From the IMG/VR virus record IMGVR_UViG_3300027719_000003, positions 1 through 64,000 of that record: DNA of 64,000 nucleotides. One strand, given 5' to 3'. Shown here piece after piece: positions 1-64,000 of the stretch. Numbering within the stretch: the stretch's first letter is position 1; each line of letters begins with the position of its first letter. This DNA comes from a virus. The notes under the pieces are model-generated. The model saw only the letters and a list, made by a program, of their open reading frames with translations, had not been told where the DNA came from and ran no database searches. Both the position numbers and the translations under genes were made by a program.

Positions 1-177
1 AGCCCTACCGTGCTCTGATATCTCCTCTACTGAGCACCCACAGCCCCTAATCAGATCATACAGCACACCACCACTCTGTACATCAAAGCCAACGTCTCTA
101 ATGGCGTCAACTATCCGAAGAGCACATTCCTTAATAGTCTCAGCGCTCTTTTCCTTAATCTCAATCTGTAGTACCAT
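1..177 (-). CDS. hypothetical protein (runs off window edge)
   Basis: ATG at 177 after AAGGGGGAG RBS; open frame MVLQIEIKEKSAETIKE... to window edge. Confidence 0.6.
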   Translation of the reverse strand, partial: MVLQIEIKEKSAETIKECALRIVDAIRDVGFDVQSGGVLYDLIRGCGCSVEEISEHGRA

Positions 178-205
178 TTTCTCCCCCTTCTAAAACCTTA
201 TAGAT

Positions 206-234
206 ACTATACTACTATTTCAGCTAGAAGTCAA
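206..234 (-). promoter_or_regulatory. sigma70-type promoter TTGACT-17-TATAGT
   Basis: Matches the recurrent phage promoter consensus CTTGACW-N17-TAYRST. Confidence 0.6.
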
Positions 235-431
235 GTATAATATCCGGCATAAATTATGTCGAGCTGTCTCATATCCATTCCCTTACTCTGTAAAAATGAA
301 ATAAATGACCACATTTCGCCTTCTGCGAATCCTCTAGGGGTATCGTATCCCTCTGTTTCTACATCTATGGACTTAGTGGCTATGTATTCCCTAATCAGCA
401 CAGATAGCCGCTCTTCAAAGGCATTATCCAT
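231..431 (-). CDS. hypothetical protein
   Basis: Start reassigned to MDNAFEE (ATG 431) after GGAGG RBS. Confidence 0.6.
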   Translation of the reverse strand: MDNAFEERLSVLIREYIATKSIDVETEGYDTPRGFAEGEMWSFISFLQSKGMDMRQLDIIYAGYYT

Positions 432-708
432 TCTGTACCTCCTCCCACAAATACTCAAATCTAACGATAGACGACGCTCTGAACGGCTGTATGATCCCCG
501 AAGGCATCCCTCGCCTATTCTTAGACGCCAACCCACCATTCCATATCTTGATGTGGAGCGATGGATCAAGCCCATTCTTTTTAGGCATGAGCACCTTCCA
601 TATCGTGCCTTCATACACCAATCCAGATGCAAGCGTCACCCGAACATCCTTGCCCTTATTGCGTTTACACTTCACCAAGTCTTCATAGGGTACTTTTGAT
701 CTGCCCAT
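424..708 (-). CDS. hypothetical protein
   Basis: Start reassigned to MGRSKVP (ATG 708) after purine-rich RBS; tightly packed with neighbours. Confidence 0.6.
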   Translation of the reverse strand: MGRSKVPYEDLVKCKRNKGKDVRVTLASGLVYEGTIWKVLMPKKNGLDPSLHIKIWNGGLASKNRRGMPSGIIQPFRASSIVRFEYLWEEVQNG

Positions 709-913
709 CCTCTTCTCCCCACCTGTCAATGGGACGAGATGTTGCATATTCATAGAACATCTTTTCGCCCATAGCAATCCATCCAGCACAAAAAGTTTCC
801 TCAGACCAATCGGAATAAAATGATGCAATGTCTACGTCGTCCCAGTCGTCGAAAGCGTTTCCAAGTAATCTAATAACAGCTATAGACTCAAGTTGGTATG
901 GTCGAAGTTCCAT
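683..913 (-). CDS. hypothetical protein
   Basis: 76-aa ORF with GAGG RBS, operon-like packing. Confidence 0.55.
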   Translation of the reverse strand: MELRPYQLESIAVIRLLGNAFDDWDDVDIASFYSDWSEETFCAGWIAMGEKMFYEYATSRPIDRWGEEDGQIKSTL

Positions 914-916
914 ATT

Positions 917-1303
917 CTACCTCACATCTATACTCGGCACGATCACCGATGGCTTAAAGACCACCCTATAATGCGAAGTAGATACGGCACTAGCCTCAAG
1001 TGCCTCAGAAAAGTACGTCACGTTATCCGACAGGCCAAGGTAGTGCTTCAGGTACTCCCCACTATCCGTTTTTACCGTGACGACAAGATCACCGTCGCTA
1101 TCAACGATAATAGCAAGCCTACCCTCTATGGTGAGAATATACTCACCGTTGATGCCATTGTAGAACACAACACGGCGGTACACATTGAAATTCTGTTCCT
1201 CTCTCTCAAGATTAGCTCTAGCCACAGTTGCATCGTTGACGCAACCAGTGATGGATACTGCCACCATAACAGCCGCCAGAATCACAAAAATAACCTTCTT
1301 CAT
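917..1303 (-). CDS. phage lipoprotein
   Basis: Signal peptide with lipobox (ITG-C); C-terminal KHYLGLSDNVTYF motif typical of a common phage lipoprotein family. Confidence 0.75.
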   Translation of the reverse strand: MKKVIFVILAAVMVAVSITGCVNDATVARANLEREEQNFNVYRRVVFYNGINGEYILTIEGRLAIIVDSDGDLVVTVKTDSGEYLKHYLGLSDNVTYFSEALEASAVSTSHYRVVFKPSVIVPSIDVR

Positions 1304-1322
1304 CTTGTCCTCCTTATGTTTG

Positions 1323-1351
1323 TTTAGTCAGGTTGAAGCAGTTGTTATACG
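1323..1351 (-). mobile_element. truncated attC-like recombination site (R'' and L'' half)
   Basis: CGTATAAC-AACTG-CTTCAACC-TGACTAAA; 25 bp identical to 52204-52228; the inverse core is complementary to GTTATACG at 2171-2178. Confidence 0.75.
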
Positions 1352-2119
1352 TCTTTCTATTATCTTACAATATTCTTCTGATATTTCAGAACCGATCCAG
1401 TTACGCTTATTGAGCATTGCCATTTTAGCTGTGGTTCCTGAGCCCATGAAGGGGTCGTAAACCAAGTCTCCTTCATTGCTCCATGATATGATATGATCGT
1501 TAGCTAATTGTTCTGGAAATATAGCGGGGTGTTGAAAAGCGATTTTGTCTTGTGTAGAATGTCCTGCCCCGGCATTTATTCTCCAGATATTACCTTTTAT
1601 CTTATCTACACCAACAGGTTTCCTTTTCTTTTCTGATCGAGCCGCCCTGTTTACTTCATCTGTTTTAGAGAAATAGCTGTTTTGTCGTGCTGTTTCTTTT
1701 TCTGGGTACAAGCAAGGCACACGGATAGGATTAAATGTTTTTGGTGCTCCTTTAGAGAGCACAAACATATATTCAAAATCCTGCTCATATCTGTTATGGT
1801 TTTTAGGTAGGCAGTTTTTATGATATATCATAGTGTCATGCAGATTAAAACCACATTCCTTAAAAAATAATGCTTGTCTAAACGAAGTACCCGTTTCGCT
1901 TCTTTTAATCGTAGCATCACCAACAACCCAAACCACAACCCCGCCTTGCTTTGTCACTCTATATAGCTCTTTAGCTACTGCCTCAAAATCAAAACTATAG
2001 CCATTGTAGGTTCTCAGATTGTCATAAGGAGGGCTTGTCACAGTTAGGTCAATAAAGTTGTCTGGCATCCTTGCCATAGTGTCAAGGCAGTTTTCATTGT
2101 AGCATTTATTTATTTCCAA
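1328..2119 (-). CDS. DNA methyltransferase (N4-C/N6-A, beta class), borne on a cassette
   Basis: TSPPY catalytic motif, HPAIFP, DPFMGSGTT SAM-binding motif. Confidence 0.92.
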   Translation of the reverse strand: MEINKCYNENCLDTMARMPDNFIDLTVTSPPYDNLRTYNGYSFDFEAVAKELYRVTKQGGVVVWVVGDATIKRSETGTSFRQALFFKECGFNLHDTMIYHKNCLPKNHNRYEQDFEYMFVLSKGAPKTFNPIRVPCLYPEKETARQNSYFSKTDEVNRAARSEKKRKPVGVDKIKGNIWRINAGAGHSTQDKIAFQHPAIFPEQLANDHIISWSNEGDLVYDPFMGSGTTAKMAMLNKRNWIGSEISEEYCKIIERRITTAST

Positions 2120-2182
2120 TTCTTTCTCCTTTGCGGATTGTAGGCATAACTTGTTATGCCTTTTGCCGTCCGTATAACTATG

Positions 2183-2221
2183 ATTATACCTATCGGTATA
2201 ACTACATCCAAAAATCCCTAT
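2183..2221 (-). promoter_or_regulatory. 39-bp repeated promoter/attI-like element, copy 1
   Basis: ATAGGGATTTTTGGATGTAGTTATACCGATAGGTATAAT identical to 52593-52631; TTGGAT-17-TATAAT with palindrome TTATACC-GATA-GGTATAA. Confidence 0.8.
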
Positions 2222-2313
2222 ATACGAGCAGTTGGGTTCGAACCAACGTCCACATGGTGCATTACCTAATGCTACGGTAGCGAACGGAGGACTCGAACCC
2301 CAATCTCCATGTG
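2222..2313 (-). ncRNA. tRNA-like (circularly permuted, YrlA-like) structured RNA
   Basis: Two T-arms (GGGG-TTCGAGT-CCTC; GTTGG-TTCGAAC-CCAAC), a D-arm (TAGCATTAGGTAATGC) and a 7-bp closing stem CACATGG/CCATGTG; no canonical acceptor stem or anticodon loop. Confidence 0.5.
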
Positions 2314-2348
2314 TGTCCTAGTCCTCGTAGACGATGCTCGCATGAACT

Positions 2349-2906
2349 CTACATCCTCCCAAAAATGATATTAACATACTCAATAGTCGATGCCGGAATA
2401 TCCCCACTAAGTACTCGTTCCAACCCGGCATTATACGAAGCGAATGCCAATTTCCAGTCCCCCGTTTGATCATATAGAAACGCCAAATGCTTTCCGGCGA
2501 ATTCCAATGCATCATTGACATTACTAGGGCAAAATCCCTCTATATTGTACTTCCACCCAAAATACTTCACATATTTGGAATTTACTTGCACCAATCCAAT
2601 ATCATAGGAGCCATTAGTATTAGGGCCACTCATCTTTTCTGGATCAAACCCTGACTCCCACTCTACCATATTGATAAAGTATTCAAGGGGGATATTATAC
2701 TCCATGCAAGTAAAAACCAGCTTTTCTCGAATGGCTTCCGGTACTCTGTCGAGAGGGGACGGAGTGAAGTCTACTATGCCAATATCATCCATTTTGTCTC
2801 CGTACACAACCTCAAATGGAAGAGGTAAGTATGCACTTGCCCCAATAGATGTCAGGATCGCCAGCACTACTAAGCCCACTCCTGTTTTACGCACTGGTGT
2901 CACCAC
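2349..2906 (-). CDS. membrane-anchored lytic transglycosylase (SLT family)
   Basis: N-terminal hydrophobic helix; WESGF catalytic motif, GLVQVN, ASYNAG. Confidence 0.88.
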   Translation of the reverse strand: MVTPVRKTGVGLVVLAILTSIGASAYLPLPFEVVYGDKMDDIGIVDFTPSPLDRVPEAIREKLVFTCMEYNIPLEYFINMVEWESGFDPEKMSGPNTNGSYDIGLVQVNSKYVKYFGWKYNIEGFCPSNVNDALEFAGKHLAFLYDQTGDWKLAFASYNAGLERVLSGDIPASTIEYVNIIFGRM

Positions 2907-3364
2907 GAATCGATGGAATGGATAAACTCAACACCTTTGTCAGTGTCAAACCAGAATCTTCGACGCCATGCGCGCACTTCAATCAAATCTTTGGTCTGAA
3001 CTACTTCATCCTCCATCAGCATTGCAATGGCCAGTATCGACAGCCGATCAGAATGATCCACTGTTTTGATTATATAATGCTTTGTAACCTTTGGTTGTGT
3101 GTCCAATATATATGCCTTTTCAGTAGTCAAGGCAGACAATTTCCCTACACGCGGCCAGAATACATAGGATATTCCCGGAACCCGTATGAGATATGATTCG
3201 TCTTCCCGAATAGAGCCATTCAGTTTACAAAACATGCCTTCTGGAGTATGTTCATACGGATCGGCACCAGCAGGCACCACAGCCACTACAACTCCTGCCC
3301 GCTCTATATTCACCCCCCCTACTGGAATCTCCCAATAAACCTGATCGCCACAATTAAACTTCAT
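2900..3364 (-). CDS. hypothetical protein
   Basis: 154-aa ORF with GGAGG RBS and upstream promoter. Confidence 0.7.
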   Translation of the reverse strand: MKFNCGDQVYWEIPVGGVNIERAGVVVAVVPAGADPYEHTPEGMFCKLNGSIREDESYLIRVPGISYVFWPRVGKLSALTTEKAYILDTQPKVTKHYIIKTVDHSDRLSILAIAMLMEDEVVQTKDLIEVRAWRRRFWFDTDKGVEFIHSIDSW

Positions 3365-3388
3365 GTACGCCTCCTCGTTGATATAAAT

Positions 3389-3417
3389 AGTGTACTACAA
3401 CTTCAGGGAAAAGTCAA
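3389..3417 (-). promoter_or_regulatory. promoter TTGACT-17-TACACT
   Basis: Consensus match. Confidence 0.65.
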
Positions 3418-4724
3418 GCATAATCGTCTGGCCTCTGCTCAAACAATCTCTCTAACTGATCCCCTCGCTGGTCAGCCCTATTGTACAATGCTTCATCAAA
3501 CACGATCTTCACCCCTATCGACTTCTTCACCGACAATGCGAACTCATCCCAATACGGCGACCCTAGCACAAGGTCGGCAGGATATGGTGTCCTATTCTTT
3601 CTCGCCGCCATTCTCCCAAGGAATTCCGCAAGCCCCAGCATGGCATTCCTACCTATGATAGTGCCATACCGTTTATCCTGCTCAACCAAATCTTTCCTAT
3701 GTTCCAGATACCAGTTGTGGAGTTTCCATAATGCGGCCACTACCGGCTCACTAAAATCAAACCGTTGGTACATTCGCTTTATCATCTTCAGTGCATCTTG
3801 GAAAATCTGGTCAGCTACCATCTCATCCTTATCGCTCTTCTCGATCTTGGCAACCGGCTTGAAGGGAACCTTCTTTCCGGTACGCATCTCGGCTATCGCG
3901 TCGAGCAACGGACTCTTCCCTGACTTGAAGTTACGGAAGAAATTCGGTAGGGACGTGACATACGCTGGTATACGCTTACACGCTTCGGCTATCTCCTCTG
4001 CTGTCACGGGGCCTATCGTCGTATAGTCATAGCTCGGATTCTCTGGCTTGTACTTGGCTACGAAGGAACCATCGAGTAGGGCACCATACTGATTGTAGAC
4101 TGTAGTTATACCTTTATACGTCTTGCCATTACCATCCTGTATCTTCGGTTTAAGGTGTGATACTTCCTTAACATGATCTATAAACGAAATGAACCAATCA
4201 GGTAGTGGCTTGGATTTGGATTCTTCGGGGAATAAATTATCACCTGAAGGAGTGGGCTGGGGCACTACTGCACCTGTAGCCTTATACTGCAACCACTCCT
4301 TGCACACGGTCTCTGTATCAATGTCTGCCTTCGTTTGATAGAACAGAAAATGACGGACTTGCATGGGTATGTGAAAGTACACACGATGTCCCGTCTCGGG
4401 ATCATGTTGGTTATACTTTTCTAACAGGCCACGCTCTACCAGTTTACGTATCACTGTGCTAAGGTTATGCGTACTCGACACTGGTACCATTTTATAGTAT
4501 CGCAAAAAGGTTGAGTAACACATCCACGCATAGTCTTTACCATCTATAATGAGGATGTTAGTCTTAGTACCATCCAGCAACCACTTGATCCATCCTAACA
4601 ACGCGGCCTCAGTGTAGGATAGATTATATTCTGCGGCGACGGGGCCATAGATACCCCCACCACAGGGGTATCGAGCTGTCTCTCTCCATGAAGCACATAG
4701 CTCCTGTAACTCATCTGTAGCCAT
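3414..4724 (-). CDS. putative replication initiator / winged-helix DNA-binding protein
   Basis: N-terminal pattern AALLGWIKW...DGKDYAWMCY...VIRKLVERGLL resembles phage replication-initiator wHTH domains. Confidence 0.5.
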   Translation of the reverse strand: MATDELQELCASWRETARYPCGGGIYGPVAAEYNLSYTEAALLGWIKWLLDGTKTNILIIDGKDYAWMCYSTFLRYYKMVPVSSTHNLSTVIRKLVERGLLEKYNQHDPETGHRVYFHIPMQVRHFLFYQTKADIDTETVCKEWLQYKATGAVVPQPTPSGDNLFPEESKSKPLPDWFISFIDHVKEVSHLKPKIQDGNGKTYKGITTVYNQYGALLDGSFVAKYKPENPSYDYTTIGPVTAEEIAEACKRIPAYVTSLPNFFRNFKSGKSPLLDAIAEMRTGKKVPFKPVAKIEKSDKDEMVADQIFQDALKMIKRMYQRFDFSEPVVAALWKLHNWYLEHRKDLVEQDKRYGTIIGRNAMLGLAEFLGRMAARKNRTPYPADLVLGSPYWDEFALSVKKSIGVKIVFDEALYNRADQRGDQLERLFEQRPDDYA

Positions 4725-4787
4725 ATTTGTCCTCCAATATACAGTGAGGGTACTGCCCTAAAATTGGAGCAGTACCCGCTTACTATA

Positions 4788-5714
4788 CTAGTCTGTGATT
4801 ATATCAGGGTAATATTCAGGGCACCCGTCATCAGGATTATTTACATAAGTGACTTTAACCCAATCACTATCTTCCGGGGGCATACCCTGCCAACACGCTT
4901 CATCACTGCATTTATTGTCGTCACACTCGGGGTGTTCTGCGGCCCATACAATAAGACTAGGCATCACAGACAGCAACCACTTCTCAAGTTGACGTATCTT
5001 CACAGCCGCCTGTAAGTATGTCTCATCCTCATCCATACGGGACACGAAAGCAAGAACATCTTCATCAATAGCTTTTTGCGTAGGCAGATCACTCTGATTT
5101 AGATACCCCTGTGCTCTAAGATAAGGGAATACAGCCTTCCATGGAACATTACTAAAATGTTTAACACATAAGCCAATACTAATAACACTCTCACACTGCA
5201 TCAAGGCATCATAATCTGCCAATTTAGAAGCAATATCTGTATCACTATCTAGTGGTACCTCTTGTGAAACTCCATTAATAGAAGTAGCTACAGTGTGCCA
5301 CCCATTAGTAAATCCGCCCTTAAATATGTCAAACGTAACCGATGCCCTTGTTTCCATTGTGCCACTCTCATCTAAAAACTGTAATGGGGGTACTCTGCTA
5401 AGGAATTCATCCAAAGAAAGTCTAAACAACTCCCCATTATTGACTCTGTAGGAACCAAACTCCTTGTGTAGATATTGCTCTATTTCTGCATGGTTAGTAC
5501 ACGCCTGAGTAAATGCGATTCGTCCAATAACAACATCAGAATAATTAAATGCAGAACTTTTAAGAGCACGTGATCTTTTTCTAAGATGAGTTGTGTGCCC
5601 TATTTTTATGCAGTCCCCATACTCTAGTGCATACACGTGCCCAAACCATACAGGGCTTTTCTTGGGTAAAGCCCCCACATCATCCACGATAGTCCAATCA
5701 GTCTGCTTATCCAT
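4788..5714 (-). CDS. T5orf172/GIY-YIG-like domain plus antirepressor KilAC-like domain
   Basis: GHVYAL...IKIGHT...EQYLH...GELF (T5orf172); YDALMQCE...VFPYLRAQGYL...LPTQKAID (KilAC-like). Confidence 0.72.
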   Translation of the reverse strand: MDKQTDWTIVDDVGALPKKSPVWFGHVYALEYGDCIKIGHTTHLRKRSRALKSSAFNYSDVVIGRIAFTQACTNHAEIEQYLHKEFGSYRVNNGELFRLSLDEFLSRVPPLQFLDESGTMETRASVTFDIFKGGFTNGWHTVATSINGVSQEVPLDSDTDIASKLADYDALMQCESVISIGLCVKHFSNVPWKAVFPYLRAQGYLNQSDLPTQKAIDEDVLAFVSRMDEDETYLQAAVKIRQLEKWLLSVMPSLIVWAAEHPECDDNKCSDEACWQGMPPEDSDWVKVTYVNNPDDGCPEYYPDIITD

Positions 5715-5736
5715 ATAGTCCTCCTAGAAACGAAAA

Positions 5737-5857
5737 GGAGATTATAGAGTCCCCCGTGCAAGGGTTGGGGCTAGGTAGCGGCTAGCCTTGGACTCTATAA
5801 TCTCCCTAATAACTCTGCTACTGCGAAGTATCATGACGGTTGCACCCGGCATGATGC
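5737..5857 (-). ncRNA. c4-antisense-like structured leader / attenuator
   Basis: 16-bp stem (5737-5752/5790-5805) enclosing two hairpins; loops GCTAC and TTGCAC are complementary to upstream GTAGC and GTGCAA. Confidence 0.45.
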
Positions 5858-5861
5858 AAGT

Positions 5862-5890
5862 AGTGTAGCACACTTTTTCGATTTTGTCAA
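5862..5890 (-). promoter_or_regulatory. promoter TTGACA-17-TACACT
   Basis: Consensus match; a second copy lies at 5959-5987. Confidence 0.65.
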
Positions 5891-6019
5891 GTACTATTTT
5901 CAATACCCGCCATACTGCCACTATGAGGGGGCACATCCCTCCACCGCAGTATAGCAGGAGTGTATCATGCAATCACAGATTAGTCAAGCACTATGGAGGT
6001 ATAAACCATAGAGGGGGTA

Positions 6020-6192
6020 GGTCTTATAAATAGATGGGGTGGTCTTAAAAGTAAACCGACCCCGGTCTTAAAAGTAAACCTTCTTAATATAATCATATAG
6101 ATAATAAATAATATAGTATACTATCATATACTATATTATTTATTGGAATGATAGTGTTATTCTTAACAGAATAACAGGCGAAAATTCGCCTT
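6020..6192. repeat. putative replication origin (iterons, AT-rich tract, palindromes)
   Basis: GGTCTTAAAAGTAAACC twice plus a degenerate copy, followed by an AT-rich stretch with a 14-bp inverted repeat AATAATATAGTATA/TATACTATATTATT. Confidence 0.45.
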
Positions 6193-6438
6193 CTTCTTTT
6201 TTCAGTGGACTGTAAGAAGGTACAAGATGCTATCCACCTGAAGATAATCTATAAGTAGTTATTGCGTTTTTCGCCCATCGCACCCATCATTATGCCTCCA
6301 TCCCGTCGCTATAGCGGTTTCCTGCGTCACCACGGCGTTTTCTGAACGAGTGCCATAGTTTCCCTCTATATAATGGTGCATTGATTCTAGGGGCCTTCTC
6401 GTTGAATCTAGGATAGGTAGGAATTTGTAGGATTTTGC

Positions 6439-6467
6439 TTGACTTTTTGTATGAGTGGTAGTACACT
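6439..6467 (+). promoter_or_regulatory. promoter TTGACT-17-TACACT
   Basis: Consensus match; the TTG start used by the ORF track is the -35 box. Confidence 0.7.
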
Positions 6468-6498
6468 CTGTTTAAGTTTTTGGAAGGAGGGTACAATC

Positions 6499-7251
6499 AT
6501 CTGTGACTTTATTTCTTGGATAGAGAAAGACGGAAAGCTCTACTGGTCTAGGGATGACGAAGTAGAGGCCGAATATGGTGAGATAACCAATCAACATTGT
6601 GGGCATGGTACCATACGGGAACTGCACAAGTTGAAGGGTGGTATTGAGTATGAGTCTGCCCTCAAGATTCCGCGAGAGATAGCGGCCTCAGTAAATCGTG
6701 GCGAGATGAAGAAACTTGCCAAGGCTGGTGGTTGGCACGGGGCACACTACACTGTTGGTGGTGCGAATAATACCACCTATTGGATTAGGTTCAAAAAAGA
6801 ATTGAAGAAGTATAAGGGAGTAACCTATATTTTGGATAACCACGGCCCCATTGATCCTGAGTGGAGGATATTTGACACGAGGGAACAGGCTAGGGAACAG
6901 GCTAGGGATCAGGCTAGGGATCAGGCTTGGGAACAGGCTTGGGAACAGGCTAGGGAACAGGCTAGGGAACAGGCTAGGGAACAGGCTTGGGAACAGGCTA
7001 GGGATCAGGCTAGGGATCAGGCTAGGGATCAGGCTAGGGATCAGGCTAGGGGTCAGGCGTGGTATCAGGCTAGGGATCAGGCTAGGGATCAGGCGTGGGA
7101 TCAGGCATATGTAGTGTCTGCCGTACTTCTTGAAGGCTACGAGACTTCAGAATGGTACGCCTATTGTAAGAAGCGTCTGGATATATGGGAAGCAGGATAT
7201 GGTGTACTATGCGATATCAACGGAGTCTTCTATGTGTATAAGAGCCTATAG
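6499..7251 (+). CDS. hypothetical protein with (R/W)xQA tetrapeptide repeats; apparent ATC start
   Basis: Long open frame; GGAGGG RBS 7 nt before ATC-TGT-GAC. Confidence 0.7.
   Translation: MCDFISWIEKDGKLYWSRDDEVEAEYGEITNQHCGHGTIRELHKLKGGIEYESALKIPREIAASVNRGEMKKLAKAGGWHGAHYTVGGANNTTYWIRFKKELKKYKGVTYILDNHGPIDPEWRIFDTREQAREQARDQARDQAWEQAWEQAREQAREQAREQAWEQARDQARDQARDQARDQARGQAWYQARDQARDQAWDQAYVVSAVLLEGYETSEWYAYCKKRLDIWEAGYGVLCDINGVFYVYKSL
6880..7107 (+). repeat. 19 x 12-bp coding tandem repeat
   Basis: Mostly (A/T)GG GA(A/T) CAG GCT units. Confidence 0.95.
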
Positions 7252-7343
7252 ATAATATAGTTGTCAGGAGTATAACATATATTCCTGACAATTTGCTTGA
7301 CTTCTAGGTAGGATTGCAGTACACCATTGGTACGGAGGAATTT

Positions 7344-7613
7344 ATGGTACAGGCTAGGCCGTTCGAGATTGGTGGCGTTGTGGTTCAGGGTCATTATGTT
7401 ATCATAGCTGATGACGTGGTGTTGCTTCAGGCTGATTACAACATCGTGGCTATGAAGCGGGATGGGAAGATGTATGTGGATAGATCACGAGTAGTGGATG
7501 GTATGCTACGAATAGGGTGCTACAATTCGATTGCATTCTTTTTTGGGCACCATGAATTACATACTAGGCAGTTTGAGTGTGCCGATCTAAACAACGGAGA
7601 CCTGATCCGTTAA
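7344..7613 (+). CDS. hypothetical protein
   Basis: ATG 7344 after GGAGG; promoter TTGACT-17-TACACC at 7297-7325. Confidence 0.65.
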   Translation: MVQARPFEIGGVVVQGHYVIIADDVVLLQADYNIVAMKRDGKMYVDRSRVVDGMLRIGCYNSIAFFFGHHELHTRQFECADLNNGDLIR

Positions 7614-7699
7614 ATAAAATTTATTTTCCAGAAAACGGAAAACCGACAAATGCGCTCGGGATGGAAGATAAACCGACAAAGATACTAAGGAGAAAGACT

Positions 7700-7849
7700 A
7701 TGAAGAGATCAACCGAATACCGATTTGAACAGAAAATAAAGCATGGAGAACTGAAGAAAGTAATACTTTGTTCAGAAGCAGGAGAAGAAATTCTCTATCA
7801 GAAAAACAATTATCGGGAAAGAGATTACAGAAAAGAATGTAGAAACTAA
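7700..7849 (+). CDS. small basic hypothetical protein
   Basis: AAGGAG RBS, MKRSTEYRFEQKIK... Confidence 0.45.
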   Translation: MKRSTEYRFEQKIKHGELKKVILCSEAGEEILYQKNNYRERDYRKECRN

Positions 7850-7900
7850 CAAAAGAACAAACATATTCTGCAAAGAATAAGTAACAAAGTGACAAAAGAT

Positions 7901-7943
7901 AAACGTGATATTGCCAGAAACAAAAGGTAATATCACGTTTTTT
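7901..7943 (+). terminator. rho-independent terminator
   Basis: AAACGTGATATTGCC/GGTAATATCACGTTT stem plus T tract. Confidence 0.65.
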
Positions 7944-8540
7944 ATTAACTAAAATAAGTAATAAAACGATAATAAAGTTAGTAAATAATGTTAAATAAAA
8001 CTAATATATAGCTAATCTAATGTATAATTTAATTAACTTTATGGGTGTTTCTTAGCTCTAAGGGGAGGAGTAGCAGTGATACTATTATAATATATGGGAT
8101 GTTTTTATAACTTATTTTTGAGATGTGTTTGAACTTTTTCTTTTATGTTTGATGTGTTTGTTTGATGCACACGCGCGAGAGGTGTACTGGTTCCTTTTCT
8201 ATGATCTTAATATAACCAATACAGTCACCAGTATAGTCTATTCATATATATGGATTTTCATATTTAACGAATCCATATATAGTATAATCTTTATATAACA
8301 ATAGACTATACTAAAAGCCTATATAGTAATTATTCTATGTAAAGATTATATAATATATAGATTCTAGTAATTATCTATATATTATCTTTTAATCACCTTC
8401 TCTATTCGCTCATTATCATACATGGAACATATATAAAATTGATCGAATAGGCGATATGGATATATAAATATAGAAACGTAGTAAAAATATATGCCATATA
8501 TGGAAGAAAAAGAAAATCGATGAAAATGATTAAAAATCGC

Positions 8541-8569
8541 TTGACACGCCTTGAATACATGTATACAAT
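8541..8569 (+). promoter_or_regulatory. strong early promoter TTGACA-17-TACAAT
   Basis: Near-consensus with A-rich UP element. Confidence 0.75.
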
Positions 8570-8599
8570 GCAGTATCTTATTAGTACGGAGGATCAATC

Positions 8600-8839
8600 A
8601 TGTTTATGACGGGAACGGTCAACGGAAAGCGTATAGCCTATGACAGTGACTATACGGAATTTCTCGTACAAGTCGGCAAGGGCACAAAGGGAAGCTATAA
8701 AACACACTATAGTTTTATAGGTAAATTGAATCAAGCCGTTATGTATTACAATGCTATCAATATCGGCAACGGTTACAAAAAAAGGCTTTATATGCCTTCG
8801 TGCTCTAAAAATCCAGTTATAGTGAAAGCGAGTAGCTAA
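8600..8839 (+). CDS. hypothetical protein (early gene block)
   Basis: GGAGG RBS, first ORF after promoter. Confidence 0.75.
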   Translation: MFMTGTVNGKRIAYDSDYTEFLVQVGKGTKGSYKTHYSFIGKLNQAVMYYNAINIGNGYKKRLYMPSCSKNPVIVKASS

Positions 8840-8840
8840 A

Positions 8841-9026
8841 ATGTCAATACATACCTATAGTGTCAAAGTCGGAAGCGGCGAGGCTTATACGGGAACGGAT
8901 AGGACTAGGGCACTTGACGTATACTGTCAAGTCGTAGTACAATCACCGCGAGCGGAATATATAGAATTAGACCGTGACGGAAAAATGGTCAAGTTAGACC
9001 ATGGACGTATGACGATTAAGGCTTGA
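8841..9026 (+). CDS. hypothetical protein
   Basis: Packed ORF. Confidence 0.6.
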   Translation: MSIHTYSVKVGSGEAYTGTDRTRALDVYCQVVVQSPRAEYIELDRDGKMVKLDHGRMTIKA

Positions 9027-9073
9027 CACGGTACGCCGTGACAAGTATTATCATAGGCAATGGAGGAACGAAC

Positions 9074-9496
9074 ATGATAGCGAAGATAGGAAAGCTAAAC
9101 GACAGTATAAGCGACGAGGGAGCAAGGGCTCGCGATAAAGGATTGATAAACGGTATAAAGGTTATCGATATCAATACTAGACAAGATATAGTAGACTGTC
9201 GGCTATACATGAGCAGGAGTAGCGCGGCGAGCACCATATACTGTAATATATGGATAAGGCGAGCGCCCTACGGCGCGGCGAGCGGAAAAGCGGGCGGATA
9301 CGGCTATGACAAAAAAAGTGCGGCTGTCGGCTCCGCGCTGGACAATCTCGGTATCAACCTCTATCAGGACGATGGTACAAAGCCCGTCAGTATAAACGGC
9401 GCTGGCGATACTGCGATACGCGAGGCACTACTCGCCGTAGCCGTAGCACTAGGGTATAGTGCGGATACCCTGATATACGTAGAGTGCTACGCATAA
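9074..9496 (+). CDS. hypothetical protein
   Basis: ATG 9074 after GGAGG; GKAGGYGYDKKSAAV motif. Confidence 0.75.
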   Translation: MIAKIGKLNDSISDEGARARDKGLINGIKVIDINTRQDIVDCRLYMSRSSAASTIYCNIWIRRAPYGAASGKAGGYGYDKKSAAVGSALDNLGINLYQDDGTKPVSINGAGDTAIREALLAVAVALGYSADTLIYVECYA

Positions 9497-9580
9497 AGAT
9501 ATGCGAGGATTGCGCTATACTTTTATAGCGCTTTCTTAGCCTATTTTATAGGTTAATCTTTTTTTAGTGGAGGCGAGAAA

Positions 9581-9922
9581 ATGAAGCGACGATTAACGCG
9601 CACTAAACTGAACATCGGCATTTATAGTGAAGGCACGCTCAGGCCGTTAGACTTGTGCGATGCATTCGTTTATGAGCTGGCAAGCCTACGATTGTCACGG
9701 CGCGAACGTGCTACTATTCGCGATATACTAAAAAAGCTAGAAATTGAAAATGACAAGCCGTACATTGAACGAGATGGCTACGCACCGTATTTTCAGGACG
9801 CCTATTATGGGGATATGATCGATATTATCGATAGGCATTGCCCGAGAAACGCATATTTTGGGTCGAGCGAAGGCGACGGCGCTTGTATAGGCATATGGGA
9901 ATATATGGGAGAGGAGTATTAA
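9581..9922 (+). CDS. hypothetical protein
   Basis: GGAGG RBS; SEGTLR...YFGSSEGDGACIGIW motif. Confidence 0.75.
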   Translation: MKRRLTRTKLNIGIYSEGTLRPLDLCDAFVYELASLRLSRRERATIRDILKKLEIENDKPYIERDGYAPYFQDAYYGDMIDIIDRHCPRNAYFGSSEGDGACIGIWEYMGEEY

Positions 9923-9923
9923 C

Positions 9924-10325
9924 ATGCGCCGACTAACAATAGACGAGCAAGCGCGCTATAAAGAGTACGAAGGTATCGATATAGATATAGAGATATCGCT
10001 ATTCGAGTATGGTCGTATCTATAAACCGATATATAATGATAACGGCGAACTAATAGAGTATCATATAGTTTATGGAGTGGTACATAACGGTGAGGACTAT
10101 ACGGAATTTGATTATAGTTTTTTGTCAAAAAAAGATTATATAGACCTATTAAAAAAGGACTGGGTAAAAATCGACAGCGTGCTAGAGTATGCCAGTACCA
10201 CGCTGGAAAACATGCAAGAATTCAACGAATGTAATATAGATATATTAATAAATTATCATGGTATAGAAAATATCCTAGGAGGATCGTACAGTAGTAAAAT
10301 TATCGGCGTGGAGGAAACGGAATGA
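9924..10325 (+). CDS. hypothetical protein
   Basis: GAGGAG RBS, packed. Confidence 0.7.
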   Translation: MRRLTIDEQARYKEYEGIDIDIEISLFEYGRIYKPIYNDNGELIEYHIVYGVVHNGEDYTEFDYSFLSKKDYIDLLKKDWVKIDSVLEYASTTLENMQEFNECNIDILINYHGIENILGGSYSSKIIGVEETE

Positions 10326-10516
10326 AGTTTATTTTTTATAGCTCGTTAAGCCCGTATGTTAAGCGTATCTTACGGAAAGCGCTTAAAGAACATATGAACC
10401 ATCGGGGCAGTGAATACAACATTACCCTTGACGGCGGAAGCGTCTATATTACCGTCAAGGGTCAACGCCCCGCGCTACTCGTCAAGGGTGGAACGATAGT
10501 AAAGGGAGTGATATAA
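10322..10516 (+). CDS. hypothetical protein
   Basis: ATGA overlap with upstream gene. Confidence 0.6.
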   Translation: MKFIFYSSLSPYVKRILRKALKEHMNHRGSEYNITLDGGSVYITVKGQRPALLVKGGTIVKGVI

Positions 10517-10833
10517 TGATAACTACATTTGAGGCGTATTGTAAAGATTATTGTACAAAAGACAGTAAAGAAATATCGAGATTTTATGTCAAGCGCAATA
10601 GTGAAGTATTCTTAACGGCCTATGCGCTATCATGCGGTTATATCGATAACTGGAACGACGGTAAATATGAAATAACATTAGATTATAGCAATGAAACATA
10701 TAGATTAAGAATTCGTTACATTCCAAAGGAAGGCGAGATTATCGGCATGAAAGGGCTTGATTTTATGTCACGGCGGCTTGACATAATACGTAAAAAGCAA
10801 GTATTATATATCGATATGGTAAGAAAGCCATAA
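10516..10833 (+). CDS. hypothetical protein
   Basis: TAATG coupling. Confidence 0.65.
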   Translation: MITTFEAYCKDYCTKDSKEISRFYVKRNSEVFLTAYALSCGYIDNWNDGKYEITLDYSNETYRLRIRYIPKEGEIIGMKGLDFMSRRLDIIRKKQVLYIDMVRKP

Positions 10834-10845
10834 GGAGGCTAGAAA

Positions 10846-11160
10846 ATGAAGTATCAATTTATTATAACCGGGCGCCGATGGTTCCAAAAATCCTATGGTA
10901 ACACGTACCATACAGCGACGATGGAAGTACGAGACGAGAACGGTAATACGGTCTACACCTATAAATCAGGCGAGCGATACGGATATGGTGAACAGTTTAT
11001 TACTACGGCCATGGAGTATCTATTCAAGGCCGGATACCTTGACGGTATAAAAAATTATAGTAACGGAGGCACTGAGCCTTTGTGGGCCTACTGCGAGCGT
11101 ATGGGATATCCCGCGCCGATTATCAATACGATAGACGTGACAAGGGAAAAAGACTTATGA
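10846..11160 (+). CDS. hypothetical protein
   Basis: AGGAGG RBS; RRWFQKSYGNTYH...YGYG motif. Confidence 0.75.
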   Translation: MKYQFIITGRRWFQKSYGNTYHTATMEVRDENGNTVYTYKSGERYGYGEQFITTAMEYLFKAGYLDGIKNYSNGGTEPLWAYCERMGYPAPIINTIDVTREKDL

Positions 11161-11426
11161 AAACACATAAAGGCGAGCTAGTAAGTAATACAATGTTAAC
11201 GGAAGCAAGGCGCGCCGTCGCGGAAGATTGGCGAACTATGGCTTATGATATCAGGGTAGAAGACGCCTATGCAAGCCATATCACGGAAGAACAGAAAATT
11301 CAATTTTATCAGGATGAATTGAAATACGCCGATGAAATTGAACTAGGTGAGCATGATAGCAATTTCACTATATGGCAACGATTGAATACTTATATTACCG
11401 GGGAGTGTATAGCTTTACTATCATAG
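11157..11426 (+). CDS. hypothetical protein
   Basis: ATGA overlap start (MKTHKG). Confidence 0.65.
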   Translation: MKTHKGELVSNTMLTEARRAVAEDWRTMAYDIRVEDAYASHITEEQKIQFYQDELKYADEIELGEHDSNFTIWQRLNTYITGECIALLS

Positions 11427-11441
11427 GAAGGATGGTACAGA

Positions 11442-11654
11442 ATGGATATGTTAGTAGATTATCACAATATGCACTCATTGACGGCTACAATCAAGGCGTT
11501 GACTATACCAGCGCGTAGTTTAATGCGATCAAATAGCCTTAATGAGTACAATGCCGATATAGGGCGAGGAATGGCTGAAGACTTCGCATTGTTTGCAATA
11601 AGGCGCGGTCTAAAAGTCACTGAAGTAAATAAGCATAAGGATAGTACGGAATAG
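11442..11654 (+). CDS. hypothetical protein
   Basis: Last ORF before terminator. Confidence 0.6.
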   Translation: MDMLVDYHNMHSLTATIKALTIPARSLMRSNSLNEYNADIGRGMAEDFALFAIRRGLKVTEVNKHKDSTE

Positions 11655-11675
11655 ACTAAACAGTAGCGTTTCTAC

Positions 11676-11705
11676 GGCCCTATACATAACAGTATAGGGC
11701 CTTTT
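11676..11705 (+). terminator. rho-independent terminator
   Basis: GGCCCTATAC/GTATAGGGCC stem plus TTTT. Confidence 0.75.
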
Positions 11706-12029
11706 CTGTATATCTAGCTATTTAGACTATAGCACTGTATAAAACACAATAGTTGCAAAGTTTCCAAATATTGCAACTATATATCATTATGATATCTAAT
11801 TGATATAGATAATCATTATCAATTAGACATAGGTAAGGAATAGTGTATCATTTTGACACATATAGTTAGAAGAGTGTATCATTATGATACAGTGTAGGAT
11901 AGGGTATATAATAAGGTATAAGGCAGGTGGGGAGCAATCTTTCTTATTCCCTAACATATTTTCAAATTTATAGTTGACAAGCCTTCCCTATCGTGCTATA
12001 TTATGTATATCAAGATTAGGGAGGATCAA

Positions 12030-12224
12030 ATGGACAAGACAGTAGCGATGGACGTAGCCGTGACTAACTTCGCCGACAAGCTAAGGCGCTTTAATGCTTC
12101 CAGCACTACCACTACCAAGGTAGTCAAGGATCGCCAACACGTCACGGCTATCTATCACAAAGAGGAGCGTAAAGCCATTATCTACGATAAGGCCGCTACA
12201 TTGCTAATTAAGCGGTCTAAGTAA
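12030..12224 (+). CDS. hypothetical protein
   Basis: ATG 12030 after GGAGG; promoter TTGACA-17-TATATT at 11974-12002. Confidence 0.65.
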   Translation: MDKTVAMDVAVTNFADKLRRFNASSTTTTKVVKDRQHVTAIYHKEERKAIIYDKAATLLIKRSK

Positions 12225-12319
12225 GCATGGGGAGGCTTATAGCATACATACTAGGGTTTATAGCCCTATGTATTATATTGGATCGATTAGCCTACTACAT
12301 AGGCAGGAAGGATTAGAAC

Positions 12320-12487
12320 ATGGACGGGCTAAACAGTACGGACAAGGTAGTCATAGAGTCGCTAAGGCGTAGAGGCTTCGCCGTGGCTATATGTACACCT
12401 GACGAAGTAGGCAAGGCGAGCGTGGATAGCATAGAAGGCTTTATGCAATTGGAAGGGCTTAGAGTAGCGGATACACTCAATAGATAG
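12320..12487 (+). CDS. small hypothetical protein (55 aa)
   Basis: AAGGA RBS; MDGLNSTDKVVIESLRRRGFAV...; followed by terminator-like hairpin at 12510-12542. Confidence 0.5.
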   Translation: MDGLNSTDKVVIESLRRRGFAVAICTPDEVGKASVDSIEGFMQLEGLRVADTLNR

Positions 12488-13008
12488 CTTACTGTACACT
12501 CTAGCATAGTACCCTAGCCATAATAGGCCGGGGTATTTTTTTATCCTAATGAGTGTAGGCATGGGCAGGGTATAGATAGGTATGAGTATGGACACTATGG
12601 ATGGTAGAGAAGGCAGGAATAGGGTATACCCCCCCCGCCCCCCTTACCCCACCGAACACCTCTGCTCTGTGTCGGCGTCAGGCTAGAGCTTCCGTGGGGC
12701 CAATATGCTCAACTAAAATTTTATACCCAAATATCGCTCCGTGTGGCCTATTGCATAATCCCTATGTGCAAATTCCATCCCCTGTATAAAATTCACTATA
12801 CCCCTATGCCCCTTCCCAAAATTTTATTCAAAAATCTGAGCATAATGGGTTTTTCTGTACCCTCTAGGTAATATCCCCAAAATAGCCCCCATAAGGCATA
12901 CCGGCATGAAAAGGTACGGCCTATAGGGGTAAAACGCCGTGGTGACAATCCTAGGGGCTATAGCGGGCAAAATAAAAGCCCACCTTGTTACGGGTGGGCC
13001 TAAACAGA

Positions 13009-13596
13009 TTACAGATACTTGAGCATAAACTCCAGTGCTTCCTTACCTGTGTCGAATACATAGAGAATAGGCTGTTCATCACTGTCACACATACACGTCT
13101 GCGCCTCATCGAGTGCCCTTTGTCCTGAATCGACCGTATCTGATAGACGATGGGTAAGGCAGTACATCCCGACGAATGTATACAATAGCGTGTGGGTGTT
13201 TTCGTCAGTGGCGCACTTCAGGAGATAGGGTTCTTCCTCCCAAATTGCCACATAGTGCTTATCCGCGTTGTAGACAGTAGCATCATTCTGCTTCTGTCCT
13301 TCACCCTTGAGCTGTAGCACTTCAGCCTCCAGACGCTCTATACGCTTCTGCAAGGCTTCAATGTCATCCTCGAACATCTTGTCTATCCAAGACCACACAC
13401 CTCCGTCTATATCTATCCTATAGGATAGCTCATCGCGGTTTATTGCTTTAATAATGACGCGATCTCCAGCGTATGCAAACATTTCTGGAGGCATACACAA
13501 TTCACTGAACGGTATACTTCCAAACTCATCCTTTGGCTGTGCATCAATCCAAGCCTTCGACTTGATCCGTACCGTGTCCCCTACCTTGTACTTCAT
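13009..13596 (-). CDS. hypothetical protein
   Basis: MKYKVGDTVRIKS SH3-like start common in phage proteins; AAGGAG RBS; downstream hairpin at ~12978-12999. Confidence 0.75.
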   Translation of the reverse strand: MKYKVGDTVRIKSKAWIDAQPKDEFGSIPFSELCMPPEMFAYAGDRVIIKAINRDELSYRIDIDGGVWSWIDKMFEDDIEALQKRIERLEAEVLQLKGEGQKQNDATVYNADKHYVAIWEEEPYLLKCATDENTHTLLYTFVGMYCLTHRLSDTVDSGQRALDEAQTCMCDSDEQPILYVFDTGKEALEFMLKYL

Positions 13597-13741
13597 CTTC
13601 TAGCTCCTTCCTTGTAAATCGATATTGCTCCAGTGCTATGTTATAGGTCTCACACGCACATCCTTCACACTCCCGCACCTTGCTACATTGTGTGGCAGGG
13701 TCATAGGGACATTGTTCCAACTGCTCCGTAGGCACCTCCAT
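13544..13741 (-). CDS. small Cys-rich hypothetical protein
   Basis: ORF directly after leftward promoter. Confidence 0.4.
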   Translation of the reverse strand: MEVPTEQLEQCPYDPATQCSKVRECEGCACETYNIALEQYRFTRKELEDEVQGRGHGTDQVEGLD

Positions 13742-13750
13742 GATTTGTAG

Positions 13751-13821
13751 AGTGTACTATAGGATTGTCGAAAAGTCAAGCGAAAAATATACTTGACTTT
13801 TGTAAAAATTAGTGATACTAT
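13751..13821. promoter_or_regulatory. back-to-back divergent promoters
   Basis: Minus strand TTGACT-17-TACACT (13751-13779); plus strand TTGACT-17-TACTAT (13793-13821). Confidence 0.7.
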
Positions 13822-13853
13822 CTGCATACAACGAAAACAAGGAGGGCAAGGAT

Positions 13854-14276
13854 ATGGTAGCGGCTATTATGTTGATTTGGCTTGTGTTGGCCTTGGTGTC
13901 ATGGGCGTTTATGTACGGAGCTACAGTGAATGATGATGAGGACGAGGATATGAGTTTGGAACTAAGCAGAGGATTGGATTGCAGAACAGCTTTAGGCTAT
14001 AGGGGTGCCGGTTTTGCCAAGGGCTATGGAATTAGGCTCGGTGAGGAATATATCACCCCCGAGGATTTCGTAGAGTTCGTCATGTATGTGATGACGAATA
14101 CCGACCTTGCTCCTAATGATCCCCGTAGGGAATTGAAGGAGAGGCTGTCGGGGCTGATGGAGGTACCGGGCTTCAATAAGGGTAACGTGCGGTATTCTCA
14201 GGCACCAGAGGAGTTTGGGCCGGATTATCGTGTGCTGGCCCCGGATGAGTTTCCTGAGCCGGGAATGGGGGCGTAG
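13854..14276 (+). CDS. hypothetical protein with N-terminal TM helix (possible internal start at MSLEL)
   Basis: RBS before ATG 13854. Confidence 0.6.
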   Translation: MVAAIMLIWLVLALVSWAFMYGATVNDDEDEDMSLELSRGLDCRTALGYRGAGFAKGYGIRLGEEYITPEDFVEFVMYVMTNTDLAPNDPRRELKERLSGLMEVPGFNKGNVRYSQAPEEFGPDYRVLAPDEFPEPGMGA

Positions 14277-14277
14277 G

Positions 14278-14787
14278 ATGGACGGTAATATCGACAAGGT
14301 GCTGGATGAGTTTGACACTTCTAAATATTTATACGATCCCAACACCGGAGTAATTACAAAGAATGGCAAAGGTTGTGGCGCTATCACTAAAAAGGGGTAT
14401 TTGCGTATACAAAATGATGGTAAGAGAATTATGGCACACCGACTTGCATGGTTTTTGTATTTCAAATCATGGCCTTCTGGATACCTCGATCATATAAATG
14501 GAGATAGATTGGATAATCGTATTTCTAACTTGAGGGTGTCGTCTCCTAGGTTGAACGGATTAAATAAATCGATTCATCGAGATGGAAGGTTGTCTGGATA
14601 CAGTAAACAGCCTAATGGTAAATATAGGGCGGAGATATCATTTTCTGGGAAGAAATATTCTCTAGGAAACTATTTTACTGTGGCTGAGGCACACGCGGTG
14701 TATGAAGACGCCTTGGGTAAGGTGTTGGCTGGGAAGAATCCTATCTCCGCCGTTGCCATCGCCAACGCCGAGAAGGACAAGCCATGA
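14278..14787 (+). CDS. HNH homing endonuclease with AP2-like C-terminus
   Basis: AHRLAW...DHINGDRLDNRISNLR; KYRAEI...SLG. Confidence 0.9.
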   Translation: MDGNIDKVLDEFDTSKYLYDPNTGVITKNGKGCGAITKKGYLRIQNDGKRIMAHRLAWFLYFKSWPSGYLDHINGDRLDNRISNLRVSSPRLNGLNKSIHRDGRLSGYSKQPNGKYRAEISFSGKKYSLGNYFTVAEAHAVYEDALGKVLAGKNPISAVAIANAEKDKP

Positions 14788-15017
14788 CTTATCTATGTAG
14801 TCCCGGTCGGTATGAATTTCGTGGTGCTCATATCGAGATGTCTGGTATTGGCGGGCCTTGGGCTGTGAAGGATAGCGGTGATCCTTATATCCGCTTGCCA
14901 CGTTATGTGTCAGAGGCCCTTGATGTTTTCTGGAAACTGCCGGAAGAAGAATGGAAGCAGTATCGTGTTGGTGGCGGGTGCATAGGCATTCCAGATGAAG
15001 GAGACAAAGATGATTGA
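14784..15017 (+). CDS. hypothetical protein
   Basis: ATGA overlap. Confidence 0.6.
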   Translation: MTYLCSPGRYEFRGAHIEMSGIGGPWAVKDSGDPYIRLPRYVSEALDVFWKLPEEEWKQYRVGGGCIGIPDEGDKDD

Positions 15018-15258
15018 CATTGAAGAAGTCGTAGCCGATAATGGCAGTATGATGCGGGTATGGAGATATGCTGATGCCCCAGAACTACTCAAGGGTCTTG
15101 TACTCAATTCAGATTGCTGTGATCTGGTAGTCGCTGTGCCTAGTGAGAAGTTAGGCATACTGGTAGATACCCCATTCATGGATTGGATGTTCGGGGATTA
15201 TATTGTCCCTGAAGTACACGATCTGGGCGAGTGGGTTATTTACTTCGTATTCCATTAA
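15010..15258 (+). CDS. hypothetical protein
   Basis: AAGGAG RBS; terminator at 15281-15306 follows. Confidence 0.6.
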   Translation: MIDIEEVVADNGSMMRVWRYADAPELLKGLVLNSDCCDLVVAVPSEKLGILVDTPFMDWMFGDYIVPEVHDLGEWVIYFVFH

Positions 15259-15322
15259 GCTATAGTTTCATTACTATCTGAGCACCCCTAACCGGGTGCT
15301 TTTTTGTTGTCTACGGGGGTAC

Positions 15323-15351
15323 TTGACAAAGTTAAGAAAGTATGCTATGGT
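15323..15351 (+). promoter_or_regulatory. promoter for terminase operon
   Basis: TTGACA-17-TATGGT with extended TG; shares GAAAGTATGCTAT with the portal promoter at 17405-17433. Confidence 0.65.
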
Positions 15352-15394
15352 GTATTCTCATATATAGCACTTATCTTATATAGAGGAGTTTACC

Positions 15395-16066
15395 ATGGGA
15401 CGGACTAAGGGACTTACTGATGCGATAATTATAGAAAAAGAGGGCGGTATCGCCAACGCCGTCGAGATTATGGGTACTGATGAGAACGGAATACCGACGA
15501 CTATCTGTGGTGTAGATATACTCCGCTACAAGCTCACCAAGTTCGAGGTGGAGTTTGTCATCGAGTACATGAACAACGGCATGAATGCCGTTTCTGCCGC
15601 GATGAAGATATTTGGCTTAAAGCGTATGGCGGCGGCTAAGGCGAAGGCCGCATACCTTATGAACAACGGCAGGGTATTCCCCCTGCTTCAGCTATTGCTA
15701 AAAAATAGTGTTAGTTCTTCTTTACAGTACAGCCCCGCTTTGCTTATGACGAATGTTCAGACATGGTTACAGTATGATATCAATAAATATTATACATCCG
15801 ATGGTGATGCTATCCCCCTTGAGGATATTGAGGAAGAGGCTCGTCAACTTATCAGCGGTGTGGACTATACCGTCAACTCTAAAACAGGTGAGCGCTATGT
15901 CACCTATAAGTTACCGGATAAGTACAAGGTTCTGCAAGAGTTGTCGTCCATCGTGAAATTCCTCCAGACGCTTACGACAGTTAATGCTGAGGACGAATCT
16001 GATGCCGAGCAGAAGCGCAAGGAAATTTTTGGAAAGTTTACGAATCATACCCCGGAGATTGAATAA
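15395..16066 (+). CDS. terS: terminase small subunit
   Basis: LTKFEVEFVIEYMNNGMNAVSAA HTH-like start; coupled to terL. Confidence 0.75.
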   Translation: MGRTKGLTDAIIIEKEGGIANAVEIMGTDENGIPTTICGVDILRYKLTKFEVEFVIEYMNNGMNAVSAAMKIFGLKRMAAAKAKAAYLMNNGRVFPLLQLLLKNSVSSSLQYSPALLMTNVQTWLQYDINKYYTSDGDAIPLEDIEEEARQLISGVDYTVNSKTGERYVTYKLPDKYKVLQELSSIVKFLQTLTTVNAEDESDAEQKRKEIFGKFTNHTPEIE

Positions 16067-17376
16067 TGGCTATAAAATATTCATGGGATGATATTGCTAC
16101 TATCAGGGAACATCCCCATATCCTTGGATTATTGGGTGGCAAGACCCTCCTTACTGAAATGCACTCCGATTGGATTCGGTATATATGGGACACCAATCAG
16201 GATAGGGCGCTCAAGGCCCATCGTGGTTCGTACAAGTCTACATCAATTATCGAGTGTGGTGTTCCTTGGCACCTTATGTGGAACCCGAATGATCGTATTG
16301 CTATAGTCAGAAAAACTTATACCGCCGCCGCTGAAGTGGTGCGCTCCATTGCCAACCTCATGGAAAATCCACTTGTGCGTCCGGTGTTTGAAAAGGCATG
16401 GGGTTCAAAATGGAAGTTCACTACAAAGCGTGAGGGGAAGTTAAATCTTTCTGTTAAGGAAACATCCACCCCACAGCTTTCTATAGAGGCGCTAGGGCTT
16501 GATTCCAATATAACAGGAAAGCATTACGACCGTGTAATATGCGATGACTTCATTGATCTGAATGATCGTATCTCTGAGGCTGAACGGGAAAAGACAAAAT
16601 TACTTATTCAGGAAATTCGCGCCAACATCATCGACCGCGACAAGCCCACGTCATTTATTGGTACTCCGTGGCATAAGCATGATGCGTGGACGATTCTGCC
16701 TCCAGCGTTGGAATACCCCATAGACAAAGCCCATCTCGTTACGCAAGAGCAGATAGCCCGTATCAAGAGCACGACGACACCGATTCTGTATGCTTGTAAC
16801 TACGAACTGCGCTTTGAGGCAGAGGATGACCTTATCTTCAAAAATCCGCATAAGGGTACATGGCATTATGACGAAGTGAAGGATGTAAAGGCTCATGTCG
16901 ATGCGGCGTTCAAGGGCGATCACTGGAATGCTCTGACGATAATGGGACGGATGCCAAATGGTAGACTTAATGCAGTTGGCTTTGCCTTCCACGGGAATAT
17001 CAAGGAATGGCTTCCATTCATCTGCCAGAAACTTATTCAATACGGCGCGAAGAGCCTGTATGTGGAGGACAACGCCGACCGCGGATATTCCGCTGACATC
17101 ATAAGTCAGAACCCAAATGTGAAGCGCGATGGTATCTGGGTTGAGTCGTATTTCGAGAAAATGCACAAGGAAGTCAAGATACAGACCTACGGCTATGAGG
17201 TATGGCCCATAATAGAATGGGCGAATGATACCGACCCTGAGTATATGGAACAGGTGTGCGATTGGCGTGTGAAGCAGGAACCAGATGATGCCCCAGACAG
17301 TATGGCGTCATTGATCAGAGAAGCAGGGTTCAGCACTGTAAGTGACTGGTCAAAATCGGCTATTTGGGACTATTGA
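16066..17376 (+). CDS. terL: terminase large subunit
   Basis: HRGSYKST Walker A, ITGKHYDRVICDD Walker B, GTPW, nuclease VDAA...EPDDAPDS. Confidence 0.93.
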   Translation: MAIKYSWDDIATIREHPHILGLLGGKTLLTEMHSDWIRYIWDTNQDRALKAHRGSYKSTSIIECGVPWHLMWNPNDRIAIVRKTYTAAAEVVRSIANLMENPLVRPVFEKAWGSKWKFTTKREGKLNLSVKETSTPQLSIEALGLDSNITGKHYDRVICDDFIDLNDRISEAEREKTKLLIQEIRANIIDRDKPTSFIGTPWHKHDAWTILPPALEYPIDKAHLVTQEQIARIKSTTTPILYACNYELRFEAEDDLIFKNPHKGTWHYDEVKDVKAHVDAAFKGDHWNALTIMGRMPNGRLNAVGFAFHGNIKEWLPFICQKLIQYGAKSLYVEDNADRGYSADIISQNPNVKRDGIWVESYFEKMHKEVKIQTYGYEVWPIIEWANDTDPEYMEQVCDWRVKQEPDDAPDSMASLIREAGFSTVSDWSKSAIWDY

Positions 17377-17474
17377 GCACTATTACGGGTAGTAAATTGG
17401 GGGCTTGACAAAATGACGAAAGTATGCTATAGTGATATAACATAAGAGATTCACTATATAGTGGAGGTGATACG

Positions 17475-18875
17475 GTGGACGATCTATTCCCCGATAATAA
17501 TACAAAGACAGATTCTACCGGAATCATCCCCATAAAGAGCAGAGTGCCGCGTGGGGATGGATGGGGAAACGTCTTTACCGGATTGGGCGGCAAAAACGAT
17601 AAGTCAATTTATACGAAGTTTGGTACATCGTATATGATTGATGACGATACACTATCCAATATCTATACAGGTGATGGTTTGGGTGGCCGCATTGTTGATG
17701 TAGTAGCTGATGATATGACCCGCGAGTGGGTATATCTTGGTGAAGATGAGGATGCAAGTGCTCTCAAGGTCATGGAAGAGCTTCAACGGCTCAATGCCGA
17801 AGAGACCTTTAACTTGGGTATTAAGTGGCAACGTCTTCTTGGTGGAGCTTTGATTATTGTTGGGGCTATGGATGGGCAGTCCCCAGAGAAGCCACTTAAA
17901 CTGGACAAAATCAAAACTATTGAATACCTCAAAGTGGTGGATAAGACCTGTATCCCCATAACAGAGTGTATCTTTGACACAGACCCCCGCTCTGCTACCT
18001 TTGGACAGGTACAAATATATAAGATAAACTACTATGTGGGAACGCAGGTTGTTCCCATGTATGTTCATGCCTCCCGAGTCATACCACTACACAACGATAC
18101 AGTGCCAACACGCATAAATGGTTTGGTGGACGCTTCTACCCGTTATTGGGGTATGAGTTCTCTACAGCGTGTATATGATAGTTTGAAGGATCTGGGCGGC
18201 ATAACACAATCCACGGTGAATATCCTTATGGAGTTCATCATTGGCAAGTTCAAGATCAGCCACTTGGCAGAAATGCTTGCATCCGGTCAGGAACAGAAGG
18301 TTGTTCAGCGGCTGGAAATAATGAATCGTTCCAAGAGTGTCATAAACGCTGTATTGCTTGGCGATGATGAAGAGTACACAAGGGACTATGCTACCTTAGC
18401 GGGACTACCAGAAGTTATAGACAGGTTCATGCTTCAGCTTTCTGGTTCTACAGGTATTCCAGTTACACGATTGTTTGGACGTTCTCCTGCTGGCCTTAAT
18501 GCTACGGGGGAAAGTGATCTCCGTAACTACTACGATTTGATTGAGGCCAATCAGCGAAATAAACTGCTTCCGGCAGTGCGGCGTTTGGTATCCTTTGTTT
18601 GTAGTTACTCAGGTATTGCCAAGGCTCCTGATGTCAAGTTCAATTCGCTATATCAGTTGTCAGAGGAAGAGAAGGCTAATGTCGCCAAGACGTATGCCGA
18701 GACAGAAAAGATCACCGCTGAAACTGAAAAGATATATACTGATATGGGGGCCAGAGACCCGGCTGATATAAGCTCGGAGTATGGTTGGGAACCCGTGGAT
18801 GCAGAAAACTTTCAAGACCCAGAAGCCGATCCCAATATAGAGGACATTCCAGATGACACCAACAAGCAAAAATGA
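17475..18875 (+). CDS. portal protein (DUF1073-like)
   Basis: DGWGNVFTGLGG, GIPVTRLFGRSPAGLNATGESDLRNYYD motifs; synteny. Confidence 0.92.
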   Translation: MDDLFPDNNTKTDSTGIIPIKSRVPRGDGWGNVFTGLGGKNDKSIYTKFGTSYMIDDDTLSNIYTGDGLGGRIVDVVADDMTREWVYLGEDEDASALKVMEELQRLNAEETFNLGIKWQRLLGGALIIVGAMDGQSPEKPLKLDKIKTIEYLKVVDKTCIPITECIFDTDPRSATFGQVQIYKINYYVGTQVVPMYVHASRVIPLHNDTVPTRINGLVDASTRYWGMSSLQRVYDSLKDLGGITQSTVNILMEFIIGKFKISHLAEMLASGQEQKVVQRLEIMNRSKSVINAVLLGDDEEYTRDYATLAGLPEVIDRFMLQLSGSTGIPVTRLFGRSPAGLNATGESDLRNYYDLIEANQRNKLLPAVRRLVSFVCSYSGIAKAPDVKFNSLYQLSEEEKANVAKTYAETEKITAETEKIYTDMGARDPADISSEYGWEPVDAENFQDPEADPNIEDIPDDTNKQK

Positions 18876-19827
18876 ATTTCAGATACTCTTTAAGTATCGT
18901 TGGAACACTTTGACAAAGCGCCAACAAGAGATGCTATTGAAAAAGAAGCCAAAGCGTCGTTATTATCCTATCGCCATAGAGCATTCTTATGCGGAAAGTA
19001 TATCGGCTTCTATGAAGATAGTGACAGCCTCAGTGCTGGGCAGGCTTGAGGGAAAGTTGGCAACATGGATGAAGATGAATGACCGTGGTGTCAGAGTAGA
19101 TAGCCCCGATGATGAACTTGAAGCCATTCTAAAAGAAGTTGAAGAAGAGATAGCCGCTATGTTTACAACAGGGGCATCACTAGGCGCTGTGTTCGATTAT
19201 GTCGAATCAGTTGCTAATCGTATCTTTGGTTTTGAAGAGATACAGTGGCAGTCACAGATAGAAGTTGTGTTGGGTATCCCATTGAAAACTGGTGCTCCGT
19301 GGTGGCCAGAGACGCAGAAACTATGGGTAAACGAAAATCACCGGCTGATTAAGAGTCTATCACAAGAATATATTACGAAGCTCAATACACTATTGACTAC
19401 AGGCTTTCAGTCAGGATGGTCATACGAAGAAATGGTTGGGGCTATTCAAAAGTTATCAGACAAGATTACTGGTTATCGCGCACGACTCATAGCGCGTGAT
19501 CAGGTTGGTAAGCTCCAGTATGCAATAACTAGGAACCAATTTGAGTCAATAGGTATGGATGGATATATCTGGTTGACTGCTCGTGATGAGCGTGTGCGTG
19601 GAAATCCAAATGGAAGATACCCAAAGGCGATTCCTTCACATTGGATTATGGATGACAAGGTATGCAAGTTCAGTGATCCCCATGTGTTTTCCGAGACTGG
19701 TGACGAATGGTTGCCTCGATATGCGACAATGCCAGACGTACATCCGGGACAAGCCATTATGTGCAGGTGCACAAGCACTCCATACTGGCTTCCGGTTCTT
19801 AGAGAAGCAATAGGGTCAAAGATATAG
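18853..19827 (+). CDS. head morphogenesis protein (Mu gpF / SPP1 gp7 family)
   Basis: RARLIARDQ...YIWLTARDERVR...HPGQAIMCRC. Confidence 0.9.
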   Translation: MTPTSKNEFQILFKYRWNTLTKRQQEMLLKKKPKRRYYPIAIEHSYAESISASMKIVTASVLGRLEGKLATWMKMNDRGVRVDSPDDELEAILKEVEEEIAAMFTTGASLGAVFDYVESVANRIFGFEEIQWQSQIEVVLGIPLKTGAPWWPETQKLWVNENHRLIKSLSQEYITKLNTLLTTGFQSGWSYEEMVGAIQKLSDKITGYRARLIARDQVGKLQYAITRNQFESIGMDGYIWLTARDERVRGNPNGRYPKAIPSHWIMDDKVCKFSDPHVFSETGDEWLPRYATMPDVHPGQAIMCRCTSTPYWLPVLREAIGSKI

Positions 19828-19836
19828 GAGGATACG

Positions 19837-20004
19837 ATGCGATGTACGCCGGAACTGCTAAACCGTATTCAAGAAGCCGTTGAAGGCATTGAGTATGGTA
19901 CAGTGAGAATTACAGTTAATGATAAAGGCACCTATACGGAGATTAGTGTAGAAAAGAAAGACCGCATATTCAAGGTCTCCACTGCACCATATCACGAAGG
20001 ATAA
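19837..20004 (+). CDS. small protein (DUF2292/YezD-like)
   Basis: AGGAGG RBS; IEYGTVRITVND...EISVEKK pattern. Confidence 0.6.
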   Translation: MRCTPELLNRIQEAVEGIEYGTVRITVNDKGTYTEISVEKKDRIFKVSTAPYHEG

Positions 20005-20085
20005 ACAATTTGAGGCATTTGTTTAGTTTTTGTGCTATAGGCGAAAATAGTCTATATGCAAATCTGAATATATAGGAGGTGCTAT

Positions 20086-20148
20086 ATGTCTTGTGGTACG
20101 GGGAAGAAAAAGCCCAAACCCGATAGCCCAAAGCCTAAGAAGAAGTAG
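20086..20148 (+). CDS. 20-aa Lys/Pro-rich micropeptide
   Basis: AGGAGGT RBS; MSCGTGKKKPKPDSPKPKKK. Confidence 0.45.
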   Translation: MSCGTGKKKPKPDSPKPKKK

Positions 20149-20155
20149 GTGAAGT

Positions 20156-21385
20156 ATGGCAAACAGATTTGATACGATTTTGGCACCTGACTGGATGTAT
20201 ACAAAGTTTGAGAAAACACCAGAGGGGTTCCTGAAGGGTAGAGCAGTCATCTGTAGTACGGGTATTTATGAATACCGCAGAGCTGACGGCTCCATTGTGA
20301 AGGAGCTAAGGCTACCTGAAGAGGTATTTGCCCCTGCCTTCCTTGAATCACTTAAACTCAAACCAGTTACGCTTGGTCATCCTGATGAGATGGTTACAGT
20401 AGATAATGTCCAAAAGTACCAGAAGGGTACACTAGGCGACAATCCTTCCAGTCCAAGTGGTACAGAGGGTAAACCCAACATGGTTGGTGGACAAGCTGGG
20501 TACCAGTTTTATAACACCGATATGTACCACGTGTCTATCGATATGATAATTCACGATGCCGACACCATTCGCGCTATTGAAGATGGCACGGATGAGTTGA
20601 GTGTGGGATATAGTTGTGATCTTGAACCGGCTACCCCCGGTGCTAGATTTTTGGGTCAGACCTATGATTACATTCAACGGCATCTTATCGCTAATCATGT
20701 TGCTGTGGTGGATACAGCTAGGGCCGGAGATGCCGCTAGAATACGTTTGGATTCCGACGATGCTATACTGGTAGATGCCAGCGAGCACGTTGAGGTTAAT
20801 ACAGGAGGAAACAATATGCCCGATCTGAAGATGTTCAAGATCGACGGAGTAGAATACTCTGCTGAGGCTAGGGTGCTGGAAGAGCTTCATACCGTTACGG
20901 TTAAGGCTGATGGGCTCAAAACGAGTCTTGATGCGCTGACTACGGAGAAGACTCAGCTCGAAGCAAAGTGTGATTCAGAGAAGGATCGTGCTGACATCGC
21001 TGAAGCGAAGGTCAAGGAGCTTGAGGCCAAGAAGATAGATCAGGCCGTGATTGATGTCGCCGTAGCGCGTAAGCTCCGTATTCTTGACGCGGCACGAGTG
21101 GCTGAGGTCGAGGTTACGGATGGCATGGCCGAGGTCGATATTCAGAAGGCCGTCATTACGAAGGTATTCCCCAAGGCAATCCTTGATGGCAAGGACAGTG
21201 TATACGTGGATGCCCGTTTTGATGGAGCGATCGAGACACTTGTCACTGTAGCCGAAATTACAGCGGATGCGTCTGTTCGCAATCTGAATGGTCATGTGGA
21301 TAGTGTTGAATTGGTGGATGCGTCTAAGGCTCGTGAAAAGTACATTGAGAGGCTTCAGCACGCTCACAACGTCTCTAAAGAATAA
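20156..21385 (+). CDS. prohead protease/scaffold (DUF2213-like)
   Basis: TPEGFL...ELSVGY...NHVAVVDTARAG; coiled-coil C-terminus. Confidence 0.88.
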   Translation: MANRFDTILAPDWMYTKFEKTPEGFLKGRAVICSTGIYEYRRADGSIVKELRLPEEVFAPAFLESLKLKPVTLGHPDEMVTVDNVQKYQKGTLGDNPSSPSGTEGKPNMVGGQAGYQFYNTDMYHVSIDMIIHDADTIRAIEDGTDELSVGYSCDLEPATPGARFLGQTYDYIQRHLIANHVAVVDTARAGDAARIRLDSDDAILVDASEHVEVNTGGNNMPDLKMFKIDGVEYSAEARVLEELHTVTVKADGLKTSLDALTTEKTQLEAKCDSEKDRADIAEAKVKELEAKKIDQAVIDVAVARKLRILDAARVAEVEVTDGMAEVDIQKAVITKVFPKAILDGKDSVYVDARFDGAIETLVTVAEITADASVRNLNGHVDSVELVDASKAREKYIERLQHAHNVSKE

Positions 21386-21396
21386 GGAGGAATAGC

Positions 21397-21843
21397 ATGG
21401 GTGCTTATGGAACTATGGATGTCGCTATTCTCGGTCTGCCCTATGGTCTGGACTTTGAAGTTGAGAGCTTCCCTGCCGCCGCCGCGATAACGGCTGGTCG
21501 GCCTGTATATCAGACTCCGGGTACTCCGGGTTCGGTTCACCCGACGTATGCGTCTGGTGATGTGTTTATCGGTATTGCGTTGTTTGATCAGCGGGCCTCT
21601 GTTGATACTGTAGGAACTTACGATCAGTATGATGTCGTGAATGTTCTTACTGAGGGGCAGATTTGGGTGCAGGCTTCTGCGGCGGTTTCGACTGCTCCGG
21701 TTGCCGCGTATGCTACGTCTGGCGGTCTTTTTTCGCCGACTGCTTCTGGTAACTACAACGGTGGTTGTATGTTCCGTGGTAATCAGGCGACGGTCTCTGG
21801 TCTCGTGCTTGTTGAAGTCAACGGCCCGAAGCTGGTTGCGTAA
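21397..21843 (+). CDS. head decoration/cement protein
   Basis: Position before major capsid gene; VNVLTEGQIWV motif. Confidence 0.7.
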   Translation: MGAYGTMDVAILGLPYGLDFEVESFPAAAAITAGRPVYQTPGTPGSVHPTYASGDVFIGIALFDQRASVDTVGTYDQYDVVNVLTEGQIWVQASAAVSTAPVAAYATSGGLFSPTASGNYNGGCMFRGNQATVSGLVLVEVNGPKLVA

Positions 21844-21862
21844 GTTGAAGGAGGAATAGAAT

Positions 21863-22795
21863 ATGGCTACTAAGTACGACGCTTTCAACATCGACGCCAA
21901 CGAGTCGGCTTTCTTCAAGCGTGAGCTTGAGGTGGTTAAGTCTAAGACGTTTGATGTTAAGTATAAGCCTAACATGGCTTTCAGTCTCTTTCCTGTTTCC
22001 AGCGAGGCCAGTCCAGCCGCTGAGGTTATTACTTGGCGGCAGTTTTCCCGCGTTGGTATGGCCAAGATGGTTGCTGACTATGCTACGGACTTCCCCCGTG
22101 TGGACATCTATGGGGTAGAGTATTCGGTTAAGCCCAAGGACATTGGTTCTTCGTATGGTTACTCCATAGCGGAGATTCGCCGTGCGGCTATGGCTGGTCT
22201 GCCCCTTGAAACCCGCAGAGCTGAAGCGGCTCGCAGGGCGATTGAGGACAAGCTGAACAGTATTGCCTTTAGTGGTGATTCGGCTACCAACCTGAAGGGC
22301 TTCATTAACTACTCTGGTATTACAGAGTACACTGTTGCTTCCGGAGGCACAGGTGGCACCAAAACTTGGAGCACCAAGTCTGCGGATCAGATTCTGGATG
22401 ACATGAATGGCATCGTCCACGCTGTAGTGTCAGCGACGAATGGCATTGAACAACCTGATGTGATGTTGCTTCCGCTGGAGCAGTACAATCTGATTTCTAC
22501 CAAGCGCCTCGGCACTGATTCGGATACCACTGTTCTGGAATACTTCCTCAAGACCAACCGCTATATCAAGCGGGTGGAGTGGGTTACGGAATTGGCGGAT
22601 GCTGGTGATAGCACGACAGATAGAATGATGGTGTACGTGAACGACTCCAATCATCTCAATCTTGAAGTGCCCCTTATGTTTGAGCAGTACGATGCCGATA
22701 AGTCGGGCCTTAGCTACTCAATCCCGTGCATGGCGAGAACCGCAGGTATAATAATTTTCTACCCGGCCAGCGTTTCTTATGCGGATGGAATCTGA
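21863..22795 (+). CDS. major capsid protein (DUF2184-like, HK97 fold)
   Basis: Size, synteny, SYGYSIAEIRRA...AFSGD..LKGFIN motifs. Confidence 0.9.
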   Translation: MATKYDAFNIDANESAFFKRELEVVKSKTFDVKYKPNMAFSLFPVSSEASPAAEVITWRQFSRVGMAKMVADYATDFPRVDIYGVEYSVKPKDIGSSYGYSIAEIRRAAMAGLPLETRRAEAARRAIEDKLNSIAFSGDSATNLKGFINYSGITEYTVASGGTGGTKTWSTKSADQILDDMNGIVHAVVSATNGIEQPDVMLLPLEQYNLISTKRLGTDSDTTVLEYFLKTNRYIKRVEWVTELADAGDSTTDRMMVYVNDSNHLNLEVPLMFEQYDADKSGLSYSIPCMARTAGIIIFYPASVSYADGI

Positions 22796-22827
22796 GTAAT
22801 TCCTTTTAGTATAAGGAATTAGATGTG

Positions 22828-22866
22828 GTTGGGTCAGCACAAAAACTGACCCAACTTTACTTCTTT
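22828..22866 (+). terminator. terminator after major capsid gene
   Basis: GTTGGGTCAG/CTGACCCAAC stem plus T-rich tail. Confidence 0.65.
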
Positions 22867-22900
22867 ACAGAACAGTTAGTGGATATACCACAAGGAGAAC

Positions 22901-23356
22901 ATGATGATAGTAAACTGGGCAAAAAATAACATGAAAGTTATTCCCGCGCACGCACCTACGGCACTTGATCCTAGTGCGAATTCGCGTTTCTGTACGCTGG
23001 CTCCCGGCTATAATGAAATAGCTGATGAGTTGTGGCATGATGCCCGCATGTTTGTTGCCGATGACATAGCCTCCGGCAAGATCGTTGAGGAGTGGGTGAA
23101 GGCCCCCCGGCCCGAGAAGCCAGAAGACCTTCCGCTGATATGGTGTGAGCTTGAGGATGGTCGTGAATCCAAGTCGATTCGTATACCGGCAAAGCTCCTC
23201 GATATAGCTCGCCCCGGTGTAATCAAGCGCGTCGTAGAAGGAACCTTCCATCCGGCTACGCTGGCCAAGTGGGCTGATGAAGAGAGTCGCCCCGATGTAC
23301 AGGCCGCGCTTCAGAAACAGATCAAGGCTGTTGATGCCGGTGAGATTGTAGGATAA
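22901..23356 (+). CDS. hypothetical head-associated protein
   Basis: AAGGAG RBS; synteny. Confidence 0.7.
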   Translation: MMIVNWAKNNMKVIPAHAPTALDPSANSRFCTLAPGYNEIADELWHDARMFVADDIASGKIVEEWVKAPRPEKPEDLPLIWCELEDGRESKSIRIPAKLLDIARPGVIKRVVEGTFHPATLAKWADEESRPDVQAALQKQIKAVDAGEIVG

Positions 23357-23369
23357 GTAGGAGAGTGCC

Positions 23370-23735
23370 ATGACACCGGAAGAGTACATCGAGCTAGTCT
23401 GCCCTGCACTGTATACCAGCACAGTAATGTCAGGTTACATTACGATAGCGTCTGGCTTGACCTCTCCCGCGTTTTTTGGCGATCAATGGGGGCTTGCGAC
23501 TGCGTTGCTTGCCTCCCATGAATACTTCCTTAGTATATCGCGTGGTGGTCAAGCTGGAGTTGAAACCTATAAGATGGAGGGGCGTTTGGCGCTGTCTACG
23601 GGCGGTGTGGGCGTTCTTCGTGACCCGCTTGACCTAACCAACTACGGTATGCGATATAAGGCACTAAGGCAAAGTAGGATGGCAGGAGTATCCATTACGG
23701 ACTCCGCTATTGTGCAAGCCTTTTTAGGGGGCTAA
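23370..23735 (+). CDS. head-tail adaptor (DUF4054-like)
   Basis: LLASH...LDLTNYGMRYKAL; synteny. Confidence 0.75.
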   Translation: MTPEEYIELVCPALYTSTVMSGYITIASGLTSPAFFGDQWGLATALLASHEYFLSISRGGQAGVETYKMEGRLALSTGGVGVLRDPLDLTNYGMRYKALRQSRMAGVSITDSAIVQAFLGG

Positions 23736-23738
23736 CCT

Positions 23739-24077
23739 ATGGTGTTTAATGAGTTTCAGGAAACACTACAGGTATGGCGACGGATGCCGCCCTCTGGTCT
23801 GTATGATGATGCAGTATGGACATTACATGCGACGATAAGCGGTAGAATAGAGCCAATGTCTGTTAAGGATTCTTTCTTGAACGATCAGACATTGGCGAAT
23901 GCAACGGATATAGCTTTGATCCCCTATGAGTATCGAGATTCAGTACAGACAGGGGATGGTATTATAGATACAGACGGAATACAGCGGAAGATCATCGGAC
24001 AGCCTGAACGGTGGAAGTGGATGATTCCTCATGTTGTGTGTACGCTAGAGCGGGCACAGTGGGATTTGGGGGGCTAA
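23739..24077 (+). CDS. head closure / head-tail joining protein
   Basis: Synteny, beta-rich ~110 aa. Confidence 0.6.
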   Translation: MVFNEFQETLQVWRRMPPSGLYDDAVWTLHATISGRIEPMSVKDSFLNDQTLANATDIALIPYEYRDSVQTGDGIIDTDGIQRKIIGQPERWKWMIPHVVCTLERAQWDLGG

Positions 24078-24078
24078 G

Positions 24079-24681
24079 ATGGCTTCGTACACACATAAGG
24101 TTGGGAGTGCCGTAAAGTTCACTGGTGCTTTGGCTAAGGCGAACTTTGAACGTGAACAGTCTATTGTTATGCTCGGTATGCTTCAGCGGGCGGGTGTAGA
24201 AATTTCGGCGCTCATGCGAAAAGAAACCGAGCCGTATGATTTTGAGAAAACACTATCACAGTCCATTACATGGCGTACTTCCAAAAATAGTGGCAAGATT
24301 TCCAATCCAGAACACATGATAGATGCCCCCTCTGCCAATAATGCAGTGGATGTAGGTAGTCATGCTCCCCATGCGTGGTATCGTGAATATGGTGCTGGTA
24401 CCCATATAAGTAAAGAGGGTTCTGAAGCGTTTCTTGCCAATATGCGTGCGTGGGTACAGGAGAAGATTGGGATAAACCCGGATGGCTCTGATGAAGAGCG
24501 TGGCATATTCTGGGCAATCGTAAAGAGCATACGTAATGGCCCCGATGCACAGAGAAGTGAGCAGGGTAAGAAACCGTTTGTAGCTCCTGTTGAGCCGGAG
24601 ATACCGGGGATTGCTTCTCAGATATCACAAGATGCTCTAACACAGATGTGGGCGAAACTGGAAAGGAAGTACAAGCCATGA
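24079..24681 (+). CDS. neck protein (HK97 gp10-like)
   Basis: LSQSI...VGSHAPHAWYREYGAG...KPFVAP. Confidence 0.7.
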   Translation: MASYTHKVGSAVKFTGALAKANFEREQSIVMLGMLQRAGVEISALMRKETEPYDFEKTLSQSITWRTSKNSGKISNPEHMIDAPSANNAVDVGSHAPHAWYREYGAGTHISKEGSEAFLANMRAWVQEKIGINPDGSDEERGIFWAIVKSIRNGPDAQRSEQGKKPFVAPVEPEIPGIASQISQDALTQMWAKLERKYKP

Positions 24682-25097
24682 TACTACAAGATTTGTACGT
24701 GTACTTCAAAACAGACGCTACACTATCTGGCCTTCTCGGCAGTTCTGATTCGATCTATAGGATACAGGTTCCAACGATAACTGGCACTCCAAAGATGCCG
24801 TGGGTACTGATGGAAGTTACTAGCGGTTCTCGTACGAAAATCTCACAGACGAAAATGGAAGAGATAGCGTACGCGAGGATATCGGTGGATGCTGGCCCTA
24901 CGCAGATAAACAAAGGTCAGCAGATAATAGAACGGTGTCAAGTAATGCTAGAGAATCTTCGGGGGGTAATTACTACGGCTACGGATGTGCATGTAGTGGT
25001 TGGGGCTATACGAGGGTGGGCTGGTTTTAACGAGGCTTATAGGTATCAGTTTGATGCCACAATACGTTTTACAGAGGATTACACTCAACCTAGTTGA
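24678..25097 (+). CDS. tail terminator protein
   Basis: ATGA overlap; synteny before tail tube. Confidence 0.65.
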   Translation: MILQDLYVYFKTDATLSGLLGSSDSIYRIQVPTITGTPKMPWVLMEVTSGSRTKISQTKMEEIAYARISVDAGPTQINKGQQIIERCQVMLENLRGVITTATDVHVVVGAIRGWAGFNEAYRYQFDATIRFTEDYTQPS

Positions 25098-25113
25098 GTA
25101 ACAGGAGGACTAT

Positions 25114-25767
25114 ATGGCCGAAAGCGCTTTGAACCGTCTCATTGGGGCGGACGCATCTCTTTACAAGATGACGTTCGGTACCCCCCTAGCCACTGGTACA
25201 ATGACAAGTGGTTCGTGGTACATGATCGCATCAATTTCTGGAACTGCTACGTTCCCGTCTGGATATGTAGTTGGTGATCTATTCTTGGGTAAGGGTCAGA
25301 CACTTAATGCTGGCAATACCGCTTCGCTTGCTACTTCAACGATAGTGTCTGACTGTAGCTCATTCTCGATGGAATTCTCTCGTGATGAGATTGATGTCAC
25401 GGTTCTCGCCGATGACATCAAGAAGTATCGTCCCGGTAAGACTGACCTTTCCGGCACGGTTGAGGGTATCAACTTCATTTCTGAAATGAATAAGGATGGC
25501 TCGATTCTTAGTCGCTTTATGAAGTCTGTTTCTGCTACCGCCGATAACACTTCTACGCTTCGTGAGGTGGATGCTTCAGCGCTGTATGGTCAGTTCTTCA
25601 TTCAGGACAACACGACTGCCTCTGGTGAGACAAGCGCTTTCCTGTTCGGCCAGATTGAGCTTTATGGCTACAACCTTGGTGCGTCGGTTGGCGATGCACA
25701 GTCGTGGTCTTCAAATGTTCGATTCATAAACAACGACCCTGTGATGTATTTCAAGGCTAACAGCTAA
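25114..25767 (+). CDS. major tail tube protein
   Basis: FSMEFSRDEIDVTVL...KKYRPGKTDLSGTVEG tube motif. Confidence 0.78.
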   Translation: MAESALNRLIGADASLYKMTFGTPLATGTMTSGSWYMIASISGTATFPSGYVVGDLFLGKGQTLNAGNTASLATSTIVSDCSSFSMEFSRDEIDVTVLADDIKKYRPGKTDLSGTVEGINFISEMNKDGSILSRFMKSVSATADNTSTLREVDASALYGQFFIQDNTTASGETSAFLFGQIELYGYNLGASVGDAQSWSSNVRFINNDPVMYFKANS

Positions 25768-25801
25768 CAACCTTTCATATCCATAAGGAGGATATACCCC
25801 T

Positions 25802-26176
25802 ATGATTATTTCAGTTTCAACCAAGCGTGAGTTTACCCCCGAATTCAACGGTAACCGTAAACTTCCTGCCAATGAGCAGATGAAAATTACTCACCGTGCC
25901 CCCACCGTAGCCATCAAGGAAAAGCTCTTCCCGAGGAAGTTCGAGTTCGATGGCAAGGGTGAGGTTTCTGGTTCTTTTGAGGTTGACCGCAAGAAGATCA
26001 TCGGCGAGCTTACCATCGATCTCATCAATATCGAATATGAGAGTGATGATGAGAAGAAAAAGGTTACTACGGTCACGCAGTTGTTTGGTGCGCCGGTAGA
26101 GTTTGATCCTCTTATTGAGGAATTGTACAACTACTACAACAGCATACTGAACGCAAGGCCGAATGAAAAAAACTAA
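25802..26176 (+). CDS. tail assembly chaperone (gpG-like)
   Basis: Ends in slippery A AAA AAC TAA; lies between tube and tape measure genes. Confidence 0.78.
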   Translation: MIISVSTKREFTPEFNGNRKLPANEQMKITHRAPTVAIKEKLFPRKFEFDGKGEVSGSFEVDRKKIIGELTIDLINIEYESDDEKKKVTTVTQLFGAPVEFDPLIEELYNYYNSILNARPNEKN

Positions 26177-26535
26177 GAATAGCCTACCGTCTCTTCCACG
26201 ACGGTAGGCACAAGGACGTGTACCGCAAAGAGAAGGGACACGTCCTTGTTCTAGCTAAAGAGATCAACGGTGAAGATGTCCTTGTGACTCGTGATGAGGT
26301 GCAAGGATATGTAGCCGATAAAGAGTTCCTGTACTTCCTCTCCATCTACCAATATACGAAGCTGTGGGGGATGCCTAACGGCAATGGATGGGCGAATGAG
26401 CCTACGGATGTATTGGACGGACTGACGGCATTGGAACTGGAAGCCAAGTCTATAGAACATGAACAGATGGAGAAAAGCAGGAACAAGGGTGGGGCTAGTG
26501 GAAAGTCGCTAAACACTCGGTCACAGCAGATTTAG
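26170..26535 (+). CDS. -1 frameshift extension of tail chaperone (gpGT-like)
   Basis: The -1 frame is open from the slip site through the 26218-26535 ORF. Confidence 0.75.
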   Translation, partial: KLRIAYRLFHDGRHKDVYRKEKGHVLVLAKEINGEDVLVTRDEVQGYVADKEFLYFLSIYQYTKLWGMPNGNGWANEPTDVLDGLTALELEAKSIEHEQMEKSRNKGGASGKSLNTRSQQI

Positions 26536-26542
26536 GAGGCCC

Positions 26543-29500
26543 ATGATGGCGGCTGGTGCAGTTTATACACGACTTTACATTGAGGGCAATGAGTATTTTA
26601 TGACCCTCAAGAAAGCACAAGCTCAGACGCAAGAATGGGCTAAAGATACTACCAAGAATGTTAATACTGTCGGGCGGGATTTTGCCAATCTCGCCCGTTC
26701 TGTTATAGGGATCACGGCATCGTTTCAGGCAGTAAAAAAAGTAGTATCGGAAGGTATTGATTTTAATAAGTTTGTTTCGGAGCAAACCGCCGCCTTTGCT
26801 GTGATGATGAAGTCTACCGATGATGCCAGAGCAAAGATGGCAGAATTGTATAAGTTTGCTGTTGAGAGTCCGCTGACGTTCAAGGAAACGGTTAGTGCCT
26901 CGAAGCAGTTATTGGCGTATGGATTTTCTGCCGAGAGTCTAGTAAATAATATGGAAATGCTGGGAACAGTGGCGAAGGCTACTGGACATTCCCTTGATGA
27001 TATATCGTATGTCTATGGTACCTTGAAGACACAGGGTAGAGCGTATAGCCGCGACCTTATGCAGTTCGCTATGCGTGGTATACCCATTTATGATGAACTA
27101 GCCAATGTTATGGGAACTACAACGCAAGCAATAAAGAAATTGACTGAACAAGGCGCTGTTGGTTTTGAGGAAGTAGAAAAGGCGTTCAAGAACATGACCG
27201 GTGAAGGTGGGCGCTTCGCTGGTATGATGGACGCATACATGAAGACCCTAAGTGGCCAGTTGAGTATGTTTGGTGATATTGCCCAACAGAGTGCAGGAAA
27301 GATAGCATCTGGCACAACCACGGCACTCACAGAAGGTATTGGGGGTGTCATGGACGCCCTGAAGGATTCTAGTGGAGCATTTACCAATCTAGGTACAGAC
27401 TTGGGTATGGTCGCTTCTGCCATGTTAAGTGTGGTCGAGGCGGCAATCAGACTGACCCCCGCCATTGTATTGATTGTAAAGACACTTATAGTTGGTAAGA
27501 TGCTTCAGATGATAACAACATTGCCGAAGCTAGTATTGGCTGGAAGTGCCGCGTTAAAAGCAATGACGATAAGCATTATGAGTGTCAATGCCGCGTTTAG
27601 CACATTAGGAACTGGTGCTGTGTGGTCTCTGAAGCTAATAGGCGGTCAACTTGCTGTACTAGGTACGGAACTTTTAGCACTTATGGCCAATCCTGCATTC
27701 CTAGCTATTGCTGGACTAGCGGCTGGTCTAGCAGTCACGGCTACCGCTATGGCACGCGCTAAGGCCGCTGATGTATCATTACGAGAGACCAATCCTAGAG
27801 AAGCACTCCGGCAAAATGTTATAGGAAATATGCAGGGGTCGTTTGCGGCGGATGCAACTGGAGCTACATCCAGCATTCAATATACCACTACACAGGTAAG
27901 AGATGCCGCTAAAGAATTTGATCTTAGCTTATCCGACACCGTAAAAATTCTGCGTGATCTTGGTGTGGTGACGAATGGAACATATACCGAGATACAGAAC
28001 GCAATCACCAAGGGTGAGGATAAGTTACTTCAGACCGCCTCTCGTGCTATGAAGTCTCGATGGGAGATTGAGGCGCAATGGTACGCTACTTTTGCTGGTA
28101 AAAGTGCGGCAGATTATACGAACCCCACTGAAAAAATATCCAAAGGTGTTCTGGCCGCAAACGATTACATCTCTACATTTGAGGCTGATCGTCAGGCGAT
28201 GAAGGATGCCCTTGGATACGTTTTTAACAACGATGATCTTACTGATACCCTGACAAAAGAAATGACTGCTCTTAAAGAAAAACTCATTGAGGGCGCGTCT
28301 GTGCTGAATTATGATGATACACAGTTTGATGATATCCTTCGTGCTAGAATCAAGGCAATAGAGAAACTTATAGCTGATGGTGCAGAAAAAGCAAAGACTA
28401 TAGAGCATGACCTTTGGTTTACAAGAGAATGGCAAGCCAAGGCTTCTATTGATAAATTGGATGACCTAGACTTGGAACGAGATAAAGCACAGGCTACCGC
28501 TATTCAGAAAATGCAGAAAAAGGAAATAACAGAAAAAGAGTATGCTGATGCTTCTTTGGCAATAAATGAGTGGTATTACAACGAACGGCAAGCAATGGAG
28601 AAAGAGCGACTGGAAAAATTGTATACTACATTGAAAGATGGTAATTCAGAAATGTTTTCTTTATACCGTCAATGGGCCGCACAAGATTTTTCGGCAGGAG
28701 ATTATGGGTCTGGCTTGAATAATTCTATTATGGCTGGGTTTGAAGGCACTACCATAGGCAAGTTTATCACTTCTACCGACAAAGCCGCACAAGCTCTAAT
28801 CAATTTGGGTGAAGCGGCGGCAAAGGCCGCAGATGATTTTGTAAGCCAATTACTTGATAAAATAGAAGGCATAAACATCTCACAGTCTATAGATAATATA
28901 ACTACAGGAATAGCGGACTTCGTAAATAATATATTTGGCTGGGGGGATGATGCCGCTGATAGTGTAGAAAATCTTCAAGATGCAATTTCCAATTTAGAGG
29001 ATTTGCTTGGTAGGTTACAGGATGAATTTGATGCCCTGATTGCCAGAGCAGAAGAATTGATAGGTATACAGGTTGACTCCATGCAAGCTCTGTACGAAGT
29101 TGGAGCCATGTCGGGTAGCCAGTACGAAACCGCTGTCAATGATTTGTGGGCACAAAATGCAGAAGAATTAAAGGCGGCGTATGAGTTGGCGGGGCAGACT
29201 TATCCCGAAGACTATGCTACTGAAGGCACGTTGACGGATGTATACGCCGCACTTGAAGCAGTGGCATACAAACTTGGGGTGACACAAACACAATTAACTA
29301 CAACACAGGCACAGTTGGATACCGCCCAAGGAGATACTTCGGGGCTATCTGATGCGGCGTCCGGGGCATTAGCTGGAGCCGGAATTGGAGCTGGAATCGG
29401 CTCAATCATCCCCGGTATTGGTACAATAATCGGTGGCGCGGTAGGAGCTGGTGTTGGTGCCATTGGTGGTTTTGTGGGCGATCTCTTTGGTTGGTGGGAT

Positions 29501-29755
29501 GTTGGATCAACTAACATCCCCAAAGATCAAATGGGTACGGTACACAAGGGTGAGGCCATCATACCGCAGACCTTTGCAGAAGGTATCCGCTCTGGAGAGA
29601 TGGTGCTGTCAGGCAATGATGGGGCTGGAAACAGTGGAAATCCAGTATATGTTTCTGTCAATGTTAGCGGAAATGTGCTCGCTGAAAAAGATTTGGCCAC
29701 CTCGGTTGCACAGGCGATATATACTCAGCGTAAGCGTGGATTGCTTACAGTTTAG
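26543..29755 (+). CDS. tape measure protein
   Basis: 1070 aa, Ala-rich helical; FAVESPLTFKE tape-measure domain; C-terminal DVGSTNIPKDQMGTVHKGEAIIP. Confidence 0.92.
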   Translation: MMAAGAVYTRLYIEGNEYFMTLKKAQAQTQEWAKDTTKNVNTVGRDFANLARSVIGITASFQAVKKVVSEGIDFNKFVSEQTAAFAVMMKSTDDARAKMAELYKFAVESPLTFKETVSASKQLLAYGFSAESLVNNMEMLGTVAKATGHSLDDISYVYGTLKTQGRAYSRDLMQFAMRGIPIYDELANVMGTTTQAIKKLTEQGAVGFEEVEKAFKNMTGEGGRFAGMMDAYMKTLSGQLSMFGDIAQQSAGKIASGTTTALTEGIGGVMDALKDSSGAFTNLGTDLGMVASAMLSVVEAAIRLTPAIVLIVKTLIVGKMLQMITTLPKLVLAGSAALKAMTISIMSVNAAFSTLGTGAVWSLKLIGGQLAVLGTELLALMANPAFLAIAGLAAGLAVTATAMARAKAADVSLRETNPREALRQNVIGNMQGSFAADATGATSSIQYTTTQVRDAAKEFDLSLSDTVKILRDLGVVTNGTYTEIQNAITKGEDKLLQTASRAMKSRWEIEAQWYATFAGKSAADYTNPTEKISKGVLAANDYISTFEADRQAMKDALGYVFNNDDLTDTLTKEMTALKEKLIEGASVLNYDDTQFDDILRARIKAIEKLIADGAEKAKTIEHDLWFTREWQAKASIDKLDDLDLERDKAQATAIQKMQKKEITEKEYADASLAINEWYYNERQAMEKERLEKLYTTLKDGNSEMFSLYRQWAAQDFSAGDYGSGLNNSIMAGFEGTTIGKFITSTDKAAQALINLGEAAAKAADDFVSQLLDKIEGINISQSIDNITTGIADFVNNIFGWGDDAADSVENLQDAISNLEDLLGRLQDEFDALIARAEELIGIQVDSMQALYEVGAMSGSQYETAVNDLWAQNAEELKAAYELAGQTYPEDYATEGTLTDVYAALEAVAYKLGVTQTQLTTTQAQLDTAQGDTSGLSDAASGALAGAGIGAGIGSIIPGIGTIIGGAVGAGVGAIGGFVGDLFGWWDVGSTNIPKDQMGTVHKGEAIIPQTFAEGIRSGEMVLSGNDGAGNSGNPVYVSVNVSGNVLAEKDLATSVAQAIYTQRKRGLLTV

Positions 29756-29762
29756 GTTGACG

Positions 29763-29792
29763 GCATGGGAAATGAATTCCCATGCTTTTATT
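29763..29792 (+). terminator. terminator-like hairpin after tape measure gene
   Basis: GCATGGGAA/TTCCCATGC plus TTTT. Confidence 0.5.
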
Positions 29793-29825
29793 GAGTGGGT
29801 GTGCCACCATTAAGAGGGGGATATA

Positions 29826-32800
29826 GTGCTGTATAGACGAGTTTTCTTTGACTTCCAAACTGGAGATAGTTTTGAGGAGGTCACGAGTTTAGTCAAGTTT
29901 GACGATTTCACCTTTTCTATTAGAGCTGGTTCGGATACTTTTCACTATTCTCAAAATGTAGCTAATATCTCCCTTGTGTATGATGCGGCCATATATACAA
30001 AGATTATGGGTGCCACTAATGATATTATAGTAAAAATTATCGATACCGATGAAACGGCCAGTGATCCCATAGTATACACCCCACTTTTTCAAGGGCACAT
30101 TGCCCCCTCCAAGTCACATTCATATGACGGCATTATAGATAATGTTATTCTGAATCTTGAAGCATTGGATGACGGCGACTACTTAGATAAAGAAATAGGC
30201 GATATATGCTATAGGCATTATACTGTAATGAATCCAGCAAGTCCAGAGACATCTATAGTTCATCAGCTTGCATATATTGCTGGCTTCACTGTGGGACAGA
30301 TAGACGGTAGTGTTACTATTCCCGTAGAACTGAATGCATATTCTCCCCCTTCCACTTCTGATACAATAAAAGATTTATTGGATACCGTGTTATTTGAGTA
30401 TGGGTATGTTCTACACTTTAACGAGCTGGGACAGATATCCCCAACTTTGTGGATGCATACAGATGCCGTTGATGCATTGACATTCAATGAAGACAATGTT
30501 CTTGATGGTTCCTTTGATATTGCCGATGGCCTAAAGGAATATGACGGTGCAGAGATAACCTATTATGAACTAGGAGAAGGCATCACCACATCAGGCCAGA
30601 CTGATATCCTTCTCTATAGGGACGGCGATTTGCCATATGCCAGTGATGGCTCGTTCTTGGGGTACGCTGTTCTTAGCGGATACACTTATCCGCCTCTTAC
30701 TAATGTCATAGATGAGACTACAGGCAACCCAACTCTAGTTTACCAAAAATACGAAGATACCGCCATCAAATATTGGACGAATAAAGCTATCACTGAAAGG
30801 CTTGATTACAATTATAAGGCGTTTACCTCTGATTTTTCCAGTATTGTGGCTACGTCCGGTTGGTATCTTGATTACAGTGCTGATGCTGGAGTTGAACTTA
30901 TAACGTCAGAGTTTGAGAACACACAGGCCCGTATAGTATTTTCTGGTCTAAACAACGACGCGAACTTGCTGTACTACTGCAATGTGTATGGAAAGATTCT
31001 GTATAAAACATCAGAAAGAGTTTGTGCAGTAACGACTATTTCAGGTTCGGAAGATTTGGATAAATACGTCAGTACCTTTATTTTTGAGAAAGAACATGCT
31101 GATATATTGTGTAAATTTTTGGCCCTTCAACATTCTACAAACAACCTCAATATAGATTTAGAGTCAGAACAATTGGTAGAAGTGGGGGAACTGGTTTACG
31201 TCATAACAGGAGACGGCACCAATGAGCTATGTTATGTAGCTGAACGAAAGTATACGGAAAAAACGAAACTCTATACTTATTCGTTGCGGTCATATATGTA
31301 TGGTGATGAAGTCACACTTCCAGCCTTGACCAGTCAATCAGTGACATCTCCATCCAGAATTAACGGTGTTACATCCAGCTCTACACCAGACGCAAAAGAG
31401 ATGATGGGTGGTGCTTTGTTTGTATCCACCACAAATATAGTTCGTAATCGTTTGGAAGAACTCACCCCTTCTGGTATAAGTATGTATGCTAGGTATGCCT
31501 ATGATGGAACCGATTATCTTGGAAGATTCACAGTAGAACTGTCACATGATGGCGTGACATATCAAGACCCGGTGTACACTTCCGCCTCTGATGAAACCAG
31601 TTATGTGTATGCTGTGCCAACAACCATGATTGTTACAGCTTCGTCTTATTATGTTGCGTCTGTCCGAATAAGATTGTATCCAACTGGTGGGGTGGGGGTA
31701 TATAAGCAACAGGCACTGTGTGCTGTTACCGCTGATCCATCAATAGCTCCCATGTATCTTGGAATTGGTATACTATCTGCATTGGGGACTATGGAATATG
31801 AAGCGGCGGATGTCAATGAAACTGGTGATATAACTGTAATTGGTGCTTTTGATCAAGTATACGTCGGCGATACTGTTGTCAATTACTCCGCTACTGGTGG
31901 GGTTGCTACACTAGGTATGTTCAAGTGGAATGGTTCAGCATGGGTCAAGACAACATCAATAAAGGATTTGACTCCTGCAATGAATGATCTATTTGGACTA
32001 TCAGTTGCGGGGATATCCATTGCTGATGCTACAGTTTTGTCTCTGCTTATAGCCAAGCAGATACTTGCTGAGAACGTCGATGTGACCGGCCAGCTCACGG
32101 TACAGGCCGGTGGAAGGATGCGATATGAAACAGGCGCGGGCGTTCAGAAACGCTGTGTGCAACTCGCAGATGAAAAGATCGATTGGCTTGATACTCCTGA
32201 TACTACTCCTGCATCAGCTGAGCAGTTGCGATTTAGATTCGGCAGGCTTGGGGTAAGTGGTGCCGTCCTCGCTGACGGCGAATTCTATACTAATTGCGAT
32301 CAAGGTCTTTCTGCTGAGACAATCATCAAAACGTCTACCGGCTACTCGCCTGCGTATCGATTCGACGCCGCTGGCGATTTGTGGATAGGATACGGCATTT
32401 ATGAAAAAAAATACAGCGCGGGAGCATGGGGGACTGAGGTTTCGACAGCGTCCGATGTTTCAGGATACAAATCTGGCTTTATAACTTTACAAAACGGAGA
32501 CGGGTTATTGGTGTATATAGATTATACAGCCTCAAGCCTCAAGCAATGCTTAAAAATTGGCGGCATATGGGGGACGCCGACCACCATCCGCTCCGTTTCT
32601 TTTTCATCTCATGTTGCGGCAGTTCAAGAAAATAACGGGGCTATACGTGTAGTATATCAAGAAATCCCATCATTAAAAATATTTGAGATAGTAAACACGG
32701 GGAGCGGGTTTGGCACTCCTGTGGAAATTGTAGCAAGCGCCAGCCTGTGCGCCCCTGCCTACTTACTGGCGACAGACGGAACGCTCAGGCTTGCGTACTC

Positions 32801-33875
32801 AGACGCGAGCGGCTACCTTACGGAAATAATCTACACGACCACATGGAGTAGTGCGAGCGTGATAACGTCGGCCGCTTCAGGCTATCCGGCGTATTATCAG
32901 AAAATAAACGGGAGCATATACATTGCGTACCGGCGCGAAGCTGATGGGTACATCGTCGAGAAAATGCTGAACAGTACCTGGGGCTCGGAAAGCGTGCTAA
33001 ACGCCGCATCGTCCAACGCTCCTGCTTTGATCCAGCAAATTAACGGCGATATACACTTCGCATATACGACTACCGACCTAGTCGAGCGTATTCACCGGAA
33101 CTACGCCCGAGTCGGCGGTGGTTTTATCGCCAAAGGCGCTACCGACTACACCCTGTTCGATGGTGCAAAAATTACAGTTTCTGGTACCAGCTTGACTGGA
33201 TATATCGGGCCGCAAGGACCAACTGGACCGACGGGGGATCAAGGTGAGCAAGGAATTCAGGGAGATGCCGCTACCATCGCAGTCGGCACGGTTGTACCAG
33301 GAGATAGTCCAGAGGATGCGAGTGTCATAAACTCGGGGACGTCTGGGGATGCGGTGTTTGATTTCACTCTCCCGAAGGGCGACCCCGGTACGACAGTCCC
33401 CGATATTTCCGCCTTGACTGTGTGCACCGATCCGGACCCGGTGAATGACAGCCTCATCATATACGACGCAAGCGCGGGCAGCCACAAGAGACTGGCGCCA
33501 GAAAAGGCGTTCAGTCCGCCGATCGGATTCATCTATGCTCAGTTCCCCGGAAAGTCAGATCCTGCGACGTTGTTCGGTCTAGGCACATGGAGCAATGTAT
33601 CATCATCATTCGCTGGAGACTTCTTCAGGGCCGAAGGCGGGAATGCAGGCGCATTCAAGAGTGGTGAGCAGGCGCAAATGATACTCAACCACGTTCACAC
33701 CACATACATGCCATTCGGTAACGCAACTGCCGGGTCCGGTGCGCCATATCAAGTACGCGCAGCGAGCAATATTGTAGCCTCGTACAATGCCTCGTCCGGG
33801 AATCCAACTGTAAATGGGGGAGTCGAAAATAGGCCGGCGAACCAAACTATTCGTATATGGGAGAGAACAGCATGA
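29826..33875 (+). CDS. large tail tip / receptor-binding fibre protein
   Basis: 1349 aa; beta-propeller-like W-G/S repeats, short collagen GXY stretch, C-terminal PIGFIY...FFRAEGGNA...ENRPANQTIRIW fibre tip. Confidence 0.82.
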   Translation: MLYRRVFFDFQTGDSFEEVTSLVKFDDFTFSIRAGSDTFHYSQNVANISLVYDAAIYTKIMGATNDIIVKIIDTDETASDPIVYTPLFQGHIAPSKSHSYDGIIDNVILNLEALDDGDYLDKEIGDICYRHYTVMNPASPETSIVHQLAYIAGFTVGQIDGSVTIPVELNAYSPPSTSDTIKDLLDTVLFEYGYVLHFNELGQISPTLWMHTDAVDALTFNEDNVLDGSFDIADGLKEYDGAEITYYELGEGITTSGQTDILLYRDGDLPYASDGSFLGYAVLSGYTYPPLTNVIDETTGNPTLVYQKYEDTAIKYWTNKAITERLDYNYKAFTSDFSSIVATSGWYLDYSADAGVELITSEFENTQARIVFSGLNNDANLLYYCNVYGKILYKTSERVCAVTTISGSEDLDKYVSTFIFEKEHADILCKFLALQHSTNNLNIDLESEQLVEVGELVYVITGDGTNELCYVAERKYTEKTKLYTYSLRSYMYGDEVTLPALTSQSVTSPSRINGVTSSSTPDAKEMMGGALFVSTTNIVRNRLEELTPSGISMYARYAYDGTDYLGRFTVELSHDGVTYQDPVYTSASDETSYVYAVPTTMIVTASSYYVASVRIRLYPTGGVGVYKQQALCAVTADPSIAPMYLGIGILSALGTMEYEAADVNETGDITVIGAFDQVYVGDTVVNYSATGGVATLGMFKWNGSAWVKTTSIKDLTPAMNDLFGLSVAGISIADATVLSLLIAKQILAENVDVTGQLTVQAGGRMRYETGAGVQKRCVQLADEKIDWLDTPDTTPASAEQLRFRFGRLGVSGAVLADGEFYTNCDQGLSAETIIKTSTGYSPAYRFDAAGDLWIGYGIYEKKYSAGAWGTEVSTASDVSGYKSGFITLQNGDGLLVYIDYTASSLKQCLKIGGIWGTPTTIRSVSFSSHVAAVQENNGAIRVVYQEIPSLKIFEIVNTGSGFGTPVEIVASASLCAPAYLLATDGTLRLAYSDASGYLTEIIYTTTWSSASVITSAASGYPAYYQKINGSIYIAYRREADGYIVEKMLNSTWGSESVLNAASSNAPALIQQINGDIHFAYTTTDLVERIHRNYARVGGGFIAKGATDYTLFDGAKITVSGTSLTGYIGPQGPTGPTGDQGEQGIQGDAATIAVGTVVPGDSPEDASVINSGTSGDAVFDFTLPKGDPGTTVPDISALTVCTDPDPVNDSLIIYDASAGSHKRLAPEKAFSPPIGFIYAQFPGKSDPATLFGLGTWSNVSSSFAGDFFRAEGGNAGAFKSGEQAQMILNHVHTTYMPFGNATAGSGAPYQVRAASNIVASYNASSGNPTVNGGVENRPANQTIRIWERTA

Positions 33876-34387
33876 TGTACGCAAAGATTGAGAATGAGAT
33901 AATTACTCATATTTATTGTGGTGATAAGCCTGAAGGCACCATTGATATTCCTGATACTTTTGATGGATGTGTTGGACAGAGCATCCATGAGTTCAACGAC
34001 AAGTGGGAAATGTACCCACTGTCAAAACGATATGCAGATGGGTTTGTCAAAGCTCCAAAAGGGTTCAAGCTCGACGGGGAGGAGTGGAAAGAACTAACGC
34101 AGATCGAGAAGTACCGGAATGGAATCTATCCCGTTCCGCTGGGAGCAATCCTTGAAGGCAACGAGGTTCGCCCGATGACCCGTGAAGAGAAAGTAGTCAG
34201 TAAGTTGATGACGAAGGAAGAAGCCGACGAAGAAATACGGCTTGAAGAAATAGCCGAGCTGTCAGCCTTTCTGACCTCGACAGACTGGTACGCTACGCGC
34301 ATGGCCGAAACAGGCAAGGCAATACCGGAGGAGATGATCGCAAAGAGACAAGCGGCACGAGAGCGAATATCAGAACTGAAAGGGTAG
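33872..34387 (+). CDS. tail fibre assembly chaperone
   Basis: LTSTDWYATR...KRQAARERIS motif. Confidence 0.75.
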   Translation: MMYAKIENEIITHIYCGDKPEGTIDIPDTFDGCVGQSIHEFNDKWEMYPLSKRYADGFVKAPKGFKLDGEEWKELTQIEKYRNGIYPVPLGAILEGNEVRPMTREEKVVSKLMTKEEADEEIRLEEIAELSAFLTSTDWYATRMAETGKAIPEEMIAKRQAARERISELKG

Positions 34388-34390
34388 ACT

Positions 34391-35146
34391 ATGGAGTTTT
34401 TGTCTTCCCCTTGGGGATTTGCTTCTATAGCTTTTATTGCCACGGCAGTTGTGGTGATTGTCTATAGAGTTGGCTTTATGTCCATATCAAGGGGCAATAT
34501 ACTTGTAGGGAGGGGGGAGCTGAAAAAAGTCTCCCCTCATAGCACCTGTCCATACGCGAAAGACATCATGGAGTTAATACACCGGACAACGGAGCACATG
34601 GAGCGTAGGCAAGAACTAAAAACCTTTCTTATTGAAGAACAGATGAAATACTATGAGGAAACAGAAGAAGAGGTTTTAGGATTAATGCGCAAAACCTACC
34701 TATCCTTATTGGCGGACAAACTGCAAGGGGACGTATCGTATGCCCAGCATCCAGAGTATACCGCCTATATTGTAACACTAAAAGCCATTGCATCGGAAGT
34801 TAAGTCATATATGCGTGGGTGCTTCAAAGCAAATCATTATGCGGAACGCTCTATAGAGGAACAACGTGTCTATGTTGAAAAAAAGAAAACAGTAGTAGTG
34901 CAGAAGATCACAGAATTACTTAATATCTACTGGAGAGGCGTTGTTGTTACGCGCTCTGAACTATATAAAGAGCACACTACTCTTTTGCCGGAATTACAAG
35001 AGTATGTGGAGACCATCTTTAACGAAGCATTTTTGTTGGCTAGGAACAGTAGTACCAAAATGCAACAGTTGGAAGAGGCTTACAATACATACCTGATTGC
35101 GGTACTTGGAGCCAATAAAGTAGGAGGGTGCTATGGGGATTGTTAG
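34391..35146 (+). CDS. membrane-anchored hypothetical protein in lysis region
   Basis: N-terminal TM helix, helical body. Confidence 0.7.
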   Translation: MEFLSSPWGFASIAFIATAVVVIVYRVGFMSISRGNILVGRGELKKVSPHSTCPYAKDIMELIHRTTEHMERRQELKTFLIEEQMKYYEETEEEVLGLMRKTYLSLLADKLQGDVSYAQHPEYTAYIVTLKAIASEVKSYMRGCFKANHYAERSIEEQRVYVEKKKTVVVQKITELLNIYWRGVVVTRSELYKEHTTLLPELQEYVETIFNEAFLLARNSSTKMQQLEEAYNTYLIAVLGANKVGGCYGDC

Positions 35147-35582
35147 AGATATTGGTAAATTGGTACCGGAAATGCAAAGCAAGTGTACATTGTTTTTAGC
35201 ACACTGCCAAGCTGAGAACTTTCCGGTAATGATAAATGAAACTTTTCGAGAGAGTATAACTCAGTGTATTTACTATATGCAGGGGAGAGTGGATGCTAGA
35301 CTCAATACAAATATTGTCAAGGAACTGAACTCCCTGCGTAAAGTACACGGTTTCTGGGAACTTACTGAAACAGAGGCCAAGTCTAAAATTATCACTTGGA
35401 CACTTGCCAGCAAGCATATGCTTGGCAAGGCTTTTGACGCCGTGCCTCTAAAAGATGGAAAGCCATGGTGGAACGCTCCTCAGGAAGTATGGGATAAAAT
35501 GGGGAATATAGGCGAAGGTGTTGGACTGATGTGGGGCGGTAGGTGGAAGAACAAAGATTCCCCCCACTTTGAGATTGTATAG
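35133..35582 (+). CDS. endolysin, M15-family peptidase
   Basis: ETFR...Q...Y.QGR, SKH...AFD, WGGRW..KDSPHFE. Confidence 0.9.
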   Translation: MGIVRDIGKLVPEMQSKCTLFLAHCQAENFPVMINETFRESITQCIYYMQGRVDARLNTNIVKELNSLRKVHGFWELTETEAKSKIITWTLASKHMLGKAFDAVPLKDGKPWWNAPQEVWDKMGNIGEGVGLMWGGRWKNKDSPHFEIV

Positions 35583-35588
35583 GAGGGT

Positions 35589-35840
35589 ATGATGGGCGAT
35601 ATAGTAGAGAAGCCGAGCAAGATTCCATCCGCGAAAGGTTCCAGTAAAGTGGCACAGATATTCGCCGCACTCTGGATAGCTGGCTGGAGTGCATACAAGT
35701 TCATTAGTGGCGGCGGTGCGGAATTACGAATTGAAGATATTATGCTTTCTGGTATAGGTATAGCGGCTACGTTTACTCCTGTATACTTTAGTATTATCCT
35801 TGATAAAATAAAGGATATACGTCTAGGAAAGGCGGACTAA
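35589..35840 (+). CDS. holin (2 TM helices)
   Basis: Two hydrophobic segments, basic C-terminus, adjacent to endolysin. Confidence 0.65.
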   Translation: MMGDIVEKPSKIPSAKGSSKVAQIFAALWIAGWSAYKFISGGGAELRIEDIMLSGIGIAATFTPVYFSIILDKIKDIRLGKAD

Positions 35841-36202
35841 TGTGGCATACCTTATCGAAGCTATTGTTGTGTTTCTTGTTGGGTTCGTTTGCGGCATCCT
35901 CATATGCCGAAGACCGAAAGATATGGATATACGAGAGCGAGCTAGTGGAGTTGAAGCAAATATCAATAAACTTGGAGAACAAGAATCAGAAATTAGAAAG
36001 CGACTTGAAGACCACGTTGGAGAAATCGAAGGAATGGGAACAGACATCGGTAGACTTAAAGAAATCTTGGGAAATATTCAAGCTCGAAATGGAAGCGGAA
36101 GTGGCGAAGAAGGATAAACAGATAAAGACTAGGAATATAGTTATCGGGATACTTGCAGTAGCTGTGCCAATAGGTTTTATTGGTGGTGCTATTGTATTTT
36201 GA
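35840..36202 (+). CDS. spanin-like protein (signal peptide, coiled coil, C-terminal TM)
   Basis: SYA-E cleavage motif, heptad repeats, hydrophobic C-terminus. Confidence 0.65.
   Translation: MWHTLSKLLLCFLLGSFAASSYAEDRKIWIYESELVELKQISINLENKNQKLESDLKTTLEKSKEWEQTSVDLKKSWEIFKLEMEAEVAKKDKQIKTRNIVIGILAVAVPIGFIGGAIVF
35842..36117 (+). CDS. i-spanin-like protein embedded in alternate frame
   Basis: GTG start, N-terminal TM helix then coiled coil. Confidence 0.55.
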   Translation: MAYLIEAIVVFLVGFVCGILICRRPKDMDIRERASGVEANINKLGEQESEIRKRLEDHVGEIEGMGTDIGRLKEILGNIQARNGSGSGEEG

Positions 36203-36206
36203 AGAT

Positions 36207-36244
36207 AAGTAAAGCCCCCACCGATGTGATGGGGGCTTTACTTT
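36207..36244. terminator. bidirectional terminator between convergent arms
   Basis: AAGTAAAGCCCCCA/TGGGGGCTTTACTT inverted repeat. Confidence 0.8.
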
Positions 36245-36851
36245 AGCCATCCTGCCGTTTGACTACCGATGCACCTTTATTTAAACTAATTTCAAAAACT
36301 CTATCCGCACACCCTATGATATCCGGTACGTGGCTCACCATGATGAACTGTATGTGGAGCTTATCGGATATCTCCTTCAATATCTCCCCTGCCCGTGGCT
36401 GTAGATCGCGGGAGAGGAACTTCATCGGCTCATCCAAGCATATCGTATTATCGGACTTCCCGAGGCTCCACGCCGCTATACGAAGTGCGAATGACGCCAC
36501 ATCCACTACACCCCCACCTGATGCCTCCATAGGATCAATCTCGAAGCCGTTCTTCATAAAGACTAAGCGAGCTTCGGTCTTGTTCCGCTTTATCTCAAAG
36601 ACAAGCTGGAACTGATATTCACCGGGAAAGCACGTATCTAAAGCCGTGTTCACTACGTCCTGAATATGGATGGTAAGCTGTTCCTGTGTCTTCTGTGCTA
36701 CATTCTGCACCAAAGCCAAGGCTTGCTCTAGGTTAATAGAACGGGTGGCGTTCTTCTCTATCTTGTCTCGATAGTCGGATGCTTCCTTGTCCATTGCCTC
36801 ATAGCGGCCCCGTGCTTGGTTGGTAGCTTTGTCATATTGCGCTAGTGTCAC
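36243..36851 (-). CDS. SbcC/Rad50-like ATPase, C-terminal half
   Basis: ASGGG signature, ICLDEP Walker B, VSH H-loop. Confidence 0.88.
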   Translation of the reverse strand: MTLAQYDKATNQARGRYEAMDKEASDYRDKIEKNATRSINLEQALALVQNVAQKTQEQLTIHIQDVVNTALDTCFPGEYQFQLVFEIKRNKTEARLVFMKNGFEIDPMEASGGGVVDVASFALRIAAWSLGKSDNTICLDEPMKFLSRDLQPRAGEILKEISDKLHIQFIMVSHVPDIIGCADRVFEISLNKGASVVKRQDG

Positions 36852-37126
36852 AATACTTCCTCATAAGTCTTTGCGAAGATATCTGGTTTACAGGGATAAA
36901 ACTCACCATTAACGCCCTTGATGATAAAATCACCTGATATTGCAGTCATAATCCCCTCAAGAGTATCAATCTGCCAATAAACACCAGAAGGATTATGCTC
37001 TGTTGGTTCTAGTACTGGAGAAGAGTACACTTTTCCACTAGACCATCTTTGTACTTCAAATTCTGTCTTTACATTTATCTCTACAGCTTCGATCACGACA
37101 GGCTTCTTTCTGTATTGCTTAATCAT
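36848..37126 (-). CDS. conserved phage protein
   Basis: YRKKPVVIEA...TLEG...GDFIIKGVNGEFYPCKPDIF. Confidence 0.8.
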   Translation of the reverse strand: MIKQYRKKPVVIEAVEINVKTEFEVQRWSSGKVYSSPVLEPTEHNPSGVYWQIDTLEGIMTAISGDFIIKGVNGEFYPCKPDIFAKTYEEVL

Positions 37127-37365
37127 ACCGCCGCCCAGTTCGTAAGCCCCTCAAGTTCAGTGTAGTATTCATCTATCTCTGCCTTGAGCTTGGACTGTTT
37201 ACCATCCATATCAGTCAATGCTGTGTCCGCTTCCTCTACTGTATCAAATTTATAGTCGGCCTTCCACTGCGCCACTATCGTCTCTACGGCACCTTCAGCA
37301 CGGGACTTCTTGGCCTTGAGTGTTTCGATCTTCGACTTGATGCCTTCAAACGTTCGAGCATCCAT
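37123..37365 (-). CDS. coiled-coil protein (possible SbcC arm segment)
   Basis: Heptad pattern; location within sbcCD cluster. Confidence 0.65.
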   Translation of the reverse strand: MDARTFEGIKSKIETLKAKKSRAEGAVETIVAQWKADYKFDTVEEADTALTDMDGKQSKLKAEIDEYYTELEGLTNWAAV

Positions 37366-37366
37366 A

Positions 37367-37507
37367 CTACATTACCCCCTTAATCTGCGTGATAAAGAAC
37401 TTGAAAGCCATAATTACAAGCCCACCGAGACCCGCAAGCATAGCCAGTGAGATGAGCGCCGAGTATACTGGTGTCAATACTTTGCTTAACAATGAGTCTG
37501 GTTTCAT
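37367..37507 (-). CDS. small membrane protein (46 aa)
   Basis: ATGA overlap with sbcD stop, GGAGG RBS; MKPDSLLSKVLTPVYSALISLAMLAGLGGLVIM... Confidence 0.55.
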   Translation of the reverse strand: MKPDSLLSKVLTPVYSALISLAMLAGLGGLVIMAFKFFITQIKGVM

Positions 37508-38454
37508 ACTTCCTCCTCCACTTCCGTAATGATATCCCGTACCGCTTGGCTAACCTTCGTGGCAAGTATAGTCGCCTTGAGGTTGTCTTCAAACGATAGC
37601 CCTATCTGCCCATCGTGCATAATCGTCTCTACGAACGACGATATCCGCTCATCCCGTTCCTGCTTCTGATCCAAGTGATCCCGCGTTAGCATCGTCTTGT
37701 TATTCGGCATCGGAATCACTTCCATCTCAAACCCTGTGCGCCTATACACCGGGAACTTGTCAGACTTCACACTTACGTCAATAGCATCCCCTGTATCCAC
37801 ATAGACAATGATCGGGCTATAGTCGATCAGGTCAGCGGCTTGAACATTCATACATCCCGGATTGATAACGTATCGACCTTCTTCCTCCACCTTGAAGTTG
37901 TGGTGATAGTCCCCCGTGAAGATGAACTGTGCATCAGGATATTTCTCAAGAAGCGTATAGGCACTCGTTCCTTCTATGCCGAACGGTATATCCGCTGTAC
38001 TCGGGAAGGTGAGCGTATGCGTAACGTATACTCCTACCGCTTCCGGTATATAGTCTTCCAGCTTACACGTATGCTCAAAGCGCCCATTCTCAGTGTACTC
38101 TGTGGCACCCAGATATACAATCTTCTCATTCGTCTTGGCCATGGCCTTGAGGATACCTACGGAACTACTATCGACGTTCTCCAGCTTATGCCACGGCAGA
38201 CTATGGTTCCCAGCTATCACGTAGCACTTACCGATCAGCACTGCCATAGCGTTAATAAATAGAGACACCACTTCAGGTGGCACCCTCGGTACGTCGAACA
38301 AGTCCCCCGTGCAGATAATGTCCGCATCCCGGAGGTTCGCCTGATCCACAATGAAGTCAAGGTGCTTCTTCTGCGTAGCCATCCAATCCTCGTCAAGCCT
38401 ACATAGTGGCAGGTCAGGGCGGAGGTGATTATCCCCTGTTACAATGAATCGCAC
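37504..38454 (-). CDS. SbcD/Mre11-like nuclease
   Basis: GDNH, GDLFD, GNH, GDYH, NPG metallophosphoesterase motifs. Confidence 0.9.
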   Translation of the reverse strand: MRFIVTGDNHLRPDLPLCRLDEDWMATQKKHLDFIVDQANLRDADIICTGDLFDVPRVPPEVVSLFINAMAVLIGKCYVIAGNHSLPWHKLENVDSSSVGILKAMAKTNEKIVYLGATEYTENGRFEHTCKLEDYIPEAVGVYVTHTLTFPSTADIPFGIEGTSAYTLLEKYPDAQFIFTGDYHHNFKVEEEGRYVINPGCMNVQAADLIDYSPIIVYVDTGDAIDVSVKSDKFPVYRRTGFEMEVIPMPNNKTMLTRDHLDQKQERDERISSFVETIMHDGQIGLSFEDNLKATILATKVSQAVRDIITEVEEEV

Positions 38455-39515
38455 TCGTCTAGCTCCTTTCCACATGTAGGGCATGTCTTAGGTAGGGATG
38501 CTACAGCTTCAGTAAGCTCTGCCGTAGTGGTCTTTATGGCTCTTGTGGTATCCCTGTACTGCTCGATGCTATCCCGAAGAGAATCGATCTGCTGTTCGGC
38601 CTCCCTGTAGTATTCCTTCTTGGCCTCGATCTTCTTGATAACTCTTTCGGCGTAGTCGGTGCTTACTCCATTATCGATAATCTCCTTGGCTACATTATAG
38701 TTGTCGATGGAATTCTCAAGAGAAGCAATGGTCTTATTAACCTCAGCCAGTTCTCCAACGGATATATCAATGAGCTTTATGAGCTTCGCTGATCGATCTA
38801 AAACCCGTCTGTATTCTGGGAGTTTATCCATAGCAGAACGATAATCCCCAATGCTAACACGTAAGCTAGTGATTGTGGCATCAAGCTCATTGAGTGCCCC
38901 CTCCTTCTTCTTTATGATCTCGACAAGCTCTTCTGCACGGTCTAGCCACGAATAGCCCGCTATAGCGGTTTCTAGCCTCGCCAGCGCGTCCGCGCAATGT
39001 TCTGTATCAACCCTCGTCTTACGCTTCTTGGACTCAATGCTGGACATGTATCGGTCTATAGCGTCGAAGTGAACAATCTTATTAAAGAACCGCGCCACTT
39101 CCCCCGGCGTTTCACTAAGAAGGAACGGGGCGTCATGCTGGCGCTGGGTATTCACCTCCGTGAAGTTGATCGCCTTGTCTACTTCTTCGGGCACATCAAG
39201 GCCGATAGCCTCAAGCACCTTATCGTCAATGCTATAGGTGTTACCTGTAGTCACTGACTTGATGCGAGTGATGATGCCTGAATCCTTTACGAGAGAAGCG
39301 AGCGTATCGGAAGTCTGCTTCCCTTTTTCGTTCCTAGCCCAGTGGGACACGAAGGCATCCCCGGATGGCCGGTTATGCACCACCCAGTTTACTGCTCGGA
39401 GGATAGACGACTTACCGGAATTGGATGATCCGGTAATGACGTTGACTCCGGGATGCAGTTCTAGGGTTGTGTCCTTATGGGCTTGAAAGTTCTCTAGTCG
39501 TATCTCTTTTACCAC
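38439..39515 (-). CDS. SbcC/Rad50-like ATPase, N-terminal half ending at zinc hook
   Basis: LENFQAH...GSSNSGKS Walker A, Q-loop, terminal CPTC. Confidence 0.9.
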   Translation of the reverse strand: MVKEIRLENFQAHKDTTLELHPGVNVITGSSNSGKSSILRAVNWVVHNRPSGDAFVSHWARNEKGKQTSDTLASLVKDSGIITRIKSVTTGNTYSIDDKVLEAIGLDVPEEVDKAINFTEVNTQRQHDAPFLLSETPGEVARFFNKIVHFDAIDRYMSSIESKKRKTRVDTEHCADALARLETAIAGYSWLDRAEELVEIIKKKEGALNELDATITSLRVSIGDYRSAMDKLPEYRRVLDRSAKLIKLIDISVGELAEVNKTIASLENSIDNYNVAKEIIDNGVSTDYAERVIKKIEAKKEYYREAEQQIDSLRDSIEQYRDTTRAIKTTTAELTEAVASLPKTCPTCGKELDECDSL

Positions 39516-39564
39516 GTTACCTCCTTAAACAAAAAGACTACAGGGCGCTATACCCTGTAGTCAT

Positions 39565-39593
39565 AGTGTATCACATTATTCTACAGAAGTCAA
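39565..39593 (-). promoter_or_regulatory. promoter TTGACT-17-TACACT
   Basis: Consensus match. Confidence 0.65.
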
Positions 39594-40279
39594 GCCCTAC
39601 AACAATGCTCTGCATACATCTGTTGAATTTTATCAATCTGCACATGTTCCTGTCTATATTTTTTCCAGAAGTACATGTACGGAACTCCAATTGTATCTGC
39701 CCATTGTGATAATGTCTTTGTTTCTCCATTAAATGTTACTAAAATGTTCGAACGTTTATTATTATTTTGTGTTTTGAAGGTCGCCCACCGGCAGTTTTCG
39801 GGCGTGTAGTCCCCATTTACATCTATTCGATCTACTGTCATCTTGTGGGGGCAATCCCCCATATCTTCCAAAAAATTTTCAAACTTGAGCCATCTATCAC
39901 ATATTTTAATACCCCGCCCCCCATAATCATCCCATGCAGAATTATGGGGGCACAGAGTTCGTTCTTTAATAGAACGCCATGCTCTATATGTTTTAGATTG
40001 GCCATGAGCGGCGTATCCATGGGTTGTATTCACACGGAGTAACGCCGCCTTATTTACGCACCCACATGATGATGGATTTCCGTTAATAATTGTAGAAAGC
40101 GTTGTTTCGTATATATTCCCACAAAAACACTTCACAGAGCACCTGATTCGACACCTAAGTCTGCCTCCACGTAAAATTCTATCCCTGTATACCCGCAAAA
40201 TAGTTAGCCCATTAAAACATGCCCCGATATATGGGCTGTTCATATTCCCCTCTTTTGAGGGAGGTCTACCTGTTCTCAT
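39590..40279 (-). CDS. HNH homing endonuclease
   Basis: CFCG...SCGC...YGGRGIKICDRW..FENF...DRIDVNGDYTPENCRWA. Confidence 0.9.
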   Translation of the reverse strand: MRTGRPPSKEGNMNSPYIGACFNGLTILRVYRDRILRGGRLRCRIRCSVKCFCGNIYETTLSTIINGNPSSCGCVNKAALLRVNTTHGYAAHGQSKTYRAWRSIKERTLCPHNSAWDDYGGRGIKICDRWLKFENFLEDMGDCPHKMTVDRIDVNGDYTPENCRWATFKTQNNNKRSNILVTFNGETKTLSQWADTIGVPYMYFWKKYRQEHVQIDKIQQMYAEHCCRA

Positions 40280-40282
40280 ACA

Positions 40283-41611
40283 CTATTTCCCGTGACAATG
40301 TTTAAATTTCTTACCGCTAAGACAGGGGCAGGGCGCATTGCGATCAGCTTCCATCTTGATTCGCATGATCCGTAGCTTCTCCTCGGCCTTGAGGAATACA
40401 GCCTTCCACTGCTCACCTACCTGTTTCCACGTCCAGATTTCATTATAGGCACGTTCAGCTTTGGCACTAGCCTCTTCTGGGTGGTCATATATTTCCTCCA
40501 GTTTAATCGCCATATTATATATATCTACTGTAGGACGAAGGATGTTATTGTCCCCCGGCCCCATAAATGTAAATAAATTCTCTTCAGTGCCTGAGTCTAT
40601 GAAGTACCCCCGTGCTTCATATTCACCGATCATTTCAGTGAGTGAAGTATTACGCGGGAATAGAAGAGGCTTCTTACACGCCGCGCCTTCAGAAAAGCTC
40701 AGGCCCCAACCCTCACCAACTGTCGTAGACACCACCACGTCACAAGCCCCATATATCTGATTGACTATCTCTATAGGATACCCCTGATTAGCCCCATAGG
40801 AACCGGGAGCAGGGCAAGCCCAATCCACATCCCACTTGAGGCCATAGTGTTCGGCGATCTCTACGAGGTTACCACCCACATCGTCCATTTGACACAGCAT
40901 GAACAGGAACGAATCGGGGTGTTTCTCGTGAAACAATTTGAATCCGGCGAACGTGCGCCACAAATCCTTCCGTGGTTGGTTCCGGTTCACATTGAGTACA
41001 ATGAATTTATCTTTGTGCGATGAGAAAAATTTATCACGGAATGACGTATCAGATGGCGGGAAGAAGATATCCTTATCGACACCGTGATAGATTACGTCCA
41101 TATCCTTGAGCGTATCCATGATCTTCAGGCACTCGTTCTTGGCGTAGTTCGTATACGCCACCGGCACATCCATCTTGGCGACGACACCTTCTACCCACGA
41201 CTTCTTCGGCGTACCGTCAATCGGGAAGTAGTGGATCATGGCGAACTTTTTCTCAAGCGGAAGCCCTTCCCTGACCTTGATAAGCGCGTCAATGAACGTC
41301 TGCACAATGAACGTATCCTGAATCATAAAGACCAGATCGAAGTGCCCTGTCCTCGCCATATCAACGAGAAGCTGACGCCCATAGACATCCTTGTACCGCT
41401 CGTCATGCGTAAGAGCATTAGCGGCAGGATAGATGTCATAGGGGAACTTCACCCGGTCATACGGCGCACCAGAATGGTTAATGCCGACGAGAGTGAAGTC
41501 ATACTTCCCTGTCTTATAGAGAACATTCAACAGATTCCTTGCTACCGTGGCGAACCCAGTCGCGGTAGTAGGAGAATCAGAGTACCACAGAACCTTTAGC
41601 TTTTCACCCAC
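40283..41611 (-). CDS. GT4-family glycosyltransferase with C-terminal SEC-C motif
   Basis: TGFATV, HGVD, NRNQPRK, GEGWGLSFSEGAAC; RNAPCPCLSGKKFKHCHG. Confidence 0.9.
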   Translation of the reverse strand: MGEKLKVLWYSDSPTTATGFATVARNLLNVLYKTGKYDFTLVGINHSGAPYDRVKFPYDIYPAANALTHDERYKDVYGRQLLVDMARTGHFDLVFMIQDTFIVQTFIDALIKVREGLPLEKKFAMIHYFPIDGTPKKSWVEGVVAKMDVPVAYTNYAKNECLKIMDTLKDMDVIYHGVDKDIFFPPSDTSFRDKFFSSHKDKFIVLNVNRNQPRKDLWRTFAGFKLFHEKHPDSFLFMLCQMDDVGGNLVEIAEHYGLKWDVDWACPAPGSYGANQGYPIEIVNQIYGACDVVVSTTVGEGWGLSFSEGAACKKPLLFPRNTSLTEMIGEYEARGYFIDSGTEENLFTFMGPGDNNILRPTVDIYNMAIKLEEIYDHPEEASAKAERAYNEIWTWKQVGEQWKAVFLKAEEKLRIMRIKMEADRNAPCPCLSGKKFKHCHGK

Positions 41612-41951
41612 GCTTCTTGCCTCCCTTTGTAACTTTCTTTATTGGTGAATAGTCGCTCGTCACCAATGCCTGATGGAGTAGCTGTGCGAACCCATCCACA
41701 AAGCCCTCTTCCTCATTGAGATCATTCTGGCCCATGTGGTGCAGGATGAAATGGACTAGCTCATGGAGATAGGTCTCTTCAAGCTGAGACTGGATACGGG
41801 CAAAGCCATTCGCATTGCTCTGAATCGCTATGGTATTCGTAGCAAGCCGAGCCTCACCAAGCGTACCATTCTCTGCCCCTATGTGATCCTCAAGAACCAC
41901 ATTGATCTTTTGCCCGTGTAGGAGAAACGATGCCGGAATCTTCATGCTCAT
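41604..41951 (-). CDS. HExxH metallopeptidase-like protein
   Basis: ETYLHELVH...EEGFV. Confidence 0.7.
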   Translation of the reverse strand: MSMKIPASFLLHGQKINVVLEDHIGAENGTLGEARLATNTIAIQSNANGFARIQSQLEETYLHELVHFILHHMGQNDLNEEEGFVDGFAQLLHQALVTSDYSPIKKVTKGGKKRG

Positions 41952-41962
41952 TCAATGCCTCC

Positions 41963-42646
41963 TTAATTTCGACTCAGCGTACCTCGTGCATACGGGTCTC
42001 TGCTGGTTTCTTCTCCCGGCATACCACCCCATATATCCTTGTAGATCGCCCCATGATGCGGGAAAACAATGTCATTCACCCTGCGTGCTACTGGATCGTT
42101 CTTTATCGTGTGGCTCCCTTCATGTAGTACCAGATCATTCTCCGTATGGTAGATCGTCCAACCCCTAAGCTCCATCAGCCTGTGCATCGAGTTATCCATA
42201 TAGTACATTGGGTACAGGATGGGGTTATGCCACACATTCTCCGTGAAAAAGAACTCAGGATTCCATAATACAAAGGCATCTCCGTTATTGTGCCCGAGCA
42301 TTATAGCCGCCCACCTAGGATCATTATACTGAACTTCGTTCCACTTGTCAAGTATTTCCTGCAAGGCACCCGGATGAAGCATGGCATCATTGTGAAGAGA
42401 CATACAGAAGGCATCCTTGACCCGTCTGGTCTGTCGAATCATCCAATTGATAGACTGCCCATGGAGAAGGCGCACCGGCATATTGATGACATCAGCCCGC
42501 ATCTCGCCTATAGGGGCTTCGGTGTTATTGATGACCACCAGCTTGGCCTCATGCTCAGTTCGCCCGATCTCATCCCAAAAGGATTTGATGGCCCGTTCAG
42601 TTAGCTGAAGATCACCACCGCAGGGGATGTAGCATGTTACTTTCAC
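41963..42646 (-). CDS. GT2/GT-A-like glycosyltransferase
   Basis: CYIP...VVINN...LHNDA...PMYYMD...H pattern. Confidence 0.65.
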   Translation of the reverse strand: MKVTCYIPCGGDLQLTERAIKSFWDEIGRTEHEAKLVVINNTEAPIGEMRADVINMPVRLLHGQSINWMIRQTRRVKDAFCMSLHNDAMLHPGALQEILDKWNEVQYNDPRWAAIMLGHNNGDAFVLWNPEFFFTENVWHNPILYPMYYMDNSMHRLMELRGWTIYHTENDLVLHEGSHTIKNDPVARRVNDIVFPHHGAIYKDIWGGMPGEETSRDPYARGTLSRN

Positions 42647-43641
42647 AGGATTCCCGCCTTTTCTATCAACTGAATAGTCTCCTCATCCGAGAGACGTTTG
42701 GTGTTTTCAGAAGTAAGCCCTTCTGGGAATTTCATGCACCCTTCATTCGGGAAAGATGGGTATAAAGCCCACTCATGCTTTGACACAATCTCTACCCACC
42801 TAGAATCACGGCAGTGTACACAACGCTCCCCCTCCTCTGAAGTAATTAGCGTTTCGTGTATTTTCTCTCCCGGACGTGGCCCTATTACTTTTATGTCAAT
42901 TTTAGCTGTATCTGCAATTATAGCCGCCACTGCATAGGCCACATCTATAATCTCTGAGGCGGGGGCATTGTATACATAGGTACTTCCATTACTTCCGTAC
43001 TCCAGCGCATATTCCACAAGTTCTACGGCTTCTTGCAGTGTCATCATAAAGCGGGTCATTTTTCCATTAGTAATGGTAACTGGGGCACACTCCCTGATCT
43101 GCTGTTCAAATCTAGGGATAACTGATCCTCTTGACCCCATAACATTACCGTACCGCGTTATACAGATTGTTGTTCCGTAGGCATCAGCCTTCTTAGCCAC
43201 CGCAAGCCCCAGCTTTTCCATGAGTGCCTTCGTCATCCCCATGGTATTGACAGGCATAACGGCCTTATCTGTACTCAGCAGAACAAGATTATCCACCCCC
43301 GCCTTTACTGCCGAATTGATGACGTTAGCTGATCCAAGCACATTCGTAGCGAATGCCTCTTCCGGGTGCTCCTCACACGACGGCACTTGCTTCATAGCGG
43401 CGGCATGGAACACAGCATCGATGTCCTTCATCGCCGCATCTACACTAACGCGATTCCGTACATCCCCTATGACATACGTTATACGTGGATCATCATAAAG
43501 GTTCTTCATATCGTCCTGCTTCTTTTCATCCCGACTGAAGATACGAATTTCTTTCAGATCAGAACGTAGAAGCATTCTCTTGAGCATGGCATTCCCAAAG
43601 GAACCTGTGCCCCCCGTGATTAGCAGTCTAGTCACAACCAC
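42643..43641 (-). CDS. UDP-GlcNAc 4,6-dehydratase (FnlA/CapE/PseB family)
   Basis: ITGGTGSFG, FSRDEKKQ, HAAAMKQVPSCE, STDKA, RYGNVMGSRGSVIP, MTRF, RPGEKIHE. Confidence 0.93.
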   Translation of the reverse strand: MVVTRLLITGGTGSFGNAMLKRMLLRSDLKEIRIFSRDEKKQDDMKNLYDDPRITYVIGDVRNRVSVDAAMKDIDAVFHAAAMKQVPSCEEHPEEAFATNVLGSANVINSAVKAGVDNLVLLSTDKAVMPVNTMGMTKALMEKLGLAVAKKADAYGTTICITRYGNVMGSRGSVIPRFEQQIRECAPVTITNGKMTRFMMTLQEAVELVEYALEYGSNGSTYVYNAPASEIIDVAYAVAAIIADTAKIDIKVIGPRPGEKIHETLITSEEGERCVHCRDSRWVEIVSKHEWALYPSFPNEGCMKFPEGLTSENTKRLSDEETIQLIEKAGIL

Positions 43642-44501
43642 TCCTTTCCGTATATCGGAATATAACGTTCTTTATTCTTAACCATATAGTTATAGAGATC
43701 ACCGAGCTGGGTGAAGATATCGGGGGACGCAAAATCAGGTACTAGCGTCTTGTCACTATGCTCTTCAGCCCGGTCTATGATCGGTACACTCTTCTTCCAG
43801 ATGCCGCTAATGAAGGCAAGGATCATGCTCTTCGATACAGTGTCAGAGGCGAGCTGAACTATACCTGATGACATCCCCGGCCCATCCTCACCAATCTCCA
43901 TGCGAACATCATCCTTAATCTGCTTGAGGATAAAGTTAGCCAACGTCAGCGTCGTCACTCCATTCCAGAATACATTTGTATATCCATTAACCTTTTCATT
44001 CTGGTGCATAAACCAGTTAAAGAGACCAACGCCACCAGCACGAAGCTCAGGGCCAATAACAGAAGTACGAATGGTAAGGTGCTTCGGGCTATCCACTTCC
44101 CCGAGTATCTTGGACTGACCGTAGACTGAAGTAGCATCCGGCTTGTCCTTGGTGGTATACTTCCCCCTAGTACCTTCAAAGACACAATCGGTAGAGATAT
44201 GAATGAGCTTCGCCTTAATCTGTACAATCTGAGAAGCAATGGAGAATGGAAGGTGCCCATTCGTCCATATAGCCAAATCAGGGTTAGCATCACAGTCCTT
44301 CGGCAGAAGCCCAATGCAATTCACCACATACTTCGGCCAAAGAGACATAAGCGGCTGGCGGCCATCATAGAACACTTCATTACCCTGTGGCCGTCTATTA
44401 AGACGTAGTACCTCAAACTCGCCAGACTTCTCCAGCACGTCAGCCACAATGTGACCGACCATGCCGTTTGATCCCAGTACCAATACCCTAGGACGCTCCA
44501 T
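43632..44501 (-). CDS. NDP-4-keto-6-deoxysugar reductase (RmlD-like)
   Basis: VLGSNGMVG, HISTDCVF.G, YGQSK. Confidence 0.9.
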   Translation of the reverse strand: MERPRVLVLGSNGMVGHIVADVLEKSGEFEVLRLNRRPQGNEVFYDGRQPLMSLWPKYVVNCIGLLPKDCDANPDLAIWTNGHLPFSIASQIVQIKAKLIHISTDCVFEGTRGKYTTKDKPDATSVYGQSKILGEVDSPKHLTIRTSVIGPELRAGGVGLFNWFMHQNEKVNGYTNVFWNGVTTLTLANFILKQIKDDVRMEIGEDGPGMSSGIVQLASDTVSKSMILAFISGIWKKSVPIIDRAEEHSDKTLVPDFASPDIFTQLGDLYNYMVKNKERYIPIYGKEWL

Positions 44502-44985
44502 CGTTAGCTCTCCTTACCAGCTTTTCAAACGTATCCCACGCCATAATGACGAGGGTTTCTGATATCGCTTTCTTGTTATGAACTATCAACCAATCGGTAT
44601 CCTTGTACATATTGCTCTTAGCTTGATCTACCGTGTCCTTGAGGTTCAGGGATTCACATGCCTTGCACTCCACCGAGAAGGGGAAGCGCTTTACAGCCTC
44701 TCCCCGTAGGACAATATCAGTTCCGGCTTGTCCCATCTCCCGTGAATGGATATCGCAGGTATCATCAGACTGCTCATACGGGATGCCGGTGATATCAGAT
44801 ATCTTTCGGCACACCCACTGCTGTAGATTACGCCCCTTGGCCTTGGCGCTAGATGTAGTAATCTTCTTCTGGGTCTTCTGAAACTTATGAATCAGGGTAT
44901 CAAGGGCGGCACTGGGGGCAATCTCATTAAGGCTTTGAAGCATTTCTATATCGGCAGTATCTATTGTAACCCACTTCTTACTCAT
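44488..44985 (-). CDS. Holliday junction resolvase-like PD-(D/E)xK nuclease (T5 D14-like)
   Basis: AKAKGRNLQ...SREMGQAGTD...FPFSVECK. Confidence 0.8.
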   Translation of the reverse strand: MSKKWVTIDTADIEMLQSLNEIAPSAALDTLIHKFQKTQKKITTSSAKAKGRNLQQWVCRKISDITGIPYEQSDDTCDIHSREMGQAGTDIVLRGEAVKRFPFSVECKACESLNLKDTVDQAKSNMYKDTDWLIVHNKKAISETLVIMAWDTFEKLVRRANDGAS

Positions 44986-46087
44986 CCTCTACCCCGAACT
45001 TCTTGGGCCTTACCTCAGTGATACTATCCTCAATCTCTTCCCACGAGGCTATAACCCGTCGTTTCAGTTCCCCTTTGAGCTTATTTTCTTCCACGAAAGT
45101 GATAAGTTCCTCGCGGCTCATCGGCTCCTTGCCGTCTTCCCAAATGATAGACTTGGAGCTTTTCAGAAGCTCACCAGTCTTATCAGAACGGAGATTGAAC
45201 AGGAAGTCTATGTTCGCCGCCACATCATCCATGCCATACGTGAAATTGATCGGAATGAAACAGCTACGGAACGGGCGGGGGTGCCTAACCTTCTCAGCAG
45301 TGGTCTCAATCAGTACACCAATAGCACGGCCCTTACGCTCTTCCTTTTCCTTGAGCTTACTATAGATACGGGCAGTCTCATAGAACCCCACAGCACGTCC
45401 ACCACCGAGGCGATTCTTCTTGCCATACATACCGGCGTTAGCGTTGTCACGTTCCTGTGATATGATATAAAGTAGAGCGTTCTTTTCGGCTAACTTCGCA
45501 GATAGGCCACGGAACATCTCTTGGCTGAGGAATTTTGCGGCGGACATGTTGTAGGAACCTTCATCAAATTCCTTATCCTTGTCATACGCCGCATGACGCT
45601 TATCCTTGCGGGCTTCAAGCTCATCGGAACCCAACGCATCCAATGAGTCCAGAACATATATACCGCACTCATCTTCTTTCAGACTATCAAGGAACTTATT
45701 GACATCATATTCCCACTTCTCTACCGTCTGGGGCATCTCATCCCGGTTCATCTTGCTCGTAGGTATGATCTCAAAGCCATAGAGTCCTACACTGTCTATC
45801 GTGTTGCCGAATTCCACATCGGCATACTTCCACTTAAATTTGTCCTTATACTTATAGTAATTCGCCGCGATCATTTCTACGGCTTTAAATGTCTTCGTCG
45901 AACTAGAACCACCCCAGTCCCGTACTATAGTTCCGGCTTCATACCCCATGCCGTAGCCAGCCTTCTCCCCGCCACCCACGACAAGATCAAGCAAGGTACT
46001 TCCTGTGGAGAAATACAACCCACGCTTCGGCACCTCTATCTGCTTCTTAGCCAATATCGTCTCCTTTATACTTGCAAGGTTCAACAT
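44978..46087 (-). CDS. RecA/UvsX-like recombinase
   Basis: STGS..LD, GGSSSTKT P-loop, VLDSL, ISQER, GGRAVGFY. Confidence 0.88.
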   Translation of the reverse strand: MLNLASIKETILAKKQIEVPKRGLYFSTGSTLLDLVVGGGEKAGYGMGYEAGTIVRDWGGSSSTKTFKAVEMIAANYYKYKDKFKWKYADVEFGNTIDSVGLYGFEIIPTSKMNRDEMPQTVEKWEYDVNKFLDSLKEDECGIYVLDSLDALGSDELEARKDKRHAAYDKDKEFDEGSYNMSAAKFLSQEMFRGLSAKLAEKNALLYIISQERDNANAGMYGKKNRLGGGRAVGFYETARIYSKLKEKEERKGRAIGVLIETTAEKVRHPRPFRSCFIPINFTYGMDDVAANIDFLFNLRSDKTGELLKSSKSIIWEDGKEPMSREELITFVEENKLKGELKRRVIASWEEIEDSITEVRPKKFGVEDE

Positions 46088-46152
46088 ACCATCCTTTGAA
46101 ACAAAAACTGCACAGTAGCATACGACATGATACCGTGCAGTTCTATTGTTAC

Positions 46153-47193
46153 TTACTTAGCGGCGCGAGCACAATCCTTCCACTTTCCGGGAGGGCAATC
46201 GTTCTTGCACTCATCGAATTCGTCATTGTCCTTGCCGAACCTGTGACCATACGGGCAGGGATTTTCCTCCTTGTCCTTGGCGGGGGGTTCATCTTCATCG
46301 TCATCGCCCTTCTTGGCGCGAGTACGTGCAGGAGGGGTCTCATCTTCTTCTACCGCCTTACCCTTAGCGGTGTTGTCAAAAGGGATATCGTCCTCGTCGT
46401 CATCCTTGGCAGAGCGGCGAGGGGCTTCCTCATCTTTCTTCGACCTAGCGGGAGCCTCGTCCTCATCGTCATCCGAGCCGTTCATAATCTCCATCATTTC
46501 GGCGGGCGTATACAGGATCATAAGCTCATCGAAAGAGATAGCGTTCGCGGCGGCTTTCTTCACTGGCTTCTCACGATCAAGGAACTGGAAGTCCTTCGGC
46601 TCCTGTGTCACCTTCCCCATGAACTTATTCGGAGAGCCACGGAACTTGACGGTTTTACCCTTGTCCAGATCAGCGAACGGAATAATCGATTTGCCTTCAG
46701 AATTATACCGAGCAGACTCAATCAGTTCCTTCTCGAACTTGAAGTGGGACTGATCCAGTACCAGCACCTCATTGGGGTCATCGGCCAGCAAATCCCGCAC
46801 GTTGTACATCACACGGCGCTTAGCCCTGTATGCATCGTACTCGTCCTTCTTCCCGTCTTCTTTGTACTCTTCGGCCTGATCGCAACAAGGACAGGGCTTA
46901 CCATAAGTTTTCTTCAGGCAGATAATGTCCGTCTCGCTCGGGCCTATGTTCTTGTGTACCCACACATCGAAGACATAATCTTCATCTCCGATTTCAAGAA
47001 CGCCGCGTTTGACAAGGGGGTGATTCTTCGACTTCACCGCGAAGGGAAGAATATCGATTTTGTTCACACCCTCCTTGATCTTATAGAACTTCGGGCGCTC
47101 ATCCAGCTTCGTCCAATCAAGGATGCCATTGCGGGAAGAACCGCCGTCATTCCGGCTATCATACGACTCGCTGTACCTCTTATCCATACCCAT
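46153..47193 (-). CDS. single-stranded DNA-binding protein (gp32-like)
   Basis: H...ICLKKTYGKPCPCC zinc motif; acidic tail with DDIPF. Confidence 0.78.
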   Translation of the reverse strand: MGMDKRYSESYDSRNDGGSSRNGILDWTKLDERPKFYKIKEGVNKIDILPFAVKSKNHPLVKRGVLEIGDEDYVFDVWVHKNIGPSETDIICLKKTYGKPCPCCDQAEEYKEDGKKDEYDAYRAKRRVMYNVRDLLADDPNEVLVLDQSHFKFEKELIESARYNSEGKSIIPFADLDKGKTVKFRGSPNKFMGKVTQEPKDFQFLDREKPVKKAAANAISFDELMILYTPAEMMEIMNGSDDDEDEAPARSKKDEEAPRRSAKDDDEDDIPFDNTAKGKAVEEDETPPARTRAKKGDDDEDEPPAKDKEENPCPYGHRFGKDNDEFDECKNDCPPGKWKDCARAAK

Positions 47194-47195
47194 AC

Positions 47196-47660
47196 TTACT
47201 CATCCCTTCCTTTCTTCTCGTTGAGGCCCCTACGAACCTCATCGCTTCCATCCTTGCGGACACCGTTATAGTAGTCCTTGCTCCACATAGAAACCAGATT
47301 ATCAAGCATCCCCTTGCGATGGTCTAGGGCAGTCGTAGCCGCATAGAGGATGTCCACCTTAGCCTGAGCCTTACGAAGCGCTTCACGGGCCGTCAGCACC
47401 TCGGTATCCTGCACCAGCAGGGCGGTAACGACAGCTTCCGTTACCTTCATATCATCCGGGGGATTCCGGCGTATATATATCTCACGCTGGCCGAGTATAA
47501 GCTCTAGCTTGTCCTTGCACGCATCCCGCTCGGCCCTCGCATTGGCCTGTTCCTCGGCGTAGAAATGGTAGAGACTCGGCTGAAGTTCACAATCCTCATC
47601 GAGCTGGAAACGGTTGATCTTTACATCTTCCGCGAAATCGTCACCAAACGTAATGCTCAT
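47196..47660 (-). CDS. recombination mediator (UvsY-like)
   Basis: Helical; KVTEAVV...ALDHRKGML pattern; adjacent to SSB and RecA. Confidence 0.65.
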   Translation of the reverse strand: MSITFGDDFAEDVKINRFQLDEDCELQPSLYHFYAEEQANARAERDACKDKLELILGQREIYIRRNPPDDMKVTEAVVTALLVQDTEVLTAREALRKAQAKVDILYAATTALDHRKGMLDNLVSMWSKDYYNGVRKDGSDEVRRGLNEKKGRDE

Positions 47661-47663
47661 ATA

Positions 47664-47861
47664 CTACCTCTCATTGAGATCCCAGATAATAAGTATGACT
47701 ATCAGAAATAGTATACCCAGTATGGTCGAGAAGATAAGGGGGCTAAGTACCCAGAACCACGACCAGTGTATGATGCCTCCCAGTTTAAGGCCAATGAACA
47801 GAACAGTAAGCAGTCCTGAAAAACCAATGCCCCCTGTGGAGACTTGCCTAGAATCGCTCAT
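47664..47861 (-). CDS. small membrane protein
   Basis: GGIGFSGLLTVLFIGLKLGGIIHWSWFWVLSP motif. Confidence 0.75.
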   Translation of the reverse strand: MSDSRQVSTGGIGFSGLLTVLFIGLKLGGIIHWSWFWVLSPLIFSTILGILFLIVILIIWDLNER

Positions 47862-48139
47862 TCATCCTCCTCCATGTAATCGTCATCATCATAATCGAGG
47901 AAGTCAGCATCGTACTCATCCTCGATTTCCGCATCCAACGCTCGCCGCTCCTCTTCGGGGTCAAAGCAATCGGCACATACCATACTCGCTACCCCCCATC
48001 CATCTGCCTCAAGGGCCTCCTCTATTGCTTGTTCTATCGACATAGGGTTAATACCACTAAACGATACCATATGTTTCACACCACACCGTGAGCACTCTAC
48101 CGGGGCTTCCCCTTCAAAGCAATACCGTTCTGGAATCAT
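47858..48139 (-). CDS. hypothetical Zn-binding acidic protein
   Basis: CxxC...CxxC, acidic tail. Confidence 0.6.
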   Translation of the reverse strand: MIPERYCFEGEAPVECSRCGVKHMVSFSGINPMSIEQAIEEALEADGWGVASMVCADCFDPEEERRALDAEIEDEYDADFLDYDDDDYMEEDE

Positions 48140-49278
48140 TATAGCCCCCACTGAAGAAGATATGAAGGAGAGACAACCTTTAGCGAAAAACGTTTCCCAT
48201 TCATCTTAGAAACACCATACGGTTTATTGTCCAGAGACCGCACCACAATACCCTCATTAAAGGTATCAGGATTGAATCGGTTCTTAGTAGTGGCATACTT
48301 TATCCACTCATCTACTGTCGTTCCTATAGCACCTATCGTCGTATTGGATTCAAGTTCATCTATATACTGAAGCGCTTCAGGATTGCCAAGGAGAGAATGG
48401 AAGCTCTCTACGGCGAATCGAAGTTCGTTAGGATTCAAATACTCTCGCTGTACCATGTCCCACATACCATAGACAAATAGAACGGGTCTTTCTAGTTTGT
48501 ATTTATTGCCCTGTATTCCCGGCCCACAAAGTTCACCCTGAAGAGCGAAGTCCTTTAGCTTCATAGACTTCAGGAACTTCTCGGTAAACCCAATCTCCTT
48601 GATGATGTTCCAGAACGCATTATCCTTATACGTCGGAAACCAAACATTCCGGGAACACACAGACAACTTGCCCTTATGCCAGATCATCGTCAGAGAGGAG
48701 CCATCCATCTTCTGCGTAATGGAAATCGGCAAGTCCTTGTACGTCTCAAGAAAATTAGGGCCGAAAGCCTGTAGTCGTGTCTCATCCGTCTTCGGAACAA
48801 GATGAGTGGGGAATGAGTACCCGCCGCCGCCTCTGACCTTTCTTAGTATGAGATCACGAACAAACGGAATCCTCACTAGAATGTAGAACCACCACGGACG
48901 CTTTTTAGGCTGAGTAGACTGCCCTACAATCTCTTCAGGATCGTACTTGGTGACGCCTAGTTTCTTTGATACATCCTGTCCTTCAGCTACACGCTTCAGT
49001 TCGGGGAAGGCAGACAATGGCATAAAGAGTCCCTGTGAGGTAACTCCACGTAACTTTATTGTCCTAATTCTAAACTTGCGCTCCTTGAGGAATTCAAACG
49101 CCGGAGTGTTGGGGACAATGCTATCAATCTCAATATAGACACCAAGATCGCCTACCTTGAACTCGTCGCGTTTCACGACACATTCCCACCCAAGAATCGT
49201 AGCCTTCTCTATCTTGTCTGCCCCATCGATAGGGCTAAGGGCTACACATTTTTGAATACTCGCCATTTGTCTATCCAT
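48139..49278 (-). CDS. ATP-dependent RNA ligase (DRB0094-like)
   Basis: PIDGADKIE N-domain, KTDETR, KMDGSS, QGELCGPGIQGN, EGIV, K motifs. Confidence 0.9.
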   Translation of the reverse strand: MDRQMASIQKCVALSPIDGADKIEKATILGWECVVKRDEFKVGDLGVYIEIDSIVPNTPAFEFLKERKFRIRTIKLRGVTSQGLFMPLSAFPELKRVAEGQDVSKKLGVTKYDPEEIVGQSTQPKKRPWWFYILVRIPFVRDLILRKVRGGGGYSFPTHLVPKTDETRLQAFGPNFLETYKDLPISITQKMDGSSLTMIWHKGKLSVCSRNVWFPTYKDNAFWNIIKEIGFTEKFLKSMKLKDFALQGELCGPGIQGNKYKLERPVLFVYGMWDMVQREYLNPNELRFAVESFHSLLGNPEALQYIDELESNTTIGAIGTTVDEWIKYATTKNRFNPDTFNEGIVVRSLDNKPYGVSKMNGKRFSLKVVSPSYLLQWGL

Positions 49279-49289
49279 ACATTACCTCC

Positions 49290-50192
49290 TTATAACATAC
49301 ATGAATCATAGCACGCTTTGACCAATCCCGCCTTACCACTTGTGTAAAAGGGTTCACTAAAATATCCGATAAACGAAGCGATCCGTCTATCCGCTTTCCT
49401 TAGTAACACACTAGTCATATATCCAAGCACTGCGTATCGAATGGACTCCCAATCGGTAGTCTCCAAAGCAGATATTATTGCAGACACTTCCTTCCATCGA
49501 GGCTTATCCTCCATAAGTATTCGGCACAGATTGATTGCGGCTGAACTAGCTACATCAGCTTCTATCGCCTCTAGTGCCTCCTCTTCCGTAAGCCCTATCA
49601 CCTTTTCCAGCAGAACAAGTGCCCTCCTTGGTGAACCTTCAGCCTTAGTAATAAGCGATTCTAACACATCAATCGAAACTTTTTTCTCTTCCGCGTTCAG
49701 TACACGTCGGCACAATATAAGCAACTCGTCCTCGGACAACGGCTTGAACTTTACCTCAGTGCATCTTGAGCGGATAGCAGAGATAATCTTTGTCGGTTCA
49801 GAGCTACAAAGAATGAAGTACACATTCTCAGGAGTATCTTCCAGAATCTTGAGCATCGCATTCTGGAAGTCATTAGAGGCTTTATGCACCTCATCCAAGA
49901 TGTATACGAGAGGGGCCGTTACAACGTATTTGGTATCATCGATAATGTTACGGGCGGTTTCAATACCACGATTATCAGCAGAATTGATTTCTATGATTGT
50001 ATCGGATTTTACGAAACTTGTCAATACCCTCGCCATAGAAGTTTTACCAGTTCCAGCAGGGCCGGAAAAAAGGTATACTCGTACCGGATTAGGCTTACTC
50101 AGATTTTGCTTTAATGATTTTATCTCGGAAGCATTACCTACGAATTCCTCAAACGTCGTCGGTCGGTATTTGTTGTATAGACTCACTAGCAC
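49290..50192 (-). CDS. clamp loader / DNA pol III gamma-tau-like AAA+ ATPase
   Basis: KYRP.TF, GPAGTGKT, DEVH, SRC. Confidence 0.92.
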   Translation of the reverse strand: MLVSLYNKYRPTTFEEFVGNASEIKSLKQNLSKPNPVRVYLFSGPAGTGKTSMARVLTSFVKSDTIIEINSADNRGIETARNIIDDTKYVVTAPLVYILDEVHKASNDFQNAMLKILEDTPENVYFILCSSEPTKIISAIRSRCTEVKFKPLSEDELLILCRRVLNAEEKKVSIDVLESLITKAEGSPRRALVLLEKVIGLTEEEALEAIEADVASSAAINLCRILMEDKPRWKEVSAIISALETTDWESIRYAVLGYMTSVLLRKADRRIASFIGYFSEPFYTSGKAGLVKACYDSCML

Positions 50193-50808
50193 CTCCTACA
50201 GATGAATAGAATTTCATACGGTCTTCTAACTCCATACCTCTATATTCTTCCTCCATCCTATTCCAGTAACAGCATGTACGCTTACCTTCAGGGCATCCAC
50301 CACGATAAACGCAGGAGGGTACCATGCCATAATGCATTGCCCAAGCGAATTCAGCGGGGTCATCCTTAATCGTGTCCCCGAATAGCTCTCGGAATGCAAC
50401 CTTCACATTCATAGCCCAAGTTCTCGTCCACTTAGAGGCAAGGTGGCAAAGCCTTTGATGTGACATAGAAAGAAGAGCATCAGCAGGCCACGTACTTACA
50501 TAGATGCGGGGAGCAGAGGAGCTAGATGGCCTCGGCTCTCCTGTCCAATCAGGGCGCTTCGATTGCACGTAATGACGGGGATGCCCTTTCGTATGACGTA
50601 CAAGATGTGACACGACATCAGAGCGGCAGTTATCATCCGTTATGCGTATCCTCGCTTCGGCAAGGACAGAATGTTCAGCTATGACGGCCTCCATAGCGAA
50701 ACGCTCCATGTCCTTGGGTGACTGTAGGCTCAACTTGCCCTTAGTCGCCAAAGCGGCATAACGGATATCAGCCAGTGGTGAGGCGTTTAGAATCTCTAGT
50801 TTTAGCAT
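50149..50808 (-). CDS. ThyX/Thy1-like flavin-dependent thymidylate synthase (divergent)
   Basis: AEHSVL, HLVRH...VQSKR, QRLC, VPSCVYRGGCPE. Confidence 0.7.
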   Translation of the reverse strand: MLKLEILNASPLADIRYAALATKGKLSLQSPKDMERFAMEAVIAEHSVLAEARIRITDDNCRSDVVSHLVRHTKGHPRHYVQSKRPDWTGEPRPSSSSAPRIYVSTWPADALLSMSHQRLCHLASKWTRTWAMNVKVAFRELFGDTIKDDPAEFAWAMHYGMVPSCVYRGGCPEGKRTCCYWNRMEEEYRGMELEDRMKFYSSVGGASESIQQIPTDDV

Positions 50809-50817
50809 TATTCCTCC

Positions 50818-50997
50818 TTACTTAATGCACACCTTGGGCTTATAGAATATAGCCAACCCCGCAATGAATAGTCCAACCTGTATACAGAAGTTACGGAGCA
50901 GGGTCTCTGCTGTAGACGGAAGTAATGGGAGCATTATCCCAAGGGTAAACGTCGCACCCAGAGAAAAAACCAGCGATCGCCAACGATAATCGTTCAT
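50818..50997 (-). CDS. small membrane protein
   Basis: Two hydrophobic segments. Confidence 0.5.
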   Translation of the reverse strand: MNDYRWRSLVFSLGATFTLGIMLPLLPSTAETLLRNFCIQVGLFIAGLAIFYKPKVCIK

Positions 50998-51007
50998 AAA
51001 ATCATCC

Positions 51008-51283
51008 TTATCTTTTTTCAAACAAATGGAACACAAGAGTACCTGCTCTCATCTGAAACGTCCCTACGAATTCAGAAGCATCACAGACACAGGGGTGCCC
51101 AGTTCCATGAATGATAAAAGTTCGGTTAGTGGTGTCTGCTTCCGTGTCAACCAGTGCCCACATACATGGTATGCCGTCCTGCATCTGAACAGACAATACT
51201 TCCGCACCTTCTGGCATAGCGATTATCTGTTCATCCGTTATGGCAAGCGGGAACTTCCATATACTCTTCGTGATACTCTCCAT
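51008..51283 (-). CDS. conserved phage protein
   Basis: IWKFPL...MPEGAEVLSVQ...WALVD...GTGH...GTFQ...VFHLFE. Confidence 0.8.
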   Translation of the reverse strand: MESITKSIWKFPLAITDEQIIAMPEGAEVLSVQMQDGIPCMWALVDTEADTTNRTFIIHGTGHPCVCDASEFVGTFQMRAGTLVFHLFEKR

Positions 51284-51293
51284 AAAATCCTCC

Positions 51294-51500
51294 TTACTTT
51301 CGCTTCACCATGAAACGTTCTCCATCGAACCCATCCTTTCCTTGCTTACATGCTTCCTCAATTTGTAGTTCATAAAATTCAGTGGATTCTTGAAGTCGTG
51401 CTACTTGTTCCCTCAACTGCTGTAGCTGTCGAGAATATGTAGCAAGAGAGGCCGTCATATTCCTAAGACATTCTCGATGCCATTTTATGGACATTTTCAT
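51294..51500 (-). CDS. hypothetical coiled-coil protein
   Basis: AAGGAG RBS; promoter TTGACT-17-TACACT at 51519-51547. Confidence 0.65.
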   Translation of the reverse strand: MKMSIKWHRECLRNMTASLATYSRQLQQLREQVARLQESTEFYELQIEEACKQGKDGFDGERFMVKRK

Positions 51501-51558
51501 ATGATGCTCCTTATCAAGAGTGTACTACATTTTTACATAGAAGTCAAGTTATTATGAA

Positions 51559-51580
51559 TCAGGTTAAATCTGTGTTAGCC
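51559..51580 (-). mobile_element. truncated attC-like site ending cassette 3
   Basis: GGCTAAC...TTTAACCTGA; inverse core complementary to cassette start GTTAGCC at 51857-51863. Confidence 0.6.
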
Positions 51581-51786
51581 ACCCCATTGGAACTGCGTTT
51601 CAATCCCAACTGTTCCGGGTCTAGGTAAAACACGGGGCCACGAAAACCGCAAGCGCACCACACGTTTACTATTTGTCGCCCGTTTTCGTCCGTGTATCCT
51701 TCCGGCCCATGAAGCTCATGCCCACAATCTTTTGGAAGATGCGAAAACGGGCACTCGTACTGCGAATAATCGAAAATGTTTTTCAA
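51559..51786 (-). CDS. cassette 3 ORF, Cys/His-containing hypothetical protein
   Basis: TTG start after GGAGG; stop inside attC half-site. Confidence 0.65.
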   Translation of the reverse strand: MKNIFDYSQYECPFSHLPKDCGHELHGPEGYTDENGRQIVNVWCACGFRGPVFYLDPEQLGLKRSSNGVANTDLT

Positions 51787-51856
51787 GTGTTCCTCCAATG
51801 GGGCTTGGGCAGTAATCGGTATAAGCGGCCCCAAGCGCTTATACCGTGGACGATCT

Positions 51857-51918
51857 GGCTAACATTTGCTTAACCTGCAAGGCCGTTAGGACTTGTCAGG
51901 TTCAAGCTGTTATTGGGT
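51857..51918 (-). mobile_element. attC-like site (62 bp)
   Basis: ACCCAAT-AACAG-CTTGAACC-TGACAAG...CTTGCA-GGTTAAG-CAAAT-GTTAGCC. Confidence 0.8.
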
Positions 51919-52112
51919 GCTATGGGCGCTTCCGGTATATGCATCCAATGGGTGTATCCCTTAATAAGCATACACTCACGACGAAAATCATCATCCCAAG
52001 GCCCAGTGAAAGCGCCATGATCTGCCAGACGTTTTTTATGATGATCGTCCCATACGTCGAAACGCGTATTAAGCGGTGGAAGTTCTTCTGTGACGCTAAT
52101 CCATCCAGACAT
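51870..52112 (-). CDS. cassette 2 ORF, DUF551-like phage protein
   Basis: WISVTEELP...THWMHIPEAP; ATG after GGAGG; reads into attC. Confidence 0.8.
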   Translation of the reverse strand: MSGWISVTEELPPLNTRFDVWDDHHKKRLADHGAFTGPWDDDFRRECMLIKGYTHWMHIPEAPIAPNNSLNLTSPNGLAG

Positions 52113-52181
52113 AATTCCTCCTGTAATCTCGCCCGTAGCTTGGCGCGTGTCCGCGTAACTTGTTACGCGGCTAAAGCGTCC

Positions 52182-52231
52182 ATCCAACATTTGCTTAACC
52201 TGCTTTAGTCAGGTTGAAGCAGTTGTTAGGA
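52182..52231 (-). mobile_element. attC-like site (50 bp, minimal)
   Basis: R'' TCCTAAC, 5-bp spacer, L'' CTTCAACC (extra C), TG-A-C stem (extra A), loop TAAA, L' GGTTAAG, 5-bp spacer, R' GTTGGAT. Confidence 0.85.
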
Positions 52232-52519
52232 ACTATTGTATTTGTCACACAACGCTTTGATCTTTTCTGCGACTTCACGGAATCCATTTTCCTTTCCGCC
52301 GTATTCGCGATCAATAATAACCTGAGCCATTTCCGGCGCAAGAGCAATCAAGCGCATGTTTATTTCGCGCTGTTCGTCGTCGCCGTATCCTGTATAATCG
52401 TCTCCGCATACGTCGAGCGAGTACGCCATTCCCGGAGCTTTATCTGCCTCAACAAACGGCGCTAGACCGTGCGAACTTTCACGAATCTTCCACGGCCCTT
52501 TAGTCCACGGTGTTTTCAT
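52226..52519 (-). CDS. cassette 1 ORF, phage hypothetical protein
   Basis: TKGPW...NMRLIALAPE motif; TAA stop within R'' of attC. Confidence 0.75.
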   Translation of the reverse strand: MKTPWTKGPWKIRESSHGLAPFVEADKAPGMAYSLDVCGDDYTGYGDDEQREINMRLIALAPEMAQVIIDREYGGKENGFREVAEKIKALCDKYNSS

Positions 52520-52592
52520 GCTCTTTCTTCCTTTCGCGGATTGTCCGCGTATTGGCGTAGCCGATATGCGGCTGTCCGTCGTCCTAACAAGT

Positions 52593-52631
52593 ATTATACC
52601 TATCGGTATAACTACATCCAAAAATCCCTAT
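52593..52631 (-). promoter_or_regulatory. 39-bp repeated promoter/attI-like element, copy 2
   Basis: Identical to 2183-2221; 4 bp upstream of GTTAGGA core; a standard phage promoter (TTGACT-17-TATACT, 52644-52672) lies just upstream. Confidence 0.8.
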
Positions 52632-52676
52632 GTTCTTGCCATAAGTATACCGCATCTCCCTGCAAAAGTCAAGCAC

Positions 52677-53270
52677 TTATGGCAGTTCCTCCACCGATTT
52701 CACCATAGGAATTCCCACCCCTATAGCCACGGCTTCCTCCACCAAAGCACCCTTAGACTTATCATATCCCGGCAGAAGCAACACCCAGTCTGCATCCATC
52801 ATGGCCCGAATATCTTCCCGCATATAATCCTGCCACGTCTTCCATTTAGAGACGATAGACAGATCAAATGGGCTTATTGCCGTGTACCCCTTAGCCTCTA
52901 CCGCCTTTACCGCTTCAGCGAACGCTTCACGATTGTAGTTCACTATCCCCGTAATAGGGCCGGATATATACACCCGCTTCCCATTCACATGGCCTTGGTG
53001 ATCGAACCAGCCTATATAGTATAAACAGCATATAGCGTGGGCAATGTGGGGAAGACCAGACTCCCTATCGATGACTTGGCCCATAGCCCGCTTCCATAGA
53101 TGCCGGAAGGCGGCGGCTATATAGCGTAGCTTGGCGTTGGGCACCTTCTTCCAATTATCGGGGGAATACTTCTTAGCCCCGAACGTGAGCACCTTGGCTA
53201 CGTCCTCGTGCGGCTCTGCCGGGATGAGATCGTAGCGTAACTTGTCCTGATCGTATTTTACACCCTGCAT
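52677..53270 (-). CDS. dATP/dGTP diphosphohydrolase (DUF5664-like) fused to DUF4406-like domain
   Basis: GVKYDQDKLRYDLIP...GAKKY..DNW...ESGLPHIAHA; VYISGPITG...SKGA..E. Confidence 0.85.
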   Translation of the reverse strand: MQGVKYDQDKLRYDLIPAEPHEDVAKVLTFGAKKYSPDNWKKVPNAKLRYIAAAFRHLWKRAMGQVIDRESGLPHIAHAICCLYYIGWFDHQGHVNGKRVYISGPITGIVNYNREAFAEAVKAVEAKGYTAISPFDLSIVSKWKTWQDYMREDIRAMMDADWVLLLPGYDKSKGALVEEAVAIGVGIPMVKSVEELP

Positions 53271-53279
53271 GTTGCCTCC

Positions 53280-54224
53280 TTATTTATAGAACGGATACCA
53301 CGTAACGGTGAACTGAAGTATTTCCCCGTCACGAACTTTACCACTAATGATCCAGAAACCAGTATGGGCGGCGAGACGTTTATAACGCATAAAGCCAGAT
53401 TGTTTCTGGATACACCCCGTGCTGACGGCATGGATGTTGCGGTCAAACACGTAGAACGCCTTATGCGTATGGGATGCCAGTAACACCTTTGGCTTCTCTC
53501 CACCAGTAAAGGCTTCTATGATCTTCTGAACGCGGTAGCTATAGGCGTAGCTAGAAGAATCTTCACCATGCCACAACATAAATGTTGCGCCATTAACGGT
53601 GACAATGCCTTCGTGTATTCCAAGATAGGTAGCATGGGGCAATCGCAATGCCAAATCTTCCCCTATATCCATTCCTACACCAGACTTCGTGTTTCCCCAC
53701 AGATCGTGATTTCCGATAATAAAATATAACGGAAGTTCCCATTGCTTCAAAAGTTCTACAGCCTTGTTTCTCTGTGCCGCATACCCTATTTCGGATAGCT
53801 CATATATCTGCCCCGGCCTTGTGCTCATCCCTTCCAGCACATCGCCCCCATGGAGCATAGCAGTACACCCCTGCTTCTTGCCCTCCTCCATAGCAGACAG
53901 CAGTAGTTTATCTTCAAAATAAATCGAACCTATATGCGTATCAGACAGTACAAGGAATTTGAAGTCTTCCCCCTCAAAAGTAATAATACCTTTTTCTCTC
54001 GGGCGCTTATCCATGTTCATAGTCAACAGGGTCTCTAGCTCACTATCGCTAAACTTATCCCTCACCCTACCAACAATGTCAGCGGTATCTCCGAACTTCT
54101 TCCTGTATTCCCGCTTGTACCTATTAAACGTTTCTTCAGGAATACCGTAGGTCTCAAGCGTCTTAGTGGTGCCGTTCGTAGCCGCTGACTCCACTATCTC
54201 TTTAATACGTGCTTCGCTCGTCAT
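53280..54224 (-). CDS. metallophosphoesterase
   Basis: SDTHIG, GDVLEG, GNHD, HG, SHTH. Confidence 0.88.
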   Translation of the reverse strand: MTSEARIKEIVESAATNGTTKTLETYGIPEETFNRYKREYRKKFGDTADIVGRVRDKFSDSELETLLTMNMDKRPREKGIITFEGEDFKFLVLSDTHIGSIYFEDKLLLSAMEEGKKQGCTAMLHGGDVLEGMSTRPGQIYELSEIGYAAQRNKAVELLKQWELPLYFIIGNHDLWGNTKSGVGMDIGEDLALRLPHATYLGIHEGIVTVNGATFMLWHGEDSSSYAYSYRVQKIIEAFTGGEKPKVLLASHTHKAFYVFDRNIHAVSTGCIQKQSGFMRYKRLAAHTGFWIISGKVRDGEILQFTVTWYPFYK

Positions 54225-54493
54225 CAGTCCTCCTTATTCTTAACGTACAAACACCGTAAGAAGCAATCCGTAGATCCGAATAAAATATCGTAACAATAAT
54301 ATGGTGGGCTAAATACTACTCGACGTTGTACATCTGTACACACCCCTTCTGTGCTACCATAGTAATCAGGGTATATTGCGCCGATTACATGTTTCCCTAT
54401 CCATTTAGATTTTTCTGCTTCAAGGGCGGATTTGGACATAAATACTTTAATAATCCATTTCTGTATATCCATCAAATACCATTGTATAGTCAT
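54224..54493 (-). CDS. hypothetical protein
   Basis: Overlapping start/stop coupling. Confidence 0.55.
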   Translation of the reverse strand: MTIQWYLMDIQKWIIKVFMSKSALEAEKSKWIGKHVIGAIYPDYYGSTEGVCTDVQRRVVFSPPYYCYDILFGSTDCFLRCLYVKNKED

Positions 54494-54672
54494 ACGTCCC
54501 CCTTCCTTACCTCGATCTCATTCCAATCTTTTTGATTAGCTAAAATAGTTGCACATGCATAACAAAGATGAACTGTTCGTTTTTTACCATTTTTTAATGT
54601 AAGAAGCAACTCACCCTTACTCTGCCAAAACCATACAAATTTTTTGCATATCTTACATACATGAAAAAACAT
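54490..54672 (-). CDS. small Zn-ribbon-like protein
   Basis: CKIC...CYAC; AAGGAG RBS. Confidence 0.55.
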   Translation of the reverse strand: MFFHVCKICKKFVWFWQSKGELLLTLKNGKKRTVHLCYACATILANQKDWNEIEVRKGDV

Positions 54673-54684
54673 CTTCTTGTCTCC

Positions 54685-55140
54685 TTATCTTCCCGTACTA
54701 CCAAACCCAGCCACACCGCGTACCGACGGCCCTAGCTCATCCACCTCTTCTATCCCCACTATATCCGGTAGCAGATACACAATACCTTGCGCTATCCGGT
54801 CGCCATGGTTTATTACATACGTTTCATTCCCATGGTTATAGAGCTTCACGCTAATGTCACCGCGAAAACCCATATCCACCACACCGGCGTTGGAAGCCTC
54901 TATCCCAGCCTTAAACGCTAGACCAGAACGGGATTGCACAATCAAGGCACAGCGGCTACCAGAAATTGGTTCCCATGCTATGCCCGTGGGAATAACAGCA
55001 CTACCACCCACGGGAATCTCTACCTACTGCTTATGCGCTGGTAGGCAAGCGTAGAGGTCTAGCCCTGCGTTCAATCCGTCACCGCCACCGAAAGACGGTA
55101 TGGTAGCACGGGGGTCAAGTTTTTTGAAGAGTAGTTTCAC
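54685..55140 (-). pseudogene. dut: trimeric dUTPase interrupted by in-frame TAG at 55024-55026
   Basis: GTG 55140 after AAGGAGG; MKLLFKKLDPRATIP...AGLDLYA...HKQ*VEIP...RSG...GVVDMGFRG...DRIAQ...RGVAGFGSTG. Confidence 0.85.
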
Positions 55141-55315
55141 TGGGCTGTGCCTCCTTAAATATACTTAGTCCTGTCTTTGTCTTTTTAACATAAAAGGTAG
55201 AATCATCTCGAAAAGTGTAGACACAATCTTTGTGTTCATTTTTTAACATGTCATCTATCATGGCGCTTATCTTTTCTGAATCATAGGACTCCATATTGTT
55301 AATAATTACTCGCAT
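55115..55315 (-). CDS. hypothetical protein
   Basis: AAGGAG RBS; fills gap between pol and dut. Confidence 0.55.
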   Translation of the reverse strand: MRVIINNMESYDSEKISAMIDDMLKNEHKDCVYTFRDDSTFYVKKTKTGLSIFKEAQPSETTLQKT

Positions 55316-58300
55316 CTGCATCTCCTTTCAGCGTTCCTGCTTCACTCATCTCTGCCCATGATCCATCGATCTCGGACTGCTCCTTTTCGATAGTCAGTGG
55401 TACGTTAATCCAGTCCCAATGCTCCCGTACCTTCTGCGTCCCATAATCCCAATACCAGTAATCAATCAAGTCCTGTTCACTTGGATGGGCGTCGAAAATA
55501 CAACTATCGTGAATCTCTCCAATGATCCTAGAGCGCTCCAGCCGCATGACCTTTTTATTGACTTGATTCATCGTCCATTGTAAAATATGGTACGAACTGC
55601 CTTGCACTGGTGTATTGAATGTATTATTTCTACTCATAGGCCCATAACACTTGAACCCCGTCTTCAGCTCGACATACCCGTGCTTCTGGTAAAATTTCCA
55701 TTGTGACTCACGCCATTCATTATGTACAGGAAAGCGGTCTTCCCACAGGATACGTTCTGCTTCCTGTATATGTCTCTCGAAATCATCGAAATTCTTTACA
55801 CCCTTGTCAAAAAGATGCTGGCGTAAATTATGTACCTCGGCGGTTTCCCACAAGTCCTTAGCAACCTGTTTGTAGAAAGAGCCATAGAACTCGGCAAAAA
55901 CAAATTGGCCCTTCACATCTCCACGTAATGCTTTTGTAACCTCCTCTGGTTTAAGCATGAAGCAATCGGCGGCAGAGTCTCGATGCATGTCGGTAGTAGG
56001 ATCGAGCAGATACTTAATAAGTGTCGGGTCTTTTGAGAACATGCAATTCCCGGAAACTTCCAAAGATTTGTAGTCCATTTCTACAATCCTATTACCTTTA
56101 GAGGGAGTTATGAACTCTCGCAGTAACTTTTTAGCGTTTTTGTCCCGCTTAGGTTGGTTTTGAACGTTTGGAGCGTTGGCAGAATTATGCACGCAAATCT
56201 CATTGGCGATAAAGTTATGCGTATCCTCTACTTCCAGATCATACACATCCACTGCATCAGGAAGGACTTCTACAGCATAAACTGTTCTTACGCCGTCTGC
56301 CAAATACTCATAAGGCAAAATGACTCCTCCTAGCACTAGTTGGAATTTCTTCTCCTTCAGAAGCCTCCCTGCCTCAATATAATCCCCATCATTTTTACGA
56401 ATCAAATGCTCTGGAGTTACATCGAGATGAATTTCATAAATGCCGTCCTCGTTATACCCTCCAATATAATGTAGCCGCACTACATTACGATGCCCAGTCT
56501 TTCCTGCCCACAGGACACGTTTATGTGTCATGGTGTACTTATCCGAATACGTTATAGCGTATGCGTTCTCTATATCCTCTACATTCTCTATACACACTTC
56601 CCTAACATTATTTCCATTAGAGTCGCATATCAGTACCTTACTCCCCCTAGCCACGCAAGACCTAAAAGTATCTACCCTATTGATATTAAAGTACGGATGA
56701 ATCTTCCCACCAATCACCTCAGTCTTGTACTGTGCTATATATGTATTCCGCATCTTGAACAGCTTACGATACGCCAATATATCCTTTATGATCGGCACAT
56801 CCAACTTCGCCAACGTCTCCTCATCCACGCTAGGCTTCTTGGCGTCGGTGTATTTTGTCGGTGTAAGCCCCATAATCTCATAGAGAAGTTTTGATAACTG
56901 TGGAGATGACTGATAATTAAACGTCCCATCTGTCCACTGTCCCAATAAGGGGCTTCCCATGATCTTCTGGTGCTGTACAAGCATCTGCGTGTCCAGTTCT
57001 TCCTGTACCTCCTGTAGCTTGTCAAGAGTGACATTGAACCCATTGGCCTGAGCAATCGTTAATGTCTGTGCCGACTCCATAAAGAATTCAAAACCTTTAC
57101 GCTGAAAGGCAGACATACGGGCAGACTGGCGATCAGCCAGCTTGAAGGTGTAGAGAGAATCCAAGGCACCATAGGTAAGTAAAGGTTCCATGGGGGCACG
57201 ATGTATCTGGTTGATAGCGTTGGCACCATGTAGTTTCTCCTCTGCGGCAGTTGCCTTGAGATATTCATCCACCTCATCATCATACCCAGAGTGGCCGAAT
57301 TCAGTATAGACCATGAACTTGAGGCCCGTAGGCTTTTGGTTACTCAGGCAGTGTTGAGCAAGCATCGTATCCCAATCCCAGTTCGCTACCCAATAGCCGC
57401 ATTGTACATACGTCCATAGCATCTCGAATGAAAGGTTCTGTGCTATTTTCTTGACATCTGAAAGCATAAGAGCCTTCCATGCGGCTTTGAACTTATCACT
57501 CGTAAAGAACGGGAATGAATAGGAAGCATAGCCATCGCTAATCGATACTGACCATATCTTCTGGCCTTCCCGGTGCGGCTTCCTTCCCGTGGTCTCATAG
57601 TCGAACGCCATACGCTTCCAGCTCATAGCCTGTTCAATCCACTCGATAGCCTTTGACTCATCCTGCGTGATGGCAGTCTGGTCTCTATAATCTATTAAAG
57701 ATACTGGCTGTAGATTAAAGGCTTTATAGAGATGATCTTTCCACATACCATAGAAGGCTATGTCTCGTTCATACCGTGGCTTTGATTCATTGCCATCATC
57801 ATACGACTTCCGCTCCATCATAGACGCTACAGACCAGATCGGCGTGAGCCATGTCTTATATTCCTGATCGGGAATATGTTCTCCTACAAAGGCAGAAAAC
57901 GCTAGTCCGGTAATACGTCCAGAAAGGCGTGGCTCAATAAGCGAATCAAAGCCGGTTTCACCAAGAAGAATGATAGACACCGGCTTCAGCTTATTGATAA
58001 GGCTAAGAAGCCTAGAACGACAAGCGCTGATCTCCGTGAAGTTCGGGGCACGATTCTTTGATGGGGCACAATTGATAGCCGTAGTGTAGTAGCAATCCTT
58101 CGCCATGTCAATACCAAGCTGACGAAGGGTATCATGGATGAAACAATACTCTAGGCCAGAACCAAGCTCCCCAGCGTCGTCTTCATCATAGGAAGGCCGA
58201 GTGCCAACGATAAGTACTTGCTTCTGGCCTTCCCCGGTGAAACGGAGCTTAGGGCTATGGCACCCCTCGTTCAGCCTACAATCTTCACACGACAAGGTAG

Positions 58301-58382
58301 AGCGTTTGACTGCTACCTTGGAGGACACCCGCTCATCGCCCCGAATGGTTGGGGCGTCCTCAAGTAAGTTAAAAAACCCCAA
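55299..58382 (-). CDS. family A DNA polymerase with N-terminal UDG-like domain, 3'-5' exonuclease and intein
   Basis: CEDC..C/NCAP...EISAC UDG family-4-like domain; FDYETTG exonuclease; PNVQN, MDYKSLE, EIHDS polymerase motifs. Confidence 0.93.
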   Translation of the reverse strand: MGFFNLLEDAPTIRGDERVSSKVAVKRSTLSCEDCRLNEGCHSPKLRFTGEGQKQVLIVGTRPSYDEDDAGELGSGLEYCFIHDTLRQLGIDMAKDCYYTTAINCAPSKNRAPNFTEISACRSRLLSLINKLKPVSIILLGETGFDSLIEPRLSGRITGLAFSAFVGEHIPDQEYKTWLTPIWSVASMMERKSYDDGNESKPRYERDIAFYGMWKDHLYKAFNLQPVSLIDYRDQTAITQDESKAIEWIEQAMSWKRMAFDYETTGRKPHREGQKIWSVSISDGYASYSFPFFTSDKFKAAWKALMLSDVKKIAQNLSFEMLWTYVQCGYWVANWDWDTMLAQHCLSNQKPTGLKFMVYTEFGHSGYDDEVDEYLKATAAEEKLHGANAINQIHRAPMEPLLTYGALDSLYTFKLADRQSARMSAFQRKGFEFFMESAQTLTIAQANGFNVTLDKLQEVQEELDTQMLVQHQKIMGSPLLGQWTDGTFNYQSSPQLSKLLYEIMGLTPTKYTDAKKPSVDEETLAKLDVPIIKDILAYRKLFKMRNTYIAQYKTEVIGGKIHPYFNINRVDTFRSCVARGSKVLICDSNGNNVREVCIENVEDIENAYAITYSDKYTMTHKRVLWAGKTGHRNVVRLHYIGGYNEDGIYEIHLDVTPEHLIRKNDGDYIEAGRLLKEKKFQLVLGGVILPYEYLADGVRTVYAVEVLPDAVDVYDLEVEDTHNFIANEICVHNSANAPNVQNQPKRDKNAKKLLREFITPSKGNRIVEMDYKSLEVSGNCMFSKDPTLIKYLLDPTTDMHRDSAADCFMLKPEEVTKALRGDVKGQFVFAEFYGSFYKQVAKDLWETAEVHNLRQHLFDKGVKNFDDFERHIQEAERILWEDRFPVHNEWRESQWKFYQKHGYVELKTGFKCYGPMSRNNTFNTPVQGSSYHILQWTMNQVNKKVMRLERSRIIGEIHDSCIFDAHPSEQDLIDYWYWDYGTQKVREHWDWINVPLTIEKEQSEIDGSWAEMSEAGTLKGDADASNY
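56184..56657 (-). mobile_element. mini-intein (158 aa, no endonuclease evident)
   Basis: CVARGSKV...VTPEH...VYDLEVEDTHNFIANEICVHN followed by Ser. Confidence 0.92.
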
Positions 58383-58392
58383 TCAGTCCTCC

Positions 58393-59160
58393 TTATGCTT
58401 CTTCTATCCGTTTCTTAGCGATCTCAAAGTAAGTATCGTCTTTTTCTATACCGATGAATCTTCTGTATAGGTTCTTGCAAGCTACTCCTGTACTGCCCGA
58501 ACCCATAGCATTGTCTAACACAATCTCGCCTTCAAGCGTGTAGGTCTTAATCAGGTATTCAAGAAGGGCTACTGGCTTTTGAGTTGGATGCACTTTTCCA
58601 CGTGCATCCCTAGCAAAGTATATAAGTTGTTTGGCTAATAGCTTATCTGGTTCGTAATCTCTACCATGATAATTCTGGGTTTCATCCATCACTGTCTCTG
58701 ACCAAGAATCCCCCATCACATCTTTCACATTTTTAGTAATCTTACTGGGATTTTTAGAAAGATGCCTACGGGATACCCCTGCTGGATTTATGGTTTTCTG
58801 TGAATTATACGTGGGCTGATGCGCATAAAACACACTTATAATTTCTATTATTTTTATGGGCATTTTATTACCAAAAAGAAAGTTTGCCCCTTTGTCTTTC
58901 TCCCAGTACCAGTCATAGCGGTAATCCTTTATATTACTCAGCCTCAAAGAACTTGAAAACGGCTCACTACCAAACAAAACTATAGCGCCATCGTTCTTAA
59001 TGATTCTCTTATATTGCTCCCATAGTGGCTCAAACGGGATAACCGCGTCCCACTTACATTTTGTAGTGCCATAAGGAAGATCACATAGAATCATATCGAC
59101 GCTTTTATCTGCTATGCTTTGCATTTCAACAAGACAGTCACCATGAATTAGTGTCGCCAT
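58393..59160 (-). CDS. DNA methyltransferase (N6-A/N4-C, beta class)
   Basis: CDLPYG, HPTQKP, DNAMGSGST. Confidence 0.92.
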   Translation of the reverse strand: MATLIHGDCLVEMQSIADKSVDMILCDLPYGTTKCKWDAVIPFEPLWEQYKRIIKNDGAIVLFGSEPFSSSLRLSNIKDYRYDWYWEKDKGANFLFGNKMPIKIIEIISVFYAHQPTYNSQKTINPAGVSRRHLSKNPSKITKNVKDVMGDSWSETVMDETQNYHGRDYEPDKLLAKQLIYFARDARGKVHPTQKPVALLEYLIKTYTLEGEIVLDNAMGSGSTGVACKNLYRRFIGIEKDDTYFEIAKKRIEEA

Positions 59161-59170
59161 TCCTACCTCC

Positions 59171-60208
59171 TTACTTCAACGTATTCAGCATCAACGTACT
59201 TCGTTCTCCATACAGCACCAGCATCAGATACTCATGTGTATCCCGCTGTATATGCTTCACACCCATCTTCGTACTCTTCTTGAGGCCATACAAGAACTGT
59301 GTATAGTCTACTTTGAGCGTCACCGGCTCTACATCCAACGGCTCATCAAACTCCACCAATTCCTCATAAGCATCAGAACCGCTATGCGTTTTCACCTCTA
59401 TACCTTCAGGAGATATCGTAATCTCTATCGGGTGTAAATTCTCTTCAGTAGCAGTAAATGGTGCCGCCCTGTTCGCCGCTTCGAGTAGCCCTACCGGGAT
59501 ATCAAAGTTCGGCACTTCTTCGATCTTACACATACCGTAGTACGTCCTTATAAGGTCAGTCTGGTACTGCTCATCATTCAAGCGCCTAAACGCCATCACA
59601 GTAGCACCATCAGTAATCCAGAGATGTGATTGTGATACACCATACGAGCTGAAGATATTCCCCGCTTTAATGATGACCTTGACACCAGAATCGTTAATCC
59701 AGAACCTCGGGGAATCCTTGGAAAGCTCCACGAAGTTTATCCTATTGCGATCAGTGGACATGGCTGAGAACCCATCGAACAGGATACCGGCAAAGGTAGT
59801 CTTGTTGCCGGGGATAAGGCACGATACGAAAGCATCGTAGTAATCTGACGGCAGATCAATCATAGGCGGCGGGGCCAAGTAGAGAACAGAATTCTTCGTT
59901 ACCGGGAACGTCTTGAGAGACGCCTTAGCCTTGCCACCCTTGAGTATAAGCACCGCATCCTTTAACTCTATGCTTACTTCCGGCACGGCGTAACGCTTGA
60001 GCGTCGTGAGAAGGTCATAGATGGAAACGCTTACCTCAAGCTCTTCAGAGAACTTGAATTTGGTTTTGATTGCTATGGTATCAGAGAATGTGTAGAGGTG
60101 GCCGTTGAAGGCTGTAACCCTATCACACCCGCTGATCTGCGTACTGGTAGAAGCCCCCGGCACTACAATCTCCAAAGCCGCTATTAGTTTTAGTCGATCT
60201 ACTTTCAT
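59171..60208 (-). CDS. DNA sliding clamp (beta-clamp-like)
   Basis: 345 aa; FAGILF...AMSTD.NRI pattern; clamp loader present. Confidence 0.7.
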   Translation of the reverse strand: MKVDRLKLIAALEIVVPGASTSTQISGCDRVTAFNGHLYTFSDTIAIKTKFKFSEELEVSVSIYDLLTTLKRYAVPEVSIELKDAVLILKGGKAKASLKTFPVTKNSVLYLAPPPMIDLPSDYYDAFVSCLIPGNKTTFAGILFDGFSAMSTDRNRINFVELSKDSPRFWINDSGVKVIIKAGNIFSSYGVSQSHLWITDGATVMAFRRLNDEQYQTDLIRTYYGMCKIEEVPNFDIPVGLLEAANRAAPFTATEENLHPIEITISPEGIEVKTHSGSDAYEELVEFDEPLDVEPVTLKVDYTQFLYGLKKSTKMGVKHIQRDTHEYLMLVLYGERSTLMLNTLK

Positions 60209-60399
60209 TCGTCATCCTCATCACAATCGTTATGGTGCTCTTCCTTCACTTCAACCGAAGTATCCCACTCTATCGCCGTGCTCACATCTAAGATACTACC
60301 ACAGTCAGGACACTCCAGTTCCTCATTGCTCAATTCAGTGTCGCCCCACATGGTATGGTCGCACACCGGGCACTCTATAGTCCAAGATGACATTATCAT
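60205..60399 (-). CDS. small Zn-ribbon protein
   Basis: CPVC...CPDC. Confidence 0.6.
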   Translation of the reverse strand: MIMSSWTIECPVCDHTMWGDTELSNEELECPDCGSILDVSTAIEWDTSVEVKEEHHNDCDEDDE

Positions 60400-60408
60400 A
60401 CCAACCTC

Positions 60409-60597
60409 CTAGTCTGTTATAACGCTACAAACCTCATCTATAGATGAACCAAACAACCCCTCATTGTCTCTATAGAAGTGCCGTAGTCGATCACACGCAT
60501 ACTGAATAATCTGTGCTTCAAATGCGTCCACGGCCATCAGTGTATACACGTTCTCACTAACACCTAGCTTACTCAATAGGCGCTCTGTATCATTCAT
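60409..60597 (-). CDS. hypothetical protein
   Basis: GGAG RBS, packed. Confidence 0.55.
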   Translation of the reverse strand: MNDTERLLSKLGVSENVYTLMAVDAFEAQIIQYACDRLRHFYRDNEGLFGSSIDEVCSVITD

Positions 60598-60605
60598 GCT
60601 GGCTC

Positions 60606-60797
60606 CTACTTGTCATAAAGACAATCCCCATTAGAATTGTACCCATCATACGCCAGCGAACATATTGTCACAGCGGCACACTGGTCACAGGTACACTCTA
60701 CTGACCCTTCATGTTCTTTATGAAATCGTCCACGCATTACTATCAATTCAGTAAAGGAATTATGCCGCGCCCACTCGTCAAGTATCTCTGTTTTCAT
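60606..60797 (-). CDS. small Cys-rich protein
   Basis: CTCDQC...CSLAYDGYNSNGDCL. Confidence 0.6.
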   Translation of the reverse strand: MKTEILDEWARHNSFTELIVMRGRFHKEHEGSVECTCDQCAAVTICSLAYDGYNSNGDCLYDK

Positions 60798-60976
60798 GTC
60801 GGAATCTCTATCCTTTCGTACCCATCACCTTTTTGACGAAGCTGAAACACTATAGCGGGCCTCCTACAATGAGAGCATCGCCACCCATTGAGTACGTCGA
60901 AAGTAGCCAGATTAGCAGGGCCTTCACGATGACAATAAGGACAAACATAGACATAAGCATTACACTCGTCATTCAT
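60794..60976 (-). CDS. small Zn-ribbon protein
   Basis: CPYC...CSHC; ATGA overlaps. Confidence 0.55.
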   Translation of the reverse strand: MNDECNAYVYVCPYCHREGPANLATFDVLNGWRCSHCRRPAIVFQLRQKGDGYERIEIPT

Positions 60977-61203
60977 ACTTGTCCCCCCTTAATCATCTCA
61001 TCCCACACCTTATCACGAAAACGGCGCAATATCGCTATCTGTTCGTCAAAATCAGTAAGATCACGTTGTAGCCGTTTCTTAACATTGTCCTTTTCTCGTT
61101 CAATCATTTGTATTTCATCATGGATGCCATACACAATAACTTCACGTCGTTTCTCTATTGGGAGTGCATTAAACAGATCACTCCATGCCTTTTCTGTGTT
61201 CAT
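60973..61203 (-). CDS. hypothetical coiled-coil protein
   Basis: Translationally coupled. Confidence 0.6.
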   Translation of the reverse strand: MNTEKAWSDLFNALPIEKRREVIVYGIHDEIQMIEREKDNVKKRLQRDLTDFDEQIAILRRFRDKVWDEMIKGGQV

Positions 61204-61409
61204 TAGTCCCCCTCTAACTTCTTACTGGTCTCTATTACTATTTCTAGGTATGTTTGCAATCTAAAAGTATTTCCACAAATATCACATTTTACTTTTTGGT
61301 CTATGTGATTAGTTGGCCCAGAAAAACGAGCGTAATAATTGTCATATTGAGCATCGCAATATGGGCAATAAAACTCGAACTCGTAAATGGAATCACTAGA
61401 GTTTGTCAT
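61203..61409 (-). CDS. small Zn-ribbon protein
   Basis: CPYC...CDIC. Confidence 0.6.
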   Translation of the reverse strand: MTNSSDSIYEFEFYCPYCDAQYDNYYARFSGPTNHIDQKVKCDICGNTFRLQTYLEIVIETSKKLEGD

Positions 61410-62803
61410 TCTGCCATCTCCTCAGCCAACCGGCTATCCAACACAAACTTGCCTATCCGCAGACACGTCAAGGCACACGCCTCATCCCATCGACTTTGTT
61501 CATCTCGATCAAGTAAGACCTTCCACCTCATTATGCCTTTCGGCTTCTCTAGGTTCGTCTGGTTCAATGCTATGAACTTGCTTACGTGTGCCAGCTTACG
61601 CATATCTTCAGCCACGTTGTCGCTCGTAAGATCATCCCCACTCAAACCTGCCCTGTTCGTCTGCGTTGCGGTTAGTACAAGGATATTGCGTTCCTGCGCC
61701 AACCGCTTCAGATTCGACCAGATATCATCAAGCTGGTGCCTATACTCATTATTTTTAGCACCCATAAGGTCAGCATAATCGATTATCAAAATATCAGTTT
61801 CGTAGTCATTATAATATAACAGATTATCCAGAACCGTCTCAATGTCCTTTACCGTTGTAGCTTTGGCGGGCATAGGGATGAACCTACAATCACCACCACG
61901 AAACATACGCTTGATCGTGGACTGCACTTCTGCTACATTCTGAAGGTTCGTTGCTTCCTTGTACACGTCCTTACTCTGTATGCGCCACTTCGTATCTTCC
62001 GTGATCCCCTCATCCACTTCCTTATCCGGTACAAAGTATGGCATAGAAACTGTCGCGTCGATCTTGGGGCTTCCCGTGAGTGACTGCCACGCCCTTCTTA
62101 GTATCTGTGCCTTGGGCATTTCCAACGTTATGAAAACACAACGCTGTCCCTGTGACATCGCCGTCTCTGCACTATAGAGAAGCCCCCACGTCTTACCGCG
62201 CTTCACCGGCGCTATAAACGATATCAAGTCCCCTCTACGGCACGGCCCTACTACCTTACCAACAGCACCCGGAAATGTCAAGGCCACTTCAGCTTCTTCT
62301 ATGAACGCCGATATGATATCACCCGGACGATGCAGGATAGAGTAGCCATCACCTTCGGGCTTCCCCACTCGCTTATAGTTCGCTATGGCACTTTCACCAG
62401 AAGCAGGATCGCCAGAAGCAATGGAAGCATTCAGCTCCTCTACGGTAAGCTCTAGTGAACGGGTCTTGAGGTAGTTGATAGCCTGATCGATATAGAAGTC
62501 GATATTGGAATCATAGTTCGCATCGTTGGAAAGGTTCTGTAGAAATTCTGCTACTGACTCCTGCTCCTCCTCATCACGTAAAGCCTTTCGGCGCTCAATG
62601 TATATATCCTGTATAGCCGCTCCCGGAACGTCATCAAATCGATCTACATATTCTTGTACCCATTCTGACACCACTTGCGCGTAACGAGTCTTGAGCGCCC
62701 GTGGCTTCAAGAGAGGCAATACTTCTTTAGCAAATTGCTTTGATGTGATTAGATGCGTTATTAGTTGTCGTTCAGGAGATAAGTCAAGTTTTGTTCGCGT
62801 CAC
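61406..62803 (-). CDS. replicative DNA helicase (DnaB-like)
   Basis: APVKRGKT Walker A, ITLEM, IIDYADL, TATQTNR, AED. Confidence 0.9.
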   Translation of the reverse strand: MTRTKLDLSPERQLITHLITSKQFAKEVLPLLKPRALKTRYAQVVSEWVQEYVDRFDDVPGAAIQDIYIERRKALRDEEEQESVAEFLQNLSNDANYDSNIDFYIDQAINYLKTRSLELTVEELNASIASGDPASGESAIANYKRVGKPEGDGYSILHRPGDIISAFIEEAEVALTFPGAVGKVVGPCRRGDLISFIAPVKRGKTWGLLYSAETAMSQGQRCVFITLEMPKAQILRRAWQSLTGSPKIDATVSMPYFVPDKEVDEGITEDTKWRIQSKDVYKEATNLQNVAEVQSTIKRMFRGGDCRFIPMPAKATTVKDIETVLDNLLYYNDYETDILIIDYADLMGAKNNEYRHQLDDIWSNLKRLAQERNILVLTATQTNRAGLSGDDLTSDNVAEDMRKLAHVSKFIALNQTNLEKPKGIMRWKVLLDRDEQSRWDEACALTCLRIGKFVLDSRLAEEMAE

Positions 62804-62811
62804 GCATCCCC

Positions 62812-62985
62812 CTATTTCCCACGTGTATCCCTCTCACTAGGATTGTTGTCTCCACAGTATATACAACAATACCCCAAAATCACGGGACTTCCACACTTCT
62901 GGCACTCTTCAATGTGCAAATACATATCTGATAATTCAGCTTTTTTCTTTTTCCACTCTTCCTCTGTTAACTGCTTATACGGCAT
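62812..62985 (-). CDS. small Zn-ribbon protein (57 aa)
   Basis: MPYKQLTEEEW...CQKC...CIYC; fills gap before helicase. Confidence 0.5.
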   Translation of the reverse strand: MPYKQLTEEEWKKKKAELSDMYLHIEECQKCGSPVILGYCCIYCGDNNPSERDTRGK

Positions 62986-63682
62986 CGTTCATGTCCTCCC
63001 GTTTCGGCTCCTTTGATAGAACAGAATACAATTTCTGTAGCTGAGACCTCCCAACCTCATCGAATTCCTCTGGCACCAACCCCAAATCCACCGCATCAAG
63101 CTGATCCTTGAAGTCTTCATAGGAAGTAAATCCACGTTCTACAATAGCTCCGATGATATTCAGTACAGAATAAATGTGGGAATTCCCCGCAAAGTTCCCC
63201 CGATCCTTGTACTTGTAGCTTCGTATAAGGGAACTCAAGGGATATTCTGAACCGCAGAACCATGTATCCTCCAACAGATGCGCATTCCTCCAATGATCGC
63301 TGTAGTATACTGATGTTACATTCCTATCGTTGATTTCAGCCCCTATTTGAATATGGGCGTAATCGAATGAATCCACAAGCTCTTTGAGAGAAGGATGAAG
63401 ATAATTACATAGCTGTACTATGGTGCCCCCAAGTCTTATTGTAGTGGCATTTTTAGTGGTGGATAAAACAGGAATGTTATCGAAATCCAAACGTTCAAAA
63501 GACGATTTTCCCAAAGATAGCTTTCCTGTAGGGTAAATATCAATATCATTCGGAGGAGACTTGTTAAGTGAATTGCCCCCAACATAAAAATTAAGAATAC
63601 CCAAATCCTGCAAAGCAGCTATTGGTACACGCTTATGAACCCTATCGATAATCCTAGTAGCAATCGTTTCAGTTATCTCCAC
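62975..63682 (-). CDS. Pol-beta-family nucleotidyltransferase-like protein
   Basis: YVGG...DIDIY, later FDY motif resembling CCA/poly(A) polymerase head domains. Confidence 0.55.
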   Translation of the reverse strand: MEITETIATRIIDRVHKRVPIAALQDLGILNFYVGGNSLNKSPPNDIDIYPTGKLSLGKSSFERLDFDNIPVLSTTKNATTIRLGGTIVQLCNYLHPSLKELVDSFDYAHIQIGAEINDRNVTSVYYSDHWRNAHLLEDTWFCGSEYPLSSLIRSYKYKDRGNFAGNSHIYSVLNIIGAIVERGFTSYEDFKDQLDAVDLGLVPEEFDEVGRSQLQKLYSVLSKEPKREDMNDAV

Positions 63683-63926
63683 TTTGTACCTCCATTATAG
63701 CCGAACGAATTGAATCCTGTGTCCATACATATGATCCAAGTACCTTATCATAGGAAGTAGGATTACGGAGATGAGCTATAGCCTTGTCCGCACATTCTTG
63801 TCGGACTCTCTCCCGATCTGCTATAATAGCCATAATCGATTCATTAAGGGTAAGCTCATTGCGAATATCAAGAGCCAAGGACATACCTTCACAAGCCTCG
63901 TTACAGTGTAAATAATCACGTGGCAT
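63669..63926 (-). CDS. hypothetical protein
   Basis: 85-aa ORF, packed. Confidence 0.55.
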   Translation of the reverse strand: MPRDYLHCNEACEGMSLALDIRNELTLNESIMAIIADRERVRQECADKAIAHLRNPTSYDKVLGSYVWTQDSIRSAIMEVQSGDN

Positions 63927-64000
63927 CCTTTTGGCAGTAGTGACACGACTACGCCCCTCTTCAAGTTCTGCGGACTCAACAAATGCACATACTCGATCTT

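Follow-up and report, generated by a model that had tools for sequence, protein, structure and literature searches.

A DNA methyltransferase gene as a probable integron-type cassette in a phage genome without an integrase

The methylase unit and its half attC

The stretch of DNA analysed here (the window) covers positions 1 to 64,000 of an IMG/VR record of 73,585 bases that has direct terminal repeats and is rated 100% complete. The genome encodes a family-A DNA polymerase, a DnaB-like helicase, a clamp-loader-like ATPase, gp32-like and RecA-like proteins, the RecA-like gene lying at 44978-46087, as well as a Mre11/Rad50-like pair, an RNA ligase and sugar-modifying enzymes. On the minus strand, positions 1328 to 2119 encode a DNA methyltransferase of 263 amino acids, of the beta-class N6/N4 type, which matches PF01555 with 161.2 bits (cut-off 26.7 bits, E 4.8e-47) over 220 of the 221 profile positions. 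The TSPPY motif (motif IV) is located near residue 30 and is followed by the AdoMet motif FMGSGTT near residue 230, and the relatives of the protein in the PDB are N4-cytosine and N6-adenine methyltransferases. From the SPPY motif, we take the target to be probably N4-cytosine. The gene shows 71-74% DNA identity over ~480 bases to methylase genes from large phages of enterobacteria. The phage backbone holds another methylase gene of this Pfam family, at 58393-59160. Like phage orphan methyltransferases, the product of the 1328-2119 gene is a stand-alone beta-class N6/N4 enzyme without a nuclease partner, but it differs from them in being apparently packaged as a mobile cassette.

Integron attC sites are delimited by inverted core sites, R'' (RYYYAAC) and R' (GTTRRRY), are recombined at G|TT and follow a promoterless gene in the same orientation. 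The methylase gene is the single ORF of a unit of 856 bases. As read from the sequence, the 5' boundary of this unit is G|TTATACG (GTTATACG, 2178-2171, minus strand), the half that derives from R' and has its crossover point between 2178 and 2177, and the R'' box at the other end of the unit is CGTATAAC (1351-1344, minus strand), complementary to the 5' boundary at 8 of 8 positions. This reading confirmed the complementary boundaries described in the earlier note. The R'' sequence GTATAAC and the start GTTATAC each depart at one position from RYYYAAC and GTTRRRY, respectively. Between the boundary and the gene lies a leader (2170-2120, minus strand) composed of GGAC, a mini-palindrome GGCATAAC-AA-GTTATGCC (2160-2143) and the ribosome-binding site AGGAG. 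An identical leader also occurs 3' of intact attCs in L142 and L169.

The R'' box leads into the left half of an attC (1347-1323, minus strand), which consists of the end of R'', the spacer AACTGC, L'' TTCAACCTGAC and then TAAA, and lacks the remainder of the variable loop, L' and R'. The last six codons of the methylase (TTAST-stop) are encoded within this left arm, the stop TGA (1330-1328) being inside the repeat. Both the position of the stop and the identity of the 25-mer 1323-1347 to 52204-52228, claimed previously, were found to be correct, with two matches at up to 3 mismatches in the window against 0.00 expected (100 shuffles). However, 21 of the 25 identical bases belong to the family consensus, 58 of 97 phage sites containing the corresponding 21-mer TAACAACTGCTTCAACCTGAC and 4 of 97 the full 25-mer, and the identity alone is therefore no proof of a recent copy. 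Chance as an explanation of the repeat and of the boundaries was ruled out by the shuffles and by the family-wide complementarity described below. The right arm of the attC is indeed missing: a motif search found GCAGGTTAAGCAAATGTT only at 52186-52203 and 51861-51878 and not near 1300, the stretch 1296-1352 has no fold (-1.3 kcal/mol, z 0.00), and no covariance-model match was obtained in 1-2847 at E 0.01. The half attC is joined directly to a lipoprotein gene of the Phage_VG64 family (917-1303, minus strand; PF25682, E 1.5e-45), which belongs to the indel block discussed below and is not a cassette.

Homologues of the methylase (62-87% amino acid identity) were found in six other contexts. 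The earlier note had named the lack of boundary conservation in relatives as an outcome that would refute the cassette reading, and this outcome did not occur. The start G|TTATACGG, as G|TTATACGGAC, is present in 5 of 5 homologues with a visible 5' end, although the upstream sequence is different each time, and CGTATAAC with an attC is present at the end in 7 of 7, the attC being intact in five of these seven, on other contigs. Judged by sequence comparison, the 8-bp inverted boundary of the methylase cassette is thus more than chance in its context, because the same relation is found across the attC family and in the methylase homologues elsewhere.

The main array and its attC family

The main array of the phage is located on the minus strand around 52 kb. 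Its first cassette ORF (52229-52519, 97 amino acids) is followed by a full attC at 52177-52234, the second cassette (51870-52111, DUF551, E 2.9e-8) by another at 51852-51921, and the last cassette ORF ends in a degenerate left-half attC, GGCTAAC-ACAGAT-TTAACCTGA (51580-51559), which, like that of the methylase, is only a left half and is joined to a phage promoter at 51547-51519. The core of the first site is TCCTAAC ... GTTGGAT, whereas that of the second combines a degenerate R'' (CCCAAT) with GTTAGCC. Both full sites fold (-11 to -14.8 kcal/mol, z -3.3 to -3.9), and as DNA they form an R stem, an unpaired spacer or internal loop, an L stem with one bulged base and a variable loop.

These sites were compared with a covariance model of our own, R1, built from 48 Treponema-type sites, the training attCs being adjacent to integron integrases. 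The two full sites scored 54.5 bits (E 1.3e-13) and 43.9 bits (E 2.3e-10), respectively, far better on the coding strand than on the other, and no further R1 match was found in the window. Six matches were obtained in the related phage G009 and three in Tetrasphaera phage TJE1, where the L stems carry compensatory changes. The L-box part of the R1 scores is partly circular, because the training sites had been retrieved by a pattern from this window, whereas the R boxes, the spacing and the loop are free of this circularity. A comparison of the window with Rfam at gathering score gave no match. The scores of the main-array sites support the earlier view of the methylase as an integron-type cassette with a truncated attC away from the main array.

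A search with a gapped pattern of the inner arms identified a family of 98 sites in 73 IMG/VR phage stretches, often as arrays spaced 200-700 bases. The family consensus, YTAAC-AACTGC-TTCAACCTGAC-[variable stem-loop]-GCAGGTTAAGC-AAAT-GTTRRRY-GGA, has the order of an integron attC, R''-L''-loop-L'-R', 3' of the gene. The inner arms are also present in at least 120 bacterial stretches, mostly from Treponema among the matches listed. Three Treponema genomes have an integron integrase (TIGR02249) on the same strand as the sites and at a distance of 3-17 kb, the integrase scoring 483.7 bits in G003, 342.6 bits (summed) in G001 and 261.9 bits, just below the cut-off, in G004. In a Desulfosarcina genome, a site with the phage-type spacers is located 11.7 kb from a 470-bit integrase; model R1 finds a single site in this 12.9-kb array, which therefore consists mostly of another attC type.

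In an integron, the start of a cassette and its own R'' both derive from one attC of the circular cassette, and pairing is consequently expected across the cassette and not within a site. Among the 45 unique consecutive pairs from phages, 25 showed perfect complementarity, at five of five variable positions, compared with 4 of 94 when the two ends of the same site were paired and with 4.5% when pairs were drawn at random. The bacterial control arrays gave 8 of 25 against 3.2% of random pairs, and five of the six junctions of the G009 array are perfectly complementary. The forward ORF is the longer one in 55 of 71 family cassettes, the median cassette length being 291 bases.

This relation bears on whether the repeats might instead be elements acting at the level of RNA or transcription (terminators, processing hairpins or promoter/stem-loop modules of the T4 type) with no site-specific recombination. 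Each site is a hairpin that is located between short genes and has a leader hairpin after it, and the upstream palindrome is annotated as a terminator in the TJE1 record, as such a role would predict. Nevertheless, no T-run follows the sites, a scan found 0 terminator-like sites in 51400-52800, Rfam gives no match, the same sites occur in integrase-headed bacterial arrays, and the complementarity runs across the cassettes and not within the sites. The T4-type PeSL modules are promoter/stem-loop repeats which move by homologous recombination between the repeats. The arrays resemble them in the small accessory genes between hairpin repeats, in the plastic early region and in the virulent type of phage, but the phage cassettes have no promoter of their own and show the cassette-wise R'/R'' complementarity. 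Promoter-like sites were found only at the head and at the end of the array, and the repeats fit the attC model. We therefore regard a purely RNA-level role as very improbable.

A census of incomplete sites identified 21 sites with only a left arm and two with only a right arm. One of the latter pairs with a left arm and is a full site with a long loop, and the other is complete apart from an altered R', which leaves no true right-half site in the census. Eighteen of the 21 left halves (16 unique sequences) are terminal or solitary and are cut in or just past the loop; two are non-terminal. The retention of left halves may reflect selection, the TGA serving as the stop codon of many cassette genes, or alternatively may reflect the way in which array ends are formed. 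Among the 64 unique ORFs of at least 35 amino acids located between two sites, six code for DNA-modification enzymes (N6_N4_Mtase, 2; MT-A70, C-5 methylase, Dam and Mom, 1 each). RtcB, an AAA_33 kinase-like protein, DUF551 and MazE were found once each, and the remaining cargo ORFs had no Pfam match at E 0.001.

The attI-like head and the origin of the second locus

Upstream of the methylase cassette lies a 39-bp segment (2183-2221, minus strand) that is an exact duplicate of 52593-52631 at the head of the main array; this shared upstream flank had been overlooked in the earlier note. The segment contains the palindrome TTATACC-gata-GGTATAA (2184-2201; -4.4 kcal/mol, z -3.83) and a TATAAT hexamer, and a search of IMG/VR with a 23-mer of it gave 0 matches. 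At the main array, the head (52593-52672, minus strand) comprises the sequence TTGACT-17-TATACT (52672-52644), called promoter-like by a consensus scan and placed just upstream of the array, then the attI-like segment (52631-52593), with four or five bases after its palindrome, and the crossover G|TT at 52588/52587. The attI-like region itself was not called a promoter by the same scan.

Of 36 unique candidate starts of arrays, 13 show the architecture TTAnnnn, 4-6 bases, nnnnTAA, 5-7 bases, G|TT, compared with a background of 44 of 23,935 GTT positions (0.18%), which suggests that the palindrome heading the arrays is a candidate attI. In Treponema G003, no phage-like palindrome is present between intI and the first cassette. 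The attI region of the Desulfosarcina genome contains a similar palindrome, in this single case with T instead of G at the junction.

The closest relative, G009, is an IMG/VR record of 55.5 kb, collinear with this phage at 85-95% identity. It carries seven cassettes 3' of a shared dGTP-diphosphohydrolase-like gene, compared with three in this phage. At the head of the array, 37 of 43 positions are identical up to the G of GTT and 17 of 43 after it; the boundary between backbone and cassettes of the main array thus maps to G|TT. In G009, the methylase homologue (87% amino acid and 78% DNA identity) forms the final cassette of the main array, and its attC is also cut, in a different loop, and joined to a phage promoter.

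The methylase locus behaves differently. The indel block relative to G009 extends from 2221 to ~725, contains the attI-like copy, the methylase, the VG64-family lipoprotein and a 76-aa ORF, and replaces a 67-aa ORF. In a landfill metagenome, a contig of 3.9 kb joins 718 to 2349 through 131 other bases, with long sides, and compared with G009 and this contig the indel ends are at 2221/2222 and ~718-725, not at G|TT. The left break abuts the 3' end of a tRNA-like element without an anticodon arm (2223-2281, minus strand), which is kept in G009 and matches the Rfam tRNA family with 27.7 bits (gathering score 29, E 8.9e-4), although ARAGORN called no tRNA there. Three alleles of the region are known, from this phage (G000), from G009 and from a contig in run X2, and these alternative alleles indicate that the region is plastic. 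The joints 1347>2175, 1355>2123, 1355>2130, 1356>2154, 711>1304 and 714>917 were excluded, their sides being shorter than 31 bases, and metagenome runs X3, X4 and X6 match parts of the stretch only. The anchors used for the 2-kb locus, the 436-aa protein and a 23-mer of the tRNA-like element, recovered only G009 and one end-cut contig, and a megablast search of positions 1-20000 against named phages gave no match. For the VG64 lipoprotein, 80 homologous loci were fetched, none of which is syntenic, and they are therefore uninformative on the methylase locus.

The claim that this is a second, independent locus created by delivery of a cassette can thus be upheld for the cassette but not for the locus, the expected breakpoints at G|TT being found at the main array and not here. 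The second locus most likely results from duplication or illegitimate recombination in a plastic region and not from an integrase event. In its strictest form, this would mean that the methylase is a cassette by descent only and left the main array in one block, composed of the attI-like copy and the methylase with its already truncated attC, perhaps with the VG64 and 76-aa genes, with no integrase acting at 2178. The attI-like copies are identical at 39 of 39 positions within the genome compared with 86% to G009, the G009 methylase is the last main-array cassette with an attC that is also truncated, the indel ends are at the 3' end of the tRNA-like element and at ~718-725, three alleles exist, and the phage encodes RecA-like and Mre11/Rad50-like proteins, all of which fit such a transfer. 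Nevertheless, the 78% DNA identity of the two methylases is below the 85-95% of the backbone, and their attCs are cut differently and differ in their loops, which indicates that the methylases of this phage and of G009 are separate acquisitions. In addition, the attI-like copies are followed by different tetranucleotides directly before G|TT, CATA (2182-2179) at the methylase against ACTT at the main array and in G009, a difference for which a simple copy does not account. Taken together, we consider the transfer as a block a serious contender that falls slightly short of an even chance.

Relation to known systems and biological meaning

No match to the tyrosine recombinase family (PF00589) was found in this phage or in five related records, three of which have terminal repeats, and a tblastn search of ~0.8 Mb of fetched phage DNA with Treponema IntI gave nothing better than E 0.033. 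As attC sites are present without an integrase, the arrangement is a CALIN, the term for attC clusters that lack an integrase, and not a complete integron. That the methylase is an integron-type cassette in such a CALIN of an integrase-less 73.6-kb phage is, in our view, the likely explanation of the whole set of features.

Such phages have been described. Integron components were detected in 21 of 10,705 phage genomes, including 17 CALINs, five methylases were counted among the phage cassettes, and IntI1 recombined five of the six phage attCs tested, two of them from TJE1, according to the available text of Qi et al. 2023 (PMC9892861). TJE1 (NC_019930) carries the same attC family, with R1 matches at 241-298, 1013-1080 and 1459-1524, the same head of a palindrome followed by G|TT, a cassette leader identical over 20 bases and a methyltransferase cassette with the start G|TTATACGG and the end CGTATAAC, and it likewise has no integrase. 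Apart from a glycosyltransferase and the methylase, it is an unrelated phage. The present phage differs from TJE1 in that one cassette, with only half an attC, stands alone next to a duplicate of the attI-like site. The palindrome, labelled a terminator in the TJE1 record and treated as one in the available text of Qi et al. 2023 (PMC9892861), is considered attI-like here, and half sites at array ends are not described in that text. A phage CALIN with a methylase cassette is thus a rare arrangement of an already published kind, to which the boundary detail, the attI-like head and the terminal half sites are added here.

Among bacteria, the closest likeness is to the sedentary chromosomal integrons of Treponema (PMC3607928). 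The Treponema sites compared here have the identical L''/L' core TTCAACCTGAC...GCAGGTTAAGC. They also share an R'' of the form YCTAAC, an R' GTTRRRY followed by GGAC, and the cassette-wise complementarity, and the first cassette of G003 is a methylase. Their arrays, however, are adjoined by IntI, their variable loops are longer and their spacers are ACCCGC/GAAT, compared with AACTGC/AAAT in the phages. The attCs of class 1 integrons, such as attCaadA7, have the order R''-L''-loop-L'-R' after the gene, a crossover at G|TT, a bulged base in L'' and an unpaired spacer between the R and L boxes. The phage sites share all of these features, but they are short (~43-70 bases) and are accompanied neither by resistance genes nor by intI or attI1.

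The lack of an integrase could also mean that the cassettes are shuffled without one, by homologous recombination over the ~40 conserved bases of the sites, with the help of the RecA-like protein that the phage encodes, or by a phage recombinase that has escaped recognition, the features of integrons being a legacy of bacterial cassettes. The absence of a tyrosine recombinase from six of six phage records and of any convincing IntI match is in line with this idea, as are the presence of the RecA-like gene and the uniformity of the cores, 58 of 97 sites sharing the 21-mer, and an exchange within the core would leave genes with their own R' and R''. It is more difficult to reconcile with the different first cassettes that abut the attI-like site exactly at G|TT, where no core is shared with an attC, and with the finding that members of this attC family from TJE1 are IntI1 substrates, as reported in the available text of Qi et al. 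2023 (PMC9892861). Shuffling of this type therefore appears unlikely.

According to the integron-type explanation that we prefer, the gain and loss of the family cassettes would be provided by an integron integrase of the host cell. As its half attC does not fold, the methylase could no longer be excised and would be fixed in the genome. Its transcription might start from the TATAAT of the attI-like copy or result from read-through. The enzyme would modify the phage DNA, probably at N4-cytosine, and thereby blunt host restriction; this probable anti-restriction role is the one predicted by the family to which the enzyme belongs.

Two testable features, the attI-like head and the half attC that regularly terminates the arrays, are not analysed in the available text of Qi et al. 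2023 (PMC9892861). They might form part of a dedicated integrase-less phage platform, made of an attI-like palindrome under a phage promoter, an attC array and a terminal half attC, which would borrow the integrase of the host during infection and trade counter-defence genes. We advance this only as a tentative and rather doubtful proposal; if it were true, integrons would be a gene market common to bacteria and virulent phages of many lineages. Independently of this proposal, the locus is a clean, boundary-resolved example of a virulent-type phage that carries an anti-restriction-type gene as a likely integron cassette. A single, uniform attC family is common to at least 73 stretches from uncultured phages, the cultured phage TJE1 and bacterial chromosomes that carry an integrase, and this distribution supports the view of phages as both users and carriers of integron cassettes.

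Half attC sites at array ends

Left-half attC sites proved to be a regular form of array end, with 18 cases, either terminal or solitary, in the fetched stretches L084 to L154, which hold attC-family sites, and at position 33004 of the close relative phage G009. No true right-half attC was found in this same set of half sites. The phage also encodes a nuclease pair of the Mre11/Rad50 (SbcCD) type on the minus strand (37504-39515). Hairpin loops are a substrate cut by such enzymes, and we speculate that the pair could bear on attC sites cut at their loops.

Cassette leaders, attI-like heads and promoter-like repeats

Each cassette leader reads GTTxxxxGGA(C/T) followed by a mini-palindrome, as at 2143-2160 and 52151-52170 (both on the minus strand) and at many attC-family loci of IMG/VR. 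A frequent form of this mini-palindrome is RYYYAAC-NN-GTTRRRY, for example GGCATAAC-AA-GTTATGCC, and by its sequence it looks like an attC without L boxes. Treponema cassettes carry a hairpin at the same position of the leader.

The attI region of a complete bacterial integron in a Desulfosarcina genome (locus L288) contains TTATTGG-N10-CCAATAAT-ATCA-TTTAGGCC, approximately 340-400 bases from the start of intI. This motif is similar to the attI-like head of the phage, although the junction base is T in L288 and not G. A promoter-like family of phage repeats, composed of TTGACT followed at a distance by TAGTACAC or TATACT, occurs in five places of the window (190-236, 3373-3419, 13735-13781, 51503-51549 and 52628-52674), with one copy at the head of the main array and another after its end.

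Other genes of the phage

The dUTPase-like ORF (54685-55140, minus strand) contains an in-frame TAG at 55026-55024, where G009 has TGG (Trp) at the same codon; the TAG is accounted for by nonsense mutation, by an error in sequencing or by read-through at this codon. The family-A DNA polymerase (55299-58382, minus strand) bears a uracil-DNA-glycosylase-like domain at its N-terminus and also matches an intein splicing domain over a short length. A second N6_N4 methylase belongs to the backbone (58393-59160, minus strand) and shares 38% identity over 71 amino acids with the methyltransferase cassette of the cultured Tetrasphaera phage TJE1. The ORF at 6439-7251 contains a 12-base unit in tandem, in about 19 or more copies (6833-7156).

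Plasticity of the early region around the methylase locus

Two tRNA-like elements (2223-2345, minus strand) are kept in G009, and their 3' end coincides with the start of the inserted block that carries the methylase cassette. One of them scored 27.7 bits against the Rfam tRNA model but lacks the anticodon arm, and ARAGORN called no tRNA at 2223-2345. A contig from landfill-metagenome run X2 has 131 bases instead of the whole stretch 719-2348, and 1773 other bases in place of 4724-5711. The early region therefore contains several plastic spots.

Follow-up and report, generated by a model that had tools for sequence, protein, structure and literature searches.

An integron-like cassette array without an integrase in the genome of an uncultured lytic-type phage

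Integrons are known as the gene-capture devices of bacteria; the cassette format described here is common to many unrelated phages and to the chromosomal integrons of spirochaetes. How do such cassettes come to stand in the genome of a phage, and by what means are they exchanged there? The locus that raises this question lies at positions 51559-52631 of the IMG/VR record IMGVR_UViG_3300027719_000003, the first 64,000 nucleotides of which form the window analysed. The phage genome is complete at 73.6 kb and of a lytic (virulent) type. On the minus strand, the locus consists of three one-gene cassettes, two full attC sites and a terminal half site, in the following order along that strand.

52644..52672, minus strand: promoter-like site upstream of the array (TTGACT, 17 nt, TATACT; 10 of 12 consensus positions)
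52589..52631, minus strand: array start element, a 39-base repeat (52593-52631) with a palindrome over TATAAT, then a 4-base spacer to the GTT
52588-52582, minus strand: start core of cassette 1, GTTAGGA
52520..52588, minus strand: core and 5' leader of cassette 1, with hairpins and a ribosome-binding site
52226..52519, minus strand: ORF A, 97 aa, cargo of cassette 1
52182..52231, minus strand: attC1, 50 bp, cores TCCTAAC and GTTGGAT (covariance model and fold)
51870..52112, minus strand: ORF B, 80 aa, DUF551, cargo of cassette 2 (PF04448, E 1.4e-8; phrog_924)
51857..51918, minus strand: attC2, 62 bp, upstream core ACCCAAT, downstream core GTTAGCC (covariance model and fold)
51559..51783, minus strand: ORF C, 74 aa, Cys/His-rich cargo of cassette 3, TTG start behind GGAGG; no family match
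51559..51581, minus strand: terminal half site, core TGGCTAAC (51581-51574) and left arm only, joined to the next promoter
51519..51547, minus strand: promoter-like site of the downstream backbone genes (TTGACT, 17 nt, TACACT; consensus match)

An earlier note on this DNA had described three single-ORF modules in tandem, each with a GTT start core and a complementary inverse core, separated by palindromes of 50 and 62 bp, with two changes in the second pair of cores and every stop codon inside a site. All of this was seen again on the minus strand. The stop of ORF A lies inside the core TCCTAAC (52231-52225), that of ORF B within the right arm of attC2, and that of ORF C in the left arm of the half site, whose core is the exact complement of the start of cassette 3; the start codon of ORF C is the analyst's choice, based on the ribosome-binding site. 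attC2 has a degenerate upstream core, which departs from the expected complement at two positions; through one of these changes the invariant AAC reads AAT. The half site is one among many array ends of such a truncated type. Two full attC sites 325 bp apart and a half site, in a genome devoid of an integrase, make the array a CALIN. ORF A has no Pfam family and matches phrog_1273, of unknown function (E 1.1e-6).

The identity of the palindromes was approached by counts, folds and models. The attC arm pattern occurs twice in the window versus 0.13 times expected, and its 18-base right arm twice versus 0.05. A covariance model, trained only on 23 attC sites from four Treponema genomes and representing one dialect rather than the general IntegronFinder model, gave 40.9 bits for attC1 (E 1.4e-11, at 52181-52233; opposite strand 17.5 bits) and 39.2 bits for attC2 (E 6e-11, at 51856-51917; opposite strand 15 bits). 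Two of the four source genomes carry intI above the NCBIfam cut-off, with the arrays downstream and on the same strand. On either strand, either site folds better than all of 200 shuffles (z -3.9 and -4.4 for attC1, -4.5 and -4.9 for attC2), the bottom strand showing an extra T in both, together with an extra G (attC1) or an extra C (attC2) in the L arm. In the main helix, pairing over 114 viral sites is 96.4%, 16 of the 18 pairs vary on both sides, and the covariation score, obtained from an alignment that had been fitted to the covariance model, is 0.197 versus 0.088 shuffled (0 of 500 shuffles as high) and 0.014-0.050 when slid. The AAC/GTT pairs are retained in 111-112 of 113 distinct viral sites. 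Inverse cores of the type RYYYAAC/GTTRRRY are present at attC1, attC2 deviating upstream (AAT). Rfam returned no family for the whole window at gathering scores, and a single chance-level match for 51400-52750 at E <= 1. The attC architecture claimed by the earlier note is thus borne out by the inverse cores, the bulged imperfect palindrome, the strand asymmetry, the score against the Treponema model and the boundary complementarity treated below; by all the sequence tests run, the sites are attC.

The complementarity between the two ends of a cassette extends beyond this array. A single cassette with the same start element is found about 50 kb away, in a second locus of the genome.

1327..2221, minus strand: second locus, a single cassette with the same 39-base start element (2183-2221) and the core GTTATACG (2178-2171)
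2119-1328, minus strand: methylase ORF (N6/N4 DNA methylase; PF01555, E 4.8e-47)
1351-1344, minus strand: downstream core CGTATAAC, the exact complement of GTTATACG, then the left arm only, to 1327

In the main array, the start core of each cassette matches its own downstream core at 7/7, 5/7 and 8/8 bases, and in the methylase cassette all 8 of 8 boundary bases match. Of 78 unique consecutive cassettes from the viral loci, 62 agree in at least 4 of the 5 variable bases, versus 10% of random pairs; the mean match is 4.03, versus 1.97 in random pairs and 2.15 in same-site pairs. The pattern behind this test was loose (three changes per arm allowed; 645 sites called, many of them false), and every one of the 78 pairs with both cores was kept, some false sites being among them. 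Such complementarity is, to all appearances, what a crossover at G|TT in a circular cassette leaves behind. Cassettes in phages are short, with a median of 338 bp, and the cargo across the viral loci is of phage type, including DUF551, methylases, Lar (restriction alleviation) and RtcB (RNA ligase); it is in part counter-defence, as with the DNA methylases.

The 23-base core of the start element occurs exactly twice in the window (0.00 expected), each time directly before a cassette start. Look-alikes, amounting to 19 unique elements in 17 viral records, precede cassette-type GTT cores, 3-5 bases before the first core. A profile of these look-alikes gave one match 23-46 nt past the intI stop in a Treponemataceae genome, which is weak (E 4.2e-4) and does not abut the first recognisable cassette; comparison with the attI regions of Treponema socranskii and of genome G058 found no clear likeness. 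The element is a candidate attI-like entry site. The promoter-like site at 52644..52672 is kept in the related viral loci L210 and L211 and might drive transcription of the cassettes. With a conserved start element where attI would stand, behind a promoter-like site, the array fits the cassette capture and shuffling platform that the earlier note had proposed. The leader of cassette 1 recurs with 90-100% identity at 11 other viral loci, upstream of unrelated ORFs.

The same sites are widespread. The 18-base right arm is present in 74 IMG/VR stretches, and the full site of the phage type in at least 120 metagenome stretches. Among bacteria, the attC core was found in 117 genome stretches, with a spirochaete name on 54 of the 80 among the matches listed; the scan of genome contigs covered 80 of the 117. 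Three of five further core-bearing genomes have an integrase above the cut-off, and one Treponemataceae chromosome carries a long array on the strand of its integrase that includes one short site of the phage type. On the viral side, searches for integrase and polymerase were made in 50 records drawn from the 74 stretches. A DNA polymerase is common to only 5 of these 50 site-bearing records, so that no common backbone gene is evident. The GenBank phage collection, searched in distant mode with a 2.6 kb query, yielded a single weak 92-base match, hence no cultured relative is known.

Neither a tyrosine recombinase (PF00589) nor a serine recombinase or Y1 transposase was detected in the complete phage genome. 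TIGR02249, which responds in 14 of 14 control genomes, was found at E 0.001 or better in none of the 50 site-bearing viral records, eight of which are at least 90% complete. A tblastn search with seven long ORFs, taken from four integrase loci and including the integrases, gave no match at E 1e-5 in the viral loci, nor in any of 120 metagenome stretches (448,425 bases), a weak result as most of these stretches are short. The earlier note had found no tyrosine recombinase in the window, which extends to the full genome, and had placed the acting IntI either in the host or elsewhere in the phage genome; the latter part falls, there being no integrase elsewhere in the genome, and only the host option is left. 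The inference is an integron integrase supplied in trans by the host. The phage itself encodes a RecA/UvsX-like protein (PF00154, E 2.6e-8), a gp32-like protein (25.8 bits, slightly below the cut-off), an Mre11-like phosphoesterase and a Rad50/SbcC-like ATPase.

Comparison with relatives shows that the content of the array differs inside fixed boundaries. The close relatives G011 and L210 have flanks 85-98% identical to those of the phage and the same two array boundaries, yet other cassettes inside them. The identity along G011, which is collinear with the phage, amounts to 85-95%, and one flank protein of L210 is 98% identical. The phage has three cassettes, L210 two and G011 six (analyst's reading). 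G011 shares a DUF551 cassette (81% identical) and holds, within its main array, a methylase cassette 78% identical to that of the second locus, while no cassette is common to L210 and the phage. Gene content, whose invariance among relatives was to count against the array according to the earlier note, varies in both. The start junction and the truncated end are common to the phage and both relatives, the same truncated end being seen in L210 and L211; despite this one common end, the last cassette differs among the phage and its relatives. The half site can be neither folded nor used by an integrase, so that at least the exchange of the last cassette needs another mechanism. Homologous recombination of the phage may do part of the shuffling.

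Among the sequencing runs, one contig of run X3 links 51548 to 52586 with other content between the two; uncovered parts in runs X2, X3 and X5 carry no evidential weight. Excised circles or minor variants of the phage's own array were sought in the contigs of run X1, and none could be assigned. These contigs break at attC cores, with a summed depth of about 1,000-1,500 versus about 44 for the phage, which shows only that attC cores are repeated in the sample.

The explanation favoured here, and regarded as probable, is that a lytic-type phage carries an integron-type array without an integrase, that is, a CALIN with an entry site, on which a host integrase acts in trans, with the help of homologous recombination. 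Upon infection of a host having an integron integrase of the same dialect, the enzyme would work in trans on the phage DNA, where single strands should be plentiful owing to the phage's own UvsX-like, gp32-like and Mre11/Rad50-like replication proteins. The integrase would put circular cassettes in at the start element, behind the promoter of the phage, and excise them between attC sites. Homologous recombination via the attC cores of about 45 bases and the conserved leaders, which would act as portable homology, would reshuffle the cassettes and spread them among co-infecting phages, and the end of an array would become fixed once its last site loses the right arm.

Alternatively, the array may be a fossil, its cassettes having been made elsewhere by integron integrases and the phage using only homologous recombination via attC cores and leaders, with no site-specific step. 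The RecA/UvsX-like, gp32-like, Mre11-like and Rad50/SbcC-like proteins of the phage would suit such a course, as would the relatives that differ in the last cassette behind one truncated end, the leaders common to unrelated ORFs and the fact that no viral record examined has an integrase; moreover, the boundary signature, once present, would be expected to outlast recombination within the cores, both cores of a cassette moving together with its ORF. However, the phage-type cargo (DUF551, methylases, Lar, RtcB) requires that cassettes arise, or take up their load, at a place where an integrase has access to phage genes, the distance from the start element to the first cassette is constant in unrelated phages, as it would be for a recombination site, and about 20 bases of homology per arm would seem short. 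I regard a fossil array as unlikely.

The absence of an integron integrase from the viral records examined, in a system that is widespread and has a phage-specific variant of the site, might also point to a phage-encoded recombinase of an unrecognised family acting on integron-like sites. This is improbable, given a complete genome without tyrosine recombinase, serine recombinase or Y1 transposase, a DNA polymerase common to only 5 of 50 site-bearing records, and bacterial arrays with the same core that adjoin true integron integrases. Still further from the evidence is a coincidental likeness to attC of mere regulatory hairpins (terminators, processing or operator sites), a reading that I consider very improbable. 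The sites are indeed intergenic and overlap stop codons, and attC sites are thought to be weak terminators (Qi et al. 2023, section 3.4), but a terminator-like site was called at neither palindrome. Regulatory hairpins would leave unexplained why the cassette boundaries are complementary, why the core is identical to that of attC next to integrases and why relatives differ cassette by cassette, and are contradicted by the matches to the Treponema covariance model and by the boundary-signature test.

In T4-type phages, promoter-stem-loop elements (PeSL) are mobile regulatory cassettes, each repeat unit of which is an early promoter beside a stem-loop. The array resembles them in its short conserved intergenic repeats around small accessory genes, in a phage with T4-like recombination proteins, and both kinds of repeat could mediate modular shuffling by homologous recombination. 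Unlike PeSL, neither attC contains a promoter-like site, such sites being located only outside the array, and the repeats of the phage have integron cores, the G|TT signature and a match to bacterial sites adjacent to integrases.

Chromosomal integrons of Treponema, reportedly first described in T. denticola, are a close bacterial counterpart. These integrons, the subject of Wu, Doak and Ye (2013, BMC Evol Biol, PMC3607928), have sites that share with those of the phage an L-box plus stem core with a protruding base, and cassettes that likewise open with a core followed by GA(C/T) and a hairpin. Their integrase gene points towards the cassettes, an orientation also seen here in G001, G002, G056 and G058. 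The phage sites differ in their spacers (AACT and AAAT vs ACCC and GAAT) and short variable loops, and the phage arrays in their small cassettes, phage-type cargo and lack of an integrase.

Loot et al. (bioRxiv 10.1101/2022.09.11.507474) report that GWT sites lying outside att can receive cassettes from an integrase; those that land near a promoter are expressed, and attC hairpins are easily deleted. With such attG insertion the array shares a cassette at a GTT outside a classical integron, directly behind a resident promoter, and a subsequent partial loss of the attC hairpin ('domestication'). Yet attG needs GWT only, whereas unrelated phages have here a 30-base palindromic element of common design before the junction, which looks like a dedicated site.

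Integrase-less attC clusters in phages have been reported, 17 of them among 10,705 phage genomes, in keeping with the remark in the earlier note that such arrays are rarely reported, and IntI1 recombined 5 of 6 attC sites of virulent phages (Qi et al. 2023, section 3.4 for the latter). Common to those clusters and the present one are co-oriented attC-bounded cassettes in a phage without an integrase, a DNA methylase cargo and inverted GTTRRRY motifs at the array boundary. Unlike them, the phage has sites of a single homogeneous dialect that also occurs in the chromosomal integrons of spirochaetes and in at least 74 viral stretches, along with a conserved start element, a promoter-like site, conserved leaders, a second locus in the same genome and systematically truncated array ends, the present case being known from sequence alone. 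In a literature search for earlier accounts of this family of phage sites, Qi et al. 2023 alone was pertinent. Integrase-less phage attC clusters being already known from that study, what the present case adds is a common start element, conserved leaders and truncated array ends.

It is tentatively suggested, as a possibility of somewhat less than even weight, that many unrelated uncultured phages share an integrase-less platform made of a start site, one attC dialect and a few conserved non-coding frames of attC plus leader, which is loaded largely with phage counter-defence genes and borrows the integrase of the host. Were this the case, phages would draw plug-in accessory genes from a common pool via host integrases, cassettes would be exchanged between phages and chromosomal integrons, and the attC dialect would be usable as a host marker for uncultured phages. 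Identical frames of leader plus attC around unrelated ORFs bear on the question of cassette genesis, and would then offer a natural system for reading it from sequence.

As to the host, positions 44001-64000 matched 29 of 201 Treponemataceae genomes, nearly all at attC, leader or methylase parts. Three weak matches, with E between 1e-4 and 9e-4, were on backbone positions, and nothing resembling a prophage or a spacer was matched by this query among the 201. One strong match, to contig 13 of G154, may be to a phage-like contig that is also among the viral records. A joint of 52228 to 52593 (side 25) was observed in run X2 and may derive from another genome.

The IMG/VR virus record to which the window belongs comprises 73,585 bases, ends in direct terminal repeats and is rated 100% complete. 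The array genes lie on the minus strand, and the array is given below in the order read on that strand, followed by the other loci that bear on it.

52672-52644, minus strand: promoter-like site upstream of the array
52631-52593, minus strand: 39-base start element, followed by four further bases
52588 onwards, minus strand: cassette 1, opening with core GTTAGGA (52588), then a leader of 69 bases and the 97-aa ORF A, which ends within core TCCTAAC
52231-52182, minus strand: attC1, 50 bp
Between attC1 and attC2, minus strand: cassette 2, with core GTTGGAT and ORF B (80 aa, DUF551), whose stop lies inside the right arm of attC2
51918-51857, minus strand: attC2, 62 bp
To 51559, minus strand: cassette 3, with core GTTAGCC, ORF C, a terminal TGGCTAAC and a left arm only
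51547-51519, minus strand: promoter-like site of the next backbone gene, directly after the half site
1327-2221, minus strand: second locus, with an exact start-element copy, a single N6/N4 DNA methylase cassette and a half site
37504-39515 and 44978-47193, minus strand: T4-like recombination set (RecA/UvsX-like, gp32-like, Mre11-like phosphoesterase, Rad50/SbcC-like ATPase)
58393-59160, minus strand: second N6/N4 methylase, a backbone gene without attC remnants

What an earlier note had read from this array (coordinates, lengths, paired cores, and stop codons within the sites) stands, with two qualifications: the upstream core of attC2 has AAT at a position where AAC is invariant elsewhere, and the third site is a half site. 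Beside the array, at 51008-51500, lie a gene for a 91-aa DUF7352 protein and a further small ORF of 68 aa, both missing in the relatives L210 and L211; in contigs of the public runs X2 and X3, four other letters stand in place of 50824-51514. This stretch is a variable module devoid of attC sites.

The attC right arm (18 bases) is present in 74 IMG/VR contig stretches, and the core of both arms in 117 bacterial-genome stretches, 54 of the 80 listed bearing a spirochaete name, mostly Treponema. Treponema socranskii, which has these sites, encodes an integron integrase (483.7 bits on TIGR02249), and T. putidum, which also has them, carries integrase pieces that are jointly over the TIGR02249 cut-off; in both genomes arrays of these sites lie downstream of the integrase on the same strand, a co-directional layout described for Treponema in a passage of Wu et al. 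2013 (PMC3607928). A covariance model trained on 23 bacterial sites only, all from Treponema and of one dialect, gives attC1 40.9 bits (E 1.4e-11) and attC2 39.2 bits (E 6e-11), vs 17.5 and 15 bits on the opposite strand, and the methylase half site 11.5 bits (E 0.76). On folding, both strands of attC1 and attC2 beat 200 of 200 shuffles, the folded bottom strand of each site showing the extra base in the L arm and an extra T. Across 114 viral sites aligned to the model, a fit that itself favours the structure, the main helix is 96.4% paired and both sides change in 16 of 18 pairs; covariation in shuffled and slid controls is far below that of the real alignment. The Treponema chromosomal sites differ from those of the phages in both short spacers, the phage loops being short and varied. 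Sequence and fold together identify the palindromes as attC sites whose dialect is already known.

Integron crossover falls between G and TT, so that a cassette opens with the complement of its own upstream core. Of 78 unique consecutive cassettes in the viral loci, 62 match at 4-5 of 5 variable bases (mean 4.03), vs 10% of random pairs (mean 1.97) and 15 of 140 comparisons between the two cores of one site (mean 2.15), with site counts resting on patterns and partial contigs. Treponema arrays display the same pattern at cassette boundaries. The cassettes bear the footprint of integrase-type recombination, and they are mobile.

The earlier note had made variation of cassette content among relatives a test of its reading, and such variation is found inside shared boundaries in G011, in L210 and in an X3 contig. 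The relative G011 is collinear with the phage over 38,551 aligned bases, mostly at 85-95% identity, and a flanking protein of L210 is 98% identical to that of the phage. The start junction and the truncated end are common to all three and the content is unlike: three cassettes in the phage, a different pair in L210 and what I read as six in G011. One of those in the G011 array, a DUF551 cassette, is 81% identical to cassette 2, and the last cassette of that array is a methylase 78% identical to that of the second locus of the phage, lying inside the main array and not separately. The X3 contig (depth 83) links both array boundaries through different content. Among 50 site-bearing viral records, a homologue of the phage's DNA polymerase is present in only 5, and in only 1 of the 8 that are at least 90% complete; the cassette format therefore spans unrelated phages. 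In X1, which is probably the source sample, summed contig depth over the attC cores and the leader of cassette 1 (within 51844-52626) reaches ~400-1,500 vs ~44 for the phage; other DNA of that community, more abundant than the phage, therefore contains the same frames.

The cassettes of the viral loci are small (median 338 bp). When Pfam families were assigned over 73 cassette ORFs, DUF551 was found in four and N6/N4 methylase in three, while C5 methylase, Dam methylase, RtcB ligase, PD-(D/E)XK nuclease, an AAA_33 kinase-like protein and a Lar restriction-alleviation protein were found in one each; most had no Pfam match, and 43 PHROG families were matched. The cassette 1 leader (52520-52588) consists of the core, GA(C/T), hairpins and a ribosome-binding site, and is 90-100% identical in 11 other viral loci (among them L003, L008, L020, L032, L037, L038, L059, L064, L067 and L069), yet the ORFs behind it share no detectable pairwise similarity. 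Other leader clusters are likewise conserved in front of unlike ORFs, and chromosomal cassettes of Treponema and Treponemataceae have the same start format. Since the leader adjoins attC in the circular cassette, a conserved non-coding frame carries interchangeable ORFs. Several ORFs behind the cassette 1 leader end in Ser-Ser, encoded beside the shared downstream core. The backbone methylase is, at the DNA level, 70-78% identical to attC-adjacent methylase genes in at least 8 other viral loci.

The start element recurs exactly once in the window, at 2221-2183, four bases before the GTT core of the methylase cassette, which closes with an exactly complementary core and an attC left arm only. 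Start elements also stand ahead of arrays in viral contigs that are unrelated (19 unique ones in 17 records). Each is built as a ~30-base palindrome of core-like boxes, followed after 3-5 bases by a cassette-type core; a loose start motif is met at only 42 of 23,322 GTTs in those loci. Among 75 unique cassette starts, 50 follow an attC right arm and, by my reading, about 16 of the other 25 show a start element. In a co-directional integron, attI is expected just after the intI stop. The 19 elements were combined into a profile and compared with 167,690 bases of bacterial DNA next to integrases. The top match (E 4.2e-4) lies 23-46 bases beyond the stop codon of intI on a Treponemataceae chromosome, where it does not adjoin the first recognisable cassette. 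The start element may be regarded as a candidate attI-like site, with which the phage would carry a platform and not sites alone. Look-alikes of tRNA-gene 3' ends lie just upstream of the second start element (2225-2330, minus strand).

A survey of left arms covering L004-L075, L210, L211 and, in the window, 1327-1351 and 51559-51581 yielded 98 unique strong arms, of which 78 are parts of full sites, 16 lack a right arm altogether, and 4 have one that is devoid of the GTT core. Most breaks come directly behind the left stem, at the hairpin tip, and a ribosome-binding site or promoter follows. One truncated junction is common to the phage, G011 and L210, whose last cassettes differ. A half site cannot be folded by an integrase; exchange of the last cassette therefore needs homologous recombination in or downstream of the left arm, for which the T4-like recombination set gives the phage the means. 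Mre11/Rad50-type nucleases cut hairpins at the loop, and hairpin cutting by the Mre11/Rad50-like pair might explain breaks at the hairpin tip. Loot et al. (bioRxiv 10.1101/2022.09.11.507474) state that an attC hairpin, once inserted at a genomic site, is readily lost by deletion.

As for the recombinase, the earlier note saw no tyrosine recombinase in the window, which is correct and extends to the complete genome, where neither tyrosine recombinase, serine recombinase nor Y1 transposase is found. An integrase model that detects ordinary tyrosine recombinases in 14 of 14 control genomes matches none of the 50 other site-bearing viral records, and tblastn finds no integrase in 120 metagenome stretches with phage-type sites, most of them short. 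Integron integrases are present in three of five further bacterial genomes with the same core, one being a Treponemataceae chromosome whose long array contains one short phage-type site, and another a genome whose integrase-proximal site has phage-type spacers. A long-loop site on one phage contig shares 80% identity, across 154 bases, with a site of the long array on that Treponemataceae chromosome. Since no integrase is found in the phage records and bacteria with the same core have one, the recombinase is best taken to be a host integron integrase, which would act in trans on the phage sites.

In a screen of 10,705 phage genomes, Qi et al. 2023 found 17 integrase-less attC clusters, IntI1 recombining 5 of 6 attC sites from three virulent phages; arrays of the present kind, attC clusters in phages without an integrase, are therefore known. 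In the literature covered, which for Qi et al. 2023 is the main text, this attC dialect is not described in phages, nor are the shared start element, the conserved leaders and the truncated ends.

The family A DNA polymerase of the phage (55299-58382, minus strand) has an N-terminal uracil-DNA-glycosylase-like domain, and its residues 700-733 give a short match to an intein splicing domain at 31.7 bits, under the cut-off. The corresponding frame of G011 (C1:24094-27801) is 1236 aa long vs 1027 aa in the phage, the additional sequence falling between positions 677 and 699, which is suggestive of an intein at that point.

Follow-up and report, generated by a model that had tools for sequence, protein, structure and literature searches.

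The complete 73.6-kb genome IMGVR_UViG_3300027719_000003 carries direct terminal repeats and belongs to a tailed phage of the virulent (lytic) type; the window studied here comprises its positions 1 to 64,000. Two arrays of small genes lie on the minus strand of this window and follow a common plan, with a promoter-bearing start site, then the cassettes, and finally a cut-off hairpin. Array A holds three cassettes, encoding a TxGPW protein (PF27050-like), a DUF551 protein, and a 74-aa orphan, preceded by an array-start platform, and array B (locus B) holds a single DNA methylase cassette. Each cassette starts at G|TTRRRY, continues with a structured leader of ~70 nt with its own RBS, and ends in a bulged attC hairpin.

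Cassette 1 of array A (52182..52588) begins with the R' box GTTAGGA (52588..52582), followed by a 69-nt leader with hairpins and an RBS, the TxGPW ORF (52519..52226; 97 aa, MKTPWTKGPW...NMRLIALAPEM), and an attC site (52231..52182) whose R'' box, TCCTAAC, is the exact complement of the cassette's own R'. The TxGPW protein matches phrog_1273 (E 1.1e-6) and nothing in the local Pfam copy. A homologue search with this protein gave 14 unnamed metagenomic proteins, 7 of which carry a precomputed PF27050 (Phage_P22_Y8K6) annotation, and the nearest protein-atlas clusters, mostly viral and named 'Phage_P22_Y8K6', score 0.89, a value taken as a lead only. In cassette 2 (51857..52188), the R' box GTTGGAT (52188..52182) and a leader hairpin (52170..52151) precede an 80-aa DUF551 ORF (52112..51870) with AGGAGG upstream, and the attC site (51918..51857) encodes the last 13 codons and the stop of this ORF. 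Residues 3-63 of the protein align with positions 1-67 of the 68-position DUF551 profile (PF04448; E 1.4e-8, 35.9 bits with the cut-off at 22), and the protein also matches phrog_924 (E 2.7e-9). No close relatives of the DUF551 locus were found in IMG/VR; the conserved, attC-encoded C-terminus would draw a search with the DUF551 alignment towards cassettes. The R'' box of this cassette has decayed to ACCCAAT, a 5/7 match to the expected ATCCAAC that counts against the main reading developed below, and an exact 18-nt direct repeat occurs at 51861-51878 and 52186-52203. Cassette 3 (51559..51863) comprises the R' box GTTAGCC (51863..51857), an 11-bp leader hairpin (51846..51817), a Cys-rich 74-aa ORF of no family (51783..51559), and a terminal cut-off attC (51581..51559) that consists of R'' (GGCTAAC) and the 5' arm alone and abuts the backbone.

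Locus B (1324..2221, minus strand) repeats this order with a platform copy (2221..2179), the R' box GTTATAC (2178..2172), a leader, an N6_N4 DNA methylase ORF (2119..1328), and a cut-off attC (1350..1324) whose R'', GTATAAC, is the complement of the R' of the locus. The methylase matches PF01555 (161.2 bits against a cut-off of 26.7, E 4.8e-47) and phrog_67 (E 1.5e-59). In the close relative G001, the whole 711-2220 block is missing, and 244 nt stand there instead. When the region 50800-53300 around array A was compared with 50,697 GenBank phage records (blastn, distant mode), the only match was an irrelevant one of 92 nt. An earlier note on this DNA had read the cargo as a DUF551-like protein, a TxGPW...RLIAxAP protein, and, at the second locus, a phage-type methylase, calls that the Pfam and PHROG matches bear out. 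Its framing of both loci as cassettes also agrees with the covariance-model hits and with the repeats common to both loci.

A covariance model built from 82 related hairpins and searched over the whole 73.6-kb phage found exactly two full attC sites, at 52231..52182 (64.5 bits, E 2e-13) and 51918..51857 (55.9 bits, E 3e-11), together with a half-site at 1350..1288 (14.7 bits, E 0.43). Both full sites have the box order R''-L''...L'-R', running from TCCTAAC to GTTGGAT in the first and from the decayed ACCCAAT to GTTAGCC in the second. All 82 aligned sites have AAC and GTT, at least 90% retain one bulged base, and pairing is largely absent from the 4-nt spacers. Covariation is found in 8/10 L-box pairs, and with the R boxes as the sole anchors, compensation is complete in 40 of the 54 sites that vary in their arms. 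As single-stranded DNA, the hairpins fold at z scores of -3.4 to -4.2, and none of 200 shuffles folds as well. Classical attC sites have a second extrahelical base; in the present sites none is evident. The hairpins had no match in Rfam, which has no attC family, and their putative identity as attC sites is based on our own covariance model together with the published calls for Tetrasphaera phage TJE1. The idea that the inner box is oriented unlike that of classical attC sites was rejected, the same architecture being found in integrase-linked bacterial arrays.

A CALIN is defined by two or more neighbouring attC sites without an integron integrase in the vicinity. This combination is found at array A, where the two full sites lie 325 nt apart, and two cut-off sites are also present in the genome. 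The arrangement of a complete integron, with intI next to attI and a cassette promoter, is absent from this phage. We consider it likely that what lies here is an integrase-less gene-cassette array of the integron type (a 'CALIN'), carried by the complete genome of a tailed phage of virulent type. A MITE-like element with terminal inverted repeats of ~21 nt was also considered as the unit, and this model would account for the R'/R'' match and the right-hand half-sites as well. It was rejected as the main reading because the inter-unit loops are palindromic stem extensions, arrays start without a left repeat, and TJE1 sites are IntI1 substrates.

An integrase-less attC cluster in a phage is not wholly new, having been published by Qi et al. 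2023 (PMC9892861), who described such clusters with methylase cargo in virulent phages, found the TJE1 (HQ225832) sites with the IntegronFinder and HattCI pipelines, and called that cluster a CALIN; their tables cover 17 phage CALINs with their cargo. In their experiments, IntI1 recombined 5/6 tested phage attCs at G|TT, 2 of them from TJE1. The TJE1 sites (244-293, 1016-1075, and 1462-1519) score 46.9-69.1 bits with our model and belong to the same attC family as those described here, and the TJE1 methylase cassette has the leader type of locus B. Both phages have methylase cargo, co-oriented cassettes, no integrase, and an inverted pair of GTTRRRY-like boxes just ahead of the first cassette. 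Their backbones differ (G+C of 46% here and 58% in TJE1), with only a glycosyltransferase (48%) and weak matches shared, and the present phage, unlike TJE1, has two arrays, each placed after a copy of one promoter-bearing platform. The available text of Qi et al. (PMC9892861) presents such clusters as a path by which genes pass between phages and bacteria, and describes neither a cassette pool spanning phages nor the start platform, leaders, and cut-off ends.

The platform of array A (52589..52631) is a 39-nt element on the minus strand with a second copy at locus B, and contains the inverted repeat GTTATAC...GTATAAT, with a TATAAT -10 box inside, followed by ACTT. An exact 37-nt repeat (2185-2221 and 52595-52631) and a 24-nt repeat are common to both loci, each present twice in the genome with 0 expected from shuffles. 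Of 36 distinct array starts, 21 have an inverted repeat whose end lies 3-6 nt ahead of the first GTT, compared to 391 of 3360 random GTT sites, and the conserved start platform was found again in many backbones; at the five loci examined beside bacterial integron integrases, a start platform of the phage type was not found. These features make the platform a candidate for an attI-like site plus cassette promoter. Upstream of it, a consensus scan predicts a sigma-70-like minus-strand promoter (52644..52672; TTGACT-17-TATACT, 10/12), the sequence of which is kept in the related phages L003 and L004. Within 51400-52800, the same scan placed a further minus-strand site in the backbone just past array A (51519..51547; TTGACT-17-TACACT; also kept in L003 and L004) and a third inside the terminal half-site (51578..51551), with none in the leaders of cassettes 2 and 3. 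The cassettes of the array are probably co-transcribed from the platform promoter.

Two known systems offer a comparison for this layout. As in mobile (class 1) integrons, one promoter stands ahead of co-oriented, mostly single-ORF cassettes, the crossover point is G|TTRRRY, and R'' is complementary to the cassette's own start. Unlike in class 1 integrons, intI is absent from the phage array, a long conserved leader and a separate RBS come with each cassette, the attC sites are very uniform (as in sedentary arrays) with the last one truncated, and the carrier is a virulent-type phage. The second system is that of the PeSL, in which a stem-loop is joined to a sigma-70 early promoter before each variable ORF, a pattern that differs from the promoter-like sites found here at the array start, in the terminal half-site, and just past the array. 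The PeSL 'mobile regulatory cassettes' of T4-type phages (Arbiol et al. 2010, PMC2839356; Comeau et al. 2014, PMC4122927) are similar in that small, variable accessory ORFs lie between conserved intergenic repeats with a stem-loop, within hyperplastic regions of lytic phage genomes; the carriers encode their own recombination system, and the repeats were proposed to shuffle genes between phages. Unlike PeSL, the hairpins here are putative attC sites with a cassette-specific R'/R'' signature.

Searching with one exact 21-base pattern, we found the attC family on 67 IMG/VR contigs, spanning 42-46 backbone groups under a single-linkage blastn grouping that is too coarse for a reliable count of sharing between lineages. 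A kind of array that had been reported once in a cultured phage is thus widespread in uncultured phages without an integron integrase. The attC sequence is unusually uniform across these unrelated backbones, cassettes have a median length of 370 nt, and cut-off attC ends consisting of the 5' arm only occur in both arrays of the present phage and 18 times across the family. Among 106 cassette ORFs, Pfam-type families of DNA modification recur (N6_N4_Mtase, 7; Dam, 3; Mom, 2; MT-A70, 1; D12, 1; C5, 1), DUF551 is found 4 times, and 10 match the phrog_67 methyltransferase. The cargo consists of phage accessory genes, and the dominance of DNA-modification enzymes suggests a swappable anti-restriction and accessory kit.

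The contents of the array vary between close relatives. With a flanking gene at 97-98% identity, L003 and L004 nevertheless have 2 and 7 different cassettes at this position; array A is replaced wholesale, with break points at the R' box and the terminal site. Similarity to L003 and L004 stops at 52586 and 52584, within the R' box, and similarity to L003 starts again at 51578. Conversely, the TxGPW cassette recurs at 97.1% identity over 383 nt in contig L252, where neither blastn nor tblastx detected any resemblance between the 5.3 kb of flanking sequence and the present phage. By a strict count, only 3 cassette pairs are at least 90% identical across different backbone groups, the coarse grouping having missed the L252 pair. 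These comparisons show that phages gain, lose, and swap cassettes. Of the earlier proposal that phage genes are converted into cassettes and exchanged, the exchange is backed by the array replacement in L003 and L004 and by the cassette in L252, whereas the conversion, by which phage genes would become cassettes, is only consistent with the data: identical leader/attC frames contain different ORFs, and two more distant TxGPW homologues (52% and 47%) are without attC.

Such exchange bears on the suggestion that the hairpins are purely regulatory (terminators, or sites of RNA processing or stability) and have no part in gene movement. Their position between co-oriented genes, overlapping stop codons and followed by structured leaders, would suit such a role, and attC sites are cited as weak terminators by Qi et al. 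(PMC9892861). Within 51400-52800, on the other hand, no terminator-like site (stem plus T-run) was found, Rfam gave no match, and a regulatory role leaves the R'/R'' match, the array replacement in relatives, and the 97% identical cassette in an unrelated phage unexplained; we regard this explanation as barely credible.

The nearest bacterial counterparts are the chromosomal integrons of Treponema and of other bacteria with an integrase (Wu et al. 2013, PMC3607928). Their R and L boxes and bulged base are near-identical to those of the phage sites, and their cassettes likewise start at G|TTRRRY, followed by a short hairpin. Of 5 bacterial genomes that contain the motif, 4 have an integron integrase above the curated cut-off, compared to none of 14 control genomes, and two matches of the attC model (52.8 and 56.2 bits) adjoin one bacterial integron integrase. 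The bacterial arrays differ from the phage arrays in having this integrase, in their spacers (ACCC/GAAT, compared to AACT/AAAT in phages), in loops of 20-23 nt or longer, and in a cassette spacing of 0.9-2.5 kb. Their cargo is unrelated to that of this phage: the TxGPW, DUF551, and 74-aa ORFs had 0 tblastn matches in 542 kb of bacterial sequence from 80 loci with attC sites, most of them Treponema arrays, and the locus B methylase found only relatives of 20-39% identity. Given these blanks, and with the closest relatives lying in viral arrays or being ordinary phage genes, the closest homologues are not all in host chromosomal integron arrays, the outcome that the earlier note had named as fatal to its view, and its description of the cargo as phage-type rather than chromosomal-integron cargo stands.

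The near-identity of the attC boxes to Treponema arrays, the decayed R'', and the truncated terminal sites could also be read as signs of a dead fragment of a bacterial chromosomal integron, with bacterial cargo and immobile, that was gained by illegitimate recombination; illegitimate or off-target recombination is the entry route suggested by Qi et al. (PMC9892861). We find this very unlikely. Three of the four cassette proteins lack any match in the bacterial loci, the cargo families are phage families, and the phage cassettes are short beside the Treponema spacing. Moreover, the array differs between phages with a nearly identical flanking gene, and both the start platform and the attC family are spread over many backbones.

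As to the machinery behind the exchange, PF00589 has no match at E ≤ 1 in the complete 73.6-kb genome and is matched in 3 of 50 array-bearing viral records; an integron integrase was found in none of the 50, the three tyrosine recombinases being rejected as such because the best of them reached 57 bits against a cut-off of 265. The present phage does encode RecA/UvsX-like, gp32-like, RusA-like, and SbcCD-like proteins and, weakly, a UvsY-like one. The mechanism could take the following forms: (i) an integron integrase of the host may act in trans on single-stranded attC hairpins during infection, to which we give slightly less than an even chance, the lack of an integron integrase in cis counting against the main reading; (ii) UvsX/gp32-type homologous recombination of the phage may act on the ~110-nt conserved attC-plus-leader repeats, a plausible though on balance improbable route; or (iii) a recombinase yet to be identified might move the cassettes, which seems unlikely. 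What remains would fall to a mixture of routes or something else.

The second form is part of a wider alternative, in which the hairpin-plus-leader repeats now serve mainly as portable homology on which phage recombination shuffles genes, as has been proposed for PeSL elements, the attC form having been inherited and integrase use having lapsed. We hold this alternative to be tenable, if short of probable. Homology-driven shuffling needs no integrase, given the phage's own recombination proteins, and several junctions favor it. The TxGPW cassettes of this phage and L252 cease to be identical within the 5' arm of the attC and have different loops, which fits a homologous crossover and not one at G|TT and counts against the main reading. 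So does the fact that the last cassettes of this phage, L003, and L004 differ, although the terminal site has no R', and classical IntI insertion should leave a whole attC, so that the cut-off terminal attCs count against IntI insertion. Moreover, a leader of the GTTATAC... type precedes at least 3 unrelated ORF families, and in L252 the leader and 3' frame of this phage's methylase cassette surround a different ORF. With an integron integrase found in none of the phages and homologous recombination the better fit for some junctions, the site-specific route to phage mosaicism inferred in the earlier note is only one possible reading.

Other observations weigh against this alternative, the first being the R'/R'' match across each cassette, the signature of a crossover at G|TT. 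Over its 4 variable positions, R' is perfectly matched by the next R'' in 45 of 62 cassettes, where shuffling gave a mean of 5.7 and a maximum of 15 and 0/10,000 shuffles reached 45; within a single hairpin, R' and R'' match perfectly in only 8/130. In the present phage, the match is perfect in 3/4 cassettes (TxGPW, 74-aa ORF, and methylase) and is 5/7 in DUF551. Homologous exchange makes no use of such a match, but crossovers in the conserved arms would carry it along passively. The maintenance of a hairpin with a fixed bulge by compensatory change also counts against the homology alternative, as does the efficiency of related sites as IntI1 substrates (Qi et al., PMC9892861). Finally, many junctions fall exactly at GTT with the same upstream attC, as in L071/L101, L072/L080, and L004/L085.

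The third form, a phage- or satellite-encoded recombinase of an unrecognised type acting on the uniform sites and the start platform, would account for attC uniformity across unrelated backbones and for the inverted-repeat platform 3-6 nt before the first GTT, and would suit the absence of an integron integrase in cis. The host of TJE1 is an actinobacterium, and to our knowledge no integrons have been reported from that phylum. Against such an enzyme, there was no recombinase candidate among 20 larger non-structural proteins (replication, homologous-recombination, nucleotide, and sugar enzymes only), and almost no genes are common to this phage and TJE1. One shared protein, a 436-aa orphan (3414-4724, weakly shared with TJE1), was considered as an array-linked recombinase and rejected, being present in only 2 of 50 array-bearing records. 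We judge an enzyme of this kind improbable.

As a tentative synthesis, for which we claim less than even confidence, virulent phages of many unrelated lineages may keep a dedicated, integron-like platform without an integrase and share a pool of very small cassettes that is specific to phages. The cassettes would derive from phage genes and be moved by a recombinase either borrowed from the host or of an unrecognised type. The platform would be a promoter fused to an attI-like inverted repeat, and the cassettes would carry a standard leader, their own RBS, and a uniform attC giving stop codons in all three frames. Anti-restriction DNA-modification genes would be abundant in the pool. If this is true, the integron principle would have a second home in phages, independent of the first, and the birth of cassettes could be followed there in a tractable setting. 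The array system provides a concrete test case for the swapping of phage accessory genes and for the origin of integron cassettes; it is common (67 IMG/VR contigs), its cassette boundaries are base-precise, and it has one cultured member (TJE1 on Tetrasphaera). The cargo is clearly phage-type, above all in its DNA methylases and Mom-like enzymes, which would protect the phage against restriction. Should a host integrase drive the exchange, lytic phages would be using bacterial integron machinery in their own arms race, and should phage recombination drive it, attC-like repeats would be a general device for modular shuffling. In either case, metagenomic surveys of 'attC cassettes' may sample phage genes.

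Variability of the arrays is also suggested by assembled metagenomes. In 4 runs, the Logan contigs, in which excised circles or rare variants would not show and uncovered stretches carry no meaning, are interrupted at the attC and leader repeats, and in the run that represents the phage best the summed depth in bins containing these repeats, taken from Logan contigs and not raw reads, was 10-20x that of neighbouring unique bins.

The minus-strand array at 51559-52631 and the single-cassette array at 1324..2221 carry the cargo that the earlier note had described by eye, as profile matches and motifs bear out a DUF551-like protein, a TxGPW...RLIAxAP protein and, at the second locus, a phage-type methylase. 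The longer array opens with a 39-nt start element (52631..52593), repeated exactly at the methylase locus and followed by ACTT, which contains an inverted repeat (GTTATAC/GTATAAT) with a TATAAT box within. Its first cassette consists of GTTAGGA, a 69-nt leader, the TxGPW ORF (52519..52226; 97 aa, with TxGPW and RLIALAP visible; phrog_1273 at 1.1e-6) and an attC whose outer R'' box, TCCTAAC, is the exact complement of the cassette's own start. PF27050 is carried by 7/14 homologues of this protein, and a protein atlas offers Phage_P22_Y8K6, with mostly viral clusters, as a lead (score 0.89). The second cassette runs from GTTGGAT through a leader and the DUF551 ORF (52112..51870; 80 aa; 35.9 bits against a cut-off of 22; phrog_924) to an attC with a decayed R'', and the third comprises GTTAGCC, a leader, a 74-aa ORF, and R'' (GGCTAAC) with the hairpin 5' arm only, directly beyond which lies a promoter-like backbone site. 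The methylase locus has the same platform (the repeated element preceding the first cassette), one cassette (GTTATAC...GTATAAC) encoding a 263-aa N6_N4 DNA methylase (2119..1328, minus strand; E 4.8e-47), and a cut-off end of the same kind. A second N6_N4 methylase, in the backbone (58393-59160, minus strand; E 5.6e-30), has neither attC nor leader; the enzyme family is therefore found in this phage in ordinary-gene form as well as in cassette form.

When each is treated as single-stranded DNA, none of 200 shuffles folds as well as either full hairpin. A single exact 21-base hairpin pattern occurs in 70 stretches on 67 IMG/VR contigs, and our survey located 137 sites in 73 viral sources. At the four variable positions, R' was a perfect match to the R'' of the following site in 45/62 adjacent pairs (shuffled control: mean 5.7, maximum 15, 0/10,000 reaching 45), with perfect matches inside one hairpin in only 8/130; this cross-cassette match is the classical signature of cassettes recombining at G|TT. 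Because the earlier site list had required pairing, hairpin pairing was recounted with sites anchored on ..AAC and GTT.. only: 127/141 matches had 10/10 pairs, and 40/54 arm-substituted sites were fully compensated. Pairing is maintained through compensatory change. Over the whole phage, a covariance model built from 82 distinct sites picked out nothing beyond the two full sites and the methylase-locus half-site, and it recovered the three sites of the Tetrasphaera phage TJE1 at 46.9-69.1 bits. TJE1 is reported to carry a CALIN (a cluster of attC sites lacking an integrase) of three sites and four ORFs, and IntI1 acted on 5/6 of the phage attC sites assayed, including two TJE1 sites, recombining them into attI1 at G|TTRRRY (Qi et al. 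2023, PMC9892861). That paper already describes integrase-less attC clusters in virulent phages, methylase cargo included; the present phage is therefore a further member, and shares its attC family with TJE1. In bacterial genomes, the 21-base pattern returned >120 stretches, the majority from Treponema arrays whose boxes are nearly the same; 4/5 pattern-bearing bacterial genomes had an integron integrase above the curated cut-off versus 0/14 controls, and two covariance-model matches adjoin one of these integrases. On sequence grounds, we take the hairpins of this family to be true attC sites, belonging to a structural class already known.

Across the family, 105 cassette ORFs were delimited, with a median cassette length of 370 nt (range 208-2115), and these fell into 80 blastp clusters. 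Family scans covered 106 ORFs (103 of the 105, two TJE1 ORFs being left out, plus three from the window) and found, in tallies that may overlap on the same proteins, phrog_67 methyltransferase in 10, N6_N4_Mtase in seven, DUF551 in four, Dam in three, Mom in two, and MT-A70, D12 methylase, C5 methylase, RtcB, AAA_33 and DUF7352 in one each. The claim that such cargo is not of the chromosomal-integron type also held, as the closest homologues did not all lie in host integron arrays: the TxGPW, DUF551 and 74-aa proteins had no tblastn match in 80 bacterial attC loci (542 kb), where the window methylase reached only 20-39% identity. Any match in those loci was found for 13/105 viral cassette proteins, the strongest being to arrays of phage type that had been placed in genome bins (L135, L139, L145); methylases also matched a Treponema genome bin (L204) at 25-31% identity. 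Phage-type arrays, with AACT/AAAT spacers and short loops, were seen on genome contigs L135, L139, L145, L153, L160, L188, L195 and L202, from bins of widely separated phyla, assigned to Spirochaetales, Saccharibacteria, Gammaproteobacteria, Vulcanibacillus, Chloroflexota, Armatimonadota and Deinococcota, and L135 is identical to an IMG/VR locus (L093) across two cassettes. The arrays concerned probably sit on phage contigs swept into bins and are therefore weak evidence for host identity.

The proposal that cassettes pass between phages is supported by a shared cassette and by wholesale array replacement. An internal cassette of contig L252 matches the TxGPW cassette at 97.1% identity over 383 nt (52589..52207); by blastn and tblastx, the remaining 4.9 kb of that contig matches the phage only at one cassette leader and one attC arm. 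With the neighbouring 197-aa gene as anchor, two phages (L003, L004) were found with copies 97-98% identical and backbones collinear with the window, in which the array is replaced by two and seven cassettes, respectively; the seven include a DUF551 cassette and end with a methylase that shares 86% identity with the cassette enzyme of the window. Similarity ends at 52586 (L003) and 52584 (L004), within the R' of the first cassette; it is picked up again in L003 from the terminal half-site (51578) and in L004 from about 30 nt past it (51551). Elsewhere, attC is kept and the right-hand neighbour differs from GTT onward (L071/L101, L072/L080, L004/L085, L063/L117). In Logan contigs from four runs, breaks fall at attC and leader repeats, and in the best-holding run summed contig depth at repeat bins is 10-20x that of neighbouring unique bins, a sign that the repeats are also present on many further contigs of the same samples.

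No integrase is encoded in cis. The source record, whose first 64 kb form the window, is 73,585 bp, has direct terminal repeats and is rated complete, and PF00589 (tyrosine recombinase) gave no match at E <= 1, the same search being positive in 14/14 control genomes. PF00589 is present in 3/50 array-bearing viral records (1/8 among those rated >=90% complete), none of the three near the integron-integrase cut-off, and the TJE1 annotation lists no integrase. Perhaps the best candidate, at a little under an even chance, would be an integron integrase of the host, working in trans on phage DNA in single-stranded form. Somewhat less probably, the phage's own UvsX-type homologous recombination would act at the conserved repeats: the window and L252 TxGPW cassettes diverge within the 5' arm and have different loops, the same leader type precedes unrelated ORFs, and these junctions look homologous. 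The phage encodes RecA/UvsX-like, gp32-like, SbcCD-like, RusA-like and, weakly, UvsY-like proteins, as well as a DnaB-like helicase, a primase, an SNF2 helicase, ribonucleotide reductase and sugar-nucleotide enzymes; the longer array itself is flanked by a minus-strand replication/nucleotide module with a 1027-aa family-A polymerase ORF (55299-58382), a dATP/dGTP diphosphohydrolase-DUF4406 fusion, a metallophosphatase and DUF7352. Such a route would resemble the PeSL shuffling reportedly described in T4-type phages by Arbiol in 2010 and Comeau in 2014. Both the host integrase and homologous recombination may operate, and a recombinase of unrecognised type seems unlikely.

Several features depart from textbook integrons, and a literature search spanning a minority of subscription journals returned no published account of a phage-wide cassette pool, start platform, leaders or cut-off ends. 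All cassettes begin with a leader built to one stereotyped plan (median 68 nt; 89 distinct leaders): GTTRRRY, GGA/TGA, a strong hairpin, often ..ATAAC-AA-GTTAT.., and then an RBS; window examples lie at 52151-52170, 51817-51846 and 2144-2161. A stem of that frequent form sets an R''-like box opposite an R'-like box. Candidate roles are RNA stability, translation or a secondary recombination site, and Treponema cassettes likewise start with a short hairpin. An inverted repeat ends 3-6 nt ahead of the first GTT at 21/36 distinct array starts versus 391/3360 random GTT sites, and most share GTTAKRC-N-RYCTAAT-ATAT, also readable as a -10 box; the platform may thus be an attI-like site fused to a cassette promoter. 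At 18 array ends, only R'' and the 5' arm precede the backbone, which is joined within 2-15 nt of the loop start, the RBS of the following gene often coming at once; the ends of the two window arrays are of this type (51559-51581 and 1324-1350). Standard integrase insertion does not explain these recurrent ends, and deletion from the hairpin tip is one possibility, considered because the phage has an SbcCD-like nuclease. The ORF stop lies inside attC in 78/105 cassettes, and all three frames meet a stop within the site, supplied by TAA (R''), TGA (5' arm) and TAA (3' arm).

Directly upstream of the methylase platform, 2223-2345 (minus strand) is tRNA-like: Rfam tRNA scores 27.7 bits at 2223-2281, slightly short of the gathering score (29), with another T-arm-like stretch following, and ARAGORN makes no call on the block. 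It is 97.7% conserved in a close relative phage (G001), which has no platform-plus-methylase block, the junction falling immediately after the tRNA-like block. There (L264, 6297-6541), 244 nt with a small ORF replace the entire 1.5-kb block 711-2220, which holds a 76-aa ORF, a Phage_VG64-like lipoprotein (917-1303), the methylase cassette and the platform; the methylase locus therefore lies within a larger insertion/deletion difference. By eye, the polymerase ORF has an apparent insert with an intein-like C-terminal junction (…VHNS…), and near-perfect AREQ/ARDQ/AWEQ tetrapeptide repeats form a long run within a 270-aa ORF (6439-7251, plus strand).
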